Shown: positions 1 to 34,660 of the stretch, piece by piece | How positions within the stretch are numbered: the first letter of the stretch is position 1 | How the letters are laid out: each line of letters opens with the position of its first letter | From: a virus | Length of the DNA: 34,660 bases | Virus record (IMG/VR): IMGVR_UViG_3300017720_000026 | Direction: 5' to 3' (one strand) | Program-made: the position numbers and the translations under genes | The notes under the pieces: model-generated | Databases searched by the model: none | Seen by the model: the letters and a program-made list of their open reading frames with translations, nothing else | What the model was told of the DNA's origin: nothing

Positions 1-123
1 AAAGCAGAAACTGAATTAATTTCAGCCAATGTTTTTACTTTTGATGCTACTACTTCATGCCCACTTTCTAAACTATCTATTCGTTTATCTATTTCTCTAA
101 GTCTTTTTTCTACATCAGCTAAA
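1..123. repeat. Terminal direct repeat copy 1 (identical to 34538..34660); most likely circular-assembly overlap or terminal redundancy
   Basis: Bases 1..123 (aaagcagaaactgaattaatttc...catcagctaaa) recur exactly at 34538..34660. An ORF reads through the junction uninterrupted. Confidence 0.9.
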
Positions 124-233
124 GATTCTAGTATTGCTTTAATTTGCATTTTACCTACGGCTGCTGCACCAGCCACAGAAAAAATAATACCGCCTAACGT
201 AATTAAAAACTTTATGTCAACTGCGCCATCCAT
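1..233 (-). CDS. N-terminal part of a 111-aa membrane-anchored coiled-coil protein (ORF wraps to 34435..34537)
   Basis: Hand translation from ATG 233..231 (TAATG overlap with the stop of 233..757): MDGAVDIKFLITLGGIIFSVAGAAAVGKMQIKAILESLADVEKRLREIDKRIDSLESGHEVVASKVKTLAEINSVSAL... It has an N-terminal hydrophobic helix, then a charged heptad-like region. The frame is open to the window edge. Confidence 0.6.
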   Translation of the reverse strand, partial: MDGAVDIKFLITLGGIIFSVAGAAAVGKMQIKAILESLADVEKRLREIDKRIDSLESGHEVVASKVKTLAEINSVSA

Positions 234-757
234 TACTGAGACGCCTTAAGATGCAAAAGTAAAAACACTCCTCCAGCAATAAACCCAATTACAGCAATAC
301 CTTTTAAAATTTCTAATGCTGTTTTTACCCAAAAAGACTTTCCTTCTTCAGCTTTTCTTTGGGCCTCTTCACGTTTTTCACGTTGTTTCTTATGCTTTTC
401 AGCTATACGTTTAGATCGCTCTAGCTCAATCTTTTTAAATGTACCTTTGCCCCACTTATTATCTATTTCTCTTTCAAGACTTTTTAAGTTACGAGCAATT
501 TGTTCTTTTTCTAAAACATCAGCAGCTACGGAACCAAGAGAAGTATCATCATCAAAAGCATCGTCACCTTCCTTTGCTCGTATATTAATTATTTGTTGTG
601 TACGACTTTTGGGTTTACCTTTAGTTTCTGGTTTTTGGTCTGCTTCTTGTGCAGTAAAAAGATCATCTAAACCCTTTGCAATATCCTTAACGTGCTTTGC
701 GCTTTTTACTAACGTTCTCGTTGTGGCTATGGCAGTGGCTATAGTAACCGGGTCCAT
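233..757 (-). CDS. Tail-anchored membrane protein with a K/E-rich charged centre (function unknown)
   Basis: 174-aa ORF. Its start overlaps the upstream stop (TAATG at 757). C-terminal hydrophobic helix FWVKTALEILKGIAVIGFIAGGVFLLLHL. No family recognised. Confidence 0.6.
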   Translation of the reverse strand: MDPVTIATAIATTRTLVKSAKHVKDIAKGLDDLFTAQEADQKPETKGKPKSRTQQIINIRAKEGDDAFDDDTSLGSVAADVLEKEQIARNLKSLEREIDNKWGKGTFKKIELERSKRIAEKHKKQREKREEAQRKAEEGKSFWVKTALEILKGIAVIGFIAGGVFLLLHLKASQ

Positions 758-915
758 TAGTCCCTATCCATCCATTTTTTTACGGTTTCAGATTCCCAAA
801 TTCTAATAGATAACCACACAATAGTAAACACTGCCGCAATATCAGGAAGCAAAGAAAACCAACTTCCAAGCCCACCCGCTACAGCAGCGGCATCTATTAC
901 AGGTTTAACTTCCAT
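757..915 (-). CDS. 52-aa single-pass membrane protein (below ORF-track cutoff)
   Basis: Hand translation: MEVKPVIDAAAVAGGLGSWFSLLPDIAAVFTIVWLSIRIWESETVKKWMDRD. TAATG start/stop overlaps at both ends (915 and 757) fit the operon's coupling pattern. Confidence 0.5.
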   Translation of the reverse strand: MEVKPVIDAAAVAGGLGSWFSLLPDIAAVFTIVWLSIRIWESETVKKWMDRD

Positions 916-1472
916 TACGCTTCAGGCCAATCGTGGATCGGAGCGTTTCCGTTTTTAGGTACAATAAACAACGCCTTAAACGTATCAAGATCAGCAGCAT
1001 TAGTAATTGCTGTTTCTATGTCTAAACATTTAGAAATAACAGCCGCACGATAAGTTGCCACATTCGAATCAATAGCACGATCACGTTCTGCTTTGGCAAT
1101 CACTTGCCAATCAGTAGGAGCCAACAAAGAGTTTGCTGTTTCTTTTGTTTTAGTAATCCACTGTGATTTAAGACCCTTAGTTACAACTTCTTTACCGTCA
1201 ACCGTCTCTGTAACATCGTCTAGGTTTTTTGCCGTAGAGGTCCAAGAGCCTTCGTTGCTGTTGTAGGAAGAATAGTAAAAATTACTATCGGGTTGAGGTT
1301 CAACTTCACGGATAAACAAAGACTGGCCACCTTCGTCAAACAAAGGCTCATCCACTTTGGCATTATTGGTTTGACCGCCATCGGGTCTAAAAATAACTGC
1401 CAAAGAGTTAAATGACTTTCTTCCCTTGCCGTCAGCAACAATTGCATTACTTTCGTTTTTAATTACGTACAT
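915..1472 (-). CDS. Putative tail-fibre assembly/chaperone-like protein
   Basis: 185 aa. The C-terminal LLAPTDWQVIAKAERDRAIDSNVATYRAAV resembles the TDW...YR signature of phage tail-fibre assembly chaperone domains. It lies directly downstream of the fibre-like genes. Confidence 0.4.
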   Translation of the reverse strand: MYVIKNESNAIVADGKGRKSFNSLAVIFRPDGGQTNNAKVDEPLFDEGGQSLFIREVEPQPDSNFYYSSYNSNEGSWTSTAKNLDDVTETVDGKEVVTKGLKSQWITKTKETANSLLAPTDWQVIAKAERDRAIDSNVATYRAAVISKCLDIETAITNAADLDTFKALFIVPKNGNAPIHDWPEA

Positions 1473-1496
1473 TAATTTCTCCTAGTTTTCTAACTT

Positions 1497-2246
1497 TTAG
1501 CTAGTTGGCGTATCAGTTGATTGCGTAGCAGCATTGTTGTTGGTAAAATCGTTAGAATTTCCGCTGGCATCATCGCCTAGATCGCTGCCAGATGAAGCGA
1601 AGTTTAAATAAAAGCCATTTGATCCAAAAGTATTGGAGGTAGGATCAATCGGGGTCCAAGTGCCACCGTTATCCTCTGCAAAAGCTGTCGGTGCTAGACT
1701 TTGACCATCGCAGTATATGACCTCCGCCATCCGACCGTCAAAAGTATGCGCCGTTGATCCCGACCAACTAGCAATTCTCCAGCCAGTTGAGGTAAACACA
1801 TTGCCATTTTGGCTGGGATAACTAGCAGCATCAAAGCTGCTAATTTGCGAGCCGTCCAAATAAAGCCTAACGCGATTACTGGAGGTGCTTTGCGAGGTAT
1901 CTACGCGAACGACCAGATGTTGCCACGCGGTGGTCGAGGTAAACGTATTTGTAATTGTTATTTCAGTTCCGTTTCCGATAACTAACTTATTCGCACTGGT
2001 AAAGTATCCCTGGATTTGAACGGAGCCGCCGCTGCCGTGAGTAAATAATCGTAGGTTTGAACCCCCGACGCTGGCGCGTTTAAACCACATGCTTAACGTG
2101 CCAATGTCAGCATTGGTCGGCGTTCCAAAACCGCTGTCGGCAGACAAAAACTCGGCATCTGCTTTTACGAAGAGACCCGATTTATCCACTTCAAACGCGC
2201 CCCCCGTTCCGGCAGCGGCCATAAGCAAATTACGGAAGCCCGTCAT
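1497..2246 (-). CDS. Putative receptor-binding / tail appendage protein with a concanavalin-A-like (LamG) lectin domain
   Basis: Segments MWFKRASVGGSNLRLF...WQHLVVRVDTSQSTSSNRVRLYLDGSQ...FDGRMAEVIYCDGQSL are typical of LamG/ConA-like jelly rolls. I chose the start at ATG 2246 (TAATG overlap with the upstream stop) rather than the track's 2312. Confidence 0.55.
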   Translation of the reverse strand: MTGFRNLLMAAAGTGGAFEVDKSGLFVKADAEFLSADSGFGTPTNADIGTLSMWFKRASVGGSNLRLFTHGSGGSVQIQGYFTSANKLVIGNGTEITITNTFTSTTAWQHLVVRVDTSQSTSSNRVRLYLDGSQISSFDAASYPSQNGNVFTSTGWRIASWSGSTAHTFDGRMAEVIYCDGQSLAPTAFAEDNGGTWTPIDPTSNTFGSNGFYLNFASSGSDLGDDASGNSNDFTNNNAATQSTDTPTS

Positions 2247-2818
2247 TATTTCATGTCCAATCCAGCAGCAAACCCATACCAACGGGTTCCGGCATCTATC
2301 GATGTAAAACAAAGCACATCAACTCCAGAAGTCGTCAAAGTCGGGGCTGTTCCACCAGCAAAATCTACAGATGCTGGCCAATTAACTGTTTGACTTCCAC
2401 CGTTGGTTAGGTACAAAACAAAGCCACACTGTTCGTCACTGGCAGTAGGGTTGCTAAAGGTAAAAGTATTTGCGCCGGTATCAACTGTTGCACTAACTGA
2501 GTTGCCAGCCGTCAGGTCAATGTCTTGCGTACCGCCACCAGTAGCTCCTATAGCGTTGGTAACTTCGCCGTAGTCTTTAAGATTAAGACGAGAAACAATG
2601 TTGTCGTTAAAATTAGTTGCCTCATCGTTTTTAACCGTAGCTGCATCAAACTGTTGAAGAGTTACACCTAAATCATCTGAGTCGTATTTAGTATTAACCG
2701 CTGTTCGTACAGCAGAAAACTCTGTGTTAAAATCTCCACCAGAAATAATTTTGTTTGCATCAGAATCAGCCAGAGCATCTTTACCGGACCAGCTAACTTG
2801 AATTGTATAATCGCTCAT
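2246..2818 (-). CDS. Putative tail fibre / tail appendage protein
   Basis: 190 aa. The N-terminus MSDYTIQVSWSGKDALADSDANKIISGGDFNTEFSAVRTAVNTKYD resembles conserved N-termini of podovirus fibre-like proteins. It sits just upstream of the LamG and chaperone-like genes. Confidence 0.4.
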   Translation of the reverse strand: MSDYTIQVSWSGKDALADSDANKIISGGDFNTEFSAVRTAVNTKYDSDDLGVTLQQFDAATVKNDEATNFNDNIVSRLNLKDYGEVTNAIGATGGGTQDIDLTAGNSVSATVDTGANTFTFSNPTASDEQCGFVLYLTNGGSQTVNWPASVDFAGGTAPTLTTSGVDVLCFTSIDAGTRWYGFAAGLDMK

Positions 2819-2822
2819 TTAT

Positions 2823-3020
2823 TTAACTCCTTGAAGAATATCGGGCTATCCCGTAAAGTGATTTTTCGCTACCGTATAATGCTGCATCTCCTGAATCAAA
2901 AGGAGAGCGTTCCTCTTGTCTTTGATTTGATAGTTTCATAAACAACTGTTGCCTATCCCACTTTGGCGTAGGGGGCTTAGGAAAAGGTTTAAATAAAGGT
3001 TTAGTTCTTCCTCTTGGCAT
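2823..3020 (-). CDS. Small basic Pro/Lys-rich protein (65 aa)
   Basis: ORF-track protein MPRGRTKPLFKPFPKPPTPKW..., with GAGG upstream of the ATG. Confidence 0.45.
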   Translation of the reverse strand: MPRGRTKPLFKPFPKPPTPKWDRQQLFMKLSNQRQEERSPFDSGDAALYGSEKSLYGIARYSSRS

Positions 3021-3022
3021 AA

Positions 3023-3142
3023 TTAACCTCTAAGCCTTTCTCCTGCCCAACGAGCTAAATTTTTCTTTTTCTTTTCTTCTGTCATTTTTTTCTTTTTCTT
3101 TTTGACAAATTTTCCGGCAACTCTGTTCTTTACTGGTTTCAT
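3023..3142 (-). CDS. 39-aa poly-lysine mini-protein (below ORF-track cutoff)
   Basis: Hand translation: MKPVKNRVAGKFVKKKKKKMTEEKKKKNLARWAGERLRG. ATG 3142..3140 overlaps the stop of 3139..3714 (ATGA). Confidence 0.4.
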   Translation of the reverse strand: MKPVKNRVAGKFVKKKKKKMTEEKKKKNLARWAGERLRG

Positions 3143-3714
3143 AATACCACACCATATTCCTTGTTTCGTTCACGAACTAACGCAAGTAGTTTTTCTCTTT
3201 CTTTTTCCCATACAGCACTTAACTGCTCAGTACGAACTTTAGGATTATCCGTTGCCACTCTTTTAATGCGACCTGTAGGTGTCGGAACGGAAACCTCTGT
3301 AATTCTTGGTTTTTTTCTTTTATCGGAAGGAGTAAACAATCCCCCTTGTGCAGCCTTAATATTTGCGGTTTTAGGAGCGGGTCTTCCCTCGGAAACTTCC
3401 TTAGCTTTACTTCCTTTTTGAACGTCATGCTTTTCGTAGTCCTTTTCCTTAACTTCGTCAAGCTCTTCGTTCTCGTGCATAAGTAAATCTATTAAACTCT
3501 GTAGGTCTTCTGCCTCTTCATCAAACCCGTCCCCTTTAAATTCTAGTTCGTTTTCCTCTAAAAAACTAGCTATTTGTTCTTCAGTAGCTCCGGGGTTTGA
3601 CTGTTTAAATGACTTAAGAAGAAGCTCTCTATACAGTCGGGCTATTTTATTTTTAATACGTTCAAGCTCTAGATTATAACTTGTATCCGATAAAGCATCT
3701 TCTAAAGTAATCAT
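3139..3714 (-). CDS. Hypothetical protein (acidic N-half, basic C-half)
   Basis: 191-aa ORF immediately downstream of the capsid gene. No family recognised. Confidence 0.6.
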   Translation of the reverse strand: MITLEDALSDTSYNLELERIKNKIARLYRELLLKSFKQSNPGATEEQIASFLEENELEFKGDGFDEEAEDLQSLIDLLMHENEELDEVKEKDYEKHDVQKGSKAKEVSEGRPAPKTANIKAAQGGLFTPSDKRKKPRITEVSVPTPTGRIKRVATDNPKVRTEQLSAVWEKEREKLLALVRERNKEYGVVL

Positions 3715-3738
3715 AACTTAGCCCCTTGTTGTAGTAGT

Positions 3739-3765
3739 GGGAGGCCCCTTAAACCAGAGCCTCCC
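3739..3765 (-). terminator. GC-rich stem-loop immediately downstream of the major capsid gene
   Basis: gggaggc (3739..3745) pairs with gcctccc (3759..3765) around a 13-nt loop. There is no U-tract, so this may be a partial terminator or an mRNA stabiliser. Confidence 0.3.
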
Positions 3766-3774
3766 TTTAACTAC

Positions 3775-4698
3775 TTAGGTAGCAGGAACAACAAACGCTA
3801 CACCAGCATCGTCGCGGAGTTCCGCAACGCCATAAAGCGTATCGGCAGTGAACAGATCACCAAGATACTCTTGCTTGTATTGCGTCTGAGACCGAACACC
3901 CATTTGCTCCGCAAAGCAAAGGGCATCCTTGTGCATCATAACACCGACACGTTGGGCATCGGAGTTAATGGACGGGCAGTTTGAAGAAACATAAACGTCC
4001 ATTCCATAGATGCTACCGATTTTTCCGGTCTTGATAGCTTCGCCATTACCGATAAACTGTTGTTCAGTAAAACGGTTAATAGCCAACATATCATTAGCGG
4101 CAATCGGAGGAATAACCATAAAGCGATTATCCGAAGGAATATCAGCGTTGTCAAGTTTTAGGATCATAGCCCTAATACCTGCATCCGTAATATCCGTAGC
4201 GTTTGTGGAGTTACCCGTGTATAGAGTTGTACCATTGCCGCCAATGACAGCTTTTTCGTACAACGCCGCACCAGTACCTCCTACCGTACCACCCTGAAGA
4301 GCTTCTGTAAGCGTAAACAGATCGGTATCTACTTGTGTAGCCAAAGCATAACCAGCATCGTCAGTGTAGAACCGACGAAGAGACTGAAGAGCTTGAACTT
4401 CCGTGATGTCTTCCATGAGTACAGAATACTCATAGTGTTTGTTAATGCTGACCTGCACTTCACTGTGAGTATCGCCCTGAAGCGTTACTTGAGTGTTTGC
4501 AGCTTTAACAGCAGCGGAACCACGAACAGGCTTAGGAATGTGAATAGTATCCCCCTTTTTTCCTGAGTGATTAATTTTAGTGACAAGACCACCAAGCACA
4601 AGATTTTTCTTGTACCCAGCAATTACTTCATCGGACCACAACTCAGGTATAAAAGTTGCCCCTGTCGTGATCGTCTGATGACCAGTACCCAAAGCCAT
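3775..4698 (-). CDS. Major capsid protein (HK97-fold-like)
   Basis: 307 aa. Strong AAGGAG RBS. Positioned after portal and scaffold. The N-terminal ...TFIPELWSDEVIAGYKKNLVLGGLV...GDTIHIPK pattern is typical of HK97-like capsid proteins. Confidence 0.8.
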   Translation of the reverse strand: MALGTGHQTITTGATFIPELWSDEVIAGYKKNLVLGGLVTKINHSGKKGDTIHIPKPVRGSAAVKAANTQVTLQGDTHSEVQVSINKHYEYSVLMEDITEVQALQSLRRFYTDDAGYALATQVDTDLFTLTEALQGGTVGGTGAALYEKAVIGGNGTTLYTGNSTNATDITDAGIRAMILKLDNADIPSDNRFMVIPPIAANDMLAINRFTEQQFIGNGEAIKTGKIGSIYGMDVYVSSNCPSINSDAQRVGVMMHKDALCFAEQMGVRSQTQYKQEYLGDLFTADTLYGVAELRDDAGVAFVVPAT

Positions 4699-4721
4699 AA
4701 TTAGCTCCTTTCTTTATAAAA

Positions 4722-5513
4722 TTATTTGACTCGACCCTCTGCGTATGCTGCAAGTATTTCATCCTGCAAAGTTTCGTAACGCTCAGGATCATTTGTTTTA
4801 AGTCTGATTAGATCAGCCCTACGGTAGATTTTTTTACCGGATGTAGATTCTGAAGAAGTCCTAGATACGCCTTTTCCTGCCTTCATGGCTTGTTCTCGTT
4901 CAGCAGCTTTGTTTGCTTCGGCTTCGCTTGTGTTACTAATTAAGGCTCGTTCTTTCCAGTTACCTATAAGTTCCAAAGCGGAGTCTAAGTTATAGTTGTG
5001 TGCTGCTACAAATAGCTGCTTACGTATCGGGCTTCCTTGAACCCACTCCTGAAACTTGGAATCTCCTACGATTTCAAGATAATCAGGATGTGCCTCTTTC
5101 AGTCGTTGAGTTGTAGCTTGAACATGCTGTGTTTTTTGCTGCTCTTCAAACTGACGGAACTTTGGATGATTTTCAATGGCTTTACTGACGGCTTTGTCAG
5201 GATCATCAAAAAAATCTAAATCCTCTTCTGGCTCTTCTGTTCCGTTTTGACTAGTGGTAACTTGTTGTTGAAGAATACCGTCCGTAAGTTTACGAAGCTC
5301 GCCTAGTTCTTGTCCCTTCCTTCCAAGTTCTCTTTCCAAGTTTTCGTAGGAAGAAACAATGTCTTCCATCGACTTGTTCTTAAACTTGTCAGGCAAGTCC
5401 ACTTGCGGTTCTTCCTGAGGTTGTTCCACTTGGGGAGCCTCTTCGATGTTCGCATACTCTGCGCCTTCTTCTAGTTCAACTTCTTGTTCTGCTTCTACAA
5501 CAACACTATCCAT
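4722..5513 (-). CDS. Scaffolding protein
   Basis: 263 aa, very acidic and helical (EAEQEVELEE...), located between portal and capsid. GGAGGT RBS. Confidence 0.65.
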   Translation of the reverse strand: MDSVVVEAEQEVELEEGAEYANIEEAPQVEQPQEEPQVDLPDKFKNKSMEDIVSSYENLERELGRKGQELGELRKLTDGILQQQVTTSQNGTEEPEEDLDFFDDPDKAVSKAIENHPKFRQFEEQQKTQHVQATTQRLKEAHPDYLEIVGDSKFQEWVQGSPIRKQLFVAAHNYNLDSALELIGNWKERALISNTSEAEANKAAEREQAMKAGKGVSRTSSESTSGKKIYRRADLIRLKTNDPERYETLQDEILAAYAEGRVK

Positions 5514-5564
5514 AGTACTAACCTCCGTCCTGTATAAAGATTATGGAGTTAAAATATGTTGGGA

Positions 5565-5795
5565 TTAAAGGTCTAACTCTAATTGATCCAACGCTAGTTT
5601 GGTAGTCTCCTCTAAATTAATAAACATATTTAGCATATCTACCTGCCCTTTCCGTAGAAAAAGCGTCTTCTCGTCTTCTATCGTCTGTATGTTTTCTAGT
5701 GATTCAGCCATGTCCTCTAACTCTTTTATAAAAATAGTCCAGGCATCGCTATTAAACAAGTCAAGACGTTTTTCAAGAATTTCTCTGTCAGTCAT
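5565..5795 (-). CDS. Hypothetical protein (76 aa, acidic)
   Basis: ORF-track protein. The ATG overlaps the portal stop (TAATG at 5795). Confidence 0.55.
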   Translation of the reverse strand: MTDREILEKRLDLFNSDAWTIFIKELEDMAESLENIQTIEDEKTLFLRKGQVDMLNMFINLEETTKLALDQLELDL

Positions 5796-7744
5796 TATCT
5801 ACCCGTTTCGGCTGCTTTAGCTAAATTAAGAATAGTTTCGGACTGCAAGTGTTCTACTTCTGGCATATTCCTCATTGTTTCTGACTGAACATTCTGTGCA
5901 TCTATTTTAAGTTTTTCAATACGTGCCATTTTTTCTGCAAGATCAACCTGTACTTTAGCCATAGCGGACTCAGAGTTTTTGTCCTGGGCATCGGACTGTA
6001 GCTTGGCTGCGTGGGCCATGTCCTTCATTGCTCCGGCTTTCATTTCCTCAATTTCCATTTGCAGTTTCATAAGCTCAAGCTGTTGTACCATCTGTTGCAT
6101 TTGTTGTGCCTGAGGGTTTGGCTGTAGGGATTGAGCAATAGCGGCCTTCATTTGATCCCTGTTGGACATTGAGCTATTTTCAAAAATGGACATAAGCAAC
6201 ATAGCATGAGGAGGAGTACCTGGTTGTGTCATTGACATCAACTGGATCATCTGGGTCATCTCCAGTTCCTTGGCCATAATACCCATAGAAGAGTAAGCCT
6301 TAAACTTATAGTCTCCTGCCGGATAACGATCAGGAGAAAACTGAATATAACGAAAGGCAGACTTTTCAATTAAGGGAATTAAAAAGTTTTCTTGGAAGTT
6401 CATAATAGTACGCTTCTGTCGTTTAATGGAAGCGGCCTGTATCATGGACATTCCAGAAGCAGTAGAGTTCCTAGGGTTTGAGAAGTTACTATTGGCACTA
6501 TCCATTGCTCCAGTACCCATTTGAACCATACGTTCTAATTCACCAGCCTCAGTAAAGGTTGTATTAGAGACGTTTCCAAAGTTTAAGGGGAACAAGGTTG
6601 ACCGGGGATCACCGTTTGTAAGAATTGTCTTACCGGCTTTGACCTCGAACTTGACACCCCTAGGGAGACGAGTAGCGTCCACACCAAGCATCGGGTGTGT
6701 CGTAAGGGCAAGAGCGTCAATCCTAGCGCGTAGCTCTGCGTCAAGAGCTTTCTGAGGATTGTAACCTTTCTCTGCCACCCCTCGTCCCCAAAACTTGTTG
6801 GGAACACGATCAAGTTGAAAAGCCACAAAGGGACGATCTTCCATTAAGTATGGGTTTTCTGCGGCCTTAAGTACAATGTGGTCATTAGCAATAACGACAA
6901 CTGATTCTACAAGTTCATCATCTTCGTAGTCAAACTCTTCTTCCATAGAGTTGCTACGATCATTTAAGTATTTTTTAGGAACCTGTCCCCAGTACTCTAC
7001 AATTTTGACTTTATCTTCGCTACCCAAGTCGTTACTGTATTCTTCGTCGTAGCCCAAGTCCATTTTATCATAGTCACCAAGCGGTTTATCTTCGTAAACA
7101 CCTTCCTTCATTCCTTCCATAATTTCCCATTTGGGTTTAATAACTACCTGAGCAACGCCCAAGGCTTCATCAATTGAAGTAACACAGGGATCAATTACAA
7201 ACTCTTTTGGAGTTAGTGAGTCTATTTTAACTGACGTAATAACTTTTTCTTGAACTGCTACATCTGTCGTAAGAGTTCCAGGGATACCTGCTTCAACTGG
7301 AATTTTTTCAATTTCGTCCATTACGTTTATCTTTGCAATGCCCGTACCATAAATAGCAGCGTTAAGCAAAGACTCAACAATGGGATCTTTAACTTTACAC
7401 CGTTGCATATCTTCTTGGAGTATTGTACGCATTACTGCAATGTCCGTAGGATTTTGATCCATTACGTCATCACGTATGTCAAACCACATATCTCTACCAA
7501 AGATAGCTTCTTCAAGCTCTGCTACGGTAGACTCAATGGCCTGTTGTGTTGCGGGAGAAATTAGTTTGGAGTTTTCTGACTCTCTTGTTTTATCTTCGTA
7601 GGACCAGATACCACGCCAAATGCGATAGTACTCATCCCATTTTTCCATATAATTAGTATTACGGTGGTCTTCCCACTCTTCGACCTTGTTCATTACCCAT
7701 GACGCTAGGGATGCCTGAGGGTCTCTGTACGTCAGTTCGTCCAT
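5795..7744 (-). CDS. Portal (head-tail connector) protein
   Basis: 649 aa, immediately downstream of large terminase. The N-terminal W/Y-rich region (EKWDEYYRIWRGIW) and Q/M-rich C-terminal coil are typical of T7-like portals. Confidence 0.8.
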   Translation of the reverse strand: MDELTYRDPQASLASWVMNKVEEWEDHRNTNYMEKWDEYYRIWRGIWSYEDKTRESENSKLISPATQQAIESTVAELEEAIFGRDMWFDIRDDVMDQNPTDIAVMRTILQEDMQRCKVKDPIVESLLNAAIYGTGIAKINVMDEIEKIPVEAGIPGTLTTDVAVQEKVITSVKIDSLTPKEFVIDPCVTSIDEALGVAQVVIKPKWEIMEGMKEGVYEDKPLGDYDKMDLGYDEEYSNDLGSEDKVKIVEYWGQVPKKYLNDRSNSMEEEFDYEDDELVESVVVIANDHIVLKAAENPYLMEDRPFVAFQLDRVPNKFWGRGVAEKGYNPQKALDAELRARIDALALTTHPMLGVDATRLPRGVKFEVKAGKTILTNGDPRSTLFPLNFGNVSNTTFTEAGELERMVQMGTGAMDSANSNFSNPRNSTASGMSMIQAASIKRQKRTIMNFQENFLIPLIEKSAFRYIQFSPDRYPAGDYKFKAYSSMGIMAKELEMTQMIQLMSMTQPGTPPHAMLLMSIFENSSMSNRDQMKAAIAQSLQPNPQAQQMQQMVQQLELMKLQMEIEEMKAGAMKDMAHAAKLQSDAQDKNSESAMAKVQVDLAEKMARIEKLKIDAQNVQSETMRNMPEVEHLQSETILNLAKAAETGR

Positions 7745-7747
7745 AAA

Positions 7748-9028
7748 TTAATACCCCGATACCGTATCTAGTGGTTCCCACTCGTCTATTTCTATTGAAC
7801 TTGCATAGTCAGCTACAGAAACTTGGTCTATGTATGCCAAAGAATCCAGTAAGTCATCGTGGGATAGAGGACTTGGAAAGTCTAGCATTTGAGAAATAAA
7901 CTCATGGTTCCAATCTGCCTTACGAAATTTAATTTTACCGTGTTCCATTCGACCCTGTAAGGCCCAGACTATTCTGTCTTGTTTTCTTTTACCGCCGTGA
8001 GTTACGTCCGTTATGTTTATCCACCTTCCCCTTACTCTCATTTCGTCTTCGATGTAGGGCATGATAGCATTCTTTAACGCACCCGATTCAATTCCTACTG
8101 TAGTGGCGTTGACATCCTCAGAAACATCAATAATCTTTTCCGCAGTTTCTTTAATGTTCCAACGTCCGTGGTGTATATCCTTAACTAACCACTCGTCTCC
8201 TACAATCTTAACTACAGATATTGCCGTTTCGTCTAGCTTAGAAGATTTAAGACCTCTGCCCTTATCTGCTTTTTCAAAACCAGCAGGGTCTACTGATACT
8301 ACGTAATGACCTACTTTAGAAGAAACTTCTTCATCAAACTCTTCATCTTCTTCATACTTAACCCACTCTTCTTGAAACACCCCTCCAGAAAAACTTTCAA
8401 ATGTTGCTTCAAACTCTTGTCGAAAAGCCTGTGTAGACATGGATTTCTGTGCGGCGTCAATTTCGGTTGGGTCCAAAAAAGGATTATCTGTTGAAACAAA
8501 CTGATAAGACTCCCAATCCTCTGCGTTTTCCGGTAACTGTGCCTCTAACCATAACTTATGAAAGTGGTTCTTTCCTGCCGGAGTTCCTATAAATAAAGCA
8601 CCACCCTTAACATCTGCTAGTGTAGGCCTTAGGATCATCTCCCATACTTCTGGCTTCATAGAGGCATACTCGTCCATGACGACATATGCAAGCCCTACGC
8701 CCCTTAGAGTATCTGGTCTATCGGACCCTTTTAGATATATCTTTCTATCGTTTACTAGAGTAACTGTTGCAGTATTCTCATGTGTGCTTTTGATTACATT
8801 CTGACCTACGTCCTTAAGGATAGACCAGAGAATATCTTTAGCTTGTTGAAACGTAGGTGCTACATAGAATACGTCCTTGTCTGGACTCTGTAGTGCCTTA
8901 ATAATTAATACCCACGCCGCTAAGTAACTTTTACCAAACCGTCTACCGCAACTGGCTACTTTAAATCTTTTGTCGGACTTAAAGATTTGCATTTGAGCAT
9001 CGTGAAGAGTAACTTTTAAGTCAGTCAT
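7748..9028 (-). CDS. terL: Terminase large subunit
   Basis: Walker A SCGRRFGKS, Walker B LAYVVMDEYA, and a C-terminal nuclease-like VVSVDPAG...D motif. 426 aa. Confidence 0.9.
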   Translation of the reverse strand: MTDLKVTLHDAQMQIFKSDKRFKVASCGRRFGKSYLAAWVLIIKALQSPDKDVFYVAPTFQQAKDILWSILKDVGQNVIKSTHENTATVTLVNDRKIYLKGSDRPDTLRGVGLAYVVMDEYASMKPEVWEMILRPTLADVKGGALFIGTPAGKNHFHKLWLEAQLPENAEDWESYQFVSTDNPFLDPTEIDAAQKSMSTQAFRQEFEATFESFSGGVFQEEWVKYEEDEEFDEEVSSKVGHYVVSVDPAGFEKADKGRGLKSSKLDETAISVVKIVGDEWLVKDIHHGRWNIKETAEKIIDVSEDVNATTVGIESGALKNAIMPYIEDEMRVRGRWINITDVTHGGKRKQDRIVWALQGRMEHGKIKFRKADWNHEFISQMLDFPSPLSHDDLLDSLAYIDQVSVADYASSIEIDEWEPLDTVSGY

Positions 9029-9413
9029 TCTTGTCTACTTCTTGAAACTCTGCTTCAAATACTTCCTGTTCCTTGGCTTCTCTTGCCTCTACTGCTTTGA
9101 CACCTTCAATAATAATATTAACGCCAAGGTCCTGATGTTCGTGTGTTATTTCTACTGCTTTGGAGGTAGGGATAATTCTATCCATGCACATCTTAAGACA
9201 GTGCCTATCTCCCTCTAGTGCTAGTTCTATAACCTTACTGACAATCTCCGGTCCCTTAGTGGACATAAGTTCTCTGGAGAGTTTAGTATATTTGTTAAGT
9301 GATCCCTTTGGTCTTCCTGTTGGATTTAACGCTGGCATCCCCTTGTGAAAGTTTGGGTTGCCTCTCTTCTTTTTTACAACGGGGGGCTGTTGCTCTTCTT
9401 CTGTTTCTGACAT
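9021..9413 (-). CDS. terS: Terminase small subunit (putative)
   Basis: 130 aa, directly upstream of terL and overlapping it by 8 nt. The basic GNPNF...NPTGRPKGS motif is common in small terminases of marine podoviruses. Confidence 0.6.
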   Translation of the reverse strand: MSETEEEQQPPVVKKKRGNPNFHKGMPALNPTGRPKGSLNKYTKLSRELMSTKGPEIVSKVIELALEGDRHCLKMCMDRIIPTSKAVEITHEHQDLGVNIIIEGVKAVEAREAKEQEVFEAEFQEVDKND

Positions 9414-9452
9414 TCCTTGCTCCTGACTTTTTCCTACTGCGTAGGGAGGCAG

Positions 9453-9701
9453 TTACCACTTTTTACAACTCCAGTATCGTGCCGATAGTTTATCTGGAGG
9501 AGACGTATCACATTTGTGTCTGGCTCGAAAGCTCTTCCTTCTCTTGGGCTGATCCTTTTTAATTGTCATGTTGGGATCACCAAACCTAATTAACTTTGTC
9601 TTGTCGCCTTTTTTGGCAAGAACAGCAAACTTTTTAGACTTGCCAGGAGTACGCTTAGGTTTGTTATAGCCAGAGAACTTCTCACCTCTATAGGTTATCA
9701 T
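9453..9701 (-). CDS. Small basic protein (82 aa)
   Basis: MITYRGEKFSGYNKPKRTPGKSKKF...FGDPNM...RRKSFRARHKCD...YWSCKKW. I recognise this pattern from hypothetical proteins of marine viruses. Function unknown. Confidence 0.6.
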   Translation of the reverse strand: MITYRGEKFSGYNKPKRTPGKSKKFAVLAKKGDKTKLIRFGDPNMTIKKDQPKRRKSFRARHKCDTSPPDKLSARYWSCKKW

Positions 9702-9793
9702 TTTTTCTTACGAGGTTTCTTTTTCTTTTTACTTTCCTCATCCTTCTTTTTCTTTTTCTTAGGTTTCATACTTCCATAACCATAACCAGCCAT
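9698..9793 (-). CDS. 31-aa poly-lysine mini-protein, first ORF of the leftward operon
   Basis: Hand translation: MAGYGYGSMKPKKKKKKDEESKKKKKPRKKK. GAGGAG RBS. The stop overlaps the next ATG (ATGA at 9701..9698). Confidence 0.4.
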   Translation of the reverse strand: MAGYGYGSMKPKKKKKKDEESKKKKKPRKKK

Positions 9794-9810
9794 AAGACAA
9801 CTCCTCGACT

Positions 9811-9841
9811 ATTTTAAAAAGACCAAACCATAACTGGTTTG
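9811..9841 (-). terminator. Terminator-shaped hairpin plus U-tract in the late leader
   Basis: Minus-strand sequence CAAACCA-GTTA-TGGTTTG (7-bp stem, tetraloop) followed by GTCTTTTTAAAAT. It lies 18 nt upstream of the first late ATG. The stem is A/T-rich and weak. Confidence 0.3.
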
Positions 9842-9953
9842 CATACTTAAGTATTCTTAAGATGTGAAGATAAGTTATTTGTTTAAATTCTTAAAGGTTA
9901 ACTTCTTAAAGTTTAACTTTGATGTTCTTAAGTATCAACCTCTTTATAGCTTT

Positions 9954-9982
9954 ATTATATCATATTTATAACCTAAAGTCAA
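9954..9982 (-). promoter_or_regulatory. Near-consensus sigma70-type promoter for the leftward (structural/late) operon
   Basis: Minus strand reads TTGACT (9982..9977), a 17-nt spacer, then TATAAT (9959..9954). A weaker TTGATA-17-TAAACT lies downstream at 9938..9910. Confidence 0.5.
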
Positions 9983-10039
9983 TAGCTTCTTAGGATTTCT
10001 TTAGAAGTACCCCGCCTGTCCTGAAAAGTCAAGAGTTAT

Positions 10040-10067
10040 TTTACTATGGTTTAGTTATTTATGTAAT
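10040..10067 (+). promoter_or_regulatory. Weak sigma70-like promoter candidate for the rightward arm
   Basis: TTTACT (10040..10045), a 16-nt spacer, then TGTAAT (10062..10067). Confidence 0.25.
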
Positions 10068-10261
10068 TCTTAGGTGGTCCAAATTGCTTCCCATGTGGGC
10101 ATGAGGGTAGAACAGGAATGCTGGGTTGGCTATGGGCCCCTCCCCGTGCCTCCTCAGGCCCACAAATGACCCCACTGGGCGTGTGGTTTTCCTGAGACTA
10201 CCTGAGAATTCCTGTGGAAATGAGAAAAAAAGAATACCTGAGTGTGGTTGTCAGGTATTTC

Positions 10262-10275
10262 CTGGGACATCCCAG
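10262..10275. promoter_or_regulatory. Palindrome site A: CTGGGA-CA-TCCCAG (2-nt spacer variant)
   Basis: Perfect inverted repeat read directly, 9 nt upstream of the sigma54-like element. Confidence 0.7.
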
Positions 10276-10284
10276 GAATTCAAT

Positions 10285-10300
10285 TGGCACACTTATTGCA
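10285..10300 (+). promoter_or_regulatory. Sigma54-type -24/-12 element (TGGCAC-N5-TTGCA)
   Basis: tTGGCACacttaTTGCAtt matches the 11 fixed bases TGGCAC-N5-TTGCW of the RpoN consensus at canonical spacing (the consensus G after TGGCAC is A here). It points toward the first early gene. Confidence 0.3.
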
Positions 10301-10369
10301 TTAAGCACAATTCATGCCAGTTATACCAGTGTGGTACTTATGCAACACTTATGGCCTCAAATGAAAAAT

Positions 10370-10384
10370 ATGGGATGATCCCAT
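10370..10384. promoter_or_regulatory. Palindrome site B: ATGGGAT-G-ATCCCAT
   Basis: Perfect 7+1+7 palindrome followed by AAAATAA. It lies 27-75 nt upstream of the candidate starts of the first early ORF. Confidence 0.7.
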
Positions 10385-10459
10385 AAAATAATTCTAGACA
10401 ATATCTGAGAATTGATGTCTATTGTCATCACCATTAATCAGTCAAAAGGATATAGAGCA

Positions 10460-11056
10460 ATGCATAACGTTGAAAACATCAATAAAGCTTTACGCCAAGC
10501 GGTTCATTCGGATGCTAAACACGCTGAGAACTTGGTCATGGAGCATTACCTGCCCATGTTTGAAATCATCCAGGCGGAGACCGGCGGAGCATGGCCGGAA
10601 AAGTCCCTCACTAAAAAGATGGTGGAGAATAGCGGAGTTCTCACGGACATGTTCGTATTTCTCACGCCGGAGCAGCGTTCTGAGTTTGCCAGGGATTGCA
10701 AATTTGTGAAGGAGAATTTTGATCCTGTAGTAGATGAAGCCCTGGCGAACGGATGGCGCAAACTGAGCGCAATTCGGAAGGCTATCCAGAAGGCTCAGAA
10801 GGCCGAGGAAGCAACCGAGGAGGTGGCCGAGGAAGCTGAGGAAGTAACCGAGGAAGCAACCGAGGAAGCAACCGAGGAAGCAACCGAGGAAACGGAAACA
10901 AAACCCCTGGAAGATGTAGACTATGTAGCGGTAATCGCTGCATTGCTTGCCGAGGCTCAACAGAACGGATTAGATCCCAAGAAGATTGCATCAAAAGCAC
11001 TCGCGGAAATAGCGGACCCCAACCCTCTGGAAATTCCTGAGGCATTCCGCCGCTAG
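10460..11056 (+). CDS. Highly acidic early protein with an EEATEE repeat (function unknown; DNA-mimic candidate)
   Basis: First ORF of the rightward arm. The start is uncertain (TTG 10412, ATG 10415 or ATG 10460); 10460 has AAAGGA upstream. The product has the E/D-rich stretch AEEATEEVAEEAEEVTEEATEEATEEATEETE. Confidence 0.6.
   Translation: MHNVENINKALRQAVHSDAKHAENLVMEHYLPMFEIIQAETGGAWPEKSLTKKMVENSGVLTDMFVFLTPEQRSEFARDCKFVKENFDPVVDEALANGWRKLSAIRKAIQKAQKAEEATEEVAEEAEEVTEEATEEATEEATEETETKPLEDVDYVAVIAALLAEAQQNGLDPKKIASKALAEIADPNPLEIPEAFRR
10808..10900 (+). repeat. Degenerate 12-nt tandem repeat (gaagcaaccgag) inside the acidic-protein gene
   Basis: Three perfect consecutive copies at 10853..10888, flanked by diverged copies (gaggtggccgag, gaagtaaccgag, gaaacggaaaca). 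Confidence 0.9.
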
Positions 11057-11067
11057 TGTTTCCTACA

Positions 11068-11100
11068 ATATCCCCTGGTTTGACAATGGCCAGGGGGTAT
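11068..11100 (+). other. 11-bp stem-loop after the acidic gene (one G-U pair), with TTGACA in the loop
   Basis: atatcccctgg (11068..11078) pairs with ccagggggtat (11090..11100). The loop is tttgacaatgg. No U-tract follows. Confidence 0.4.
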
Positions 11101-11127
11101 GATAGGACACACTAAAGGAGACAGGTG

Positions 11128-11208
11128 ATGTTTATGTTATGGTTATTTTTTATTTCAAGTGTAGTTATGTTTTTTTATTGTTTATGGTTTTTAAAGGAGA
11201 ACAAGTGA
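11128..11208 (+). CDS. 26-aa hydrophobic micro-ORF
   Basis: AAGGAG RBS. Hand translation: MFMLWLFFISSVVMFFYCLWFLKENK. The stop overlaps the next ATG (TGATG). It could instead be T-rich spacer. Confidence 0.3.
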   Translation: MFMLWLFFISSVVMFFYCLWFLKENK

Positions 11209-11825
11209 TGTTAGTTAAAGAAGCAATACAATCTGGTAAGATATCCAAAGGCAACAGCAAGATGCCAGGGACATCATACGCTATAGATGCTTTCGCCTGT
11301 AAGACGGGGAGCAAGTTAGCAGAAATCAAGGGTACACCTTGTGCATCCTGCTATGCCCGGAAGCTACAAAAGCTACGCCCTAGCGTGAACCAGGGATACA
11401 AGTCTAACCTGGAGAAGTGGCAAAATGCTAGCCAACAAACCTGGATTGAAGCAATGGTTTTTCAAATCAATAGATCGGGGACCAAATATCATAGATGGTT
11501 TGATAGTGGGGACCTGCAATCACGGACCATGTTGGATAGTATTATTGAGGTGTGCAAACGCACCCCGAACGTGAAACATTGGCTACCTACGCAGGAACGA
11601 GACATCATACGTGGCGTAAATACACCGGACAACCTAGTGATCCGTCTATCGGGGAGCAAGGTCAATGGTCGTGCCCCTAATGCTGACAACACTAGCACGG
11701 TATTTGACAAACACGGGCAACCCATAGGCCAGGAATGCCTAGCCTACACTCGCGGGAATAATTGTGGGGATTGTAGGGCATGTTGGAGTCCGTCCGTCAA
11801 AAACGTATCGTACAAGAAACACTAA
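11208..11825 (+). CDS. Cys-rich early protein (resembles the phage 'gene product 88' domain family)
   Basis: Start at ATG 11208 after AAGGAG. It contains GNSKMPG...TPCASCYARK...NNCGDCRACW cysteine motifs. The family assignment is from memory only. Confidence 0.5.
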   Translation: MLVKEAIQSGKISKGNSKMPGTSYAIDAFACKTGSKLAEIKGTPCASCYARKLQKLRPSVNQGYKSNLEKWQNASQQTWIEAMVFQINRSGTKYHRWFDSGDLQSRTMLDSIIEVCKRTPNVKHWLPTQERDIIRGVNTPDNLVIRLSGSKVNGRAPNADNTSTVFDKHGQPIGQECLAYTRGNNCGDCRACWSPSVKNVSYKKH

Positions 11826-11827
11826 AC

Positions 11828-11842
11828 CTGGGACCGTCCCAG
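11828..11842. promoter_or_regulatory. Palindrome site C: CTGGGAC-C-GTCCCAG
   Basis: Perfect 7+1+7 palindrome, 3 nt after the upstream stop and exactly 18 nt before ATG 11861. Context: aaaCCTGGGACCGTCCCAGAAAAttggagg. Confidence 0.8.
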
Positions 11843-11860
11843 AAAATTGGAGGTAAAACC

Positions 11861-11989
11861 ATGACTAAAACCGCGAGATCATATGACGAGGCTATCGAAT
11901 TGTTACGACTAAAAGATGAACAGAAGCAAGGTAAAAAAGGAGCTAGACAATGGACAAGAAATTTGGTATGGTGGATGTCGTCGCACTAG
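11861..11989 (+). CDS. Hypothetical 42-aa protein
   Basis: GGAGGT RBS. MTKTARSYDEAIELLRLKDEQKQGKKGARQWTRNLVWWMSSH. It overlaps the next micro-ORF by 40 nt. Confidence 0.4.
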   Translation: MTKTARSYDEAIELLRLKDEQKQGKKGARQWTRNLVWWMSSH

Positions 11990-12039
11990 CGATGGCACTT
12001 GCGGCGGTAATCTTTTTTATAGAGGTGATAATCAAATGA
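11950..12039 (+). CDS. 29-aa hydrophobic micro-ORF
   Basis: AAGGAG RBS 7 nt upstream. MDKKFGMVDVVALAMALAAVIFFIEVIIK. The stop overlaps ATG 12036 (ATGA). Confidence 0.35.
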   Translation: MDKKFGMVDVVALAMALAAVIFFIEVIIK

Positions 12040-12254
12040 AAAAAATAATACACATTAATCAACACGTTATCAAGGCAAACGCTAAGTCTGGAGAGCGTAA
12101 CCCAGTGATCACGGTCAAGACGTACAAGTCAAACGACTACGGCCACACAGTAGAGGTTGACGGTCCCTGTAAAATAGTGTATAGTCCAGACAAGCCGCTG
12201 TCCTGCGGTGCCAAAGTATGGATTGAAACTCAAGCAAAGGTAACAGTAAAATGA
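12036..12254 (+). CDS. Hypothetical protein (72 aa)
   Basis: GAGGTGA RBS. MKKIIHINQHVIKANAKSGERNPVITVKTYKSNDYGHTVEVDGPCKIVYSPDKPLSCGAKVWIETQ... I preferred this internal start to the track's 11916. Confidence 0.6.
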   Translation: MKKIIHINQHVIKANAKSGERNPVITVKTYKSNDYGHTVEVDGPCKIVYSPDKPLSCGAKVWIETQAKVTVK

Positions 12255-12487
12255 CAACACGCATATGGACAAAAACGGAGACGCAAGAGATTATCAAGGC
12301 GTTACGTTTAGCAGGGTACACCATCCCGCCAAAGAAGAACAGGTACTATAAAACCGAGGAGAAATACTCAAACAAAAACGGATCAGAACGTAGTTACTTT
12401 GTGGCACTTGACATGGGTGGAAATTACATGGTAAATTATCACCCTGAATTATTGATGGACCCGGAGGACGAACTCTATGGCATATAG
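12251..12487 (+). CDS. Hypothetical protein (78 aa)
   Basis: ORF-track protein with an ATGA overlap to the upstream gene. Confidence 0.55.
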   Translation: MTTRIWTKTETQEIIKALRLAGYTIPPKKNRYYKTEEKYSNKNGSERSYFVALDMGGNYMVNYHPELLMDPEDELYGI

Positions 12488-12659
12488 CAGACAGAAACTA
12501 GTGGACCAGTGCATGAGTGCGGTTAGACGCATGGGGTACGACGAGTGGTGCTGGGCGATGGAGTGCAGGTACAATGTCATGCCGGATTGGTGGTGGAATC
12601 CCACTGAGAAAGACAAGAAGTATAAGCATTATGTTGCAACTGGTACATGGGGTGCTTGA
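12477..12659 (+). CDS. Hypothetical Trp/Cys-rich protein (60 aa)
   Basis: ORF-track protein ...DEWCWAMECRYNVMPDWWWNPTEKDKKYKHY... Confidence 0.5.
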   Translation: MAYSRQKLVDQCMSAVRRMGYDEWCWAMECRYNVMPDWWWNPTEKDKKYKHYVATGTWGA

Positions 12660-12660
12660 T

Positions 12661-12750
12661 ATGTGGGAGAAAATTAGATTAGTTTTGTCGGATCACTGGG
12701 TATATTTTATCGTGACCTGGACCCTGATCTATATATCAGCGAGATTTTAA
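12661..12750 (+). CDS. 29-aa hydrophobic micro-ORF
   Basis: MWEKIRLVLSDHWVYFIVTWTLIYISARF. The ATG is 1 nt after the upstream stop. The RBS is weak. Confidence 0.3.
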   Translation: MWEKIRLVLSDHWVYFIVTWTLIYISARF

Positions 12751-12781
12751 GGTAAGTAAAAGACAAGTAAAGGAAAAGAAA

Positions 12782-12979
12782 ATGAGATGTAAAATTTGTG
12801 ACGCTAAACTAAAGGACGGAGAATTACTTAAGCGTGATCTGTTCACAGGTTTACCTCTTGACACATGCGGAAAGTGCATGGGTTCAATAGGTGAGGCGGT
12901 AGCGGAGGACTTTGAGTACATAGACGATGTTAATATTATCTCAAAGATTCCGCTTGACAATGAGGAGAATGATCTATAG
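12782..12979 (+). CDS. Small zinc-ribbon-like protein (65 aa) with an acidic tail
   Basis: CKICDAK...TCGKCMG (CxxC-x21-CxxC) with an acidic C-terminus. Confidence 0.6.
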   Translation: MRCKICDAKLKDGELLKRDLFTGLPLDTCGKCMGSIGEAVAEDFEYIDDVNIISKIPLDNEENDL

Positions 12980-12982
12980 AAT
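12954..12982 (+). promoter_or_regulatory. Near-consensus sigma70-type promoter (middle/replication operon)
   Basis: TTGACA (12954..12959), a 17-nt spacer, then TAGAAT (12977..12982). It overlaps the stop codon of 12782..12979 and fires into the 220-nt intergenic leader. Confidence 0.5.
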
Positions 12983-13039
12983 ACTTAAGAAGCCTAGGGA
13001 ATTAATCCTTTATATATTCATTAAAGTTATTTCCTAGGT

Positions 13040-13166
13040 ATTCTTAAGACTGAGAGTGTCATGGGGGGAACCTAGCACTAGGTGAGCGAGACCTCATAGC
13101 ACAAAGGCCTTACCTCTCTACCTTGTGTGGAGGCCGTACAGGGGTGACACTCTCAACCTTAAGAAT
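13040..13166 (+). repeat. Imperfect 22-bp inverted repeat enclosing 83 nt; putative structured 5' leader RNA or processing site
   Basis: attcttaagACtgagagtgtca (13040..13061) against tgacactctcaACcttaagaat (13145..13166): 20 of 22 positions pair. The interior is GC-rich with local hairpins at 13078..13099 and 13106..13135. Confidence 0.85.
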
Positions 13167-13168
13167 AT

Positions 13169-13183
13169 CTGGGATGGTCCCAT
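13169..13183. promoter_or_regulatory. Palindrome site D: CTGGGA-TGG-TCCCAT
   Basis: It directly follows the long inverted repeat and lies exactly 18 nt before ATG 13202. An A6 run and GGAAGGAAGG RBS follow. Confidence 0.75.
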
Positions 13184-13201
13184 AAAAAAGGAAGGAAGGT
13201 T

Positions 13202-13375
13202 ATGTCTACCAAGAACAAGAGGCGGTCTTCTCCAAAGAATCGGAGGAATCCAGAGAAGGTTGTGATGGATAAGTACTATCACCCCAAAGCCTTCAGGTCC
13301 CGCAAGCGTACCCTGTCTGCTACTGATGCGGATAAGGAGATCAAGGAATACATGAGAGGTGAGCATGACTCGTAA
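13202..13375 (+). CDS. Small basic protein (57 aa, below ORF-track cutoff)
   Basis: Hand translation: MSTKNKRRSSPKNRRNPEKVVMDKYYHPKAFRSRKRTLSATDADKEIKEYMRGEHDS. Strong purine-rich RBS. Confidence 0.5.
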   Translation: MSTKNKRRSSPKNRRNPEKVVMDKYYHPKAFRSRKRTLSATDADKEIKEYMRGEHDS

Positions 13376-13583
13376 AGCTATATGGTTTGCTGATGAGGCA
13401 CCACGGATAGGCTCTGGCTACAGGATAGTCAACGTCAAGAAGAGGGGAAGGAAGTGGGTCTATCTTGAGTACTGGCCTGGGGGTTCCGAAGGTCACAAGA
13501 TAAACGTGAGGCTCCGAAAGAGTGTATTCGAGAGGCTCGAAGAATTAACGGATCATCAACTAAAGATAGGAGGTACAGACTAA
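13365..13583 (+). CDS. Hypothetical protein (72 aa)
   Basis: ORF-track protein. The start is ATG 13365 or GTG 13359. Confidence 0.55.
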   Translation: MTRKAIWFADEAPRIGSGYRIVNVKKRGRKWVYLEYWPGGSEGHKINVRLRKSVFERLEELTDHQLKIGGTD

Positions 13584-13900
13584 TGGCTAAGAATCCAATG
13601 GGAAAGACGAGAGACGTAGACAATCCCTACGCCATATTTAGGTTCAAGGATTTTGAGATACGTGTTCTCAAGACTTATCAACTACCAAAGAATGAGGAGA
13701 AGAATATGTATGCACGTTGGTTTACTGCCGCTAAGTCACCCATGACCTATGGTCGCTGGGAGTATGGCGACACATACAAGCGAGAGGTGCTACCCTTTGA
13801 ACAAATAGCGTCCTCTCCAGAGTACGACCAAGCCTATGGGAAAGACGGTAAACCTGTAGACTTGACACCTAGGCCTACGCATGGTAGTATATTAGCATAA
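13583..13900 (+). CDS. Hypothetical protein (105 aa)
   Basis: GGAGGT RBS and a TAATG overlap with the upstream gene. Confidence 0.6.
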   Translation: MAKNPMGKTRDVDNPYAIFRFKDFEIRVLKTYQLPKNEEKNMYARWFTAAKSPMTYGRWEYGDTYKREVLPFEQIASSPEYDQAYGKDGKPVDLTPRPTHGSILA

Positions 13901-13923
13901 CCAATCAGACAGAAGGAGTTAAG

Positions 13924-14151
13924 ATGAAAGCACAGACTAAACTTTTAATGGATCATTTTCAGGGTGGTCGTTCGATCTCTAACTACGAGGCCCGTGATCT
14001 CTATCGGATCGCCAGTCTACCTCGTAGGATCAGTGACCTTGAAGAAATGGGGATAGTCATTACCCGACAACGGAAGGTAGACCCCACGGGGAGACGTTAT
14101 GTTCGCTATTCAATGCCCACCTCTAATCAACTAAAGGAGAACTATCTATGA
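13924..14151 (+). CDS. Small winged-helix / HTH DNA-binding protein
   Basis: 75 aa. ...GRSISNYEARDLYRIASLPRRISDLEEMGIVI... is typical of short phage wHTH proteins. AAGGAG RBS. Confidence 0.65.
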   Translation: MKAQTKLLMDHFQGGRSISNYEARDLYRIASLPRRISDLEEMGIVITRQRKVDPTGRRYVRYSMPTSNQLKENYL

Positions 14152-14522
14152 TTACCGAAGGTACAGTTGCATTTTCAAACCTCGCTGAGACTGAGCGTTA
14201 CAATGGACAGGACACGGGCAAGTATTCCATCGTCCTCACTCTGGAACCTGACGAGGCGGCGAAGCTGGCCGAGACAGGGGTGAAGCTGAAGGAGTACAAG
14301 AACCAGCCCCAGCGCAAGTTTGTAACCAAGTTCCCTGGCTTCTCCGTCCTTGACGCTGACGGTGAGTCCATTGCCAAGTTCATCCCATATGGTTCTAGGG
14401 TGCGGGTAATGTGGGAACCCAGCAAACCACACCCTACTCACGGTGTTGCTCCGTACTTCAAGAAGATCAAGGTACTGGAGATGGCAGAGGGTGGTGACGG
14501 TGCAGACGACGAGGACTTTTAA
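14148..14522 (+). CDS. ssDNA-binding protein (T7 gp2.5-like, short)
   Basis: 124 aa, directly upstream of primase-helicase. OB-like N-terminus (GTVAFSNLAETERYNGQDTGKYSIVLTL). Acidic C-terminus ending in Phe (GGDGADDEDF), as in T7 gp2.5. Confidence 0.65.
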   Translation: MITEGTVAFSNLAETERYNGQDTGKYSIVLTLEPDEAAKLAETGVKLKEYKNQPQRKFVTKFPGFSVLDADGESIAKFIPYGSRVRVMWEPSKPHPTHGVAPYFKKIKVLEMAEGGDGADDEDF

Positions 14523-16156
14523 TGCTCCAGTCTAACTTCATAAGCAAGGCACCCTGCCCCTCCTGTCGTAGTAACGGAGAAGATAAGACGGGGGATAACC
14601 TCGCAGTCTACGATGACGGGCATGGGTACTGCTTTAAGTGCGGTCATATTGAGAGGGACGGGGGTGCAACTCCCCCTCCCACTGAAAACCTGGGACGGTC
14701 CCAGAAAACGAGAGGATTGGAAATGTCCGGCACATCAGGACCCATCAAGGATAGAAATATATCTCAACGAATAGTCGAGAAGTTTGGGGTAACTCTTGAG
14801 GACGACAAGCATCACTACCCCTACTATGACAAGGACACTGGCAACCTAGTGGGAACCAAGGTCCGTAATGTAAATGCAAAAGATTTTTATACCACCGGAA
14901 CACTGGAAAACACTGGCTTGTTTGGTATGAGCCACTGGGCCAGCGGTGGTAAGTTCATCACGGTCACGGAGGGGGAACTAGATGCTCTCGCCGTGGCCGA
15001 GATGTTCGACGGCAAGTGGCCCGTGGTCAGCATCAAACGGGGTGCCTCCTCCGCATCCAAAGACATCAAGGAGAACCTTGAGTGGCTGGAGACATTCGAT
15101 AAGGTGGTCATCTGTTTTGACAACGATGCCGCTGGACAGAAGGCCGCTGATGAGGTGGTCTCTCTGTTCTCTCCCAACAAGGCTAAGGTAGTACGTCTGC
15201 CCATGAAGGACGCCGCCGATATGCTGACGGCAGGGAGGGTGCAGGAGTTCGTCAAGTGCTGGTGGGACGCTAAGGAATACAAGCCAGCAGGAGTGGTCTC
15301 GCTGTCCGACGAGGTATGTTGGGATGCTTTTGTCACCCGTGGCAAGGCAGAGATCATACCCTTCCCTTCCACCTTCGGTACTCTCAACAAGATGATGAAC
15401 GGTGGCATGGCCGCTGGTGAGGTCACGGTGATAGGTGCCTTGACCTCCGTAGGTAAGACTACCTTCGTCACCAACCTACTCTATGGTATGTACAAGGAGA
15501 CCAACCGTAGGATCGGAGCGGTGTTCCTTGAGGCATCCATAGGTGAGATTACGGAGAACGTAGTGGGTGTAGTGGGTGGCACCAATATCAAGGTGATACC
15601 TGAGGAGGAGCGGGACTACAGTTCGTACCGCCCTCACTATGAGGAACTACAGGAGACCGACAGGATACACCTTGACGACCATGCCGGAGCCTCAGACATC
15701 GAGGACTTGTTCTCTCGTATGAGGTATCTAATCAAGGGTATGGACTGTGAAGTGTTGATTCTTGATCCACTACAGGCGGCAGTGCAGTCCAATGAGAACG
15801 GGATGATCGACTCCTTTATGGACAGGTGCCTGAAGCTGGCCAAGGAAACCAATGCGGCCATCATCATCGTGTCACACCTACGCAAGCCCAGCGTTAAGGA
15901 CCCTCACGATGTCAACGAGTACGACATGAAGGGGTCCGGTTCGATCAATCAGATCGCATTCAATACCATACTCCTGAGCAGGGACAAGATGTCGGAGGAC
16001 GACTACGCTAGGAACTGTACCAAGGTGCAGCTAGTGAAGTGCCGCCGCACGGGACGCACGGGACACGCTGGATGGCTGTACTATGAGGACGATACCTCCC
16101 GTATGGTAGCGGGTGTGGCACCTGAGGTACAGGAGGTGGCCCATGAAGAGTTCTAA
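14522..16156 (+). CDS. Bifunctional DNA primase-helicase (T7 gp4-like)
   Basis: Zinc finger CPSC-x21-CFKC, TOPRIM VICFDNDAAGQKAA, Walker A GALTSVGKTTF, Walker B VLILDPLQ, and an acidic C-terminus ending in Phe (VAHEEF). Confidence 0.9.
   Translation: MLQSNFISKAPCPSCRSNGEDKTGDNLAVYDDGHGYCFKCGHIERDGGATPPPTENLGRSQKTRGLEMSGTSGPIKDRNISQRIVEKFGVTLEDDKHHYPYYDKDTGNLVGTKVRNVNAKDFYTTGTLENTGLFGMSHWASGGKFITVTEGELDALAVAEMFDGKWPVVSIKRGASSASKDIKENLEWLETFDKVVICFDNDAAGQKAADEVVSLFSPNKAKVVRLPMKDAADMLTAGRVQEFVKCWWDAKEYKPAGVVSLSDEVCWDAFVTRGKAEIIPFPSTFGTLNKMMNGGMAAGEVTVIGALTSVGKTTFVTNLLYGMYKETNRRIGAVFLEASIGEITENVVGVVGGTNIKVIPEEERDYSSYRPHYEELQETDRIHLDDHAGASDIEDLFSRMRYLIKGMDCEVLILDPLQAAVQSNENGMIDSFMDRCLKLAKETNAAIIIVSHLRKPSVKDPHDVNEYDMKGSGSINQIAFNTILLSRDKMSEDDYARNCTKVQLVKCRRTGRTGHAGWLYYEDDTSRMVAGVAPEVQEVAHEEF
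14690..14704. promoter_or_regulatory. Palindrome site E: CTGGGAC-G-GTCCCAG, inside the primase-helicase gene
   Basis: Perfect 7+1+7 palindrome. It shares aaaCCTGGGAC.GTCCCAGAAAA with site C and lies exactly 18 nt before the in-frame ATG 14723, with GAGAGGA between. Confidence 0.8.
14723..16156 (+). CDS. Predicted internal-start isoform lacking the zinc finger (gp4B-like, 477 aa)
   Basis: In-frame Met68 is preceded by the same palindrome / A-run / SD cassette, at the same spacing, as two independent gene starts. T7 gp4B initiates at Met64, just after the zinc-binding domain. Confidence 0.35.
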   Translation: MSGTSGPIKDRNISQRIVEKFGVTLEDDKHHYPYYDKDTGNLVGTKVRNVNAKDFYTTGTLENTGLFGMSHWASGGKFITVTEGELDALAVAEMFDGKWPVVSIKRGASSASKDIKENLEWLETFDKVVICFDNDAAGQKAADEVVSLFSPNKAKVVRLPMKDAADMLTAGRVQEFVKCWWDAKEYKPAGVVSLSDEVCWDAFVTRGKAEIIPFPSTFGTLNKMMNGGMAAGEVTVIGALTSVGKTTFVTNLLYGMYKETNRRIGAVFLEASIGEITENVVGVVGGTNIKVIPEEERDYSSYRPHYEELQETDRIHLDDHAGASDIEDLFSRMRYLIKGMDCEVLILDPLQAAVQSNENGMIDSFMDRCLKLAKETNAAIIIVSHLRKPSVKDPHDVNEYDMKGSGSINQIAFNTILLSRDKMSEDDYARNCTKVQLVKCRRTGRTGHAGWLYYEDDTSRMVAGVAPEVQEVAHEEF

Positions 16157-16319
16157 AGAAGAGGGGGTGGGGATAGCAGGGACAATGGACCAGGATGTTC
16201 CCGTTGGGATGTTCAAGTGTAACTACTGTGGCTCTGTCCATGAGACCCCTGAGGTAGCCAAGGCAGTACCTATGCAGTTCTGGTGCAGTAAAGATTGCTG
16301 GGAGAAGGACAATGCCTAA
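16143..16319 (+). CDS. Small zinc-ribbon-like protein (58 aa)
   Basis: AGGAGG RBS. ATG 16143 lies inside the end of the helicase gene. Contains CNYCGS...CSKDCW. Confidence 0.5.
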   Translation: MKSSKEEGVGIAGTMDQDVPVGMFKCNYCGSVHETPEVAKAVPMQFWCSKDCWEKDNA

Positions 16320-16758
16320 AGTACCTGCTAGAAATCCTTATGATAGAAAACATCATTCAAGGCTGAGATCAAGAAGGGACTCTTATATTTTAAGAAAGAC
16401 AGGAGGTACGTGTGAGTTGTGTAAAGATCACTGGCCTTCGGACATACTTTGTTTTCATCATCTTAATCCCGAAGATAAAGAGTTTGGTTTGGATGTAAGA
16501 AAATGGAGAGCTAAATATTTAACTAATGTCTTGAAGGAAGCTGATAAGTGTGCTATCTTATGTATGAACTGTCACGCTCTAGAACACAAAGCTCTAAACA
16601 GAGGTGAGACTTTAATCAATGACCCAGACGCTTATCTTAGATATAGAAACCACCGCTTTACAAAACAGCCAGACCTCTTCGATAGAGCGGATATGGATGA
16701 TAGGAACGATGGACCTAGAGACGAAGATCAAGAAGAGTTTCCTTACGCCTTCGTTTAG
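16312..16758 (+). CDS. HNH endonuclease (homing-endonuclease-like)
   Basis: CELC...LCFHHLNPEDKEFG...CMNCHALEH is a classic HNH/beta-beta-alpha-Me motif. GC is much lower than in the flanking genes. The 3' 140 nt overlap the DNA polymerase start in another frame. Confidence 0.85.
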   Translation: MPKVPARNPYDRKHHSRLRSRRDSYILRKTGGTCELCKDHWPSDILCFHHLNPEDKEFGLDVRKWRAKYLTNVLKEADKCAILCMNCHALEHKALNRGETLINDPDAYLRYRNHRFTKQPDLFDRADMDDRNDGPRDEDQEEFPYAFV

Positions 16759-18364
16759 TGACGCAACAGAGATACAGGAGTACATCAATGGATATTCTAC
16801 TGTGGTTGGTCATAACATTATTGGGTTTGACAGTCCTGTAATGAACGACCTGTTGGGAATTACACTGCCTAACGTAGTTGATACCCTTGTTTTGTCCCGA
16901 CTGTACAACCCTCAGATGGAGGGAGGACATTCACTCAGGGCATGGGGGGAGAGACTAGGGTTTCGGAAGGGAGATCACGACGACTGGTCTACCCTGTCGG
17001 ATGAGATGATTGAGTACTGCGAGAGAGACTTGGACGTTACTGCCAAGCTGTACACTGAACTAACTGAAAAGCTGGAGGAGTTTCAGGGAGAGTCCATAGA
17101 ACTAGAACATGAAGTGCAACGTATTATAACTAAGCAGGAGAACAATGGATGGGAACTAGATGTTGAACGAGCGTTTGATATACAGGCAAAACTTAAGCAG
17201 CGAAGCATGGAAGTGGAGAGGGAGGTTCATAAAAGGTTCACGCCTCTTGCGGTCTTCGATAAGGAGGTCACTCCCAAATATAACAAGGACGGAAGCCTTA
17301 GTGTGGTTGGGCTTAAGTTTCTTGGGGATCGGTATACTGATGTGGCTGGTCCATTTAGTAGAGTTTCTTTTCCCGAATTTAATCTAGGGTCAAGACAACA
17401 GATAGCCCGTCACCTACAGTTCTTTGGGTGGAAGCCTAAGTTGTTTACTGAGAAGGGACAGGCCATCGTAGACGAAGGAGTTTTATCCAGGGTTGATATA
17501 CCTGAGGCCAAGCTAATCGCAGAGTATCTACTGATACAGAAGAGAACGGCACAGGTGCAGTCATGGATAGAAGCGGTAGAGGAGGATGGTAGGGTCCACG
17601 GTAGGGTCAACCCTATCGGTGCAGTGACGGGGCGTATGACACACAGCAGCCCCAACATGGCACAGGTCCCCGCCTCTTACTCTCCATACGGTACTGAATG
17701 CCGTGAGTGTTGGACAGTACCAAAAGGTTACAGGCTTGTGGGTATTGATGCCGCTGGCCTGGAGTTGAGAATGTTAGCCCACTACATGAATGATAAGGAG
17801 TACACAAATGAAGTCACAAATGGAGATGTCCATACAGCCAATCAAAAAGCTGCTGGACTTGCAACAAGAGACCTCGCTAAAACTTTTATCTATGCTTTCC
17901 TCTACGGCGCAGGAGACGCCAAAATCGGAACTATTGTTGGAGGTTCTAAGCGAGACGGAGCAAAACTTAAGGAGAAGTTTCTCTCTAACACACCGTCTCT
18001 TCGAGATTTACGCGAAAGGGTTTCACGATCTGCGCGGAGAGGATACCTCAAAGGACTCGACGGAAGAAAACTAGTACTGCGGAGTGAACACGCCGCCTTG
18101 AATACACTTCTACAGTCAGCAGGTGCAATAATAATGAAGAAGTCCTTGACGATACTTGATGAGTATGCTACAATACATAATATAGAGTACAAGTTTGTAG
18201 GTAATATTCACGATGAGTTTCAAGTGGAGGTCAAAGAGGACCAAGCAGAGAAGCTAGGCTGGCTGGCCGTAGAGTGTATCAAGGCTGCTGGAGATCGGAT
18301 GTCGCTTAAATGCCCACTGGACGGAGAGTACAAGGTGGGACAATCGTGGGCAGAGACCCACTAA
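16619..18364 (+). CDS. Family A DNA polymerase with 3'-5' exonuclease domain (T7 gp5-like)
   Basis: Exo I LILDIETT, Exo II GHNIIGFD, Exo III YCERDLDVT; pol motif A VGIDAAGLELRMLAH, motif B RDLAKTFIYAFLYGAG, motif C GNIHDEFQVEV. Confidence 0.9.
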   Translation: MTQTLILDIETTALQNSQTSSIERIWMIGTMDLETKIKKSFLTPSFSDATEIQEYINGYSTVVGHNIIGFDSPVMNDLLGITLPNVVDTLVLSRLYNPQMEGGHSLRAWGERLGFRKGDHDDWSTLSDEMIEYCERDLDVTAKLYTELTEKLEEFQGESIELEHEVQRIITKQENNGWELDVERAFDIQAKLKQRSMEVEREVHKRFTPLAVFDKEVTPKYNKDGSLSVVGLKFLGDRYTDVAGPFSRVSFPEFNLGSRQQIARHLQFFGWKPKLFTEKGQAIVDEGVLSRVDIPEAKLIAEYLLIQKRTAQVQSWIEAVEEDGRVHGRVNPIGAVTGRMTHSSPNMAQVPASYSPYGTECRECWTVPKGYRLVGIDAAGLELRMLAHYMNDKEYTNEVTNGDVHTANQKAAGLATRDLAKTFIYAFLYGAGDAKIGTIVGGSKRDGAKLKEKFLSNTPSLRDLRERVSRSARRGYLKGLDGRKLVLRSEHAALNTLLQSAGAIIMKKSLTILDEYATIHNIEYKFVGNIHDEFQVEVKEDQAEKLGWLAVECIKAAGDRMSLKCPLDGEYKVGQSWAETH

Positions 18365-18367
18365 TTT

Positions 18368-18382
18368 CTGGGACGATCCCAG
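18368..18382. promoter_or_regulatory. Palindrome site F: CTGGGA-CGA-TCCCAG
   Basis: Starts 4 nt after the polymerase stop codon (18362..18364). It lies 16 nt before ATG 18399 with an AGGAGAG RBS between. Confidence 0.75.
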
Positions 18383-18398
18383 AATATAGGAGAGTATA

Positions 18399-19289
18399 AT
18401 GGAAAAGAACATGGATACCCTAGTCGAAGACATCTATACCCTCATGGTCAACAGAAACACTGGCGATGGTGTGGACGTTGAGGAGGAAATAGACAAATTC
18501 GGAGAGGCCATGAAGGAAATCATGCGTAAGGAGTTCCTTCCAGGTGGACGTAGGGACGGTAGGAAACTACGCCTTTCCTCAGTGGGTAAAAATGATCTTA
18601 TCCAATGGTTCTCCTACAACGGCTACAGGGGTGAGCGTATCCAACCCCACACTCTTATCAAGTTTATGTATGGTCACATGATTGAGGAGATGATCCTGCT
18701 TCTTGTCCGTCTCACCGGACACAAGGTAACGGATGAACAGAAGGAAGTGTCCGTTGGTGGAGTCAGGGGTCACATGGACTGTAAGATTGATGGCACTGTG
18801 GTTGATGTTAAGTCCACTACTAAGTTTGGTTTAATGAAGTTTAACGATAGAACCCTAGCCGCAAAAGATGACTTTGGTTATGTCGATCAGATCAAAGCAT
18901 ACGCCCATGCGGAGGGAGATCGTAAGTGGGCATGGCTTGCTATGGACAGAGACAGCGGTAAGCTGGCTGTTCTTGAGTATGACTTGGACAACACAAGTGA
19001 TCCTATGTACGAGCATTTCTCAGGGGATATTGAGGAAAGGATTGAGCATGTAAAAAAGTCTGTAAAGCAGGAAGACCGACCTTCAAGATGCTATTCTCCC
19101 GAAGAGGATGGGAAGTCAGGCAACTTAAAACTGTGTACTACCTGCTCTTATTGCCAGTACAAAAAGTTTTGTTATCCAGAAGTCCGCGCATTTCACACTG
19201 GCTCAGGTCCAAAGTTTTTAACTACCGTAGTAAACGTCCCTAAGAACCGTCAGGGTAAACCTTATCCTGAAATTAACCTAGATGAATAG
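18399..19289 (+). CDS. PD-(D/E)XK nuclease with a C-terminal Cys cluster (Cas4/RecB-like exonuclease)
   Basis: GHMDCKIDGTVVDVKS matches D...(D/E)xK. The C-terminal CTTCSYCQYKKFC (C-x2-C-x2-C-x5-C) suggests a metal or Fe-S site. Confidence 0.7.
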   Translation: MEKNMDTLVEDIYTLMVNRNTGDGVDVEEEIDKFGEAMKEIMRKEFLPGGRRDGRKLRLSSVGKNDLIQWFSYNGYRGERIQPHTLIKFMYGHMIEEMILLLVRLTGHKVTDEQKEVSVGGVRGHMDCKIDGTVVDVKSTTKFGLMKFNDRTLAAKDDFGYVDQIKAYAHAEGDRKWAWLAMDRDSGKLAVLEYDLDNTSDPMYEHFSGDIEERIEHVKKSVKQEDRPSRCYSPEEDGKSGNLKLCTTCSYCQYKKFCYPEVRAFHTGSGPKFLTTVVNVPKNRQGKPYPEINLDE

Positions 19290-19298
19290 GAGAATACA

Positions 19299-19481
19299 AT
19301 GATTGAATTTAAAGTTATCAACACCCCACGCCATGACCGTTTCGAGCAACAGGTAACTGAGTTACTTAATGACGGGTGGACCCTACACGGAACACCCTTT
19401 GTGGCTCAGACAGGAGGTATGACCCAGGCCCTTACAAAAGAAACCAAGGTAAAGAAGAGTGCCTCCAAAGTATCGGAATAA
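19299..19481 (+). CDS. Small conserved phage protein (DUF1737-like)
   Basis: MIEFKVIN...FEQQVTELLNDGWTLHGTPF resembles the DUF1737 pattern. The family name is from memory. Confidence 0.5.
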   Translation: MIEFKVINTPRHDRFEQQVTELLNDGWTLHGTPFVAQTGGMTQALTKETKVKKSASKVSE

Positions 19482-19827
19482 GTTCGAGGAGACAGCAGGT
19501 CTCTTACTGAAGAAGTACTGTAAGTATGAATCAGAGAAGGTCCCTTATGTCATCCACAAGAATTACATCCCTGACTTTGTAGGGAGAAACGATAAGAACA
19601 AAATAGATATTCTTGTGGAGGCTAAGGGATACTTCAGAGTCGGTGACACACAGAAGTACAAAGCAATACGGGACAGTCTACCAAAGAAAAGACAGTTAGT
19701 TTTTCTTCTGTATAACCCAAACAAAAAACTAAGGAAGGGAAGTAAAATGAATATGTCAGAATGGTGTGATAAGGAAGGGTTCAAGTGGTACACATTGGAG
19801 GACATTACCGATGCCTTTATCAAATGA
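19459..19827 (+). CDS. Endonuclease I (T7 gp3-like Holliday-junction resolvase)
   Basis: ...VPYVIHKNYIPDFVGRNDKNKIDILVEAKGYF... matches T7 endonuclease I (VPYVI...YTPDF...FVETKG). GTG start overlapping the upstream ORF. Confidence 0.75.
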   Translation: MPPKYRNKFEETAGLLLKKYCKYESEKVPYVIHKNYIPDFVGRNDKNKIDILVEAKGYFRVGDTQKYKAIRDSLPKKRQLVFLLYNPNKKLRKGSKMNMSEWCDKEGFKWYTLEDITDAFIK

Positions 19828-20005
19828 ACAGTTCATTCGGAGACTTGCAGCTATTACTGATCCTGAATTTCTTTGTGACTTTCTGGACATTACCAGTGAA
19901 GATATCCTTGAGAGATTTGAGGACATAGTTGAGGACACTATGGATAACCTGCGACGAGAGTTTGATGTTGACATTCAAGATGAAGAGGAGTATAATAATG
20001 AATAG
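19811..20005 (+). CDS. Hypothetical acidic protein (64 aa)
   Basis: GGAGGA RBS. MPLSNEQFIRRLAAITDPEF... I preferred this internal start to the track's 19766. Confidence 0.5.
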   Translation: MPLSNEQFIRRLAAITDPEFLCDFLDITSEDILERFEDIVEDTMDNLRREFDVDIQDEEEYNNE

Positions 20006-20294
20006 GAATGAAGTTCTTAGAGAAGCTCAGACTATCTTAAATGGCCAACGTGCCAACGACTATGGAGATGCTTACGACAATCACAAACGTATTGCTGCTC
20101 TATGGAACACATACCTAGACGAAGAGTACGGACTAAAACCAGAGGACGTTGCAGTTATGATGATACTTCTTAAGGTAGCTAGGTTAGTTCATAAGCATAC
20201 TTCGGATAGCTTTGTGGACATAGCAGGGTATGCTGCTCTAGCAGAAGAAATGTCCAGTACTGAAAATGTTATTGAGTTTACCCCTGAAAGGTAG
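19998..20294 (+). CDS. Conserved phage protein (DUF6378-like)
   Basis: MNRNEVLREAQTILNGQRANDYGDAYDNHKRIAALWNTYL...DVAVMMILLKVARL fits a widespread phage family of unknown function. GAGGAG RBS. Family name from memory. Confidence 0.55.
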   Translation: MNRNEVLREAQTILNGQRANDYGDAYDNHKRIAALWNTYLDEEYGLKPEDVAVMMILLKVARLVHKHTSDSFVDIAGYAALAEEMSSTENVIEFTPER

Positions 20295-20299
20295 CGCAC

Positions 20300-20506
20300 A
20301 TGGATATGGATTTAGAAGAACAGTATTTTGCTGAGTTAGTAGATGAGGAAGAGTTACCTCCTGAGTTTTATTCTTGGTTAAAAGACTTATCAAAACTTAA
20401 TAACAGAAAGACTTCTTTTTTTATAGCTCTTGCACTGGAAGAAATGTTTATAAGGTTTACTCAGGGTCCTGATTTCCCTGAGGAACATGCCATAACCCAT
20501 CACTAA
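20300..20506 (+). CDS. Hypothetical acidic protein (68 aa)
   Basis: ORF-track protein. Confidence 0.5.
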   Translation: MDMDLEEQYFAELVDEEELPPEFYSWLKDLSKLNNRKTSFFIALALEEMFIRFTQGPDFPEEHAITHH

Positions 20507-20517
20507 GGAAACTAAAT

Positions 20518-22218
20518 ATGTACGGAAGAAACTCAGTAGGACCACAAGTTAAACCTTGCGATGACCTCCATGCCATGAAGTATCGGTTGGCTAATGAGAG
20601 CTTTGAGGAGGCCATCAGTAGACAAGCGGGAGCAATGTCAGATGATGAAGAACATCGTAAATCGTATAAAGAAATTACTATGGACATGCGGTTCCTTCCT
20701 GCGGGGAGAGTCCAGTCCGCAATGGGAAGTCCTAGGAATGTTACAGCACTCAATTGTTTTGTTAGTGGGTCTATTGAAGACTCTATGGACTCGATCATGC
20801 AAAGAGCCAGTGAAGCTGCTGAGACGATGCGTAGAGGAGGCGGGATTGGCTATGATTTCAGTCTTATTCGCCCTAGCGGTGATCGTATTGTTTCTCTTGA
20901 CAGTTCCGCTAGTGGGCCTGTATCTTTTATGCACATCTTTGATGCAGTCTGCCGAACGATTGTCTCAGCGGGACATAGACGAGGGGCTATGATGGCAGTG
21001 CTTCGAGTGGACCACCCTGATATTGAGGAGTTCATTCGAGCAAAGAAGAACGACAAGGACTTGACCAACTTCAACATCTCCGTAGGTGTTACCGATGAGT
21101 TTATGAGAGCAGTAGAGAAGGACGGAGACTTTGACCTTAAGTTTAGTGGTAAGGTCTACAACACAATCAACGCCCGTATGTTGTGGGACGAGATCATGCG
21201 TAACAACTGGGACTGGGCAGAGCCAGGGGTCATCTTCATTGACCGTGTTAATGAGGACAATCCTCTATGGTACTGTGAGGACATTGATGCCACTAACCCC
21301 TGTGGTGAACAACCTCTACCTCCCTTTGGTGCCTGTCTTCTGGGGTCCTTTAATCTTCCACGGTACATCACTCCCGACTTTGAGTTTGACTACGAACAGT
21401 TCAATGCAGATGTTCCCCATGTTGTACGTGCTATGGATAACGTCATTGATCGTACACAGTACCCCCTTGAGGAGCAGCGTAAGGAGCATCAGAGGACCCG
21501 TAGGATAGGCATAGGGATCACTGGCCTAGCCAACGCCTTCACTCTTATGGACCTCTCCTATGGCTCTCCTGAGTCCGTTAAGTTTACCAAGAAGATTATG
21601 AAGACGCTGACCCATGCCTGTTACGAGGCAAGCTCAGACCTTGCAGTGGAGAAGGGATCATTCCCTAAGTTCAAGGAGACGGGGTATTTGGAGAGTGGTT
21701 TTGTATCTAAGTTTCCTGAAGAACTAAAGGCAAAGATTAAGAAGCAGGGCATGAGAAACAGTCACTTGATTTCCATAGCACCCACAGGAACCATCAGCTT
21801 TACCGCCGACAACGTAAGCAGCGGGATTGAACCTGTGTTTGCCTTGGAGTACGACAGGACTGTACAGTTACCAGAAGGTCCCGTCATTATGAAGATGAAG
21901 GACTACGTACATGACAAGTATAATCTACAGGGTGAGGTAGCCAACGACCTGTCAGTAGACGACCACCTTGCCATTCAGATCGCAGTGCAGCCCTTCGTAG
22001 ACAGTGCGTGTTCCAAGACTATCAACGTAGGGGACGCAGTAACCTTTGATGAGTTTAAGGATGTGTACATGAAGGGATGGAAGGGTAAGCTAAAGGGTGT
22101 GACTACCTTTAGACTGGCAGGTAAACGCTATGGTATTCTTAATGTGGCCGATGAACCACAGACAGAAGGTGCCGCCTGTTACATTGACCCCGAGACTGGT
22201 ACAAAAGAATGCGGTTAA
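20518..22218 (+). CDS. nrdJ: Class II (adenosylcobalamin-dependent) ribonucleotide reductase
   Basis: GGGIGYDFSLIRPSGD and ATNPCGEQPLPPFGACLLGSFNL are class II signatures. C-terminal redox pair CYIDPETGTKEC. 566 aa. Confidence 0.85.
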   Translation: MYGRNSVGPQVKPCDDLHAMKYRLANESFEEAISRQAGAMSDDEEHRKSYKEITMDMRFLPAGRVQSAMGSPRNVTALNCFVSGSIEDSMDSIMQRASEAAETMRRGGGIGYDFSLIRPSGDRIVSLDSSASGPVSFMHIFDAVCRTIVSAGHRRGAMMAVLRVDHPDIEEFIRAKKNDKDLTNFNISVGVTDEFMRAVEKDGDFDLKFSGKVYNTINARMLWDEIMRNNWDWAEPGVIFIDRVNEDNPLWYCEDIDATNPCGEQPLPPFGACLLGSFNLPRYITPDFEFDYEQFNADVPHVVRAMDNVIDRTQYPLEEQRKEHQRTRRIGIGITGLANAFTLMDLSYGSPESVKFTKKIMKTLTHACYEASSDLAVEKGSFPKFKETGYLESGFVSKFPEELKAKIKKQGMRNSHLISIAPTGTISFTADNVSSGIEPVFALEYDRTVQLPEGPVIMKMKDYVHDKYNLQGEVANDLSVDDHLAIQIAVQPFVDSACSKTINVGDAVTFDEFKDVYMKGWKGKLKGVTTFRLAGKRYGILNVADEPQTEGAACYIDPETGTKECG

Positions 22219-22362
22219 AGAGAATTAAGTACTGGTTTAGGTGGGGCTTGAGATGCTGGTGGAGACACACGGTTCACTTTAGGAATTGGGCAGAAGGTAA
22301 GAATAAAAATATTCCTAAGTATCTCTCTGGAAAATCTAACGACTCCTAACAACGTCTAGGCC

Positions 22363-22394
22363 GCAACGGGAGCAGATAAACCTGCTTTCGTTGC
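22363..22394 (+). terminator. Hairpin terminator candidate at the convergence of the two arms
   Basis: gcaacgggagcag (22363..22375) pairs with ctgctttcgttgc (22382..22394): a 13-bp stem with 2 G-U pairs and a 6-nt loop. It is followed by ttcctggattctt. The stem is more stable in the plus sense. Confidence 0.5.
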
Positions 22395-22451
22395 TTCCTG
22401 GATTCTTATGACCAAACACAAAGCAGATAAGTTTGATAATTTTCTGTTTCA

Positions 22452-22676
22452 TTATGCCTTTCTTTTCTTTCCTGATGCAGTTACTGACCACTTAACTTTA
22501 GATGGACCAGTCTTTTTACGTGCCTCTGACTTGGACACACGGGACGCTACGGCCTTAGGACGGCAAGCAGGGTACGCTCTCTTGTCGTTCTTACCGCTAC
22601 GTCCACAAGGTTTGCCAGTCTTGACGTCAACCCACTCTTCGTCAAACCACTTACCAAGACCACCCTTCTTAGCCAC
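22452..22676 (-). CDS. Small polybasic protein (74 aa), last gene of the leftward arm
   Basis: GTG start. MAKKGGLGKWFDEEWVDVKTGKPCGR...SGKKRKA. The C-terminal KKRKA is also found on 22845..23027. Confidence 0.55.
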   Translation of the reverse strand: MAKKGGLGKWFDEEWVDVKTGKPCGRSGKNDKRAYPACRPKAVASRVSKSEARKKTGPSKVKWSVTASGKKRKA

Positions 22677-22845
22677 GTTTCTTTGCCTTTACCTTGGCCG
22701 TCTTTGATAGGTCTCCAAAGTGGTACAAACGTTTGCTAGTCTTGCCGTGAGTTTTACCTGAGTGTAGCTGACCGTTGGGCATCTTGTGCATCCCGCCCTT
22801 GTGTTCAGTCCCGTCTTTGAAGTAATGCTTTACACCTTTAGCCAT
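22669..22845 (-). CDS. Small basic His/Lys-rich protein (58 aa, below ORF-track cutoff)
   Basis: Hand translation: MAKGVKHYFKDGTEHKGGMHKMPNGQLHSGKTHGKTSKRLYHFGDLSKTAKVKAKKRG. TAATG overlap at 22845. Confidence 0.5.
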   Translation of the reverse strand: MAKGVKHYFKDGTEHKGGMHKMPNGQLHSGKTHGKTSKRLYHFGDLSKTAKVKAKKRG

Positions 22846-23027
22846 TATGCTTTCCTCTTCTTTTTCTTCTTAACTCTATTGTCCGTCCCTCTCCAGGTTC
22901 CCCCCATTCTTTTGTATTCCTTAGCAGCCCAAGCGTTAGCATAGGCACTGGGGTACACTTTAAATTTCTTCTTGGCTTTGGCCTTAGCTCTGGACCACTT
23001 GCCGGGATCATTAGGTATCGAAGCCAT
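22845..23027 (-). CDS. Small polybasic protein (60 aa)
   Basis: ...KVYPSAYANAWAAKEYKRMGGTW...KKKKKRKA. I recognise the SAYAN-WA-K-Y motif from hypothetical proteins of marine viruses. Confidence 0.6.
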   Translation of the reverse strand: MASIPNDPGKWSRAKAKAKKKFKVYPSAYANAWAAKEYKRMGGTWRGTDNRVKKKKKRKA

Positions 23028-24685
23028 TACTGCTGCCCCTCTTCTTCTCTTGTTAAAGGTCTTCCTACTCTTGACGGTCCAAAAATAACAGCTTCTTTAA
23101 ATAACCCACCAAAATCTCTAGCGGTTGGTTGTAAGTTAGCGACTGCTTGGGCTCTTCCCCACTGTTCTCTTGTTTTAAAACCAGCGGGTATCTTTCCTGA
23201 AAGATTTACACCGGGAATCTTTTTATAATTTTCTATAGCCTTTTGCTCTGCCTGTTGTTTTTTCTTTTGAAATTTATTTTTAGCTCTAACTTGAGTAGCC
23301 GTAAGTTTTTTACCCTTAACTAAGTCATAGACAATAGGTTCTGAAACATTCATGTATCTGTCTGCTCCAGGTAACTTACCTATTTCATCTGTTATTTTTC
23401 TTACTCTTTCTGGAAGCCTTCCTAAATCATGTTCATCGTTAACAATTGTAGTTACTTGTCCTCTTTTATTTATAGCAGACATGTAATTTACACCGCCTAA
23501 TTCCCAAGCATCTGATTTGCCCGATCCAGTTATAATTGCAGGTTTTCCTTTAAGGACTGCATCTGGATTTAAAACATTTACTCCTGCTTTTTCTAACTTA
23601 TTTAAAAATGTTTTGTCGGAGTTATAGCCTTTTCCACCAGAAAAAACTCTTTCTTTAATGTTGTTTAAACTTAGATTACCATACACTTTTGCTGACATTC
23701 CAGGGTCTAACTCTCCTGCTGATCCCGTGTGAACTTTTCTTATGTTCATTTGATAATTTTTTTTAGGATTCATTCCTATGTCTGGATGAGTTTTTATCTT
23801 GTTAAAAATCTCTTCAACTCCTTCTCTTCCAATACCAGTAGGAACTAAATCTTCTACCGTATCAAAGTAATCTTTAGAATTAAAAGATTTAAAAGTTTTA
23901 ACATGGTCAATCTCATCTATATTTCTTAAGAAACCTTTGTCAGTTCCGTACTGGTTAATCATAGAACGTGATTGATTAAGCTGCCCCATTGCTTTTTTAC
24001 CGGCAGCGTTAGCGGTAGACCTTAATTGTTGAGCGTTTTTAGTTAACTTTTCAAACTCTTTTGTTTCTACAGGTATTGTTTTACCCTTGTCTTTTCCACT
24101 TTTAACTTTTCTATATTTTCCTGTGTACGCTTTGCCTGTTTCCTTCATTGTTTTTATTTGTTTTTCTAAAGGTTTTAACTGAGTAGTTACTTTTTCAGAT
24201 ACTCTTAAGGCTTCTCTAGCTGCCCTTTGATCTGCTGCACTAATATTAAATTCATTTTGAATAGCTCTGCTTTCAGGACCATACCTGGCTTGAGCTAGAT
24301 TTCTAAGTCCTTCTGGAAGAGTTTTTCCAAAAGCACCTACCCGTCCTAACTCACCTCCTGGCGCATAAAAACCAGGAATATCGTTTCTTAAATTAGTAAA
24401 GGCTTTTTGTGCAGTTCTAGTGACACTAGCTCCAGGTACAAAAGGTAACAAACCAACAGCCCCAAGAGCTATGTTTGTAACTGAAGGTTCTTTGTAAATA
24501 GCTACAGCATCAGCGGCTGCTCCTATTATATCTCCAACTACAGGCAGAGGAGCAGAGAGAAGAGCCATACGATCTAAAAAAGACATGTTGTCCCATACAT
24601 CCTGAGATACATTAGCTGCTTTACTAAACATACCTTGCATTTCTTCAGCTTGTTTTTTAAATATGGGAAGTGGTTCTTCAGCCAT
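23027..24685 (-). CDS. Large structural-module protein (552 aa), putative internal/ejected virion protein
   Basis: Long ORF with a TAATG overlap to the upstream gene. No enzymatic motif recognised. Confidence 0.6.
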   Translation of the reverse strand: MAEEPLPIFKKQAEEMQGMFSKAANVSQDVWDNMSFLDRMALLSAPLPVVGDIIGAAADAVAIYKEPSVTNIALGAVGLLPFVPGASVTRTAQKAFTNLRNDIPGFYAPGGELGRVGAFGKTLPEGLRNLAQARYGPESRAIQNEFNISAADQRAAREALRVSEKVTTQLKPLEKQIKTMKETGKAYTGKYRKVKSGKDKGKTIPVETKEFEKLTKNAQQLRSTANAAGKKAMGQLNQSRSMINQYGTDKGFLRNIDEIDHVKTFKSFNSKDYFDTVEDLVPTGIGREGVEEIFNKIKTHPDIGMNPKKNYQMNIRKVHTGSAGELDPGMSAKVYGNLSLNNIKERVFSGGKGYNSDKTFLNKLEKAGVNVLNPDAVLKGKPAIITGSGKSDAWELGGVNYMSAINKRGQVTTIVNDEHDLGRLPERVRKITDEIGKLPGADRYMNVSEPIVYDLVKGKKLTATQVRAKNKFQKKKQQAEQKAIENYKKIPGVNLSGKIPAGFKTREQWGRAQAVANLQPTARDFGGLFKEAVIFGPSRVGRPLTREEEGQQ

Positions 24686-27630
24686 TAATCTATATCTACC
24701 CTCATGTTTTCTTTAAATTTCTTTTCGGCATCTTTTTCCATGCCACCAAAAATCCACTGGTATGCTAACTTACCTACAATCGGAAGAGGTTTAATCATAC
24801 GTGCTATTGCCTCTTCGTAGTTAGGGTTTTTCTTTGCCATCTCTTGTGGAAGCTCAAAGAGAGACTCAATTAAATTAGACGGAGGAGCTACGATGTTAGC
24901 AAGGCCCTCTACAACTTTACCCTGAGAAAAATATCTTTCAGTAGAGTACTTGTTTATTCCATAGACTCCAAGGACTCCAAAGATTGCCCTGTCTGGAATA
25001 CTTTCTACGTCTACCTCTTTGCCTTGTAAGATATCCTTTATGACAGACGAAGTAACATTAGAAGCCGCAAGGTAGGTTGTAAGAGCAGCTAAGTTTTTAA
25101 CACCCTCAACTCGTTTGCCCTTAGTCAATAACTTCTGACCTACTTCTCTTCTTAAAATATCGTACTGTTTTAAGGTAAAAGATTTGAGCATGTAGAGCAG
25201 TCTGGTCTTTTGACCTCTTAGGTATGCTTCGGGTAGTTCGCTAAGAGTTACGGGTTGAAACTCCGTAAGGTCAGAAAATGCCATAACTTTAACATGGTCA
25301 GTTATCTGTTTATTTTTTAAGTCAAGAACAAGATCATTAAATTCATCACCAAAAAACTGTCCGTACTTTTCTCTAAGTTTAGCTATTCCTTTTTCGGACT
25401 TAGCCCAACCCATGTTTTTTCTTAGAGAAGCGTTAATTAAAGTTTCTTTACCCAGGCGATCTAATCTTTTAAACCCTGAGTATTTTAAACCTGCATTTAA
25501 AGCACTGGCAAATTTACTGGGGTCAGAAAACTCTCTGGATATTTCTTCTGCTAATCCAATGTCATCTAAAGTTATCCGTTGTTTTCCAACTATAGATCGG
25601 GCAAGTCCTATTGCAGTATTTACAGGTCCCTTAATTGCAGCGGCACTTCCCAAGTCCCCTATCTGAGTTATGGCCGAAAGAGGATTGGCAATAGTTCCTC
25701 CATATCCTAGGTCCCTTAAAACTTTAACGGCACTACTAACTGTTTTTTCACCATGAACAAAACGAGCCTCTAGTAATTCCTGAATTAAATCTTGGTTTTC
25801 AGCCTTTAAAGTTCCGTTACGAATTTCCGGTGCAAGTAGGTCAGCTATGCCGCCCCTTAAATCTTCATCAGTATTGTGACCCGCACCACGCCCAGTGTTC
25901 TTTAGTTCTCCATAGAAAAACCTATTCTTTTCAATATCGTTTATGGCATTTCTAATGTACTGCGTAAGTGCTACCTCAGAAGGATTATACAAATCCATGT
26001 CATTGGGAGATATTTGACCCACAGTTCTCCGTCCTCCTGATGGACCACCTATGTCTTTTCTGCTGGCCGCAAACACGGGTTTACCTTTATGCTCAAAAAC
26101 TTTTCTACCACTTAAAACATTCTCAACAATCTTAGCCGTAGTATCATTAGATAACTCGCTGGGACTTACTCCCTTTATTTTAGCGTATTTTCTTACTTCG
26201 TTAGTGTAAAGACCCTTGCTAATTTTAGAGTAGTCTTTAATTGACCTAGGCAGATAGTTTTCTATACCATCAAACTCTCTTCCTATTTTAGCGTAGTCAT
26301 CTTGAATTGTTTTTAAAACTTTAACTACAGCATCAAAGGCTTCATTAGCTTCTGGAGCAACCCTACTCAACTGGTTACGAGCTAAGTCAAACTCTCCATT
26401 AAACAACAGACGATCTATATCCTGCTTAATGGCTGGTTGTAACCTAGTCATTGCAGCCATAAAGGGCTCTACTAATTTTAAAGTTTCATTTGTTCGTATG
26501 GCAGCAGTAGCTTCAAATCTACCAAGCCTGTCTGCAATACCGGAGTGTACGTTGTAAATTCTTGTTTTTAAAGAACCAAAAATTTTATCGGCTGTCTTAG
26601 ATACCTGACGTAATTTTGATTCATCGTTACGTAAAGCAGTGTTTACAGCATCATCTGAGTCTGGCTTTACTTTAACGTATGGATTTCTTTTGGCTACCTG
26701 TGCTGCTCTATCTACTTTAGCTTGACTTAACCCCAGGTCCTCTATGATCTTAGGAACATCAGCTTCCGTTACGGTTTCTCCTTCATCTACTTTTTTAGCT
26801 ATGGCGTTATCTACTTTATTTATTGTTCTATTGGCTAACTTTTGTGTTACTTTATCTACACCAAACTTAACTGTAACTCCACCTAACGCACCTACCCCTG
26901 CCATCTTAGCAGTTTCTACGGGGTCTACTTCTCCAGTGGTCCTAAATTGTTCAGAGGCAGAGTAGGAACCTCCAATACCTGCTCCTATTCCAGCAGCCGC
27001 ACGATACGTCTGACCCGCTGGAAGTGCTATAGTAGGAGATGCAACAGCGCCTAGTACTTTTCCTGTTGTTATTGCTCCTGTATCTTGCTTCATCATTTCT
27101 GGGCTGTAGTCTTGCATCAATTCTCTTTCTCGCGCCCTTAAAATCATTTCTCTGCGTTCTTCTGAAGAGGCTTCATTAAACCCTTCTCCATATGCTTGTT
27201 CAGGAGATATGTAAGAAAATCCTGAAAAAGGAATAAACATAGAAGACTTAGAAAAATCAAAATCAAATCTTCCTAGTGGAAAATAAGACTCAATAATATC
27301 TCCAAGGCTTGCTTCGGGAGTTAAAGTAGAATCCCATCCGTACTTTATTTGTTGATAAATCTCATCATGTTTTACTTTTTTAAGTTTAGTACCATCGTTT
27401 ATTAACTCGTCTCCTACTTCTGCTCCGTCTCTTCTAAGTGCAGGATAGGTATCAATGTCTTCTTGAGTTATGACATAGCCTTTTTCTCGCCGGTCTCCTT
27501 CTTGTGAAAACACACGATTAAGTTTAGTACCATTTTCAGACAAAGTATCCCCAGGCAACGCTCCGTCTTTCTGTAAATTGGGGTTGCTAAGGATGTCTTG
27601 AGCGGTTATTGTGTATGCTTCGTCAGCCAC
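24685..27630 (-). CDS. Very large virion protein (981 aa), putative internal core protein (gp16-position analogue)
   Basis: Largest ORF of the structural arm. It has an N-terminal 35-aa tandem duplication. No catalytic motif recognised. Confidence 0.6.
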   Translation of the reverse strand: MADEAYTITAQDILSNPNLQKDGALPGDTLSENGTKLNRVFSQEGDRREKGYVITQEDIDTYPALRRDGAEVGDELINDGTKLKKVKHDEIYQQIKYGWDSTLTPEASLGDIIESYFPLGRFDFDFSKSSMFIPFSGFSYISPEQAYGEGFNEASSEERREMILRARERELMQDYSPEMMKQDTGAITTGKVLGAVASPTIALPAGQTYRAAAGIGAGIGGSYSASEQFRTTGEVDPVETAKMAGVGALGGVTVKFGVDKVTQKLANRTINKVDNAIAKKVDEGETVTEADVPKIIEDLGLSQAKVDRAAQVAKRNPYVKVKPDSDDAVNTALRNDESKLRQVSKTADKIFGSLKTRIYNVHSGIADRLGRFEATAAIRTNETLKLVEPFMAAMTRLQPAIKQDIDRLLFNGEFDLARNQLSRVAPEANEAFDAVVKVLKTIQDDYAKIGREFDGIENYLPRSIKDYSKISKGLYTNEVRKYAKIKGVSPSELSNDTTAKIVENVLSGRKVFEHKGKPVFAASRKDIGGPSGGRRTVGQISPNDMDLYNPSEVALTQYIRNAINDIEKNRFFYGELKNTGRGAGHNTDEDLRGGIADLLAPEIRNGTLKAENQDLIQELLEARFVHGEKTVSSAVKVLRDLGYGGTIANPLSAITQIGDLGSAAAIKGPVNTAIGLARSIVGKQRITLDDIGLAEEISREFSDPSKFASALNAGLKYSGFKRLDRLGKETLINASLRKNMGWAKSEKGIAKLREKYGQFFGDEFNDLVLDLKNKQITDHVKVMAFSDLTEFQPVTLSELPEAYLRGQKTRLLYMLKSFTLKQYDILRREVGQKLLTKGKRVEGVKNLAALTTYLAASNVTSSVIKDILQGKEVDVESIPDRAIFGVLGVYGINKYSTERYFSQGKVVEGLANIVAPPSNLIESLFELPQEMAKKNPNYEEAIARMIKPLPIVGKLAYQWIFGGMEKDAEKKFKENMRVDID

Positions 27631-27632
27631 TA

Positions 27633-28718
27633 CTAATTCTCACTTACATAGTTAGCAGCATCTGATTGTGTTCTTGTAGCAGGTGGTGTTGCTCTACTAC
27701 CCCCTTGAGTATCTGAAGGATTAGTATTACCACTGGCAAGGTTTCTTATTGCTTCTTTTAAAGCATCTTCGAGACTTATATTTGTACCACTCAGTCTTGC
27801 TTTATTTAAAATGTCTTTTGCTTGTTGACCAATACGAACTTTTACTTCTTGGTCTACTCCTCCAAAAAACCCTTTTACAGAGTCTGGAAGTGTTTTTGCA
27901 AAATCAGGATTATCCAAGAAAGATGACATAACTGTCATTTCATCTTTATCTAAAGCATCAAAAGCAGGAAGTGCCTTTAAATCTCGATTTATTTTTTCTA
28001 TGTCTTTGGTGTATTTTTCCTGTAACTTTTTATTTTTATTAATAGCGGCTTCATTTAATTTTTGTGTAAGTTCATTTTTCTTTTCGTTAAGATCTAACCT
28101 TCTTTTAGTAGCAGTTTTTTCAAATGTAAACTTGCGTTCCCTTAAGTCTTGTTGCAGTCCAGCAATTGTTTTTTGATCAGCATTTTTTCTTTTTGCTTCT
28201 TCCAAACGGTTTTCTGCGGTTTTAACCATACGCTCATCTAATCCATACTTTCTATCTTGCTCAGTTTTCTTGGTTTCCATTTGCATTCTTTGGAAACCAG
28301 TTCCGTATTCTCTTTCGGCTTCCTTAAGAACTTCTTGAGCTTCTGACTGATAACCTCTAGCTCTAAATTCTTTGGCTAATGTTCTATATTCCTGTAAAGA
28401 AACTTTTCCGTCACCGTCAGTATCAGCATTGTTATACATAGCCAACAGGTCTTTACGATCCTTGTCTCTTTTAAGGGCCTCTTGCATCCTAGGGTCCATA
28501 CGTACTTTCCCCTCACCCCCAAGAAGTCCAGTGAGTCCAGTACCCATGCCGCTTATGGCCTCCTGCATACCCTGTCCTGCCATAGCACGGGCTCTTACCA
28601 GAGGGTTACTAAAGCCAGCACCAGCGTCTCGAATACGTTTTTCTTGTTCCAACTGCATAAGCCTCTGGATTTCTCCAGCGGTGTTCATAGGTTTAGTTGC
28701 AAATAATCCATTAGCCAT
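27633..28718 (-). CDS. Coiled-coil virion protein with a canonical EF-hand loop
   Basis: 361 aa. DLLAMYNNADTDGDGKVSLQEYRTLAKEF fits the 12-residue EF-hand loop DxDxDGxVxxxE flanked by helices. The rest is K/E-rich coil. Confidence 0.6.
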   Translation of the reverse strand: MANGLFATKPMNTAGEIQRLMQLEQEKRIRDAGAGFSNPLVRARAMAGQGMQEAISGMGTGLTGLLGGEGKVRMDPRMQEALKRDKDRKDLLAMYNNADTDGDGKVSLQEYRTLAKEFRARGYQSEAQEVLKEAEREYGTGFQRMQMETKKTEQDRKYGLDERMVKTAENRLEEAKRKNADQKTIAGLQQDLRERKFTFEKTATKRRLDLNEKKNELTQKLNEAAINKNKKLQEKYTKDIEKINRDLKALPAFDALDKDEMTVMSSFLDNPDFAKTLPDSVKGFFGGVDQEVKVRIGQQAKDILNKARLSGTNISLEDALKEAIRNLASGNTNPSDTQGGSRATPPATRTQSDAANYVSEN

Positions 28719-28731
28719 TCTTAAATTCCTC

Positions 28732-30207
28732 TTAAATTAAACCGTCAGTGCCAAAGTCACCTTCGCCAAAGCCCATGCTGCTCATACTACCCATGCCATC
28801 ATCAGCATCAAAATCAGTACCAATACCATCTGGATCAGGGTTGTAGTCATACATAGAAGACATTTCAGGTGCAACAGCTAAAGTATCTCTCATAGCTTCA
28901 GCTAAATTTGTTTCTTGGGTATATCCTAATCCAAGTCGATCTGCTACTGCACCCGCTTCATTTCTAATTGCTCCCGTTCCAGTAGCATCAAATTCATTTA
29001 TAGCCATTTGATTACTAGTATTGCCAAACATTACTTGACTTCCAAAAGTTGGACCGGAAAGACTAAAAGCGTTCCATACTTCTTGAGGATCATCCATAAA
29101 ATCTGGATCGTTAAGTATACCTAAAACATCTCTGGCTTCACCAAAAGATATATTTCCAGTTTTCTGATTACCTTCTTCGTCCTGCCAAGTAACATCAAAT
29201 CTTTGATTTGGGTTTTCGTTTGCTTCGTCTATAATCATTTGTTCATTAGCTTTGCTACCGTATTGAACTCCCCCTCCTCCAGGGTCAAGAGAGTCCCATT
29301 CAAACCTTCCAGAAGTTACATCAAAATTTAAGTTAGCGTCCCTAGAAGGATTGTAGTCATGGTGAAATCCCATCTTGCCTAAAAGATTAGCTCCCAATCC
29401 TAAAATATTTGCACCAGGAATAGCCTGAGTAGCTACTCCAAGTAAACCTGTTCCTAAAGCTTGTCCAACTAAACGATCTGTCGATAGTGTAGGATCAGTA
29501 AAAGCAGGATTAATTCTTCCCATTATATTAGAAGGTACAGTACCGCCATATGCACTAAGAGCCCCAGCATTATTATCAGTATTAAATAAACCACCAAGTT
29601 GACTAAAAGCGTCTGTTACTGATTGTCCAATTCCACTTACTAAATTCATGGCTCCATCAACAACAGAGTTTCCTGAGGTTTTACTCATGCTGTCATAAAA
29701 GTCTTGGCCTCTCATTTTTACAAAACCATCATAATTAGGAGAGAAACGACCTGTGCTTTCGTTTCCACGATAACTAGGGCTAAGAAGTGAGTTAGCCACT
29801 CCGCTCTGAAGATCGTTAAACTCATCAAAGGTTACGTCACGTAAAGATGCATATTCTCCTGTATTAGGATCAAGCATTGGCACTCCTTGTTCAGGAAGGC
29901 CTACAAATTCTTGATTAGCAACGTCAGTTAACATAGCTTGAAAAGCAGGATCAGTATCATCTGAAGAAAACAAACCAGAAAGAAAATCTGATAAAGACCC
30001 AGAGGATGCTGATGTTACCTGAGGGTTTGTATATTCTTCATCAAGACTACCAGCCTGTTCTTGTTCAGGTCCTCGTCTTCGTCTACGAGGTGGAATACGA
30101 ACAATTCCTGTCTCACCTGTCTCAGTATCCTTAACACTAATGACCCCTTGAGAAGTTAAAAACTCTCTAAGAAAGTCTGGAACATTATCGTCTACAACTA
30201 TAGCCAT
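28732..30207 (-). CDS. Putative internal virion protein (491 aa)
   Basis: Start at ATG 30207 (AAGGAA RBS, 1 nt after the upstream stop) rather than the track's 30237. G/S/N-rich sequence. Confidence 0.55.
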   Translation of the reverse strand: MAIVVDDNVPDFLREFLTSQGVISVKDTETGETGIVRIPPRRRRRGPEQEQAGSLDEEYTNPQVTSASSGSLSDFLSGLFSSDDTDPAFQAMLTDVANQEFVGLPEQGVPMLDPNTGEYASLRDVTFDEFNDLQSGVANSLLSPSYRGNESTGRFSPNYDGFVKMRGQDFYDSMSKTSGNSVVDGAMNLVSGIGQSVTDAFSQLGGLFNTDNNAGALSAYGGTVPSNIMGRINPAFTDPTLSTDRLVGQALGTGLLGVATQAIPGANILGLGANLLGKMGFHHDYNPSRDANLNFDVTSGRFEWDSLDPGGGGVQYGSKANEQMIIDEANENPNQRFDVTWQDEEGNQKTGNISFGEARDVLGILNDPDFMDDPQEVWNAFSLSGPTFGSQVMFGNTSNQMAINEFDATGTGAIRNEAGAVADRLGLGYTQETNLAEAMRDTLAVAPEMSSMYDYNPDPDGIGTDFDADDGMGSMSSMGFGEGDFGTDGLI

Positions 30208-30208
30208 G

Positions 30209-30991
30209 TTACGTTCCTTGTGGACGTTGGTATCCAAAGTTCTTTGTTATGTATCCACCCGCTCCCATTAGACCAGAGGCCAGAGGATTACCAGTACCCT
30301 GTACTGCCGCAAGAAGTCCCTGAGAAGCTGCCTGAGAAGCAAGTCCAGAAGCAGCTACCTGTCCCAGAGTTCCTCCGATACCACGGCCTACGTTAGCGTA
30401 CTGTAGCGGGATATCAAGAAGTCCAGTGGCCCTAGCCAGGTCTCCCGATTCACGCCCAAGAAGAGTATCAATTAACGCCTGAGCCCTGTTAAACCCAGCA
30501 GTCCTACGTTGTGCCTGAGAAGCCCCTATAGCCTCCTCCAGAGCCCTCTGCTCTTGTGCGCCCCCTGTACCCCCTAAGCGTCCTTGTGCTAACAGGCGGG
30601 TCTCTAAGTTCGTCCTCTGCCTATCCTCTTCCTCTTGGAAGTAAGGTTGTTGTTGTTGGTAAAACAACTCCCCAGCAGCAAAGGGGTCCATTCCTGCATA
30701 CTGTCCTGCTTGTTGACCAAACAAACCACTTCGCGTAAGGGCTCCTGAGTAGATGTTAGCAAGTTCAGGAGACAGGTTCATTAAAGCAGTTCGACTGTCA
30801 GCATCAAACTGTGCCGTACCTCCAAGACCTCCTACTCCGTAAGGTTGCGCTTGTTCTAAAGCTCCAGTAGCAGCGGCCTGGGTTGCGGCGGCTTGTTGTT
30901 GAGCAGCTTCTAAAGCATCCTTAGAGGCCTGTCGTTGCCCTAGATAACTAAGACCTCCACCAATTAAACTTCCTAAAAAATCTATAGCCAT
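30209..30991 (-). CDS. Gly/Ala/Gln-rich low-complexity virion protein (260 aa)
   Basis: AAQQQAAATQAAATGALEQAQPYGVGGLGG... The high local GC follows from this composition. Confidence 0.55.
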   Translation of the reverse strand: MAIDFLGSLIGGGLSYLGQRQASKDALEAAQQQAAATQAAATGALEQAQPYGVGGLGGTAQFDADSRTALMNLSPELANIYSGALTRSGLFGQQAGQYAGMDPFAAGELFYQQQQPYFQEEEDRQRTNLETRLLAQGRLGGTGGAQEQRALEEAIGASQAQRRTAGFNRAQALIDTLLGRESGDLARATGLLDIPLQYANVGRGIGGTLGQVAASGLASQAASQGLLAAVQGTGNPLASGLMGAGGYITKNFGYQRPQGT

Positions 30992-31006
30992 GTTATCCTC
31001 TCTATG

Positions 31007-32665
31007 TTACCTAACTTTTCCTTTTTTCGCAAGGAGGTTTGCTGTAATTAAACTTGAGTAGTTACCCTTAACTTCAAAAGTCATTCTAATTCTAAATGTT
31101 TTACCTGTTCTTGCCAAAGGAATTTTATATTCTCTAGGACCAGACGTTGCTGCATAGGTAGCCTTACCGTACAAAGAAGCCTGAGAACTTGAGGGACCAG
31201 CACCGTAAAGATAATTAACGGCATCACTGGTTAAGTTAAATGTTTTAGAGTATGCTGATCCATACTCGTAGTCTTTATATAGTTGGATAGTAGCAGCCGC
31301 TCCCTGTCCTCCGGTAACGGTAATTAACCCTGTCTTGATTATCTTAGCAAACACTTGATCTCCAAAGTCTGACCAGGGTGTTTGAAATAACCAACTATAG
31401 TCTGTATTAGTTGAGGTCCAACATTTTGATCCGTCCCAAGTTCCTCCCGCCGCTGTACAAGCTGCTTCATTTCCAAAGCTGGCCGTTGAGTCCGTAAGAG
31501 TTACATCGTAATATCCATCGTACTCTGCTAAAGAATCAGTCGTACCAAAATAAAGTTTACCGTCAAAAGTGTACAAAGCAGACAGAGGCTCTAAGTTAAA
31601 GGTCCACGTTGTAATCCTGGGAAACTCCATCTTACCTACAGAAAAATCAAAAACGTAGGCTTTGTCATTGTCAGGCATTAACGTGAGAATAAAACCTTCT
31701 TTCTGGTAGTATATGCTTTTAATGTTTTCTACGGCAGCCTGAGTAAGTATACGGGTAAGATCATTACGAACTGTAGTGGACAGTCCCTCAACGGGAGCCC
31801 TACCGTCTGTCTGAGTGACACGCCTTATGGAGACCAGCCCTTCGTAACTTAGGAAAAACAGATCGGCCCCTACGTACACTACGTTGTCTCTACCCGCAAG
31901 TCCAACGTCTCGTATAATTTCCTCTAAAACCATTGTGGCGGGATTAATGGCCCCGCTGTAAATAACAATGTTTTGTTTTCCAAAGATAACCAGTTTGTTT
32001 TCCAGAGAAGCCAAGTGTATAATTTCATCATTACCCCATACAGTCTTAAGGTCTAATGCTCCAGCGGCTCCTCCGTTTAATTTTTCTCCAATCAAGTTAT
32101 CGGAGTAGTAGATTGTTCCCTTGGCCTCTGTAATACCACCATAGAATACCCTACCAAACTCACCCAAAGCACAGTTAGGGTCAAAGGTTGTTACTCCAGC
32201 AGGAGCAGCATAGGCCCCTAAGTCATCTATGTCGTACCAGTTAGTCCCGTCGTAGTTAATAACTTTATGTCCTGACTGTACTCCCCAAAACTCATTGTTA
32301 AAGTTTACCCACTGCCAGTTGCTATCACTAATAGTCTGAGGACTACCTGAGAAGGACTGCTCTACTAAAGTATCTGGAGCAGTAGCAGTGTTTAGTTTTA
32401 CAATCTTAGCCCCTGTACCAGCATAATACTCTCTAGTTCTGTCTGACTTAACAAACTCTCCTATGGACTTTATGGCTCCAGTAGTGACGGGTGTAGTAAT
32501 TTGTTTAACACCCTTTCGAGGACCCATACGACCTTCTAAGTCATACACTACGTTGTTGGCTTCCGTAAGAAACTCAAGACCAAGTGTTGCACTTTGAGCT
32601 TGGGTATTAAGACCTTTTGCTCCTAATCCCGCCAGGAGTATTGAACTTGTATTTTTAGCTGGCAT
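31007..32665 (-). CDS. Tail tubular protein B-like (nozzle) protein
   Basis: 552 aa, downstream of the gp11-like gene. N-terminal ...GLNTQAQSATLGLEFLTEANNVVYDLEGRMGPRKG... resembles podovirus nozzle proteins. Confidence 0.5.
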   Translation of the reverse strand: MPAKNTSSILLAGLGAKGLNTQAQSATLGLEFLTEANNVVYDLEGRMGPRKGVKQITTPVTTGAIKSIGEFVKSDRTREYYAGTGAKIVKLNTATAPDTLVEQSFSGSPQTISDSNWQWVNFNNEFWGVQSGHKVINYDGTNWYDIDDLGAYAAPAGVTTFDPNCALGEFGRVFYGGITEAKGTIYYSDNLIGEKLNGGAAGALDLKTVWGNDEIIHLASLENKLVIFGKQNIVIYSGAINPATMVLEEIIRDVGLAGRDNVVYVGADLFFLSYEGLVSIRRVTQTDGRAPVEGLSTTVRNDLTRILTQAAVENIKSIYYQKEGFILTLMPDNDKAYVFDFSVGKMEFPRITTWTFNLEPLSALYTFDGKLYFGTTDSLAEYDGYYDVTLTDSTASFGNEAACTAAGGTWDGSKCWTSTNTDYSWLFQTPWSDFGDQVFAKIIKTGLITVTGGQGAAATIQLYKDYEYGSAYSKTFNLTSDAVNYLYGAGPSSSQASLYGKATYAATSGPREYKIPLARTGKTFRIRMTFEVKGNYSSLITANLLAKKGKVR

Positions 32666-33311
32666 ACCAAGTATTCTCGTCTACAGTCCTATCAGAGTCT
32701 TGAGAAATAGCGTCAGTTAAAGAAAGAGTAAACCGTTGTCCAGCAGTATCTGACACAGTACCCCCGTCTTCCCCACGCTCGTTTAGTGCAAGAGAGTAGG
32801 CTCCAAGAACAATAAGGTTTTCAGGTACGGTAAAAGTATCTGCCGCTAGAGTACGGTCTGTTTGAGGAATAACTACGTTTACTTTAATGTCGTATGCTCC
32901 TGCCGGTGTGGGCCAAAAGTGTATGTCATTATCCTTTAAACGAAAGTAAGTAGGTTGACCAGTTTGTGTAGTACCTATGTAAGTGTAGTTAAGAAATTGA
33001 GCATCGCTGATTTGTCTTAAGACTGCATCGTTTGTATTATCAAAAACCTGAAGGATGCGAGAACGGCTGGTTACATTAGACATATCGTAAGCTGCTGTTG
33101 AAGCTGAAGTTGTTACAGTTTCTATGGAACGAAGGGAGGTCCAGTTCCAAGCGTCCTCTACAATATCCTTAGCTTCATTAACCAGTTCACCAATAAGTTT
33201 TTGATAGTCATCTACGTTACCTGCCGCAGAAATAACTCCTGACCAGTCTGCGCCTATAGTATCTTCTCGTAGTCTTGTAAGTACTTTGTCAATAACTGTT
33301 CTATAACTCAT
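32655..33311 (-). CDS. Tail tubular protein A-like (adaptor) protein
   Basis: 218 aa. The N-terminal VIDKVLTRLRED...LIGELVNEAKDIVEDAWNWTSL pattern and its position before the nozzle-like gene fit this call. Confidence 0.45.
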   Translation of the reverse strand: MSYRTVIDKVLTRLREDTIGADWSGVISAAGNVDDYQKLIGELVNEAKDIVEDAWNWTSLRSIETVTTSASTAAYDMSNVTSRSRILQVFDNTNDAVLRQISDAQFLNYTYIGTTQTGQPTYFRLKDNDIHFWPTPAGAYDIKVNVVIPQTDRTLAADTFTVPENLIVLGAYSLALNERGEDGGTVSDTAGQRFTLSLTDAISQDSDRTVDENTWYAS

Positions 33312-33760
33312 GTTATTTCCTCATCTAAAAATAATTCTCTTTCCGCAACTCGTCTACGAAGAAGTCCCTTTATTGGTCTGCCCCCTGCAAACTTCCATCT
33401 TAAGAACTCATCGGCACATCCTAAGTAGTCTTTACGGTTTAGCTTCATTCTGGCTGTACTTCTTTGGAAGGCTCCAGAACCTACGTTGTACACAAAACTA
33501 CATAAAGCTGCAAACTGGTTTTCCGTTAGAGGGACCTTAACTAAACTAGCAATACGACCTTCTGTAGTCTTAAGATCTCTTTCCATTAAGTCTACTGCTT
33601 GATCTTTAGTAATGTTAGGGTGGTCAGCAGTAACCCTTTTGCCATTTACACCATAAATTGAACCAAAACCTATTGTCCATATTCCAGCTACGTCTTTATA
33701 TGGTTCTTCAGAAAATCCCTCAAAGTCCTTTAGTAAGTGAAGACCTTTGTCATTTATCAT
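33308..33760 (-). CDS. Endolysin, GH24 (T4-type) lysozyme
   Basis: LLKDFEGFSEEPYKDVAGIWTIGFG carries the E-x8-D-x5-T catalytic triad spacing. Start at ATG 33760 (ATGA overlap with the holin stop) or 33769. The track's long N-terminal extension is rejected. Confidence 0.85.
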   Translation of the reverse strand: MINDKGLHLLKDFEGFSEEPYKDVAGIWTIGFGSIYGVNGKRVTADHPNITKDQAVDLMERDLKTTEGRIASLVKVPLTENQFAALCSFVYNVGSGAFQRSTARMKLNRKDYLGCADEFLRWKFAGGRPIKGLLRRRVAERELFLDEEIT

Positions 33761-34191
33761 TTCGACCATTTCGACACTAAGCGTTGACCGAACCAAAAAC
33801 TGATAATAACACTGAAGATTCCGACTATCTCGTCTGACCATAGGTTCCTGAAAATTTCCTGACTGATCATATCGAATGCCGAAAGAAAAGTAAGCAATAC
33901 AAATTCCAAGAAAAAGAAATATGTAATGAGCGGTCTTACTGTAGCGGAAAGATTTACAACCCATTGACTTGCCCTTTTGGTTTGTTCATCTACATTCTTA
34001 TGTACAGCTATATTTACTTCGCCTACGCTGGCTATTAAAGCCTCGTCTCGCTTGTCCTGGGCCTGTTGAGCCATTAGTTTTAGCTCGTGTTCTTTATCCC
34101 GCTGATCTTGTTTGGCATCCATAAACATTTTAAACAGACCAGGGCCAGTAGAAGTAACAAACCCAAGTACTGATCCAACAAGACTAAGCAT
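33757..34191 (-). CDS. Putative holin (three hydrophobic segments; resembles the GTA-type 3TM holin family)
   Basis: 144 aa, immediately upstream of the lysozyme. It has an N-terminal hydrophobic segment, a charged K/Q/D linker, then RPLITYFFFLEFVLLTFLSAF and IVGIFSVIISFWFG. Confidence 0.6.
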   Translation of the reverse strand: MLSLVGSVLGFVTSTGPGLFKMFMDAKQDQRDKEHELKLMAQQAQDKRDEALIASVGEVNIAVHKNVDEQTKRASQWVVNLSATVRPLITYFFFLEFVLLTFLSAFDMISQEIFRNLWSDEIVGIFSVIISFWFGQRLVSKWSK

Positions 34192-34438
34192 TTATTTCTT
34201 CCGCTCCTTGTGTTTTTGTATCTGGTTCTTTTTGTTCTTCTTGTTCAGAATTTTTTGGAGGATCAAATCTAATATCTTTACAATAACCAGCCCAACTTTT
34301 TATTATTCCCATGTCTTGCATTGGTTGAAATTGAGATATAATAACTTCTGAAGGTGGACACTCTTCTACTATTGCAATGTTATGCGTTATGGTATCATCT
34401 TGATGCCAAAGAAATATCAATAAAAAAAGTTTTGTCAT
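34184..34438 (-). CDS. Small protein with an N-terminal hydrophobic anchor (84 aa)
   Basis: MTKLFLLIFLW... followed by an acidic C-terminus. No lipobox, so it is not a canonical o-spanin. Confidence 0.5.
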   Translation of the reverse strand: MTKLFLLIFLWHQDDTITHNIAIVEECPPSEVIISQFQPMQDMGIIKSWAGYCKDIRFDPPKNSEQEEQKEPDTKTQGAEEINA

Positions 34439-34660
34439 GGGTGAACTCCATTGTGCATTTTATGTTGCCTGTCTACTTCTTTTTCTAAGTGTTGTATTGA
34501 TACTTCCATTTTAGCTACTTGTTTATTCTGGTTAGCCAAAGCAGAAACTGAATTAATTTCAGCCAATGTTTTTACTTTTGATGCTACTACTTCATGCCCA
34601 CTTTCTAAACTATCTATTCGTTTATCTATTTCTCTAAGTCTTTTTTCTACATCAGCTAAA
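34435..34660 (-). CDS. C-terminal part of the wrapped 111-aa ORF (34538..34660 duplicates 1..123)
   Basis: Continuation ...LANQNKQVAKMEVSIQHLEKEVDRQHKMHNGVHP. The stop TGA 34437..34435 overlaps the ATG of 34184..34438. Confidence 0.6.
   Translation of the reverse strand, partial: LADVEKRLREIDKRIDSLESGHEVVASKVKTLAEINSVSALANQNKQVAKMEVSIQHLEKEVDRQHKMHNGVHP
34538..34660. repeat. Terminal direct repeat copy 2 (identical to 1..123)
   Basis: Exact 123-nt identity with the window start. Confidence 0.9.

What the first reader, a model, noticed from the sequence alone, without database searches (positions are those of the whole stretch)
10262..18382. Six-copy 15-bp palindrome CTGGGA-N3-TCCCAG confined to the rightward arm, at a fixed distance from start codons
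The sites are 10262..10275 (2-nt spacer), 10370..10384, 11828..11842, 13169..13183, 14690..14704 and 18368..18382.

Three sites lie exactly 18 nt upstream of an ATG (11861, 13202, 14723) and one lies 16 nt upstream (18399). Each of these has an A-run and a purine-rich SD in between. Sites at 11828 and 14690 share 22 of 23 nt (AAACCTGGGAC[C/G]GTCCCAGAAAA).

Scanning by eye for ctggga/atggga and tcccag/tcccat, I found no full site anywhere in the leftward arm. I found only non-palindromic half-matches elsewhere in the rightward arm (for example ctgggac at 21207, inside the RNR gene). SD consensus does not explain this, and the phage encodes no RNA polymerase whose promoter it could be.

Possible roles:
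- An operator set for a dimeric DNA-binding protein. The 75-aa wHTH at 13924..14151 is the obvious candidate.
- A 6-bp/triloop RNA hairpin acting as a translational operator or 5'-end stabiliser.
- Conserved module-boundary sequences that promote recombination.
Basis: seen in the sequence. Interest (0 to 1): 0.8.

Follow-up and report, generated by a model that had tools for sequence, protein, structure and literature searches.

The report
Start-linked palindrome in phage early arm
A short palindrome (TGGGA, 2-3 bases, TCCCA) recurs through the early/replication genes of an uncultured marine phage family, usually just before ribosome-binding sites and once beside the first early promoter; it looks like the binding-site set of one dedicated regulator, but that regulator and its mode of action are unproven.

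Summary
All six sites are at the stated coordinates. Three match CTGGGA-N3-TCCCAG exactly, against 0.01 expected by chance.

The motif is conserved at matching positions in dozens of related uncultured phage contigs (81 distinct sites). The full element is WWWY-[M-TGGGA-Y(N)R-TCCCA-K]-AAWWY.

- **Two classes.** About 70% of sites sit 16-27 nt before a start codon, just 5' of the Shine-Dalgarno. One or two sites per genome lie in the early control region, the second centred about 50 bp upstream of the early sigma-70 promoter start.
- **Correction.** The "start codon" at 14723 is an internal start inside the primase-helicase ORF, like T7 gp4A/gp4B. That palindrome is coding sequence.
- **Nature of the constraint.** The five core pairs never vary and there is no covariation. 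The degenerate positions are mirror-symmetric. Yet the spacer is 2 or 3 nt within one genome, and the sites sit next to ribosome-binding sites.
- **Best reading (about 0.38).** One dimeric regulator reads the site as DNA at the promoter and as an RNA stem-loop at ribosome-binding sites, as shown for phage Aca2.
- **Candidate binder.** Gene 1 (10460-11056) does, but its fold matches nothing known.

This is a new variant of a known kind; the closest analogues are mycobacteriophage SAS/ESAS and stoperators.

The parts
10262..10275 (.). Control-region site 1, CTGGGA-CA-TCCCAG (2-nt spacer). It is part of a longer near-perfect palindrome, TTCCTGGGACATCCCAGGAA (10259-10278).
   Evidence: Conserved in L010-L012, L017-L027 and L233. 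It lies 108 bp from site 2 (108-111 or 129-131 bp in relatives).
10370..10384 (.). Control-region site 2, ATGGGA-TGA-TCCCAT. It lies 10 nt upstream of a -35-like hexamer.
   Evidence: In relatives this site ends 7-10 nt before TTGACC-16-TATAAT (L011/L012), TTGACG (L009, L010) or TGGACA-17-TATGTT (L023). That puts its centre about 50 bp upstream of the transcription start.
10395..10423 (+). Putative early rightward promoter (TAGACA-17-TCTATT). It is weak in this genome and placed by alignment with stronger versions in relatives.
   Evidence: Inferred, not shown.
10460..11056 (+). Gene 1 (198 aa): a helical N-domain, an acidic (EEATEE)n linker and a small C-domain. It is the only gene whose presence tracks the motif, so it is the candidate cognate factor.
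   Evidence: Present in 17 motif-bearing loci and 0 of 57 motif-less loci. It is swapped out together with five palindromes in L009 versus L002. 37 homologues were found, with no family or fold match.
11828..11842 (+). Start-associated site, CTGGGA-CCG-TCCCAG. It lies 2 nt after the stop of the GP88-like gene (TAA 11823-11825). SD GGAGG is at 11849-11853 and ATG at 11861.
   Evidence: The site and SD are conserved in L010-L012, while the gene that follows differs.
12954..12982 (+). Sigma-70-type promoter TTGACA-17-TAGAAT, driving the unit that begins with site 13169.
   Evidence: The same promoter ends 67-71 nt before the matching site in relatives, and 186 nt before it here because of an inserted element.
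13169..13183 (+). Start-associated site, CTGGGA-TGG-TCCCAT. A purine-rich SD is at 13189-13199 and ATG at 13202 (57-aa basic protein).
14522..16156 (+). Primase-helicase ORF (Cys4 zinc finger, Toprim, DnaB-like helicase). It contains site 14690 in frame and an internal start at 14723.
14690..14704 (+). Start-associated site inside coding sequence, CTGGGA-CGG-TCCCAG (LGRSQ). SD GAGAGGA is at 14710-14716 and the internal ATG at 14723 (Met68, like T7 gp4B).
   Evidence: The palindrome is invariant even at synonymous positions across relatives. It is absent from L024, whose linker differs.
18146..18174 (+). Sigma-70-type promoter TTGACG-17-TACAAT (with an upstream TG) inside the 3' end of the DNA polymerase gene.
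   Evidence: A promoter sits 191-193 nt before the PolA/exonuclease site in every clade examined.
18368..18382 (+). Start-associated site, CTGGGA-CGA-TCCCAG. It lies 3 nt after the PolA stop (TAA 18362-18364). SD AGGAGAG is at 18388-18394 and ATG at 18399 (Cas4-like exonuclease).
   Evidence: It is missing as a clean 22-nt indel in L004/L011.

Best explanation
The palindromes are the binding-site set of one sequence-specific, probably dimeric, regulator carried by the same early gene module. The candidate is the gene 1 product.

Proposed mechanism:
- The copy beside the first early promoter is read as double-stranded DNA. It is centred about 50 bp upstream of the start, with a partner copy 108-131 bp further upstream.
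- The other copies lie between each internal promoter and the first ribosome-binding site, between cistrons, or before the internal start of the primase-helicase. These are also read after transcription, as a 5-bp stem-loop (UGGGA/UCCCA) that presents the same base pairs as one DNA half-site, 5-9 nt from the Shine-Dalgarno.
- One factor could therefore set both transcription and translation of the whole early/replication arm.

This mode of action has been demonstrated for the phage regulator Aca2.

**Shown:** the motif, its conservation, its placement and its co-occurrence with gene 1.
**Inferred:** that a protein binds it, which protein, and the two levels of action.
For: **A real element under sequence selection.**
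- Three exact copies against 0.01 expected.
- 81 distinct sites in relatives.
- The core TGGGA/TCCCA is invariant in all of them, even at synonymous positions inside the primase ORF. Nothing is conserved beyond about 5 nt on either side.

**Marks of a two-fold symmetric reader.**
- The degenerate positions are mirror images: Y at -1 and R at +1; C/A at the first position and G/T at the last; the spacer starts with Y and ends with R in 81 of 81 sites.
- These positions assort independently. The outer pair is CG 33, CT 26, AG 12, AT 5.
- The five core pairs never vary, the outer pair is unpaired in 17 of 43 sites, and covariation is no better than in shuffles.

**DNA-level placement.**
- Site 2 ends 7-10 nt before a -35 hexamer in several lineages.
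- In L011 both control-region sites lie between divergent 11/12 promoters, and their flanks are T-rich on the + strand.

**RNA-level placement.**
- 53 of 81 sites have an SD at +5 to +9 and a start codon 16-27 nt downstream.
- This holds in long leaders where there was room elsewhere, and at the internal start of the primase-helicase.
- Sites are enriched downstream of 10/12-or-better sigma-70 promoters (31/92 against 13% background), at 18 to 193 nt from the -10.
- Spacers of 2 and 3 nt coexist in one genome.
- The only two core variants with proper flanks are U.G-compatible on the sense strand.
- The hairpin forms in local RNA folds and leaves the SD unpaired.
- T-runs after the hairpin are avoided on the sense strand of transcribed sites.

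**Link to gene 1.**
- Gene 1 is present in 17 of 17 covered motif loci and none of 57 motif-less loci.
- L009 and L002 are 85-92% identical outside a swapped 3.4-kb early module. L009's module carries gene 1 and five palindromes; L002's carries neither.

**Precedent.** Aca2 binds an inverted repeat in promoter DNA and conserved hairpins next to the ribosome-binding site in the 5' UTR. Aca motifs also occur between genes and before several operons (PMC13551039).
Against: - No binding has been shown.
- Gene 1 has no recognisable DNA- or RNA-binding fold. Foldseek finds no match at E below 0.1 against PDB or BFVD, for the full model or for the confident N-domain (pLDDT 88).
- The co-occurrence with gene 1 rests on few independent evolutionary events.
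- L001/L002 keep one perfect site without gene 1.
- A DNA-binding dimer would have to accept half-sites 0 or 1 bp apart.
- The promoter-proximal site lies upstream of the -35 rather than overlapping the promoter as in Aca2.
- It is not established that the control-region sites are untranscribed. A conserved block at 10078-10107 could hide an upstream promoter.
- The site at the PolA/exonuclease junction is dispensable in a close relative.
- Dual DNA/RNA regulators are so far rare.
Confidence: 0.38

Rival explanations
1. DNA-only operator set. A dimeric repressor binds the palindromes as double-stranded DNA: beside the early promoter, and as elongation roadblocks between each promoter and its first gene. 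This resembles the stoperators of Cluster A mycobacteriophages. Closeness to start codons would simply reflect that the only free space in a compact genome is between a stop codon and the next SD.
For: - Mirror-symmetric degenerate positions, an invariant core and no covariation.
- Control-region sites next to the -35 and between divergent promoters.
- AT-rich flanks on both sides whichever way they are oriented.
- Sites downstream of promoters.
- Most intergenic gaps are only about 35 nt.
Against: - Spacers of 2 and 3 nt coexist in one genome.
- The site stays next to the SD in a leader of 70 to about 210 nt where other positions were free.
- A site sits exactly at the internal translation start of the primase-helicase.
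- The two core variants are U.G-compatible on the sense strand only.
Confidence: 0.2
2. RNA-only translational operator. A phage or host RNA-binding protein recognises the stem-loop and its A-rich flanks on the mRNA. It represses or activates the adjacent ribosome-binding site on many early messages, as T4 RegA does.
For: - Tight coupling to the SD and start codon, including the internal start.
- Sense orientation and A-rich flanks.
- Variable loop length.
- Sites lie in 5' UTRs of sigma-70 transcripts.
- The hairpin is predicted in every local fold.
Against: - The mirror-symmetric degeneracy and the mismatched outer pair are not expected of an RNA hairpin.
- Control-region sites lie upstream of the promoter, and in L011 between divergent promoters with reversed flanks.
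- In L009 one site is followed directly by an intrinsic terminator rather than a gene.
Confidence: 0.13
3. Cis-acting RNA hairpin with no dedicated factor. It would act as a 5' stabiliser after cleavage in the A/U-rich flank, a barrier to exonucleases, or an insulator that keeps the ribosome-binding site unpaired. This would be analogous to the RNase III hairpins between T7 early genes.
For: - Position between cistrons and in leaders.
- The SD is left single-stranded in folds.
- The sister module in L002 has three roughly 50-nt hairpins in comparable positions, and these do show compensatory changes.
Against: - The sequence is conserved, not the structure: no compensatory change in 81 sites across clades whose proteins differ by more than 20%.
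- The stem is only 5-6 bp, too short for RNase III.
- A close relative expresses the exonuclease gene without the site.
Confidence: 0.1
4. Selfish or recombination-linked mini-palindrome. The element is a tiny mobile unit or a linker sequence that spreads with ribosome-binding cassettes and promotes gene shuffling, like the PeSL cassettes of T4-type phages. It would have little regulatory role of its own.
For: - A clean 22-nt presence/absence difference.
- Direct AAAT..AAAAT flanks.
- Different genes follow the same site in close relatives.
- The motif occurs in phages with distant replication genes.
- Modular exchange of early genes is evident.
Against: - Matching sites are kept across clades.
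- Strict restriction to one arm and one orientation.
- No transposase or homing enzyme was found.
- One documented gene insertion is flanked by duplicated SD cassettes rather than palindromes.
- Palindromes are prone to deletion, so their retention argues for selection.
Confidence: 0.06
5. Terminators for antisense (leftward) transcription. On the minus strand each site reads as a G+C-rich hairpin followed by a purine and then three to six T.
For: - The terminator scan flags 10385, 11843, 13182 and 14705 on the minus strand, and equivalents in L009 and L002.
- In L023/L028 the same core followed by a T-run sits right after the RNR stop on the sense strand.
Against: - The U-tracts are short and begin with a purine.
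- Site 1 and site 18368 have none.
- The idea does not explain the invariant sequence or the closeness to ribosome-binding sites.
- There is no such element at the convergent junction near 22750.
Confidence: 0.04
6. Hairpin promoter for an unrecognised phage RNA polymerase, as in coliphage N4. In N4, early promoters are 5-7-bp stems with 3-nt loops centred at -11, followed by a four-base run that measures the distance to the start.
For: The geometry resembles N4 early promoters: a short stem, a triloop, a four-base homopolymer run, then variable sequence (PMC4496689).
Against: - No RNA polymerase was detected by Pfam, PHROGs or PDB sequence search. The 981-aa protein looks like an ejection protein.
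- Loop bases vary, and the run is A on the non-template strand rather than the template strand.
- Sites lie inside transcripts from good sigma-70 promoters.
- One site is followed at once by a terminator.
Confidence: 0.02

Closest known systems
Aca2 (and Aca1) anti-CRISPR-associated regulators of phages: HTH dimers that bind promoter inverted repeats and 5'-UTR RNA hairpins (PMC13551039 and the work it cites)
   Same: - One phage regulator with sites in promoter DNA and conserved hairpins next to the ribosome-binding site.
- Motifs also occur between genes within operons and before several neighbouring operons.
- The RNA stem presents a duplex like the DNA site.
   Different: - No Aca-type HTH (DUF1870) or other recognisable DNA-binding domain tracks the motif here.
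- The promoter-proximal site lies upstream of the -35 instead of overlapping the promoter.
- There are six or more sites spread over 8 kb, including replication genes.
- No anti-defence gene has been identified.
[quoted passage not shown]
   Same: - A short repeat restricted to the non-structural half of the genome.
- One orientation, a few nucleotides from start codons, conserved across subclusters while the downstream genes differ.
- ESAS are inverted repeats with a variable spacer whose departures do not support RNA pairing.
   Different: - SAS is asymmetric and contains the SD itself.
- ESAS arms are 17 bp with 4-13-bp spacers.
- The sequences are unrelated and the hosts are actinobacteria.
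- Here the element is a 14-15-bp palindrome separate from the SD, and it also occurs beside a promoter.
[quoted passage not shown]
   Same: Many copies of one repressor site lie inside operons, in short intergenic gaps, oriented with transcription.
   Different: - Stoperators are asymmetric 13-bp sites on both arms of a temperate phage, bound by the immunity repressor.
- Here the core is palindromic, only one arm carries it, and no repressor or integrase was found.
PeSL (promoter-early stem-loop) cassettes of T4-type phages (PMC2839356)
   Same: - Repeated cassettes between a stop codon and the next ATG in early regions, containing a G-run/C-run stem-loop and the SD.
- Associated with gene shuffling.
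   Different: - PeSLs always include a strong sigma-70 promoter, and their stem-loops act as terminators.
- Here only a subset has a promoter nearby (18-193 nt away).
- There is no U-tract on the sense strand, and the stem sequence is invariant.
RNase III processing hairpins between T7 early genes; N4 virion-polymerase hairpin promoters (PMC4496689); T4 RegA operators (T7 and T4 from my own knowledge)
   Same: - A T7-type replication module with structured elements in front of early cistrons.
- A short stem, triloop and four-base run, as in N4.
- One factor acting on many early ribosome-binding sites, as with RegA.
   Different: - The stem is far too short for RNase III.
- No phage RNA polymerase was found.
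- RegA sites are unstructured and overlap the AUG.

Membership tests
Aca2-type dual DNA/RNA regulator system | An HTH (DUF1870 or other Aca family) regulator encoded in the regulated operon | tested here: not met
   Pfam, PHROGs and NCBIfam scans of all early ORFs found only an HTH_39 wHTH at 13924-14151. Its presence does not track the motif. Gene 1 has no recognisable fold.
Aca2-type dual DNA/RNA regulator system | An inverted repeat overlapping the operon promoter | tested here: not met
   The promoter-proximal palindrome ends 7-10 nt upstream of the -35, centred at about -50. It is adjacent to the promoter, not overlapping it.
Aca2-type dual DNA/RNA regulator system | Conserved hairpin(s) in the 5' UTR next to the ribosome-binding site | tested here: met
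   53 of 81 sites have an SD 5-9 nt after the palindrome. Sites lie downstream of sigma-70 promoters. The hairpin is predicted in local folds.
Aca2-type dual DNA/RNA regulator system | Protein binding to both the DNA and RNA forms; anti-defence cargo genes | not testable with these tools
   This needs gel shifts and functional assays.
Cluster K SAS/ESAS | Restricted to the non-structural arm, in one orientation, within a few nt of start codons | tested here: met
Cluster K SAS/ESAS | A 13-bp asymmetric consensus GGGATAGGAGCCC that contains the SD; 17-bp inverted repeats with 4-13-bp spacers | tested here: not met
   The motif here is M-TGGGA-Y(N)R-TCCCA-K, separate from the SD, with a 2-3-nt spacer.
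Cluster A stoperators | An asymmetric 13-bp repressor site, many copies on both arms, in a temperate phage with an immunity repressor | tested here: not met
   The core is palindromic and only one arm carries it. No integrase or repressor family was detected.
PeSL cassettes | A strong sigma-70 promoter within every cassette | tested here: not met
   There is no -35 enrichment upstream of sites. A 10/12-or-better promoter lies within 200 nt for only 31 of 92 sites.
PeSL cassettes | The stem-loop acts as a terminator or attenuator | tested here: inconclusive
   The sense strand has A-runs, not U-runs, after the hairpin. Only the L023/L028 copy after RNR has a T-run.
N4-type hairpin promoter | A virion or phage single-subunit RNA polymerase gene | tested here: not met
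   None was found by Pfam, PHROGs or PDB sequence search. No structure model was made of the large unknown proteins.
N4-type hairpin promoter | A 5-7-bp stem and 3-nt loop with conserved loop purines centred at -11 | tested here: not met
   The stem length fits, but the loop is Y-N-R or only 2 nt, and the central base varies (PMC4496689).
RNase III processing site | About 20 bp of double-stranded RNA | tested here: not met
   The stem is 5-8 bp.
Intrinsic terminator (sense strand) | A G+C-rich hairpin followed by a U-tract | tested here: not met
   Positions +2 to +4 are A in 75-95% of sites.
Rfam families / tRNA | A match to a curated RNA model | tested here: not met
   There were no Rfam matches at E up to 1 and no tRNA or tmRNA.

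The most novel reading that the evidence does not exclude
A previously unrecognised family of phage regulators (gene 1, a helical protein with no detectable relatives of known fold) reads the same 5-bp duplex, TGGGA/TCCCA, in two forms: as a two-fold symmetric DNA site at its own promoter, and as RNA stem-loops in front of ribosome-binding sites. In this way it would coordinate transcription and translation of a whole early/replication arm in RNA-polymerase-less T7-like marine phages. This would include the ratio of long to short primase-helicase isoforms, through a site embedded in coding sequence.
Probability: 0.25. Interest if true: 0.8.

Novelty: new variant of a known kind. Interest (0 to 1): 0.6.

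Why it matters
T7-like marine podophages that lack their own RNA polymerase are abundant, but how they time early, replication and late genes is essentially unknown.

- **A testable handle.** This gives a 25-nt element with a precise consensus, a defined set of target genes and a single candidate factor. It sits in a phage family known only from metagenomes.
- **Wider reach for a recent finding.** If the two-level reading is right, the discovery that phage DNA-binding regulators also bind RNA hairpins at ribosome-binding sites would extend from anti-CRISPR operons to whole replication modules.
- **A model for unexplained repeats.** It would also offer a way to study the start-associated repeats of mycobacteriophages, which remain unexplained.
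- **An unusual case of overlapping constraints.** The site inside the primase-helicase ORF, just before an internal start, is a regulatory palindrome kept intact within coding sequence.

Tried and rejected
- **Sigma-70 promoter at the sites.** No -35 enrichment, and the flank is a poor -10. Other registers put the transcription start beyond the ATG.
- **Hidden RNA polymerase or N4-type promoter.** Pfam, PHROGs and PDB sequence searches of the 981-aa and other large proteins found nothing. The 981-aa protein has glycine-rich segments typical of ejection proteins.
- **wHTH 13924-14151 as binder.** Its phyletic pattern contradicts this.
- **Known RNA families and tRNAs.** None found.
- **Host identification by scanning bacterial genomes for the motif.** Only scattered single chance hits.
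- **Metagenome scan.** Mostly chance hits. Six further family contigs showed the same pattern.
- **Megablast against cultured phages.** No match. The closest cultured relatives are distant: PolA up to 53% identical, primase 33-36%, portal 22-28%.
- **Gene 1 structure.** Two AlphaFold models and three Foldseek searches, plus a profile search of PDB sequences, found no significant match.
- **A replacement small palindrome in motif-less relatives.** None found. Only a family-wide CTTAAG-type repeat appeared.
- **Isolated half-sites.** They occur at chance level.
- **Covariation test of the hairpin.** No signal.
- **Literature search for the motif.** Nothing relevant.

Full report
**1. What the window is**

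The 34,660-base window is a complete phage genome; bases 1-123 repeat at 34538-34660. A rightward arm (about 10.4-22.7 kb) carries T7-type replication genes: a primase-helicase, family A DNA polymerase, Cas4-like exonuclease, endonuclease I and ribonucleotide reductase. Two leftward arms carry the terminase, an SU10-type portal and adaptor, the capsid, a lysozyme and several large proteins of unknown function. No RNA polymerase family was detected.

There is no near relative among cultured phages. The best protein matches are distant: PolA up to 53% identical to pelagiphages HTVC103P/104P, primase 33-36%, portal 22-28%. Homologues come from marine metagenomes, including Tara.

**2.

- All six sites are at the stated coordinates.
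- The strict pattern has 3 matches against 0.01 expected.
- With up to 2 mismatches only 10370 and 13169 are added, and nothing appears elsewhere in the genome.
- Distances to the ATGs (18, 18, 18 and 16 nt) and the intervening A-runs and SDs are as described.
- Isolated half-sites are at chance level on both arms.

**3. Two corrections**

First, ATG 14723 is Met68 of the primase-helicase ORF 14522-16156. The N-terminal 67 residues hold a Cys4 zinc finger (CPSC...CFKC). The palindrome is translated in frame as LGRSQ, in the linker before an internal SD and ATG. In distant relatives this stretch is continuous coding sequence. The arrangement mirrors the long and short forms of T7 gene 4 (my own knowledge).

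Second, sites 10262 and 10370 lie in the 670-bp divergent control region and are not next to a start codon.

**4. Conservation and anatomy**

A scan of viral contigs with the motif, and a search for primase relatives, produced about 90 loci.

- Relatives whose primase is at least 77% identical carry 4-10 copies each, at matching positions. These are two sites in the control region, one after the GP88-like gene, one before the 57-aa basic protein gene, one in the primase linker, and one after the PolA stop.
- Relatives at 68% identity or less have none.
- More distant contigs (L001/L002, L005, L009) do carry the motif. So do further metagenome contigs.

Eighty-one distinct sites give the consensus WWWY | M-TGGGA-Y(N)R-TCCCA-K | AAWWY.

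- The core never varies.
- The spacer is 3 nt in 47 sites and 2 nt in 34, and both lengths occur in one genome.
- Nothing is conserved from -5 to -45.
- A purine-rich SD follows at +8 to +12.

**5. Two classes of site**

*Class A.* About 53 of 81 sites have an SD core starting at +5 to +9 and a start codon 16-27 nt downstream, often 1-3 nt after the previous stop codon. The palindrome keeps close to the ribosome-binding site even where the leader is long. In the unit starting at promoter 12954-12982 it sits at the far end of a leader of 70 to about 210 nt.

Sites are 2.6-fold enriched downstream of good sigma-70 promoters (31/92 against 13%). The distance from the -10 ranges from 18 to 193 nt. 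This includes a promoter inside the PolA 3' end that lies 191-193 nt before the PolA/exonuclease site in every clade.

*Class B.* These are the one or two control-region copies. The second ends 7-10 nt before a -35 hexamer in several lineages, so its centre is about 50 bp upstream of the start. In L011 both copies lie between divergent 11/12 promoters, and their flanks are T-rich on the + strand.

**6. What the sites are not**

- **Not sigma-70 promoters.** There is no -35 signal and only a poor -10.
- **Not sense-strand terminators.** A-runs follow the hairpin.
- **Not RNase III sites.** The stem is 5-8 bp.
- **Not a known RNA family or tRNA**.
- **Not clearly N4-type promoters.** The resemblance to N4 hairpin promoters is real: a short stem, a triloop and a four-base ruler (PMC4496689). 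However, no polymerase gene was found, the loop varies, the sites lie inside sigma-70 transcripts, and in L009 one site is followed immediately by an intrinsic terminator.
- **Not obligatory.** Close relatives L004/L011 lack the PolA/exonuclease copy as a clean 22-nt indel, and the SD and ATG are otherwise unchanged.

**7. Sequence, not structure, is conserved**

On 43 distinct 3-nt-spacer sites the five core pairs never vary. The outer pair is unpaired in 17 of 43, and covariation is no better than in shuffles.

The degenerate positions are mirror images of one another:
- Y at -1 and R at +1
- C/A at the first position and G/T at the last
- Y at the start of the spacer and R at its end, in all 81 sites

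They assort independently: CG 33, CT 26, AG 12, AT 5, against 34.6, 24.1, 10.2 and 7.1 expected. That is the signature of a two-fold symmetric reader of double-stranded DNA with the half-site Y-M-TGGGA-Y.

The contrast with the sister phage is instructive. L002's alternative early module carries three hairpins of about 50 nt in comparable positions, and those do show compensatory changes.

**8. Features that point to RNA**

- Closeness to ribosome-binding sites, including an internal one.
- Spacers of 2 and 3 nt side by side. This is harmless for a hairpin loop but awkward for a DNA-binding dimer.
- The only two core variants with proper flanks are U.G-compatible on the sense strand.
- The hairpin appears in all local RNA folds, with the SD left free.

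The flank asymmetry is explained if AT-rich flanks are required but a T-run after the hairpin is avoided on transcribed strands, where it would terminate transcription. Upstream flanks can be T-rich. Downstream flanks are A-rich at class A sites. In L011/L012, site 2 is T-rich on both sides. The one sense-strand copy with a T-run sits after the last gene of the arm in L023/L028.

**9. Candidate factor**

Gene 1 (10460-11056) passes it. It is found in all 17 motif-bearing loci that cover the region and in none of 57 motif-less loci.

L009 and L002 are 85-92% identical outside a swapped early module of about 3.4 kb. L009's module has gene 1 and five palindromes. L002's has neither, although one perfect site survives further downstream.

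Gene 1 encodes a confident helical N-domain (pLDDT 88), an acidic repeat linker and a small C-domain. Neither Foldseek (PDB, BFVD) nor profile searches find relatives of known function. The link is therefore correlative and rests on few independent events.

**10. Synthesis**

- A DNA-only reading explains the symmetry and the promoter-proximal copies. It does not explain the spacer variation or the coupling to ribosome-binding sites.
- An RNA-only reading does the reverse.
- The reading that fits all features has one dimeric regulator recognising the TGGGA/TCCCA duplex both in DNA and in the RNA stem. This is the documented behaviour of Aca2, and partly of Aca1. Their motifs also occur between genes and before several operons (PMC13551039).

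I give this reading 0.38, DNA-only 0.20, RNA-only 0.13, a factor-free RNA hairpin 0.10 and the remaining ideas 0.12 in all.

Membership in the Aca family is not claimed. No Aca-type domain tracks the motif, and the promoter site does not overlap the promoter.

**11. Comparison with what is known, and novelty**

The closest descriptive analogue is the SAS/ESAS system of Cluster K mycobacteriophages. It is restricted to the non-structural arm, has one orientation, sits next to start codons, and has inverted repeats that do not behave as RNA hairpins. Its function was unknown in 2011 and remained untested in 2025 (PMC3203893, PMC12699233). Stoperators and PeSL cassettes (PMC2839356) share some features but each fails a defining test.

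I found no description of this motif or this phage family. It is best filed as a new variant of a known kind of phage cis-element, with a specific and testable mechanism.

Noticed in passing
window 14522-14723: The primase-helicase has a T7 gp4A/gp4B-like layout. A Cys4 zinc-finger N-terminus (residues 1-about 45) is followed by a linker and an internal SD+ATG at Met68. Both a long and a short isoform are therefore probably made.
   Followed up: partly
window 9846/9856, 12984/12993, 13033/13043, 13158; also L010, L024, L036, L049, L065: A second repeat: pairs or triplets of CTTAAG/CCTAGG/CTTAGG spaced 9-10 bp apart. They sit at the divergent control region and right at the start of the 12954 transcription unit. 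This repeat is shared by clades that lack the TGGGA palindrome, so it is a likely operator of a family-wide regulator.
   Followed up: partly
window about 13050-13165: A window-specific insertion of about 115 nt in the leader of the 13202 gene, absent from the 99%-identical relative L010. It has inverted-repeat ends (arms 13032-13061 and 13145-13174, 87% complementary) and a duplicated CTTAAGA. It looks like a miniature inverted-repeat element or an inserted structured RNA.
   Followed up: partly
window 10078-10107, 10191-10243 and 10329-10348: The control region also holds three other features. One is a block conserved across clades (TCCAAATTGCTTCCCATGTGGGCATGAGGG). Another is a set of CCTGAG(A) repeats (CCTCAGAAC repeats in the L017 clade). 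The third is an imperfect 20-bp palindrome (GTGTGGTACTTATGCAACAC) that recurs in L009 as GTGTTGCATATTTGTCACAC. Their roles are unknown; they could be an origin or further operators.
   Followed up: no
window 18146-18174: A sigma-70-type promoter inside the 3' end of the DNA polymerase gene. It is conserved 191-193 nt upstream of the exonuclease start region in all clades examined.
   Followed up: partly
window 19968-19996: A perfect-consensus promoter (TTGACA-17-TATAAT, 12/12) lies within ORF 19929-20294. Its -10 ends one base before an ATG at 19998, and an SD sits in its spacer. A transcript from it would start inside that gene.
   Followed up: no
window 10803-10925: Tandem 9-12-nt repeats encode an acidic (E-E-A/V-T)n stretch in gene 1. 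Its length varies among homologues.
   Followed up: partly
window 18362-18399 versus L004 11620-11665: A clean 22-nt presence/absence difference covers the palindrome and its AT flanks, between the PolA stop and the exonuclease SD.
   Followed up: yes
L017 1650-1900 versus L023 6750-6790: An extra 62-aa gene in L017 is flanked on both sides by the same ribosome-binding cassette, AAAGGAAACTGAAC(T/A)ATG. This suggests gene gain or loss by recombination between repeated translation-initiation regions.
   Followed up: partly
L002 4835-4896, 5410-5471, 7204-7265: The alternative early module of a sister phage has three copies of a roughly 50-nt hairpin (about 22 bp; z-scores -2.5 to -6) with compensatory differences between copies. 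One copy ends about 25 nt before a start codon. They resemble T7-type RNase III sites.
   Followed up: partly
L023 18429 and L028 11304: The same palindrome core (CTGGGACATCCCAC), flanked by T-runs, sits immediately after the ribonucleotide reductase stop codon. It looks like an intrinsic terminator at the end of the rightward arm. The window has no equivalent at 22218-22260.
   Followed up: partly
L009 5706-5719: A different palindrome (TGTCCA-AA-TGGACA) occupies the position about 46 bp upstream of the start of a strong internal promoter (TTGACA-17-TATAGT, 5723-5751).
   Followed up: no
window 1-123 and 34538-34660: An identical 123-nt terminal repeat. The contig is a complete genome, but I cannot tell whether this is a true direct terminal repeat or an assembly overlap of a circularly permuted genome.
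   Followed up: no

What the first reader, a model, noticed from the sequence alone, without database searches (positions are those of the whole stretch)
14690..14725. Gene-start cassette embedded inside the primase-helicase gene predicts a zinc-finger-less short isoform (T7 gp4A/gp4B analogue)
The palindrome, A-run and GAGAGGA SD precede in-frame Met68 (ATG 14723). The 18-nt spacing is identical to that at two independent gene starts (11861 and 13202). Met68 lies just after the CxxC-x21-CxxC zinc finger and before the TOPRIM domain. In T7, gene 4 makes full-length gp4A and also gp4B from an internal start at Met64, directly after the zinc-binding domain. Here the internal start is flagged by a regulatory-looking element, which suggests the isoform ratio could be controlled.
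Basis: partly seen in the sequence, partly recalled or inferred. Interest (0 to 1): 0.7.

Follow-up and report, generated by a model that had tools for sequence, protein, structure and literature searches.

The report
Internal start inside phage primase-helicase gene
A marine phage's T7-like primase-helicase gene carries, in frame, a full copy of the phage's own gene-start signal in front of Met68, so it very probably makes a second, shorter protein without the zinc finger, as phage T7 does; this has not been shown experimentally.

Summary
At 14690-14725 lies CTGGGACGGTCCCAG-AAAAC-GAGAGGA-TTGGAA-ATG, in frame at Met68 of a 544-aa T7 gp4 homologue (E 2.6e-67). The dyad TGGGAY(N0-1)RTCCCA with A-rich flanks occurs six times in the window, all in the + (replication) gene cluster. 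Four copies lie 16-18 nt before an SD-preceded ATG.

In about 45 of 67 non-redundant contexts in relatives the element leads a true gene. Only the primase-helicase copy lies inside a long ORF.

Met68 is kept in all 19 representative lineages down to about 58% identity, within a hypervariable linker. The excess of SD cores over what amino acids and codon usage predict is the strongest in the whole gene exactly here (13 observed against 3.9 expected; rank 1 of 537 columns). T7 Met64 aligns six residues upstream, in the same zinc-finger/primase linker.

I conclude that a 477-aa (52.9 kDa) zinc-finger-less isoform is likely (about 0.6). The SD-ATG is old. The dyad was added or kept in three of four sublineages.

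What reads the dyad is unknown. An mRNA hairpin operator is favoured and a DNA operator is not excluded. Control of the isoform ratio is inference only.

The parts
14522..16156 (+). Full-length primase-helicase ORF (544 aa, 60.2 kDa), a T7 gp4 homologue
   Evidence: (E 2.6e-67 to T7 gp4, PDB 6n7i).
14555..14641 (+). Cys4 zinc-binding domain core (C12, C15, C37, C40). It is present only in the long product.
   Evidence: Aligned to the T7 zinc-binding domain.
14684..14709 (+). Embedded cassette core: GAAAAC flank, dyad C-TGGGAC-G-GTCCCA-G (core 14691-14703), and AAAAC run.
   Evidence: Predicted RNA hairpin of -8.8 kcal/mol. Conserved in the L001-L005, L007-L016 and L080 groups.
14710..14716 (+). 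Internal Shine-Dalgarno sequence GAGAGGA, 6 nt before the ATG.
   Evidence: SD-core excess is rank 1 of 537 columns.
14723..16156 (+). Predicted short isoform ORF from Met68 (477 aa, 52.9 kDa), lacking the zinc finger.
   Evidence: Met68 aligns to T7 residue 74, and T7 Met64 aligns to K62.
11829..11863 (+). Cassette copy, then SD GGAGG, then ATG 11861 (42-aa gene).
   Evidence: A recombination breakpoint lies right after the SD in L001 and L002.
13170..13204 (+). Cassette copy, then SD, then ATG 13202 (57-aa Arg-rich protein).
18369..18401 (+). Cassette copy, then SD AGGAGAG, then ATG 18399 (Cas4-like exonuclease). It lies directly after the DNA polymerase stop codon.
   Evidence: The position is orthologous in all four sublineages.
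10371..10383 (+). Dyad copy in the control region upstream of the first + strand gene, with no adjacent ATG (class II).
10263..10274 (+). 12-bp variant TGGGAC|ATCCCA inside the longer palindrome ATTTCCTGGGACATCCCAGGAATT, in the control region (class II).

Best explanation
The stretch is a genuine copy of a phage-wide gene-start cassette: A-rich flank, dyad TGGGAY(N0-1)RTCCCA, KAAAA, SD, ATG. It is written in frame into the flexible linker between the zinc-binding domain and the RNA-polymerase (primase) domain of a T7 gp4-type primase-helicase.

Ribosomes that load on the internal SD (GAGAGGA, 6-nt spacer) start at Met68. They make a 477-aa protein with the primase catalytic core and the helicase but no zinc finger, alongside the 544-aa full-length protein. 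This is what T7 does from Met64 of gene 4.

Shown here:
- the element, its frame, its family and its non-random placement;
- conservation of the Met;
- codon-level selection for an SD;
- homology to T7 gp4.

Inferred:
- that initiation actually occurs;
- that the short form behaves like T7 gp4B, i.e. as a helicase-competent subunit that lacks template-directed priming.

The SD-ATG is the older layer, found across lineages down to about 58% identity. The dyad is a later layer, restricted to phages that use the same dyad at the first cistron of their early and middle gene blocks.

I think the dyad most likely acts on the mRNA as a short hairpin just 5' of the SD, read by an unidentified sequence-specific factor. 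That would put the short isoform under the same control as the block-leading genes. This last step is a hypothesis.
For: - Element and statistics.
- Family behaviour: of 67 non-redundant contexts, about 45 are followed by SD+ATG 17-26 nt after TCCCA at true gene starts (at most 44 codons open in frame upstream). Only the primase-helicase copies have 74-91 open codons upstream.
- Met68 and SD conservation.
- Conditional codon test: 13 of 19 lineages carry AGGA, GGAG or GAGG against 3.9-4.0 expected (nominal P about 1e-6). Gene-wide this is rank 1 of 537 columns. Another conserved Met (Met234) also has an SD-like sequence, but that one is explained by its amino acids (15 observed against 12.4 expected).
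- Dyad codons GGA and TCC are kept in three lineages whose synonymous sites are largely randomised (37% and 25% identical codons for conserved Gly and Ser). The loop and flank residues change.
- In an unrelated ORF of L091 the same element, read in the same frame, gives the same peptide ENLGPSQKT. The nucleotides therefore dictate the peptide.
- T7 precedent: homology, annotation of 4A and 4B, and AGGAGGT 7 nt before Met64. The 56-kDa form lacks the zinc-binding domain and is made in equal amount (PMC2910064).
- For an RNA reading of the dyad: strict co-orientation with genes, narrow distance to the SD, asymmetric A-rich flanks, half-site spacing of 0 or 1 nt within one genome, and a predicted hairpin that leaves the SD unpaired.
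Against: - There is no protein, ribosome-profiling or transcript data.
- By anti-SD duplex energy alone the internal SD is unremarkable against the coding background (15th-25th percentile).
- E67-M68-x-G70 is conserved at the protein level, and E and G are shared with T7. The Met could therefore be partly structural.
- The lineages are related, so the nominal P values are inflated. The gene-wide rank is the safer statistic.
- The L017 group lacks the dyad in the gene. The L050-52 group and the groups at about 57% identity lack the Met.
- The stems never vary, so there is no covariation to support a hairpin.
- Perfect dyad symmetry (TGGGAY on both strands) and two copies in the promoter region with no nearby ATG fit a dimeric DNA-binding protein equally well.
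Confidence: 0.6

Rival explanations
1. The dyad is a double-stranded DNA operator for a dimeric regulator. Candidates are the winged-helix protein at 13924-14151 or the clade-specific first-gene product at 10460-11056. The copy in the gene regulates transcription into the distal replication genes. Internal initiation at Met68 may or may not also occur.
For: - Perfect dyad with TGGGAY half-sites on both strands, and invariant stems.
- Two copies in the divergent control region next to -35-like hexamers, one inside a 24-bp palindrome.
- An HTH_39 protein is encoded two genes upstream.
- A symmetric TTTTCTGGGATnATCCCAGAAAA sequence in intergenic DNA of Acidimicrobiales MAGs looks like a bacterial operator of the same type.
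- The first-gene family co-occurs with the dyad, also in the distant contig L121.
Against: - Half-site spacing is 0 or 1 bp within the same genome.
- The flanks are asymmetric and all copies are co-oriented with the genes.
- The tight 17-26 nt distance to ATGs has no rationale for an operator.
- No sigma-70 promoter can be placed so that the transcript would keep the SD.
- The HTH_39 gene is absent from two of the four dyad-bearing sublineages.
- The first-gene product has no DNA-binding fold match.
Confidence: 0.25
2. There is no second product. Met68 and the purine-rich codons are kept for protein reasons. The cassette copy is a scar, either of recombination at a cassette or of an ancient fusion of a separate zinc-finger gene with a primase-helicase gene.
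For: - Cassettes are recombination breakpoints: the window, L001 and L002 share the sequence up to the SD at 11829 and then carry different genes.
- The E-M-x-G motif is conserved at the protein level.
- SD energy alone is not unusual.
Against: - The SD excess beyond amino-acid needs is the strongest in the gene.
- SD+ATG is kept in lineages that never had the dyad.
- The dyad has survived roughly 20% protein divergence in a hypervariable linker with its exact consensus flanks.
- No relative among 80 loci has a split gene.
- In T7 the aligned position is Ser, so the Met is not a fold requirement.
Confidence: 0.2
3. The cassette is a transcription start (a promoter for an unrecognised polymerase or factor) or an RNA-processing site. 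The short isoform then arises from a separate, 5'-truncated mRNA rather than from internal initiation on the full-length message.
For: - Cassettes head gene blocks: 10371, 11829, 13170 and 18369.
- The hairpin shape (5-6 bp stem, 3-nt loop) resembles N4-type hairpin promoters (own knowledge).
- A 5' end in the A-run would leave a 13-18 nt leader that contains the SD.
Against: - No RNA polymerase gene was found by Pfam or PHROGs, and the 981-aa ORF has no hits.
- Consensus sigma-70 promoters are present at 12954-12982, 19968-19996 and 9982-9954, so host polymerase is used.
- The KAAAAT hexamer read as a -10 element would put the start inside or after the SD, and there is no -35.
- No nuclease candidate was identified.
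Confidence: 0.12
4. The element is a terminator for antisense (minus-strand) transcription through the replication cluster. Its position before ATGs is only a consequence of tight intergenic space.
For: - The terminator scan flags 14705-14689, 11843-11827 and 10385-10369 on the minus strand.
- An inverted copy followed by T6 sits at the end of the + cluster in L013 and L015.
Against: - The U-tracts are only 3-4 nt and interrupted, and the stems are 5-7 bp.
- It does not explain the invariant stem sequence, the copy inside a coding region, or the fixed distance to SD and ATG.
Confidence: 0.05

Closest known systems
Bacteriophage T7 gene 4 (gp4A 63 kDa and gp4B 56 kDa)
   Same: - It is a homologous protein (E 2.6e-67).
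- An in-frame internal ATG preceded by an SD lies in the linker between the zinc-binding domain and the primase catalytic domain. T7 has AGGAGGT 7 nt before Met64.
- The short product lacks only the zinc finger (PMC2910064).
   Different: - The start here aligns to T7 residue 74, not 64. The Met is therefore not positionally orthologous and probably arose independently.
- The start here is preceded by a dyad element shared with ordinary gene starts of the phage, which T7 lacks.
- The two products are demonstrated for T7 and only predicted here.
PeSL cassettes of T4-type phages (promoter-early stem-loops; PMC2839356, PMC4122927)
   Same: They are short conserved cassettes with a stem-loop at gene boundaries in the early region, repeated many times per genome, and sites of modular gene exchange. 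Here the breakpoints lie right after the SD of the 11829 cassette.
   Different: - PeSLs consist of a strong sigma-70 promoter plus a terminator stem-loop.
- Here no sigma-70 promoter fits, and the hairpin is followed by an A-run, not a U-run.
- As far as I know, PeSLs are not reported inside a coding gene in frame with an internal start.
Sequence-specific mRNA hairpin operators at phage translation starts (MS2 or PP7 coat protein with the replicase operator; lambda N with boxB as an RNA-hairpin reader) - own knowledge
   Same: A short hairpin of fixed sequence close to a ribosome-binding site, or in early transcripts, is recognised by a small phage protein.
   Different: - No binding protein has been identified here.
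- The hairpin lies upstream of the SD and does not sequester it.
- There are five to six copies per genome.
- The loop is a variable triloop or tetraloop, not a GNRA-like pentaloop, and no boxA was seen.
Internal translation start sites that give short isoforms of phage endolysins (PMC12203907, PMC4777826)
   Same: An in-frame internal SD+ATG yields an N-terminally truncated isoform that co-assembles with the full-length protein.
   Different: It is a different protein family and function, and no shared cis element upstream has been reported.

Membership tests
T7 gp4-type primase-helicase | N-terminal Cys4 zinc-binding domain | tested here: met
   C12, C15, C37 and C40, aligned to the T7 zinc-binding domain.
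T7 gp4-type primase-helicase | TOPRIM primase core followed by a DnaB/RecA-type helicase in one polypeptide | tested here: met
   Pfam Toprim_2 at 148-233 and DnaB_C at 282-519. End-to-end alignment to T7 gp4, E 2.6e-67.
gp4A/gp4B-type two-product gene | In-frame start codon in the linker between the zinc-binding and primase domains | tested here: met
   ATG 14723 is codon 68. T7 Met64 aligns to K62 and Met68 aligns to T7 S74.
gp4A/gp4B-type two-product gene | Shine-Dalgarno sequence at working distance, maintained by selection | tested here: met
   GAGAGGA plus a 6-nt spacer. SD-core excess of 13 against 3.9 expected, rank 1 of 537 columns.
gp4A/gp4B-type two-product gene | Two polypeptides actually made, with the short one dependent on the internal ATG | not testable with these tools
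   This needs Western blot, mass spectrometry or ribosome profiling.
Intrinsic terminator | G+C-rich hairpin followed by a U-run on the transcribed strand | tested here: not met
   On the + strand the hairpin is followed by an A-run. The minus-strand reading has only 3-4 interrupted U.
Sigma-70 promoter | -35 and -10 hexamers 16-18 bp apart, with a start site upstream of the SD | tested here: not met
   There is no -35 upstream of either candidate -10. With KAAAAT as the -10, the start site falls in or after the SD.
PeSL cassette (T4-type phages) | Strong sigma-70 promoter plus terminator stem-loop | tested here: not met
   Definition from PMC2839356.
PeSL cassette (T4-type phages) | Repeated at gene boundaries and used as recombination breakpoints | tested here: met
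   The window, L001 and L002 are identical through the cassette and SD at 11829, then carry different genes.
N4-type hairpin promoter | A cognate phage RNA polymerase that reads a 5-7 bp stem with a 3-nt loop | tested here: not met
   The hairpin shape is compatible, but no RNA polymerase gene was detected.
Any Rfam RNA family | Match at gathering threshold | tested here: not met
   0 matches in the whole window.
Lambda-type nut site (boxB) | 5-bp stem with a conserved GNRA-like pentaloop, and one or two sites per operon | tested here: not met
   The loop is 3-4 nt and variable, and there are 5-6 sites per genome. An Arg-rich 57-aa protein exists, but it also occurs in lineages without the dyad.

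The most novel reading that the evidence does not exclude
The dyad cassette is the operator of a previously undescribed phage post-transcriptional (or hairpin-reading) regulon. One unknown factor sets the expression of the leading cistrons of the replication blocks. The phage has copied that operator into a coding linker, so that the ratio of priming-competent to helicase-only subunits of its replicative hexamer changes on the same signal during infection.
Probability: 0.25. Interest if true: 0.75.

Novelty: new variant of a known kind. Interest (0 to 1): 0.55.

Why it matters
T7 has made two gene 4 products in equal amounts for forty years of study, yet the in vivo role of the short one is still described as unknown (PMC2910064).

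Finding that an unrelated marine phage lineage keeps an internal start in the same linker, at a different residue, argues that the zinc-finger-less subunit is selected for in its own right. It would not be an accident of T7.

Because the start here is tagged with the phage's own gene-start element, the ratio of the two forms may be adjustable. That gives a handle for testing what mixed hexamers are for.

The cassette is also a compact, sequence-specific cis element, shared by distantly related marine phages, for which no reader is known.

Tried and rejected
- **Rfam scan of the whole window:** no family matched.
- **Sigma-70 promoter reading of the cassette:** rejected. There is no -35, and the start site would fall in or after the SD.
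- **Intrinsic terminator on the + strand:** rejected, because an A-run follows the hairpin. The antisense terminator reading is weak.
- **Phage RNA polymerase or N4-like hairpin promoter:** no polymerase gene was found. The 981-aa ORF 24685-27630 has no Pfam, PHROG or PDB-sequence hit.
- **SD strength by anti-SD duplex energy against the coding background:** not discriminating (15th-25th percentile). I replaced it with a test conditional on amino acids.
- **Equivalent palindromes in the relatives at 57-66% identity:** none found. Those lineages have other repeated motifs that are not tied to gene starts.
- **Host identification by scanning 185,579 genomes for the 19-mer:** 90 scattered single hits. 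That is about what uniform composition predicts (my arithmetic: about 140), and no genome had many copies.
- **Identifying the factor by phyletic pattern:** the first-gene family (10460-11056) co-occurs with the dyad. It has only 37 uncharacterised marine homologues, an all-alpha AlphaFold model (pLDDT 75.8) and no Foldseek match in the PDB (best E 3.3).
- **Covariation analysis of the hairpin:** uninformative, because the stems never vary.
- **GenBank phages:** none is closer than 36% identity in this protein.
Full report
**What is in the sequence**

One search shows, on the + strand: GAAAAC (14684-14689), CTGGGACGGTCCCAG (14690-14704; core dyad 14691-14703), AAAAC (14705-14709), GAGAGGA (14710-14716), TTGGAA (14717-14722) and ATG (14723-14725).

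The ATG is codon 68 of ORF 14522..16156. The 544-aa product has:
- cysteines at 12, 15, 37 and 40;
- Toprim at 146-235 and DnaB_C at 282-519;
- an end-to-end alignment with T7 gp4 (E 2.6e-67).

The long and short products would be 60.2 and 52.9 kDa.

**The element is one member of a family**

Exact TGGGA-N3-TCCCA occurs five times in the window (10371, 11829, 13170, 14691, 18369), all in the + strand replication cluster. The expectation is 0.97 even when one mismatch is allowed, and there are no one-mismatch variants at all. A sixth copy with no central base (TGGGAC|ATCCCA) lies at 10263.

The window is a nearly complete marine podovirus-like genome of about 35-36 kb. Its structural genes are on the minus strand. 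No GenBank phage is closer than 36% identity in this protein.

**Behaviour of the family in relatives**

Eighty IMG/VR loci encode relatives at 57-99% identity. The dyad system exists in four sublineages at 78-99% identity: the window group, L005, the L007/L013/L014/L080 group and the L017 group.

The consensus is AAAWYC-TGGGAY-(0 or 1 nt)-RTCCCA-KAAAAY, followed by an SD and an ATG.

Among 67 non-redundant contexts:
- About 45 have SD+ATG 17-26 nt after TCCCA at true gene starts, with at most 44 codons open in frame upstream.
- The remainder lie in the control region ahead of the first + strand gene, or at the end of the cluster.
- Only the copies in the primase-helicase gene sit inside a long ORF (74-91 open codons upstream).

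The L007 group normally uses the 0-nt spacing, but it has the 1-nt form inside the primase gene.

The same element also occurs in contigs whose primase-helicase is only 32-36% identical (L091, L105, L116). It is also present in L121 (five copies in 8 kb) and in L096, neither of which shows a primase-helicase match.

**Is Met68 a start?**

- The Met is present in all 19 representative lineages down to about 58% identity. It lies in the stretch with the most indels and substitutions of the protein.
- Upstream, the encoded residues differ (KG, RG, KE, RE, KD, TE, RN, RT, RK), yet the nucleotides keep an AGG/GGA/GAG core 5-10 nt before the ATG.
- Duplex energy with the anti-SD is not unusual against the coding background, so I used a test conditional on the amino acids. 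Each lineage's six upstream codons were resampled from its own codon usage.
- The result was 3.9-4.0 lineages expected to carry AGGA, GGAG or GAGG, against 13 observed (nominal P about 1e-6).
- Run over all 537 codon columns, the same test ranks codons 67-69 first. The only other conserved Met with an SD-like sequence (Met234) is explained by its Lys-Asp codons (15 observed against 12.4 expected).

The lineages are related, so the rank is the safer statistic, not the P value.

Lineages without the Met (L050-52 and the groups at about 57% identity) mostly lack the SD. L061 and L065-69 are exceptions, where Glu-Asp codons produce one.

**Is the dyad in the gene under selection?**

- In the window, L005 and L007 groups the codons read xTG GGA nnn TCC CAx. 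The residues change at the loop (Arg, Pro, Ser) and at the flanks (Leu/Met, Gln/His), but Gly stays GGA and Ser stays TCC.
- Across the rest of the gene, only 37% of conserved Gly and 25% of conserved Ser keep the same codon in these three lineages.
- The A-rich flanks also match the intergenic consensus.
- In L091 the same element, read in the same frame at the end of an unrelated ORF, yields ...SENLGPSQKT. This shows that the peptide ENLGxSQK follows from the element rather than the reverse.
- The L017 group keeps SD+ATG but has no dyad in the gene, although it uses the dyad six times elsewhere.

The SD-ATG is therefore the older layer, and it does not depend on the dyad.

**Comparison with T7**

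T7 annotates 4A from 11565 and 4B from 11754 (codon 64), with AGGAGGT 7 nt upstream. In the HMMER alignment, T7 Met64 pairs with K62 of this protein and Met68 pairs with T7 Ser74. The two starts are thus in the same linker but at different positions, which points to convergence or drift of the start.

The T7 56-kDa form lacks the zinc-binding domain and is made in equal amount to the long form. It has helicase activity but no template-directed priming, and its in vivo role is stated to be unknown (PMC2910064).

In-frame Met codons with purine-rich upstream sequence are also seen in the linker of several distant T7-like genes (HTVC115P, the Limnohabitans phage, RHEph01, EcpYZU01) but not in others (ProddE, Pasto). 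In RHEph01 the deposited CDS starts 50 codons after the start of homology, at that linker Met. ProddE was annotated with A and B products by analogy.

**What reads the dyad?**

Not settled.

Readings that do not fit:
- A sigma-70 promoter: no -35, and the transcript would lose the SD.
- A + strand terminator: an A-run follows the hairpin.
- An N4-type hairpin promoter: there is no polymerase gene.
- Any Rfam family.

Consensus sigma-70 promoters elsewhere (12954-12982, 19968-19996, and 9982-9954 on the minus strand) indicate that host polymerase is used.

For an mRNA hairpin read by a factor:
- strict co-orientation with genes;
- the narrow distance to the SD;
- asymmetric flanks;
- tolerance of 0 or 1 central nucleotide;
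- a predicted 5-8 bp hairpin (-5.5 to -8.8 kcal/mol for the hairpin alone; centroid and isolated-hairpin values) that leaves the SD free.

For a DNA operator:
- exact dyad symmetry including Y/R at the inner positions;
- invariant stems;
- two copies near -35-like hexamers in the control region, one within a 24-bp palindrome;
- a similar symmetric sequence in intergenic DNA of Acidimicrobiales MAGs.

A scan of 185,579 genomes gave only chance-level scattered hits, so no host regulon was found.

The clade-specific first gene (10460-11056) co-occurs with the dyad, including in the distant L121. However, it has no recognisable fold. The winged-helix gene at 13924-14151 is patchy among dyad-bearing lineages.

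**Verdict**

I put it at about 0.6 pending protein evidence. That the cassette regulates the isoform ratio is plausible but only inferred.

In kind, this is a new variant of a known arrangement: an internal start in a gp4-type gene, with the added feature that the start carries the phage's own repeated gene-start element inside a coding linker.

Noticed in passing
window 11829-11860, compared with L001 7310 and L002 8179: The window, L001 and L002 are identical through the cassette and the SD (…TGGGACCGTCCCAgaaaattggaggt). Immediately afterwards they diverge into three unrelated small genes. The cassettes therefore act as breakpoints of modular gene exchange, as PeSLs do in T4-type phages.
   Followed up: partly
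L091 141-440: An unrelated 99-aa ORF ends with ...PETPSENLGPSQKTLKENRNV. The same cassette overlaps its 3' end in the same frame as in the primase linker (ENLGRSQKT).
   Followed up: partly
window 16312-16758 (+): An HNH endonuclease ORF (PHROG E 1.8e-18) sits between the primase-helicase and DNA polymerase genes and overlaps the first 140 nt of the listed polymerase ORF (16619..18364). Relative L212 has no such ORF there, so it looks like a mobile insertion, and the true polymerase start may be further downstream.
   Followed up: no
window 10460-11056 (+), repeats at 10803-10893: The first gene of the + cluster encodes an all-alpha protein with an acidic tandem repeat (EEATEE, 12-nt DNA period). 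The family has only 37 uncharacterised marine (TARA) homologues and no PDB fold match. It co-occurs with the dyad, also in the distant contig L121.
   Followed up: yes
window 9840-10070 and 13150-13168; L017 2950-2975; L007 4435-4458: CTTAAG, CCTAAG and CCTAGG-type hexamers (TTCTTAAG, TTCTTAGG) are repeated many times in the divergent control region. They recur just upstream of the cassette that precedes the Arg-rich small gene. This may be a second regulatory motif.
   Followed up: no
window 12954-12982 (+), 19968-19996 (+), 9982-9954 (-): Near-perfect sigma-70 consensus promoters (11/12, 12/12, and 11/12 with TG). The one at 19968 lies inside ORF 19929-20294. The one at 9982 faces the terminase-portal-capsid cluster.
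   Followed up: no
window 24685-27630 (-): A 981-aa ORF in the structural cluster has no Pfam, PHROG or PDB-sequence match. Its neighbours 23027-24685, 27633-28718, 28732-30237 and 30209-30991 have no PHROG match.
   Followed up: partly
L075 and L040 (relatives at about 61-64% identity): The 8-bp palindrome GTTTAAAC, usually as YGTTTAAACA, occurs 15 times in 17 kb of L075, inside and between genes. It is a different over-represented motif in a lineage that lacks the TGGGA dyad. L078 (AGTCCCTAA, 7 copies) and L029 (AGTCCGTAA, 4 copies) have their own motifs.
   Followed up: no
L131 1957, L138 1035, L194 2565, L199 1538 (Acidimicrobiales MAGs, about 70% G+C): A symmetric AT-rich sequence, TTTTCTGGGATnATCCCAGAAAA, occurs in intergenic DNA of four contigs. 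It looks like an operator for a bacterial regulator with the same half-site as the phage dyad.
   Followed up: no
L121 5590-5650: In this distant dyad-bearing phage, one cassette lies directly after the stop codon of the first gene and is followed at once by a strong intrinsic terminator (GGGTCGGGGCagaaatGCCTCGGCCC-T7). This arrangement would suit an antitermination signal.
   Followed up: no
L087 (Rhizobium phage RHEph01, JX483873) 201-351: The deposited primase/helicase CDS starts 50 codons after homology to the zinc-finger region begins, at a linker Met preceded by AAGGAA. The annotated protein therefore corresponds to a gp4B-like short form.
   Followed up: partly
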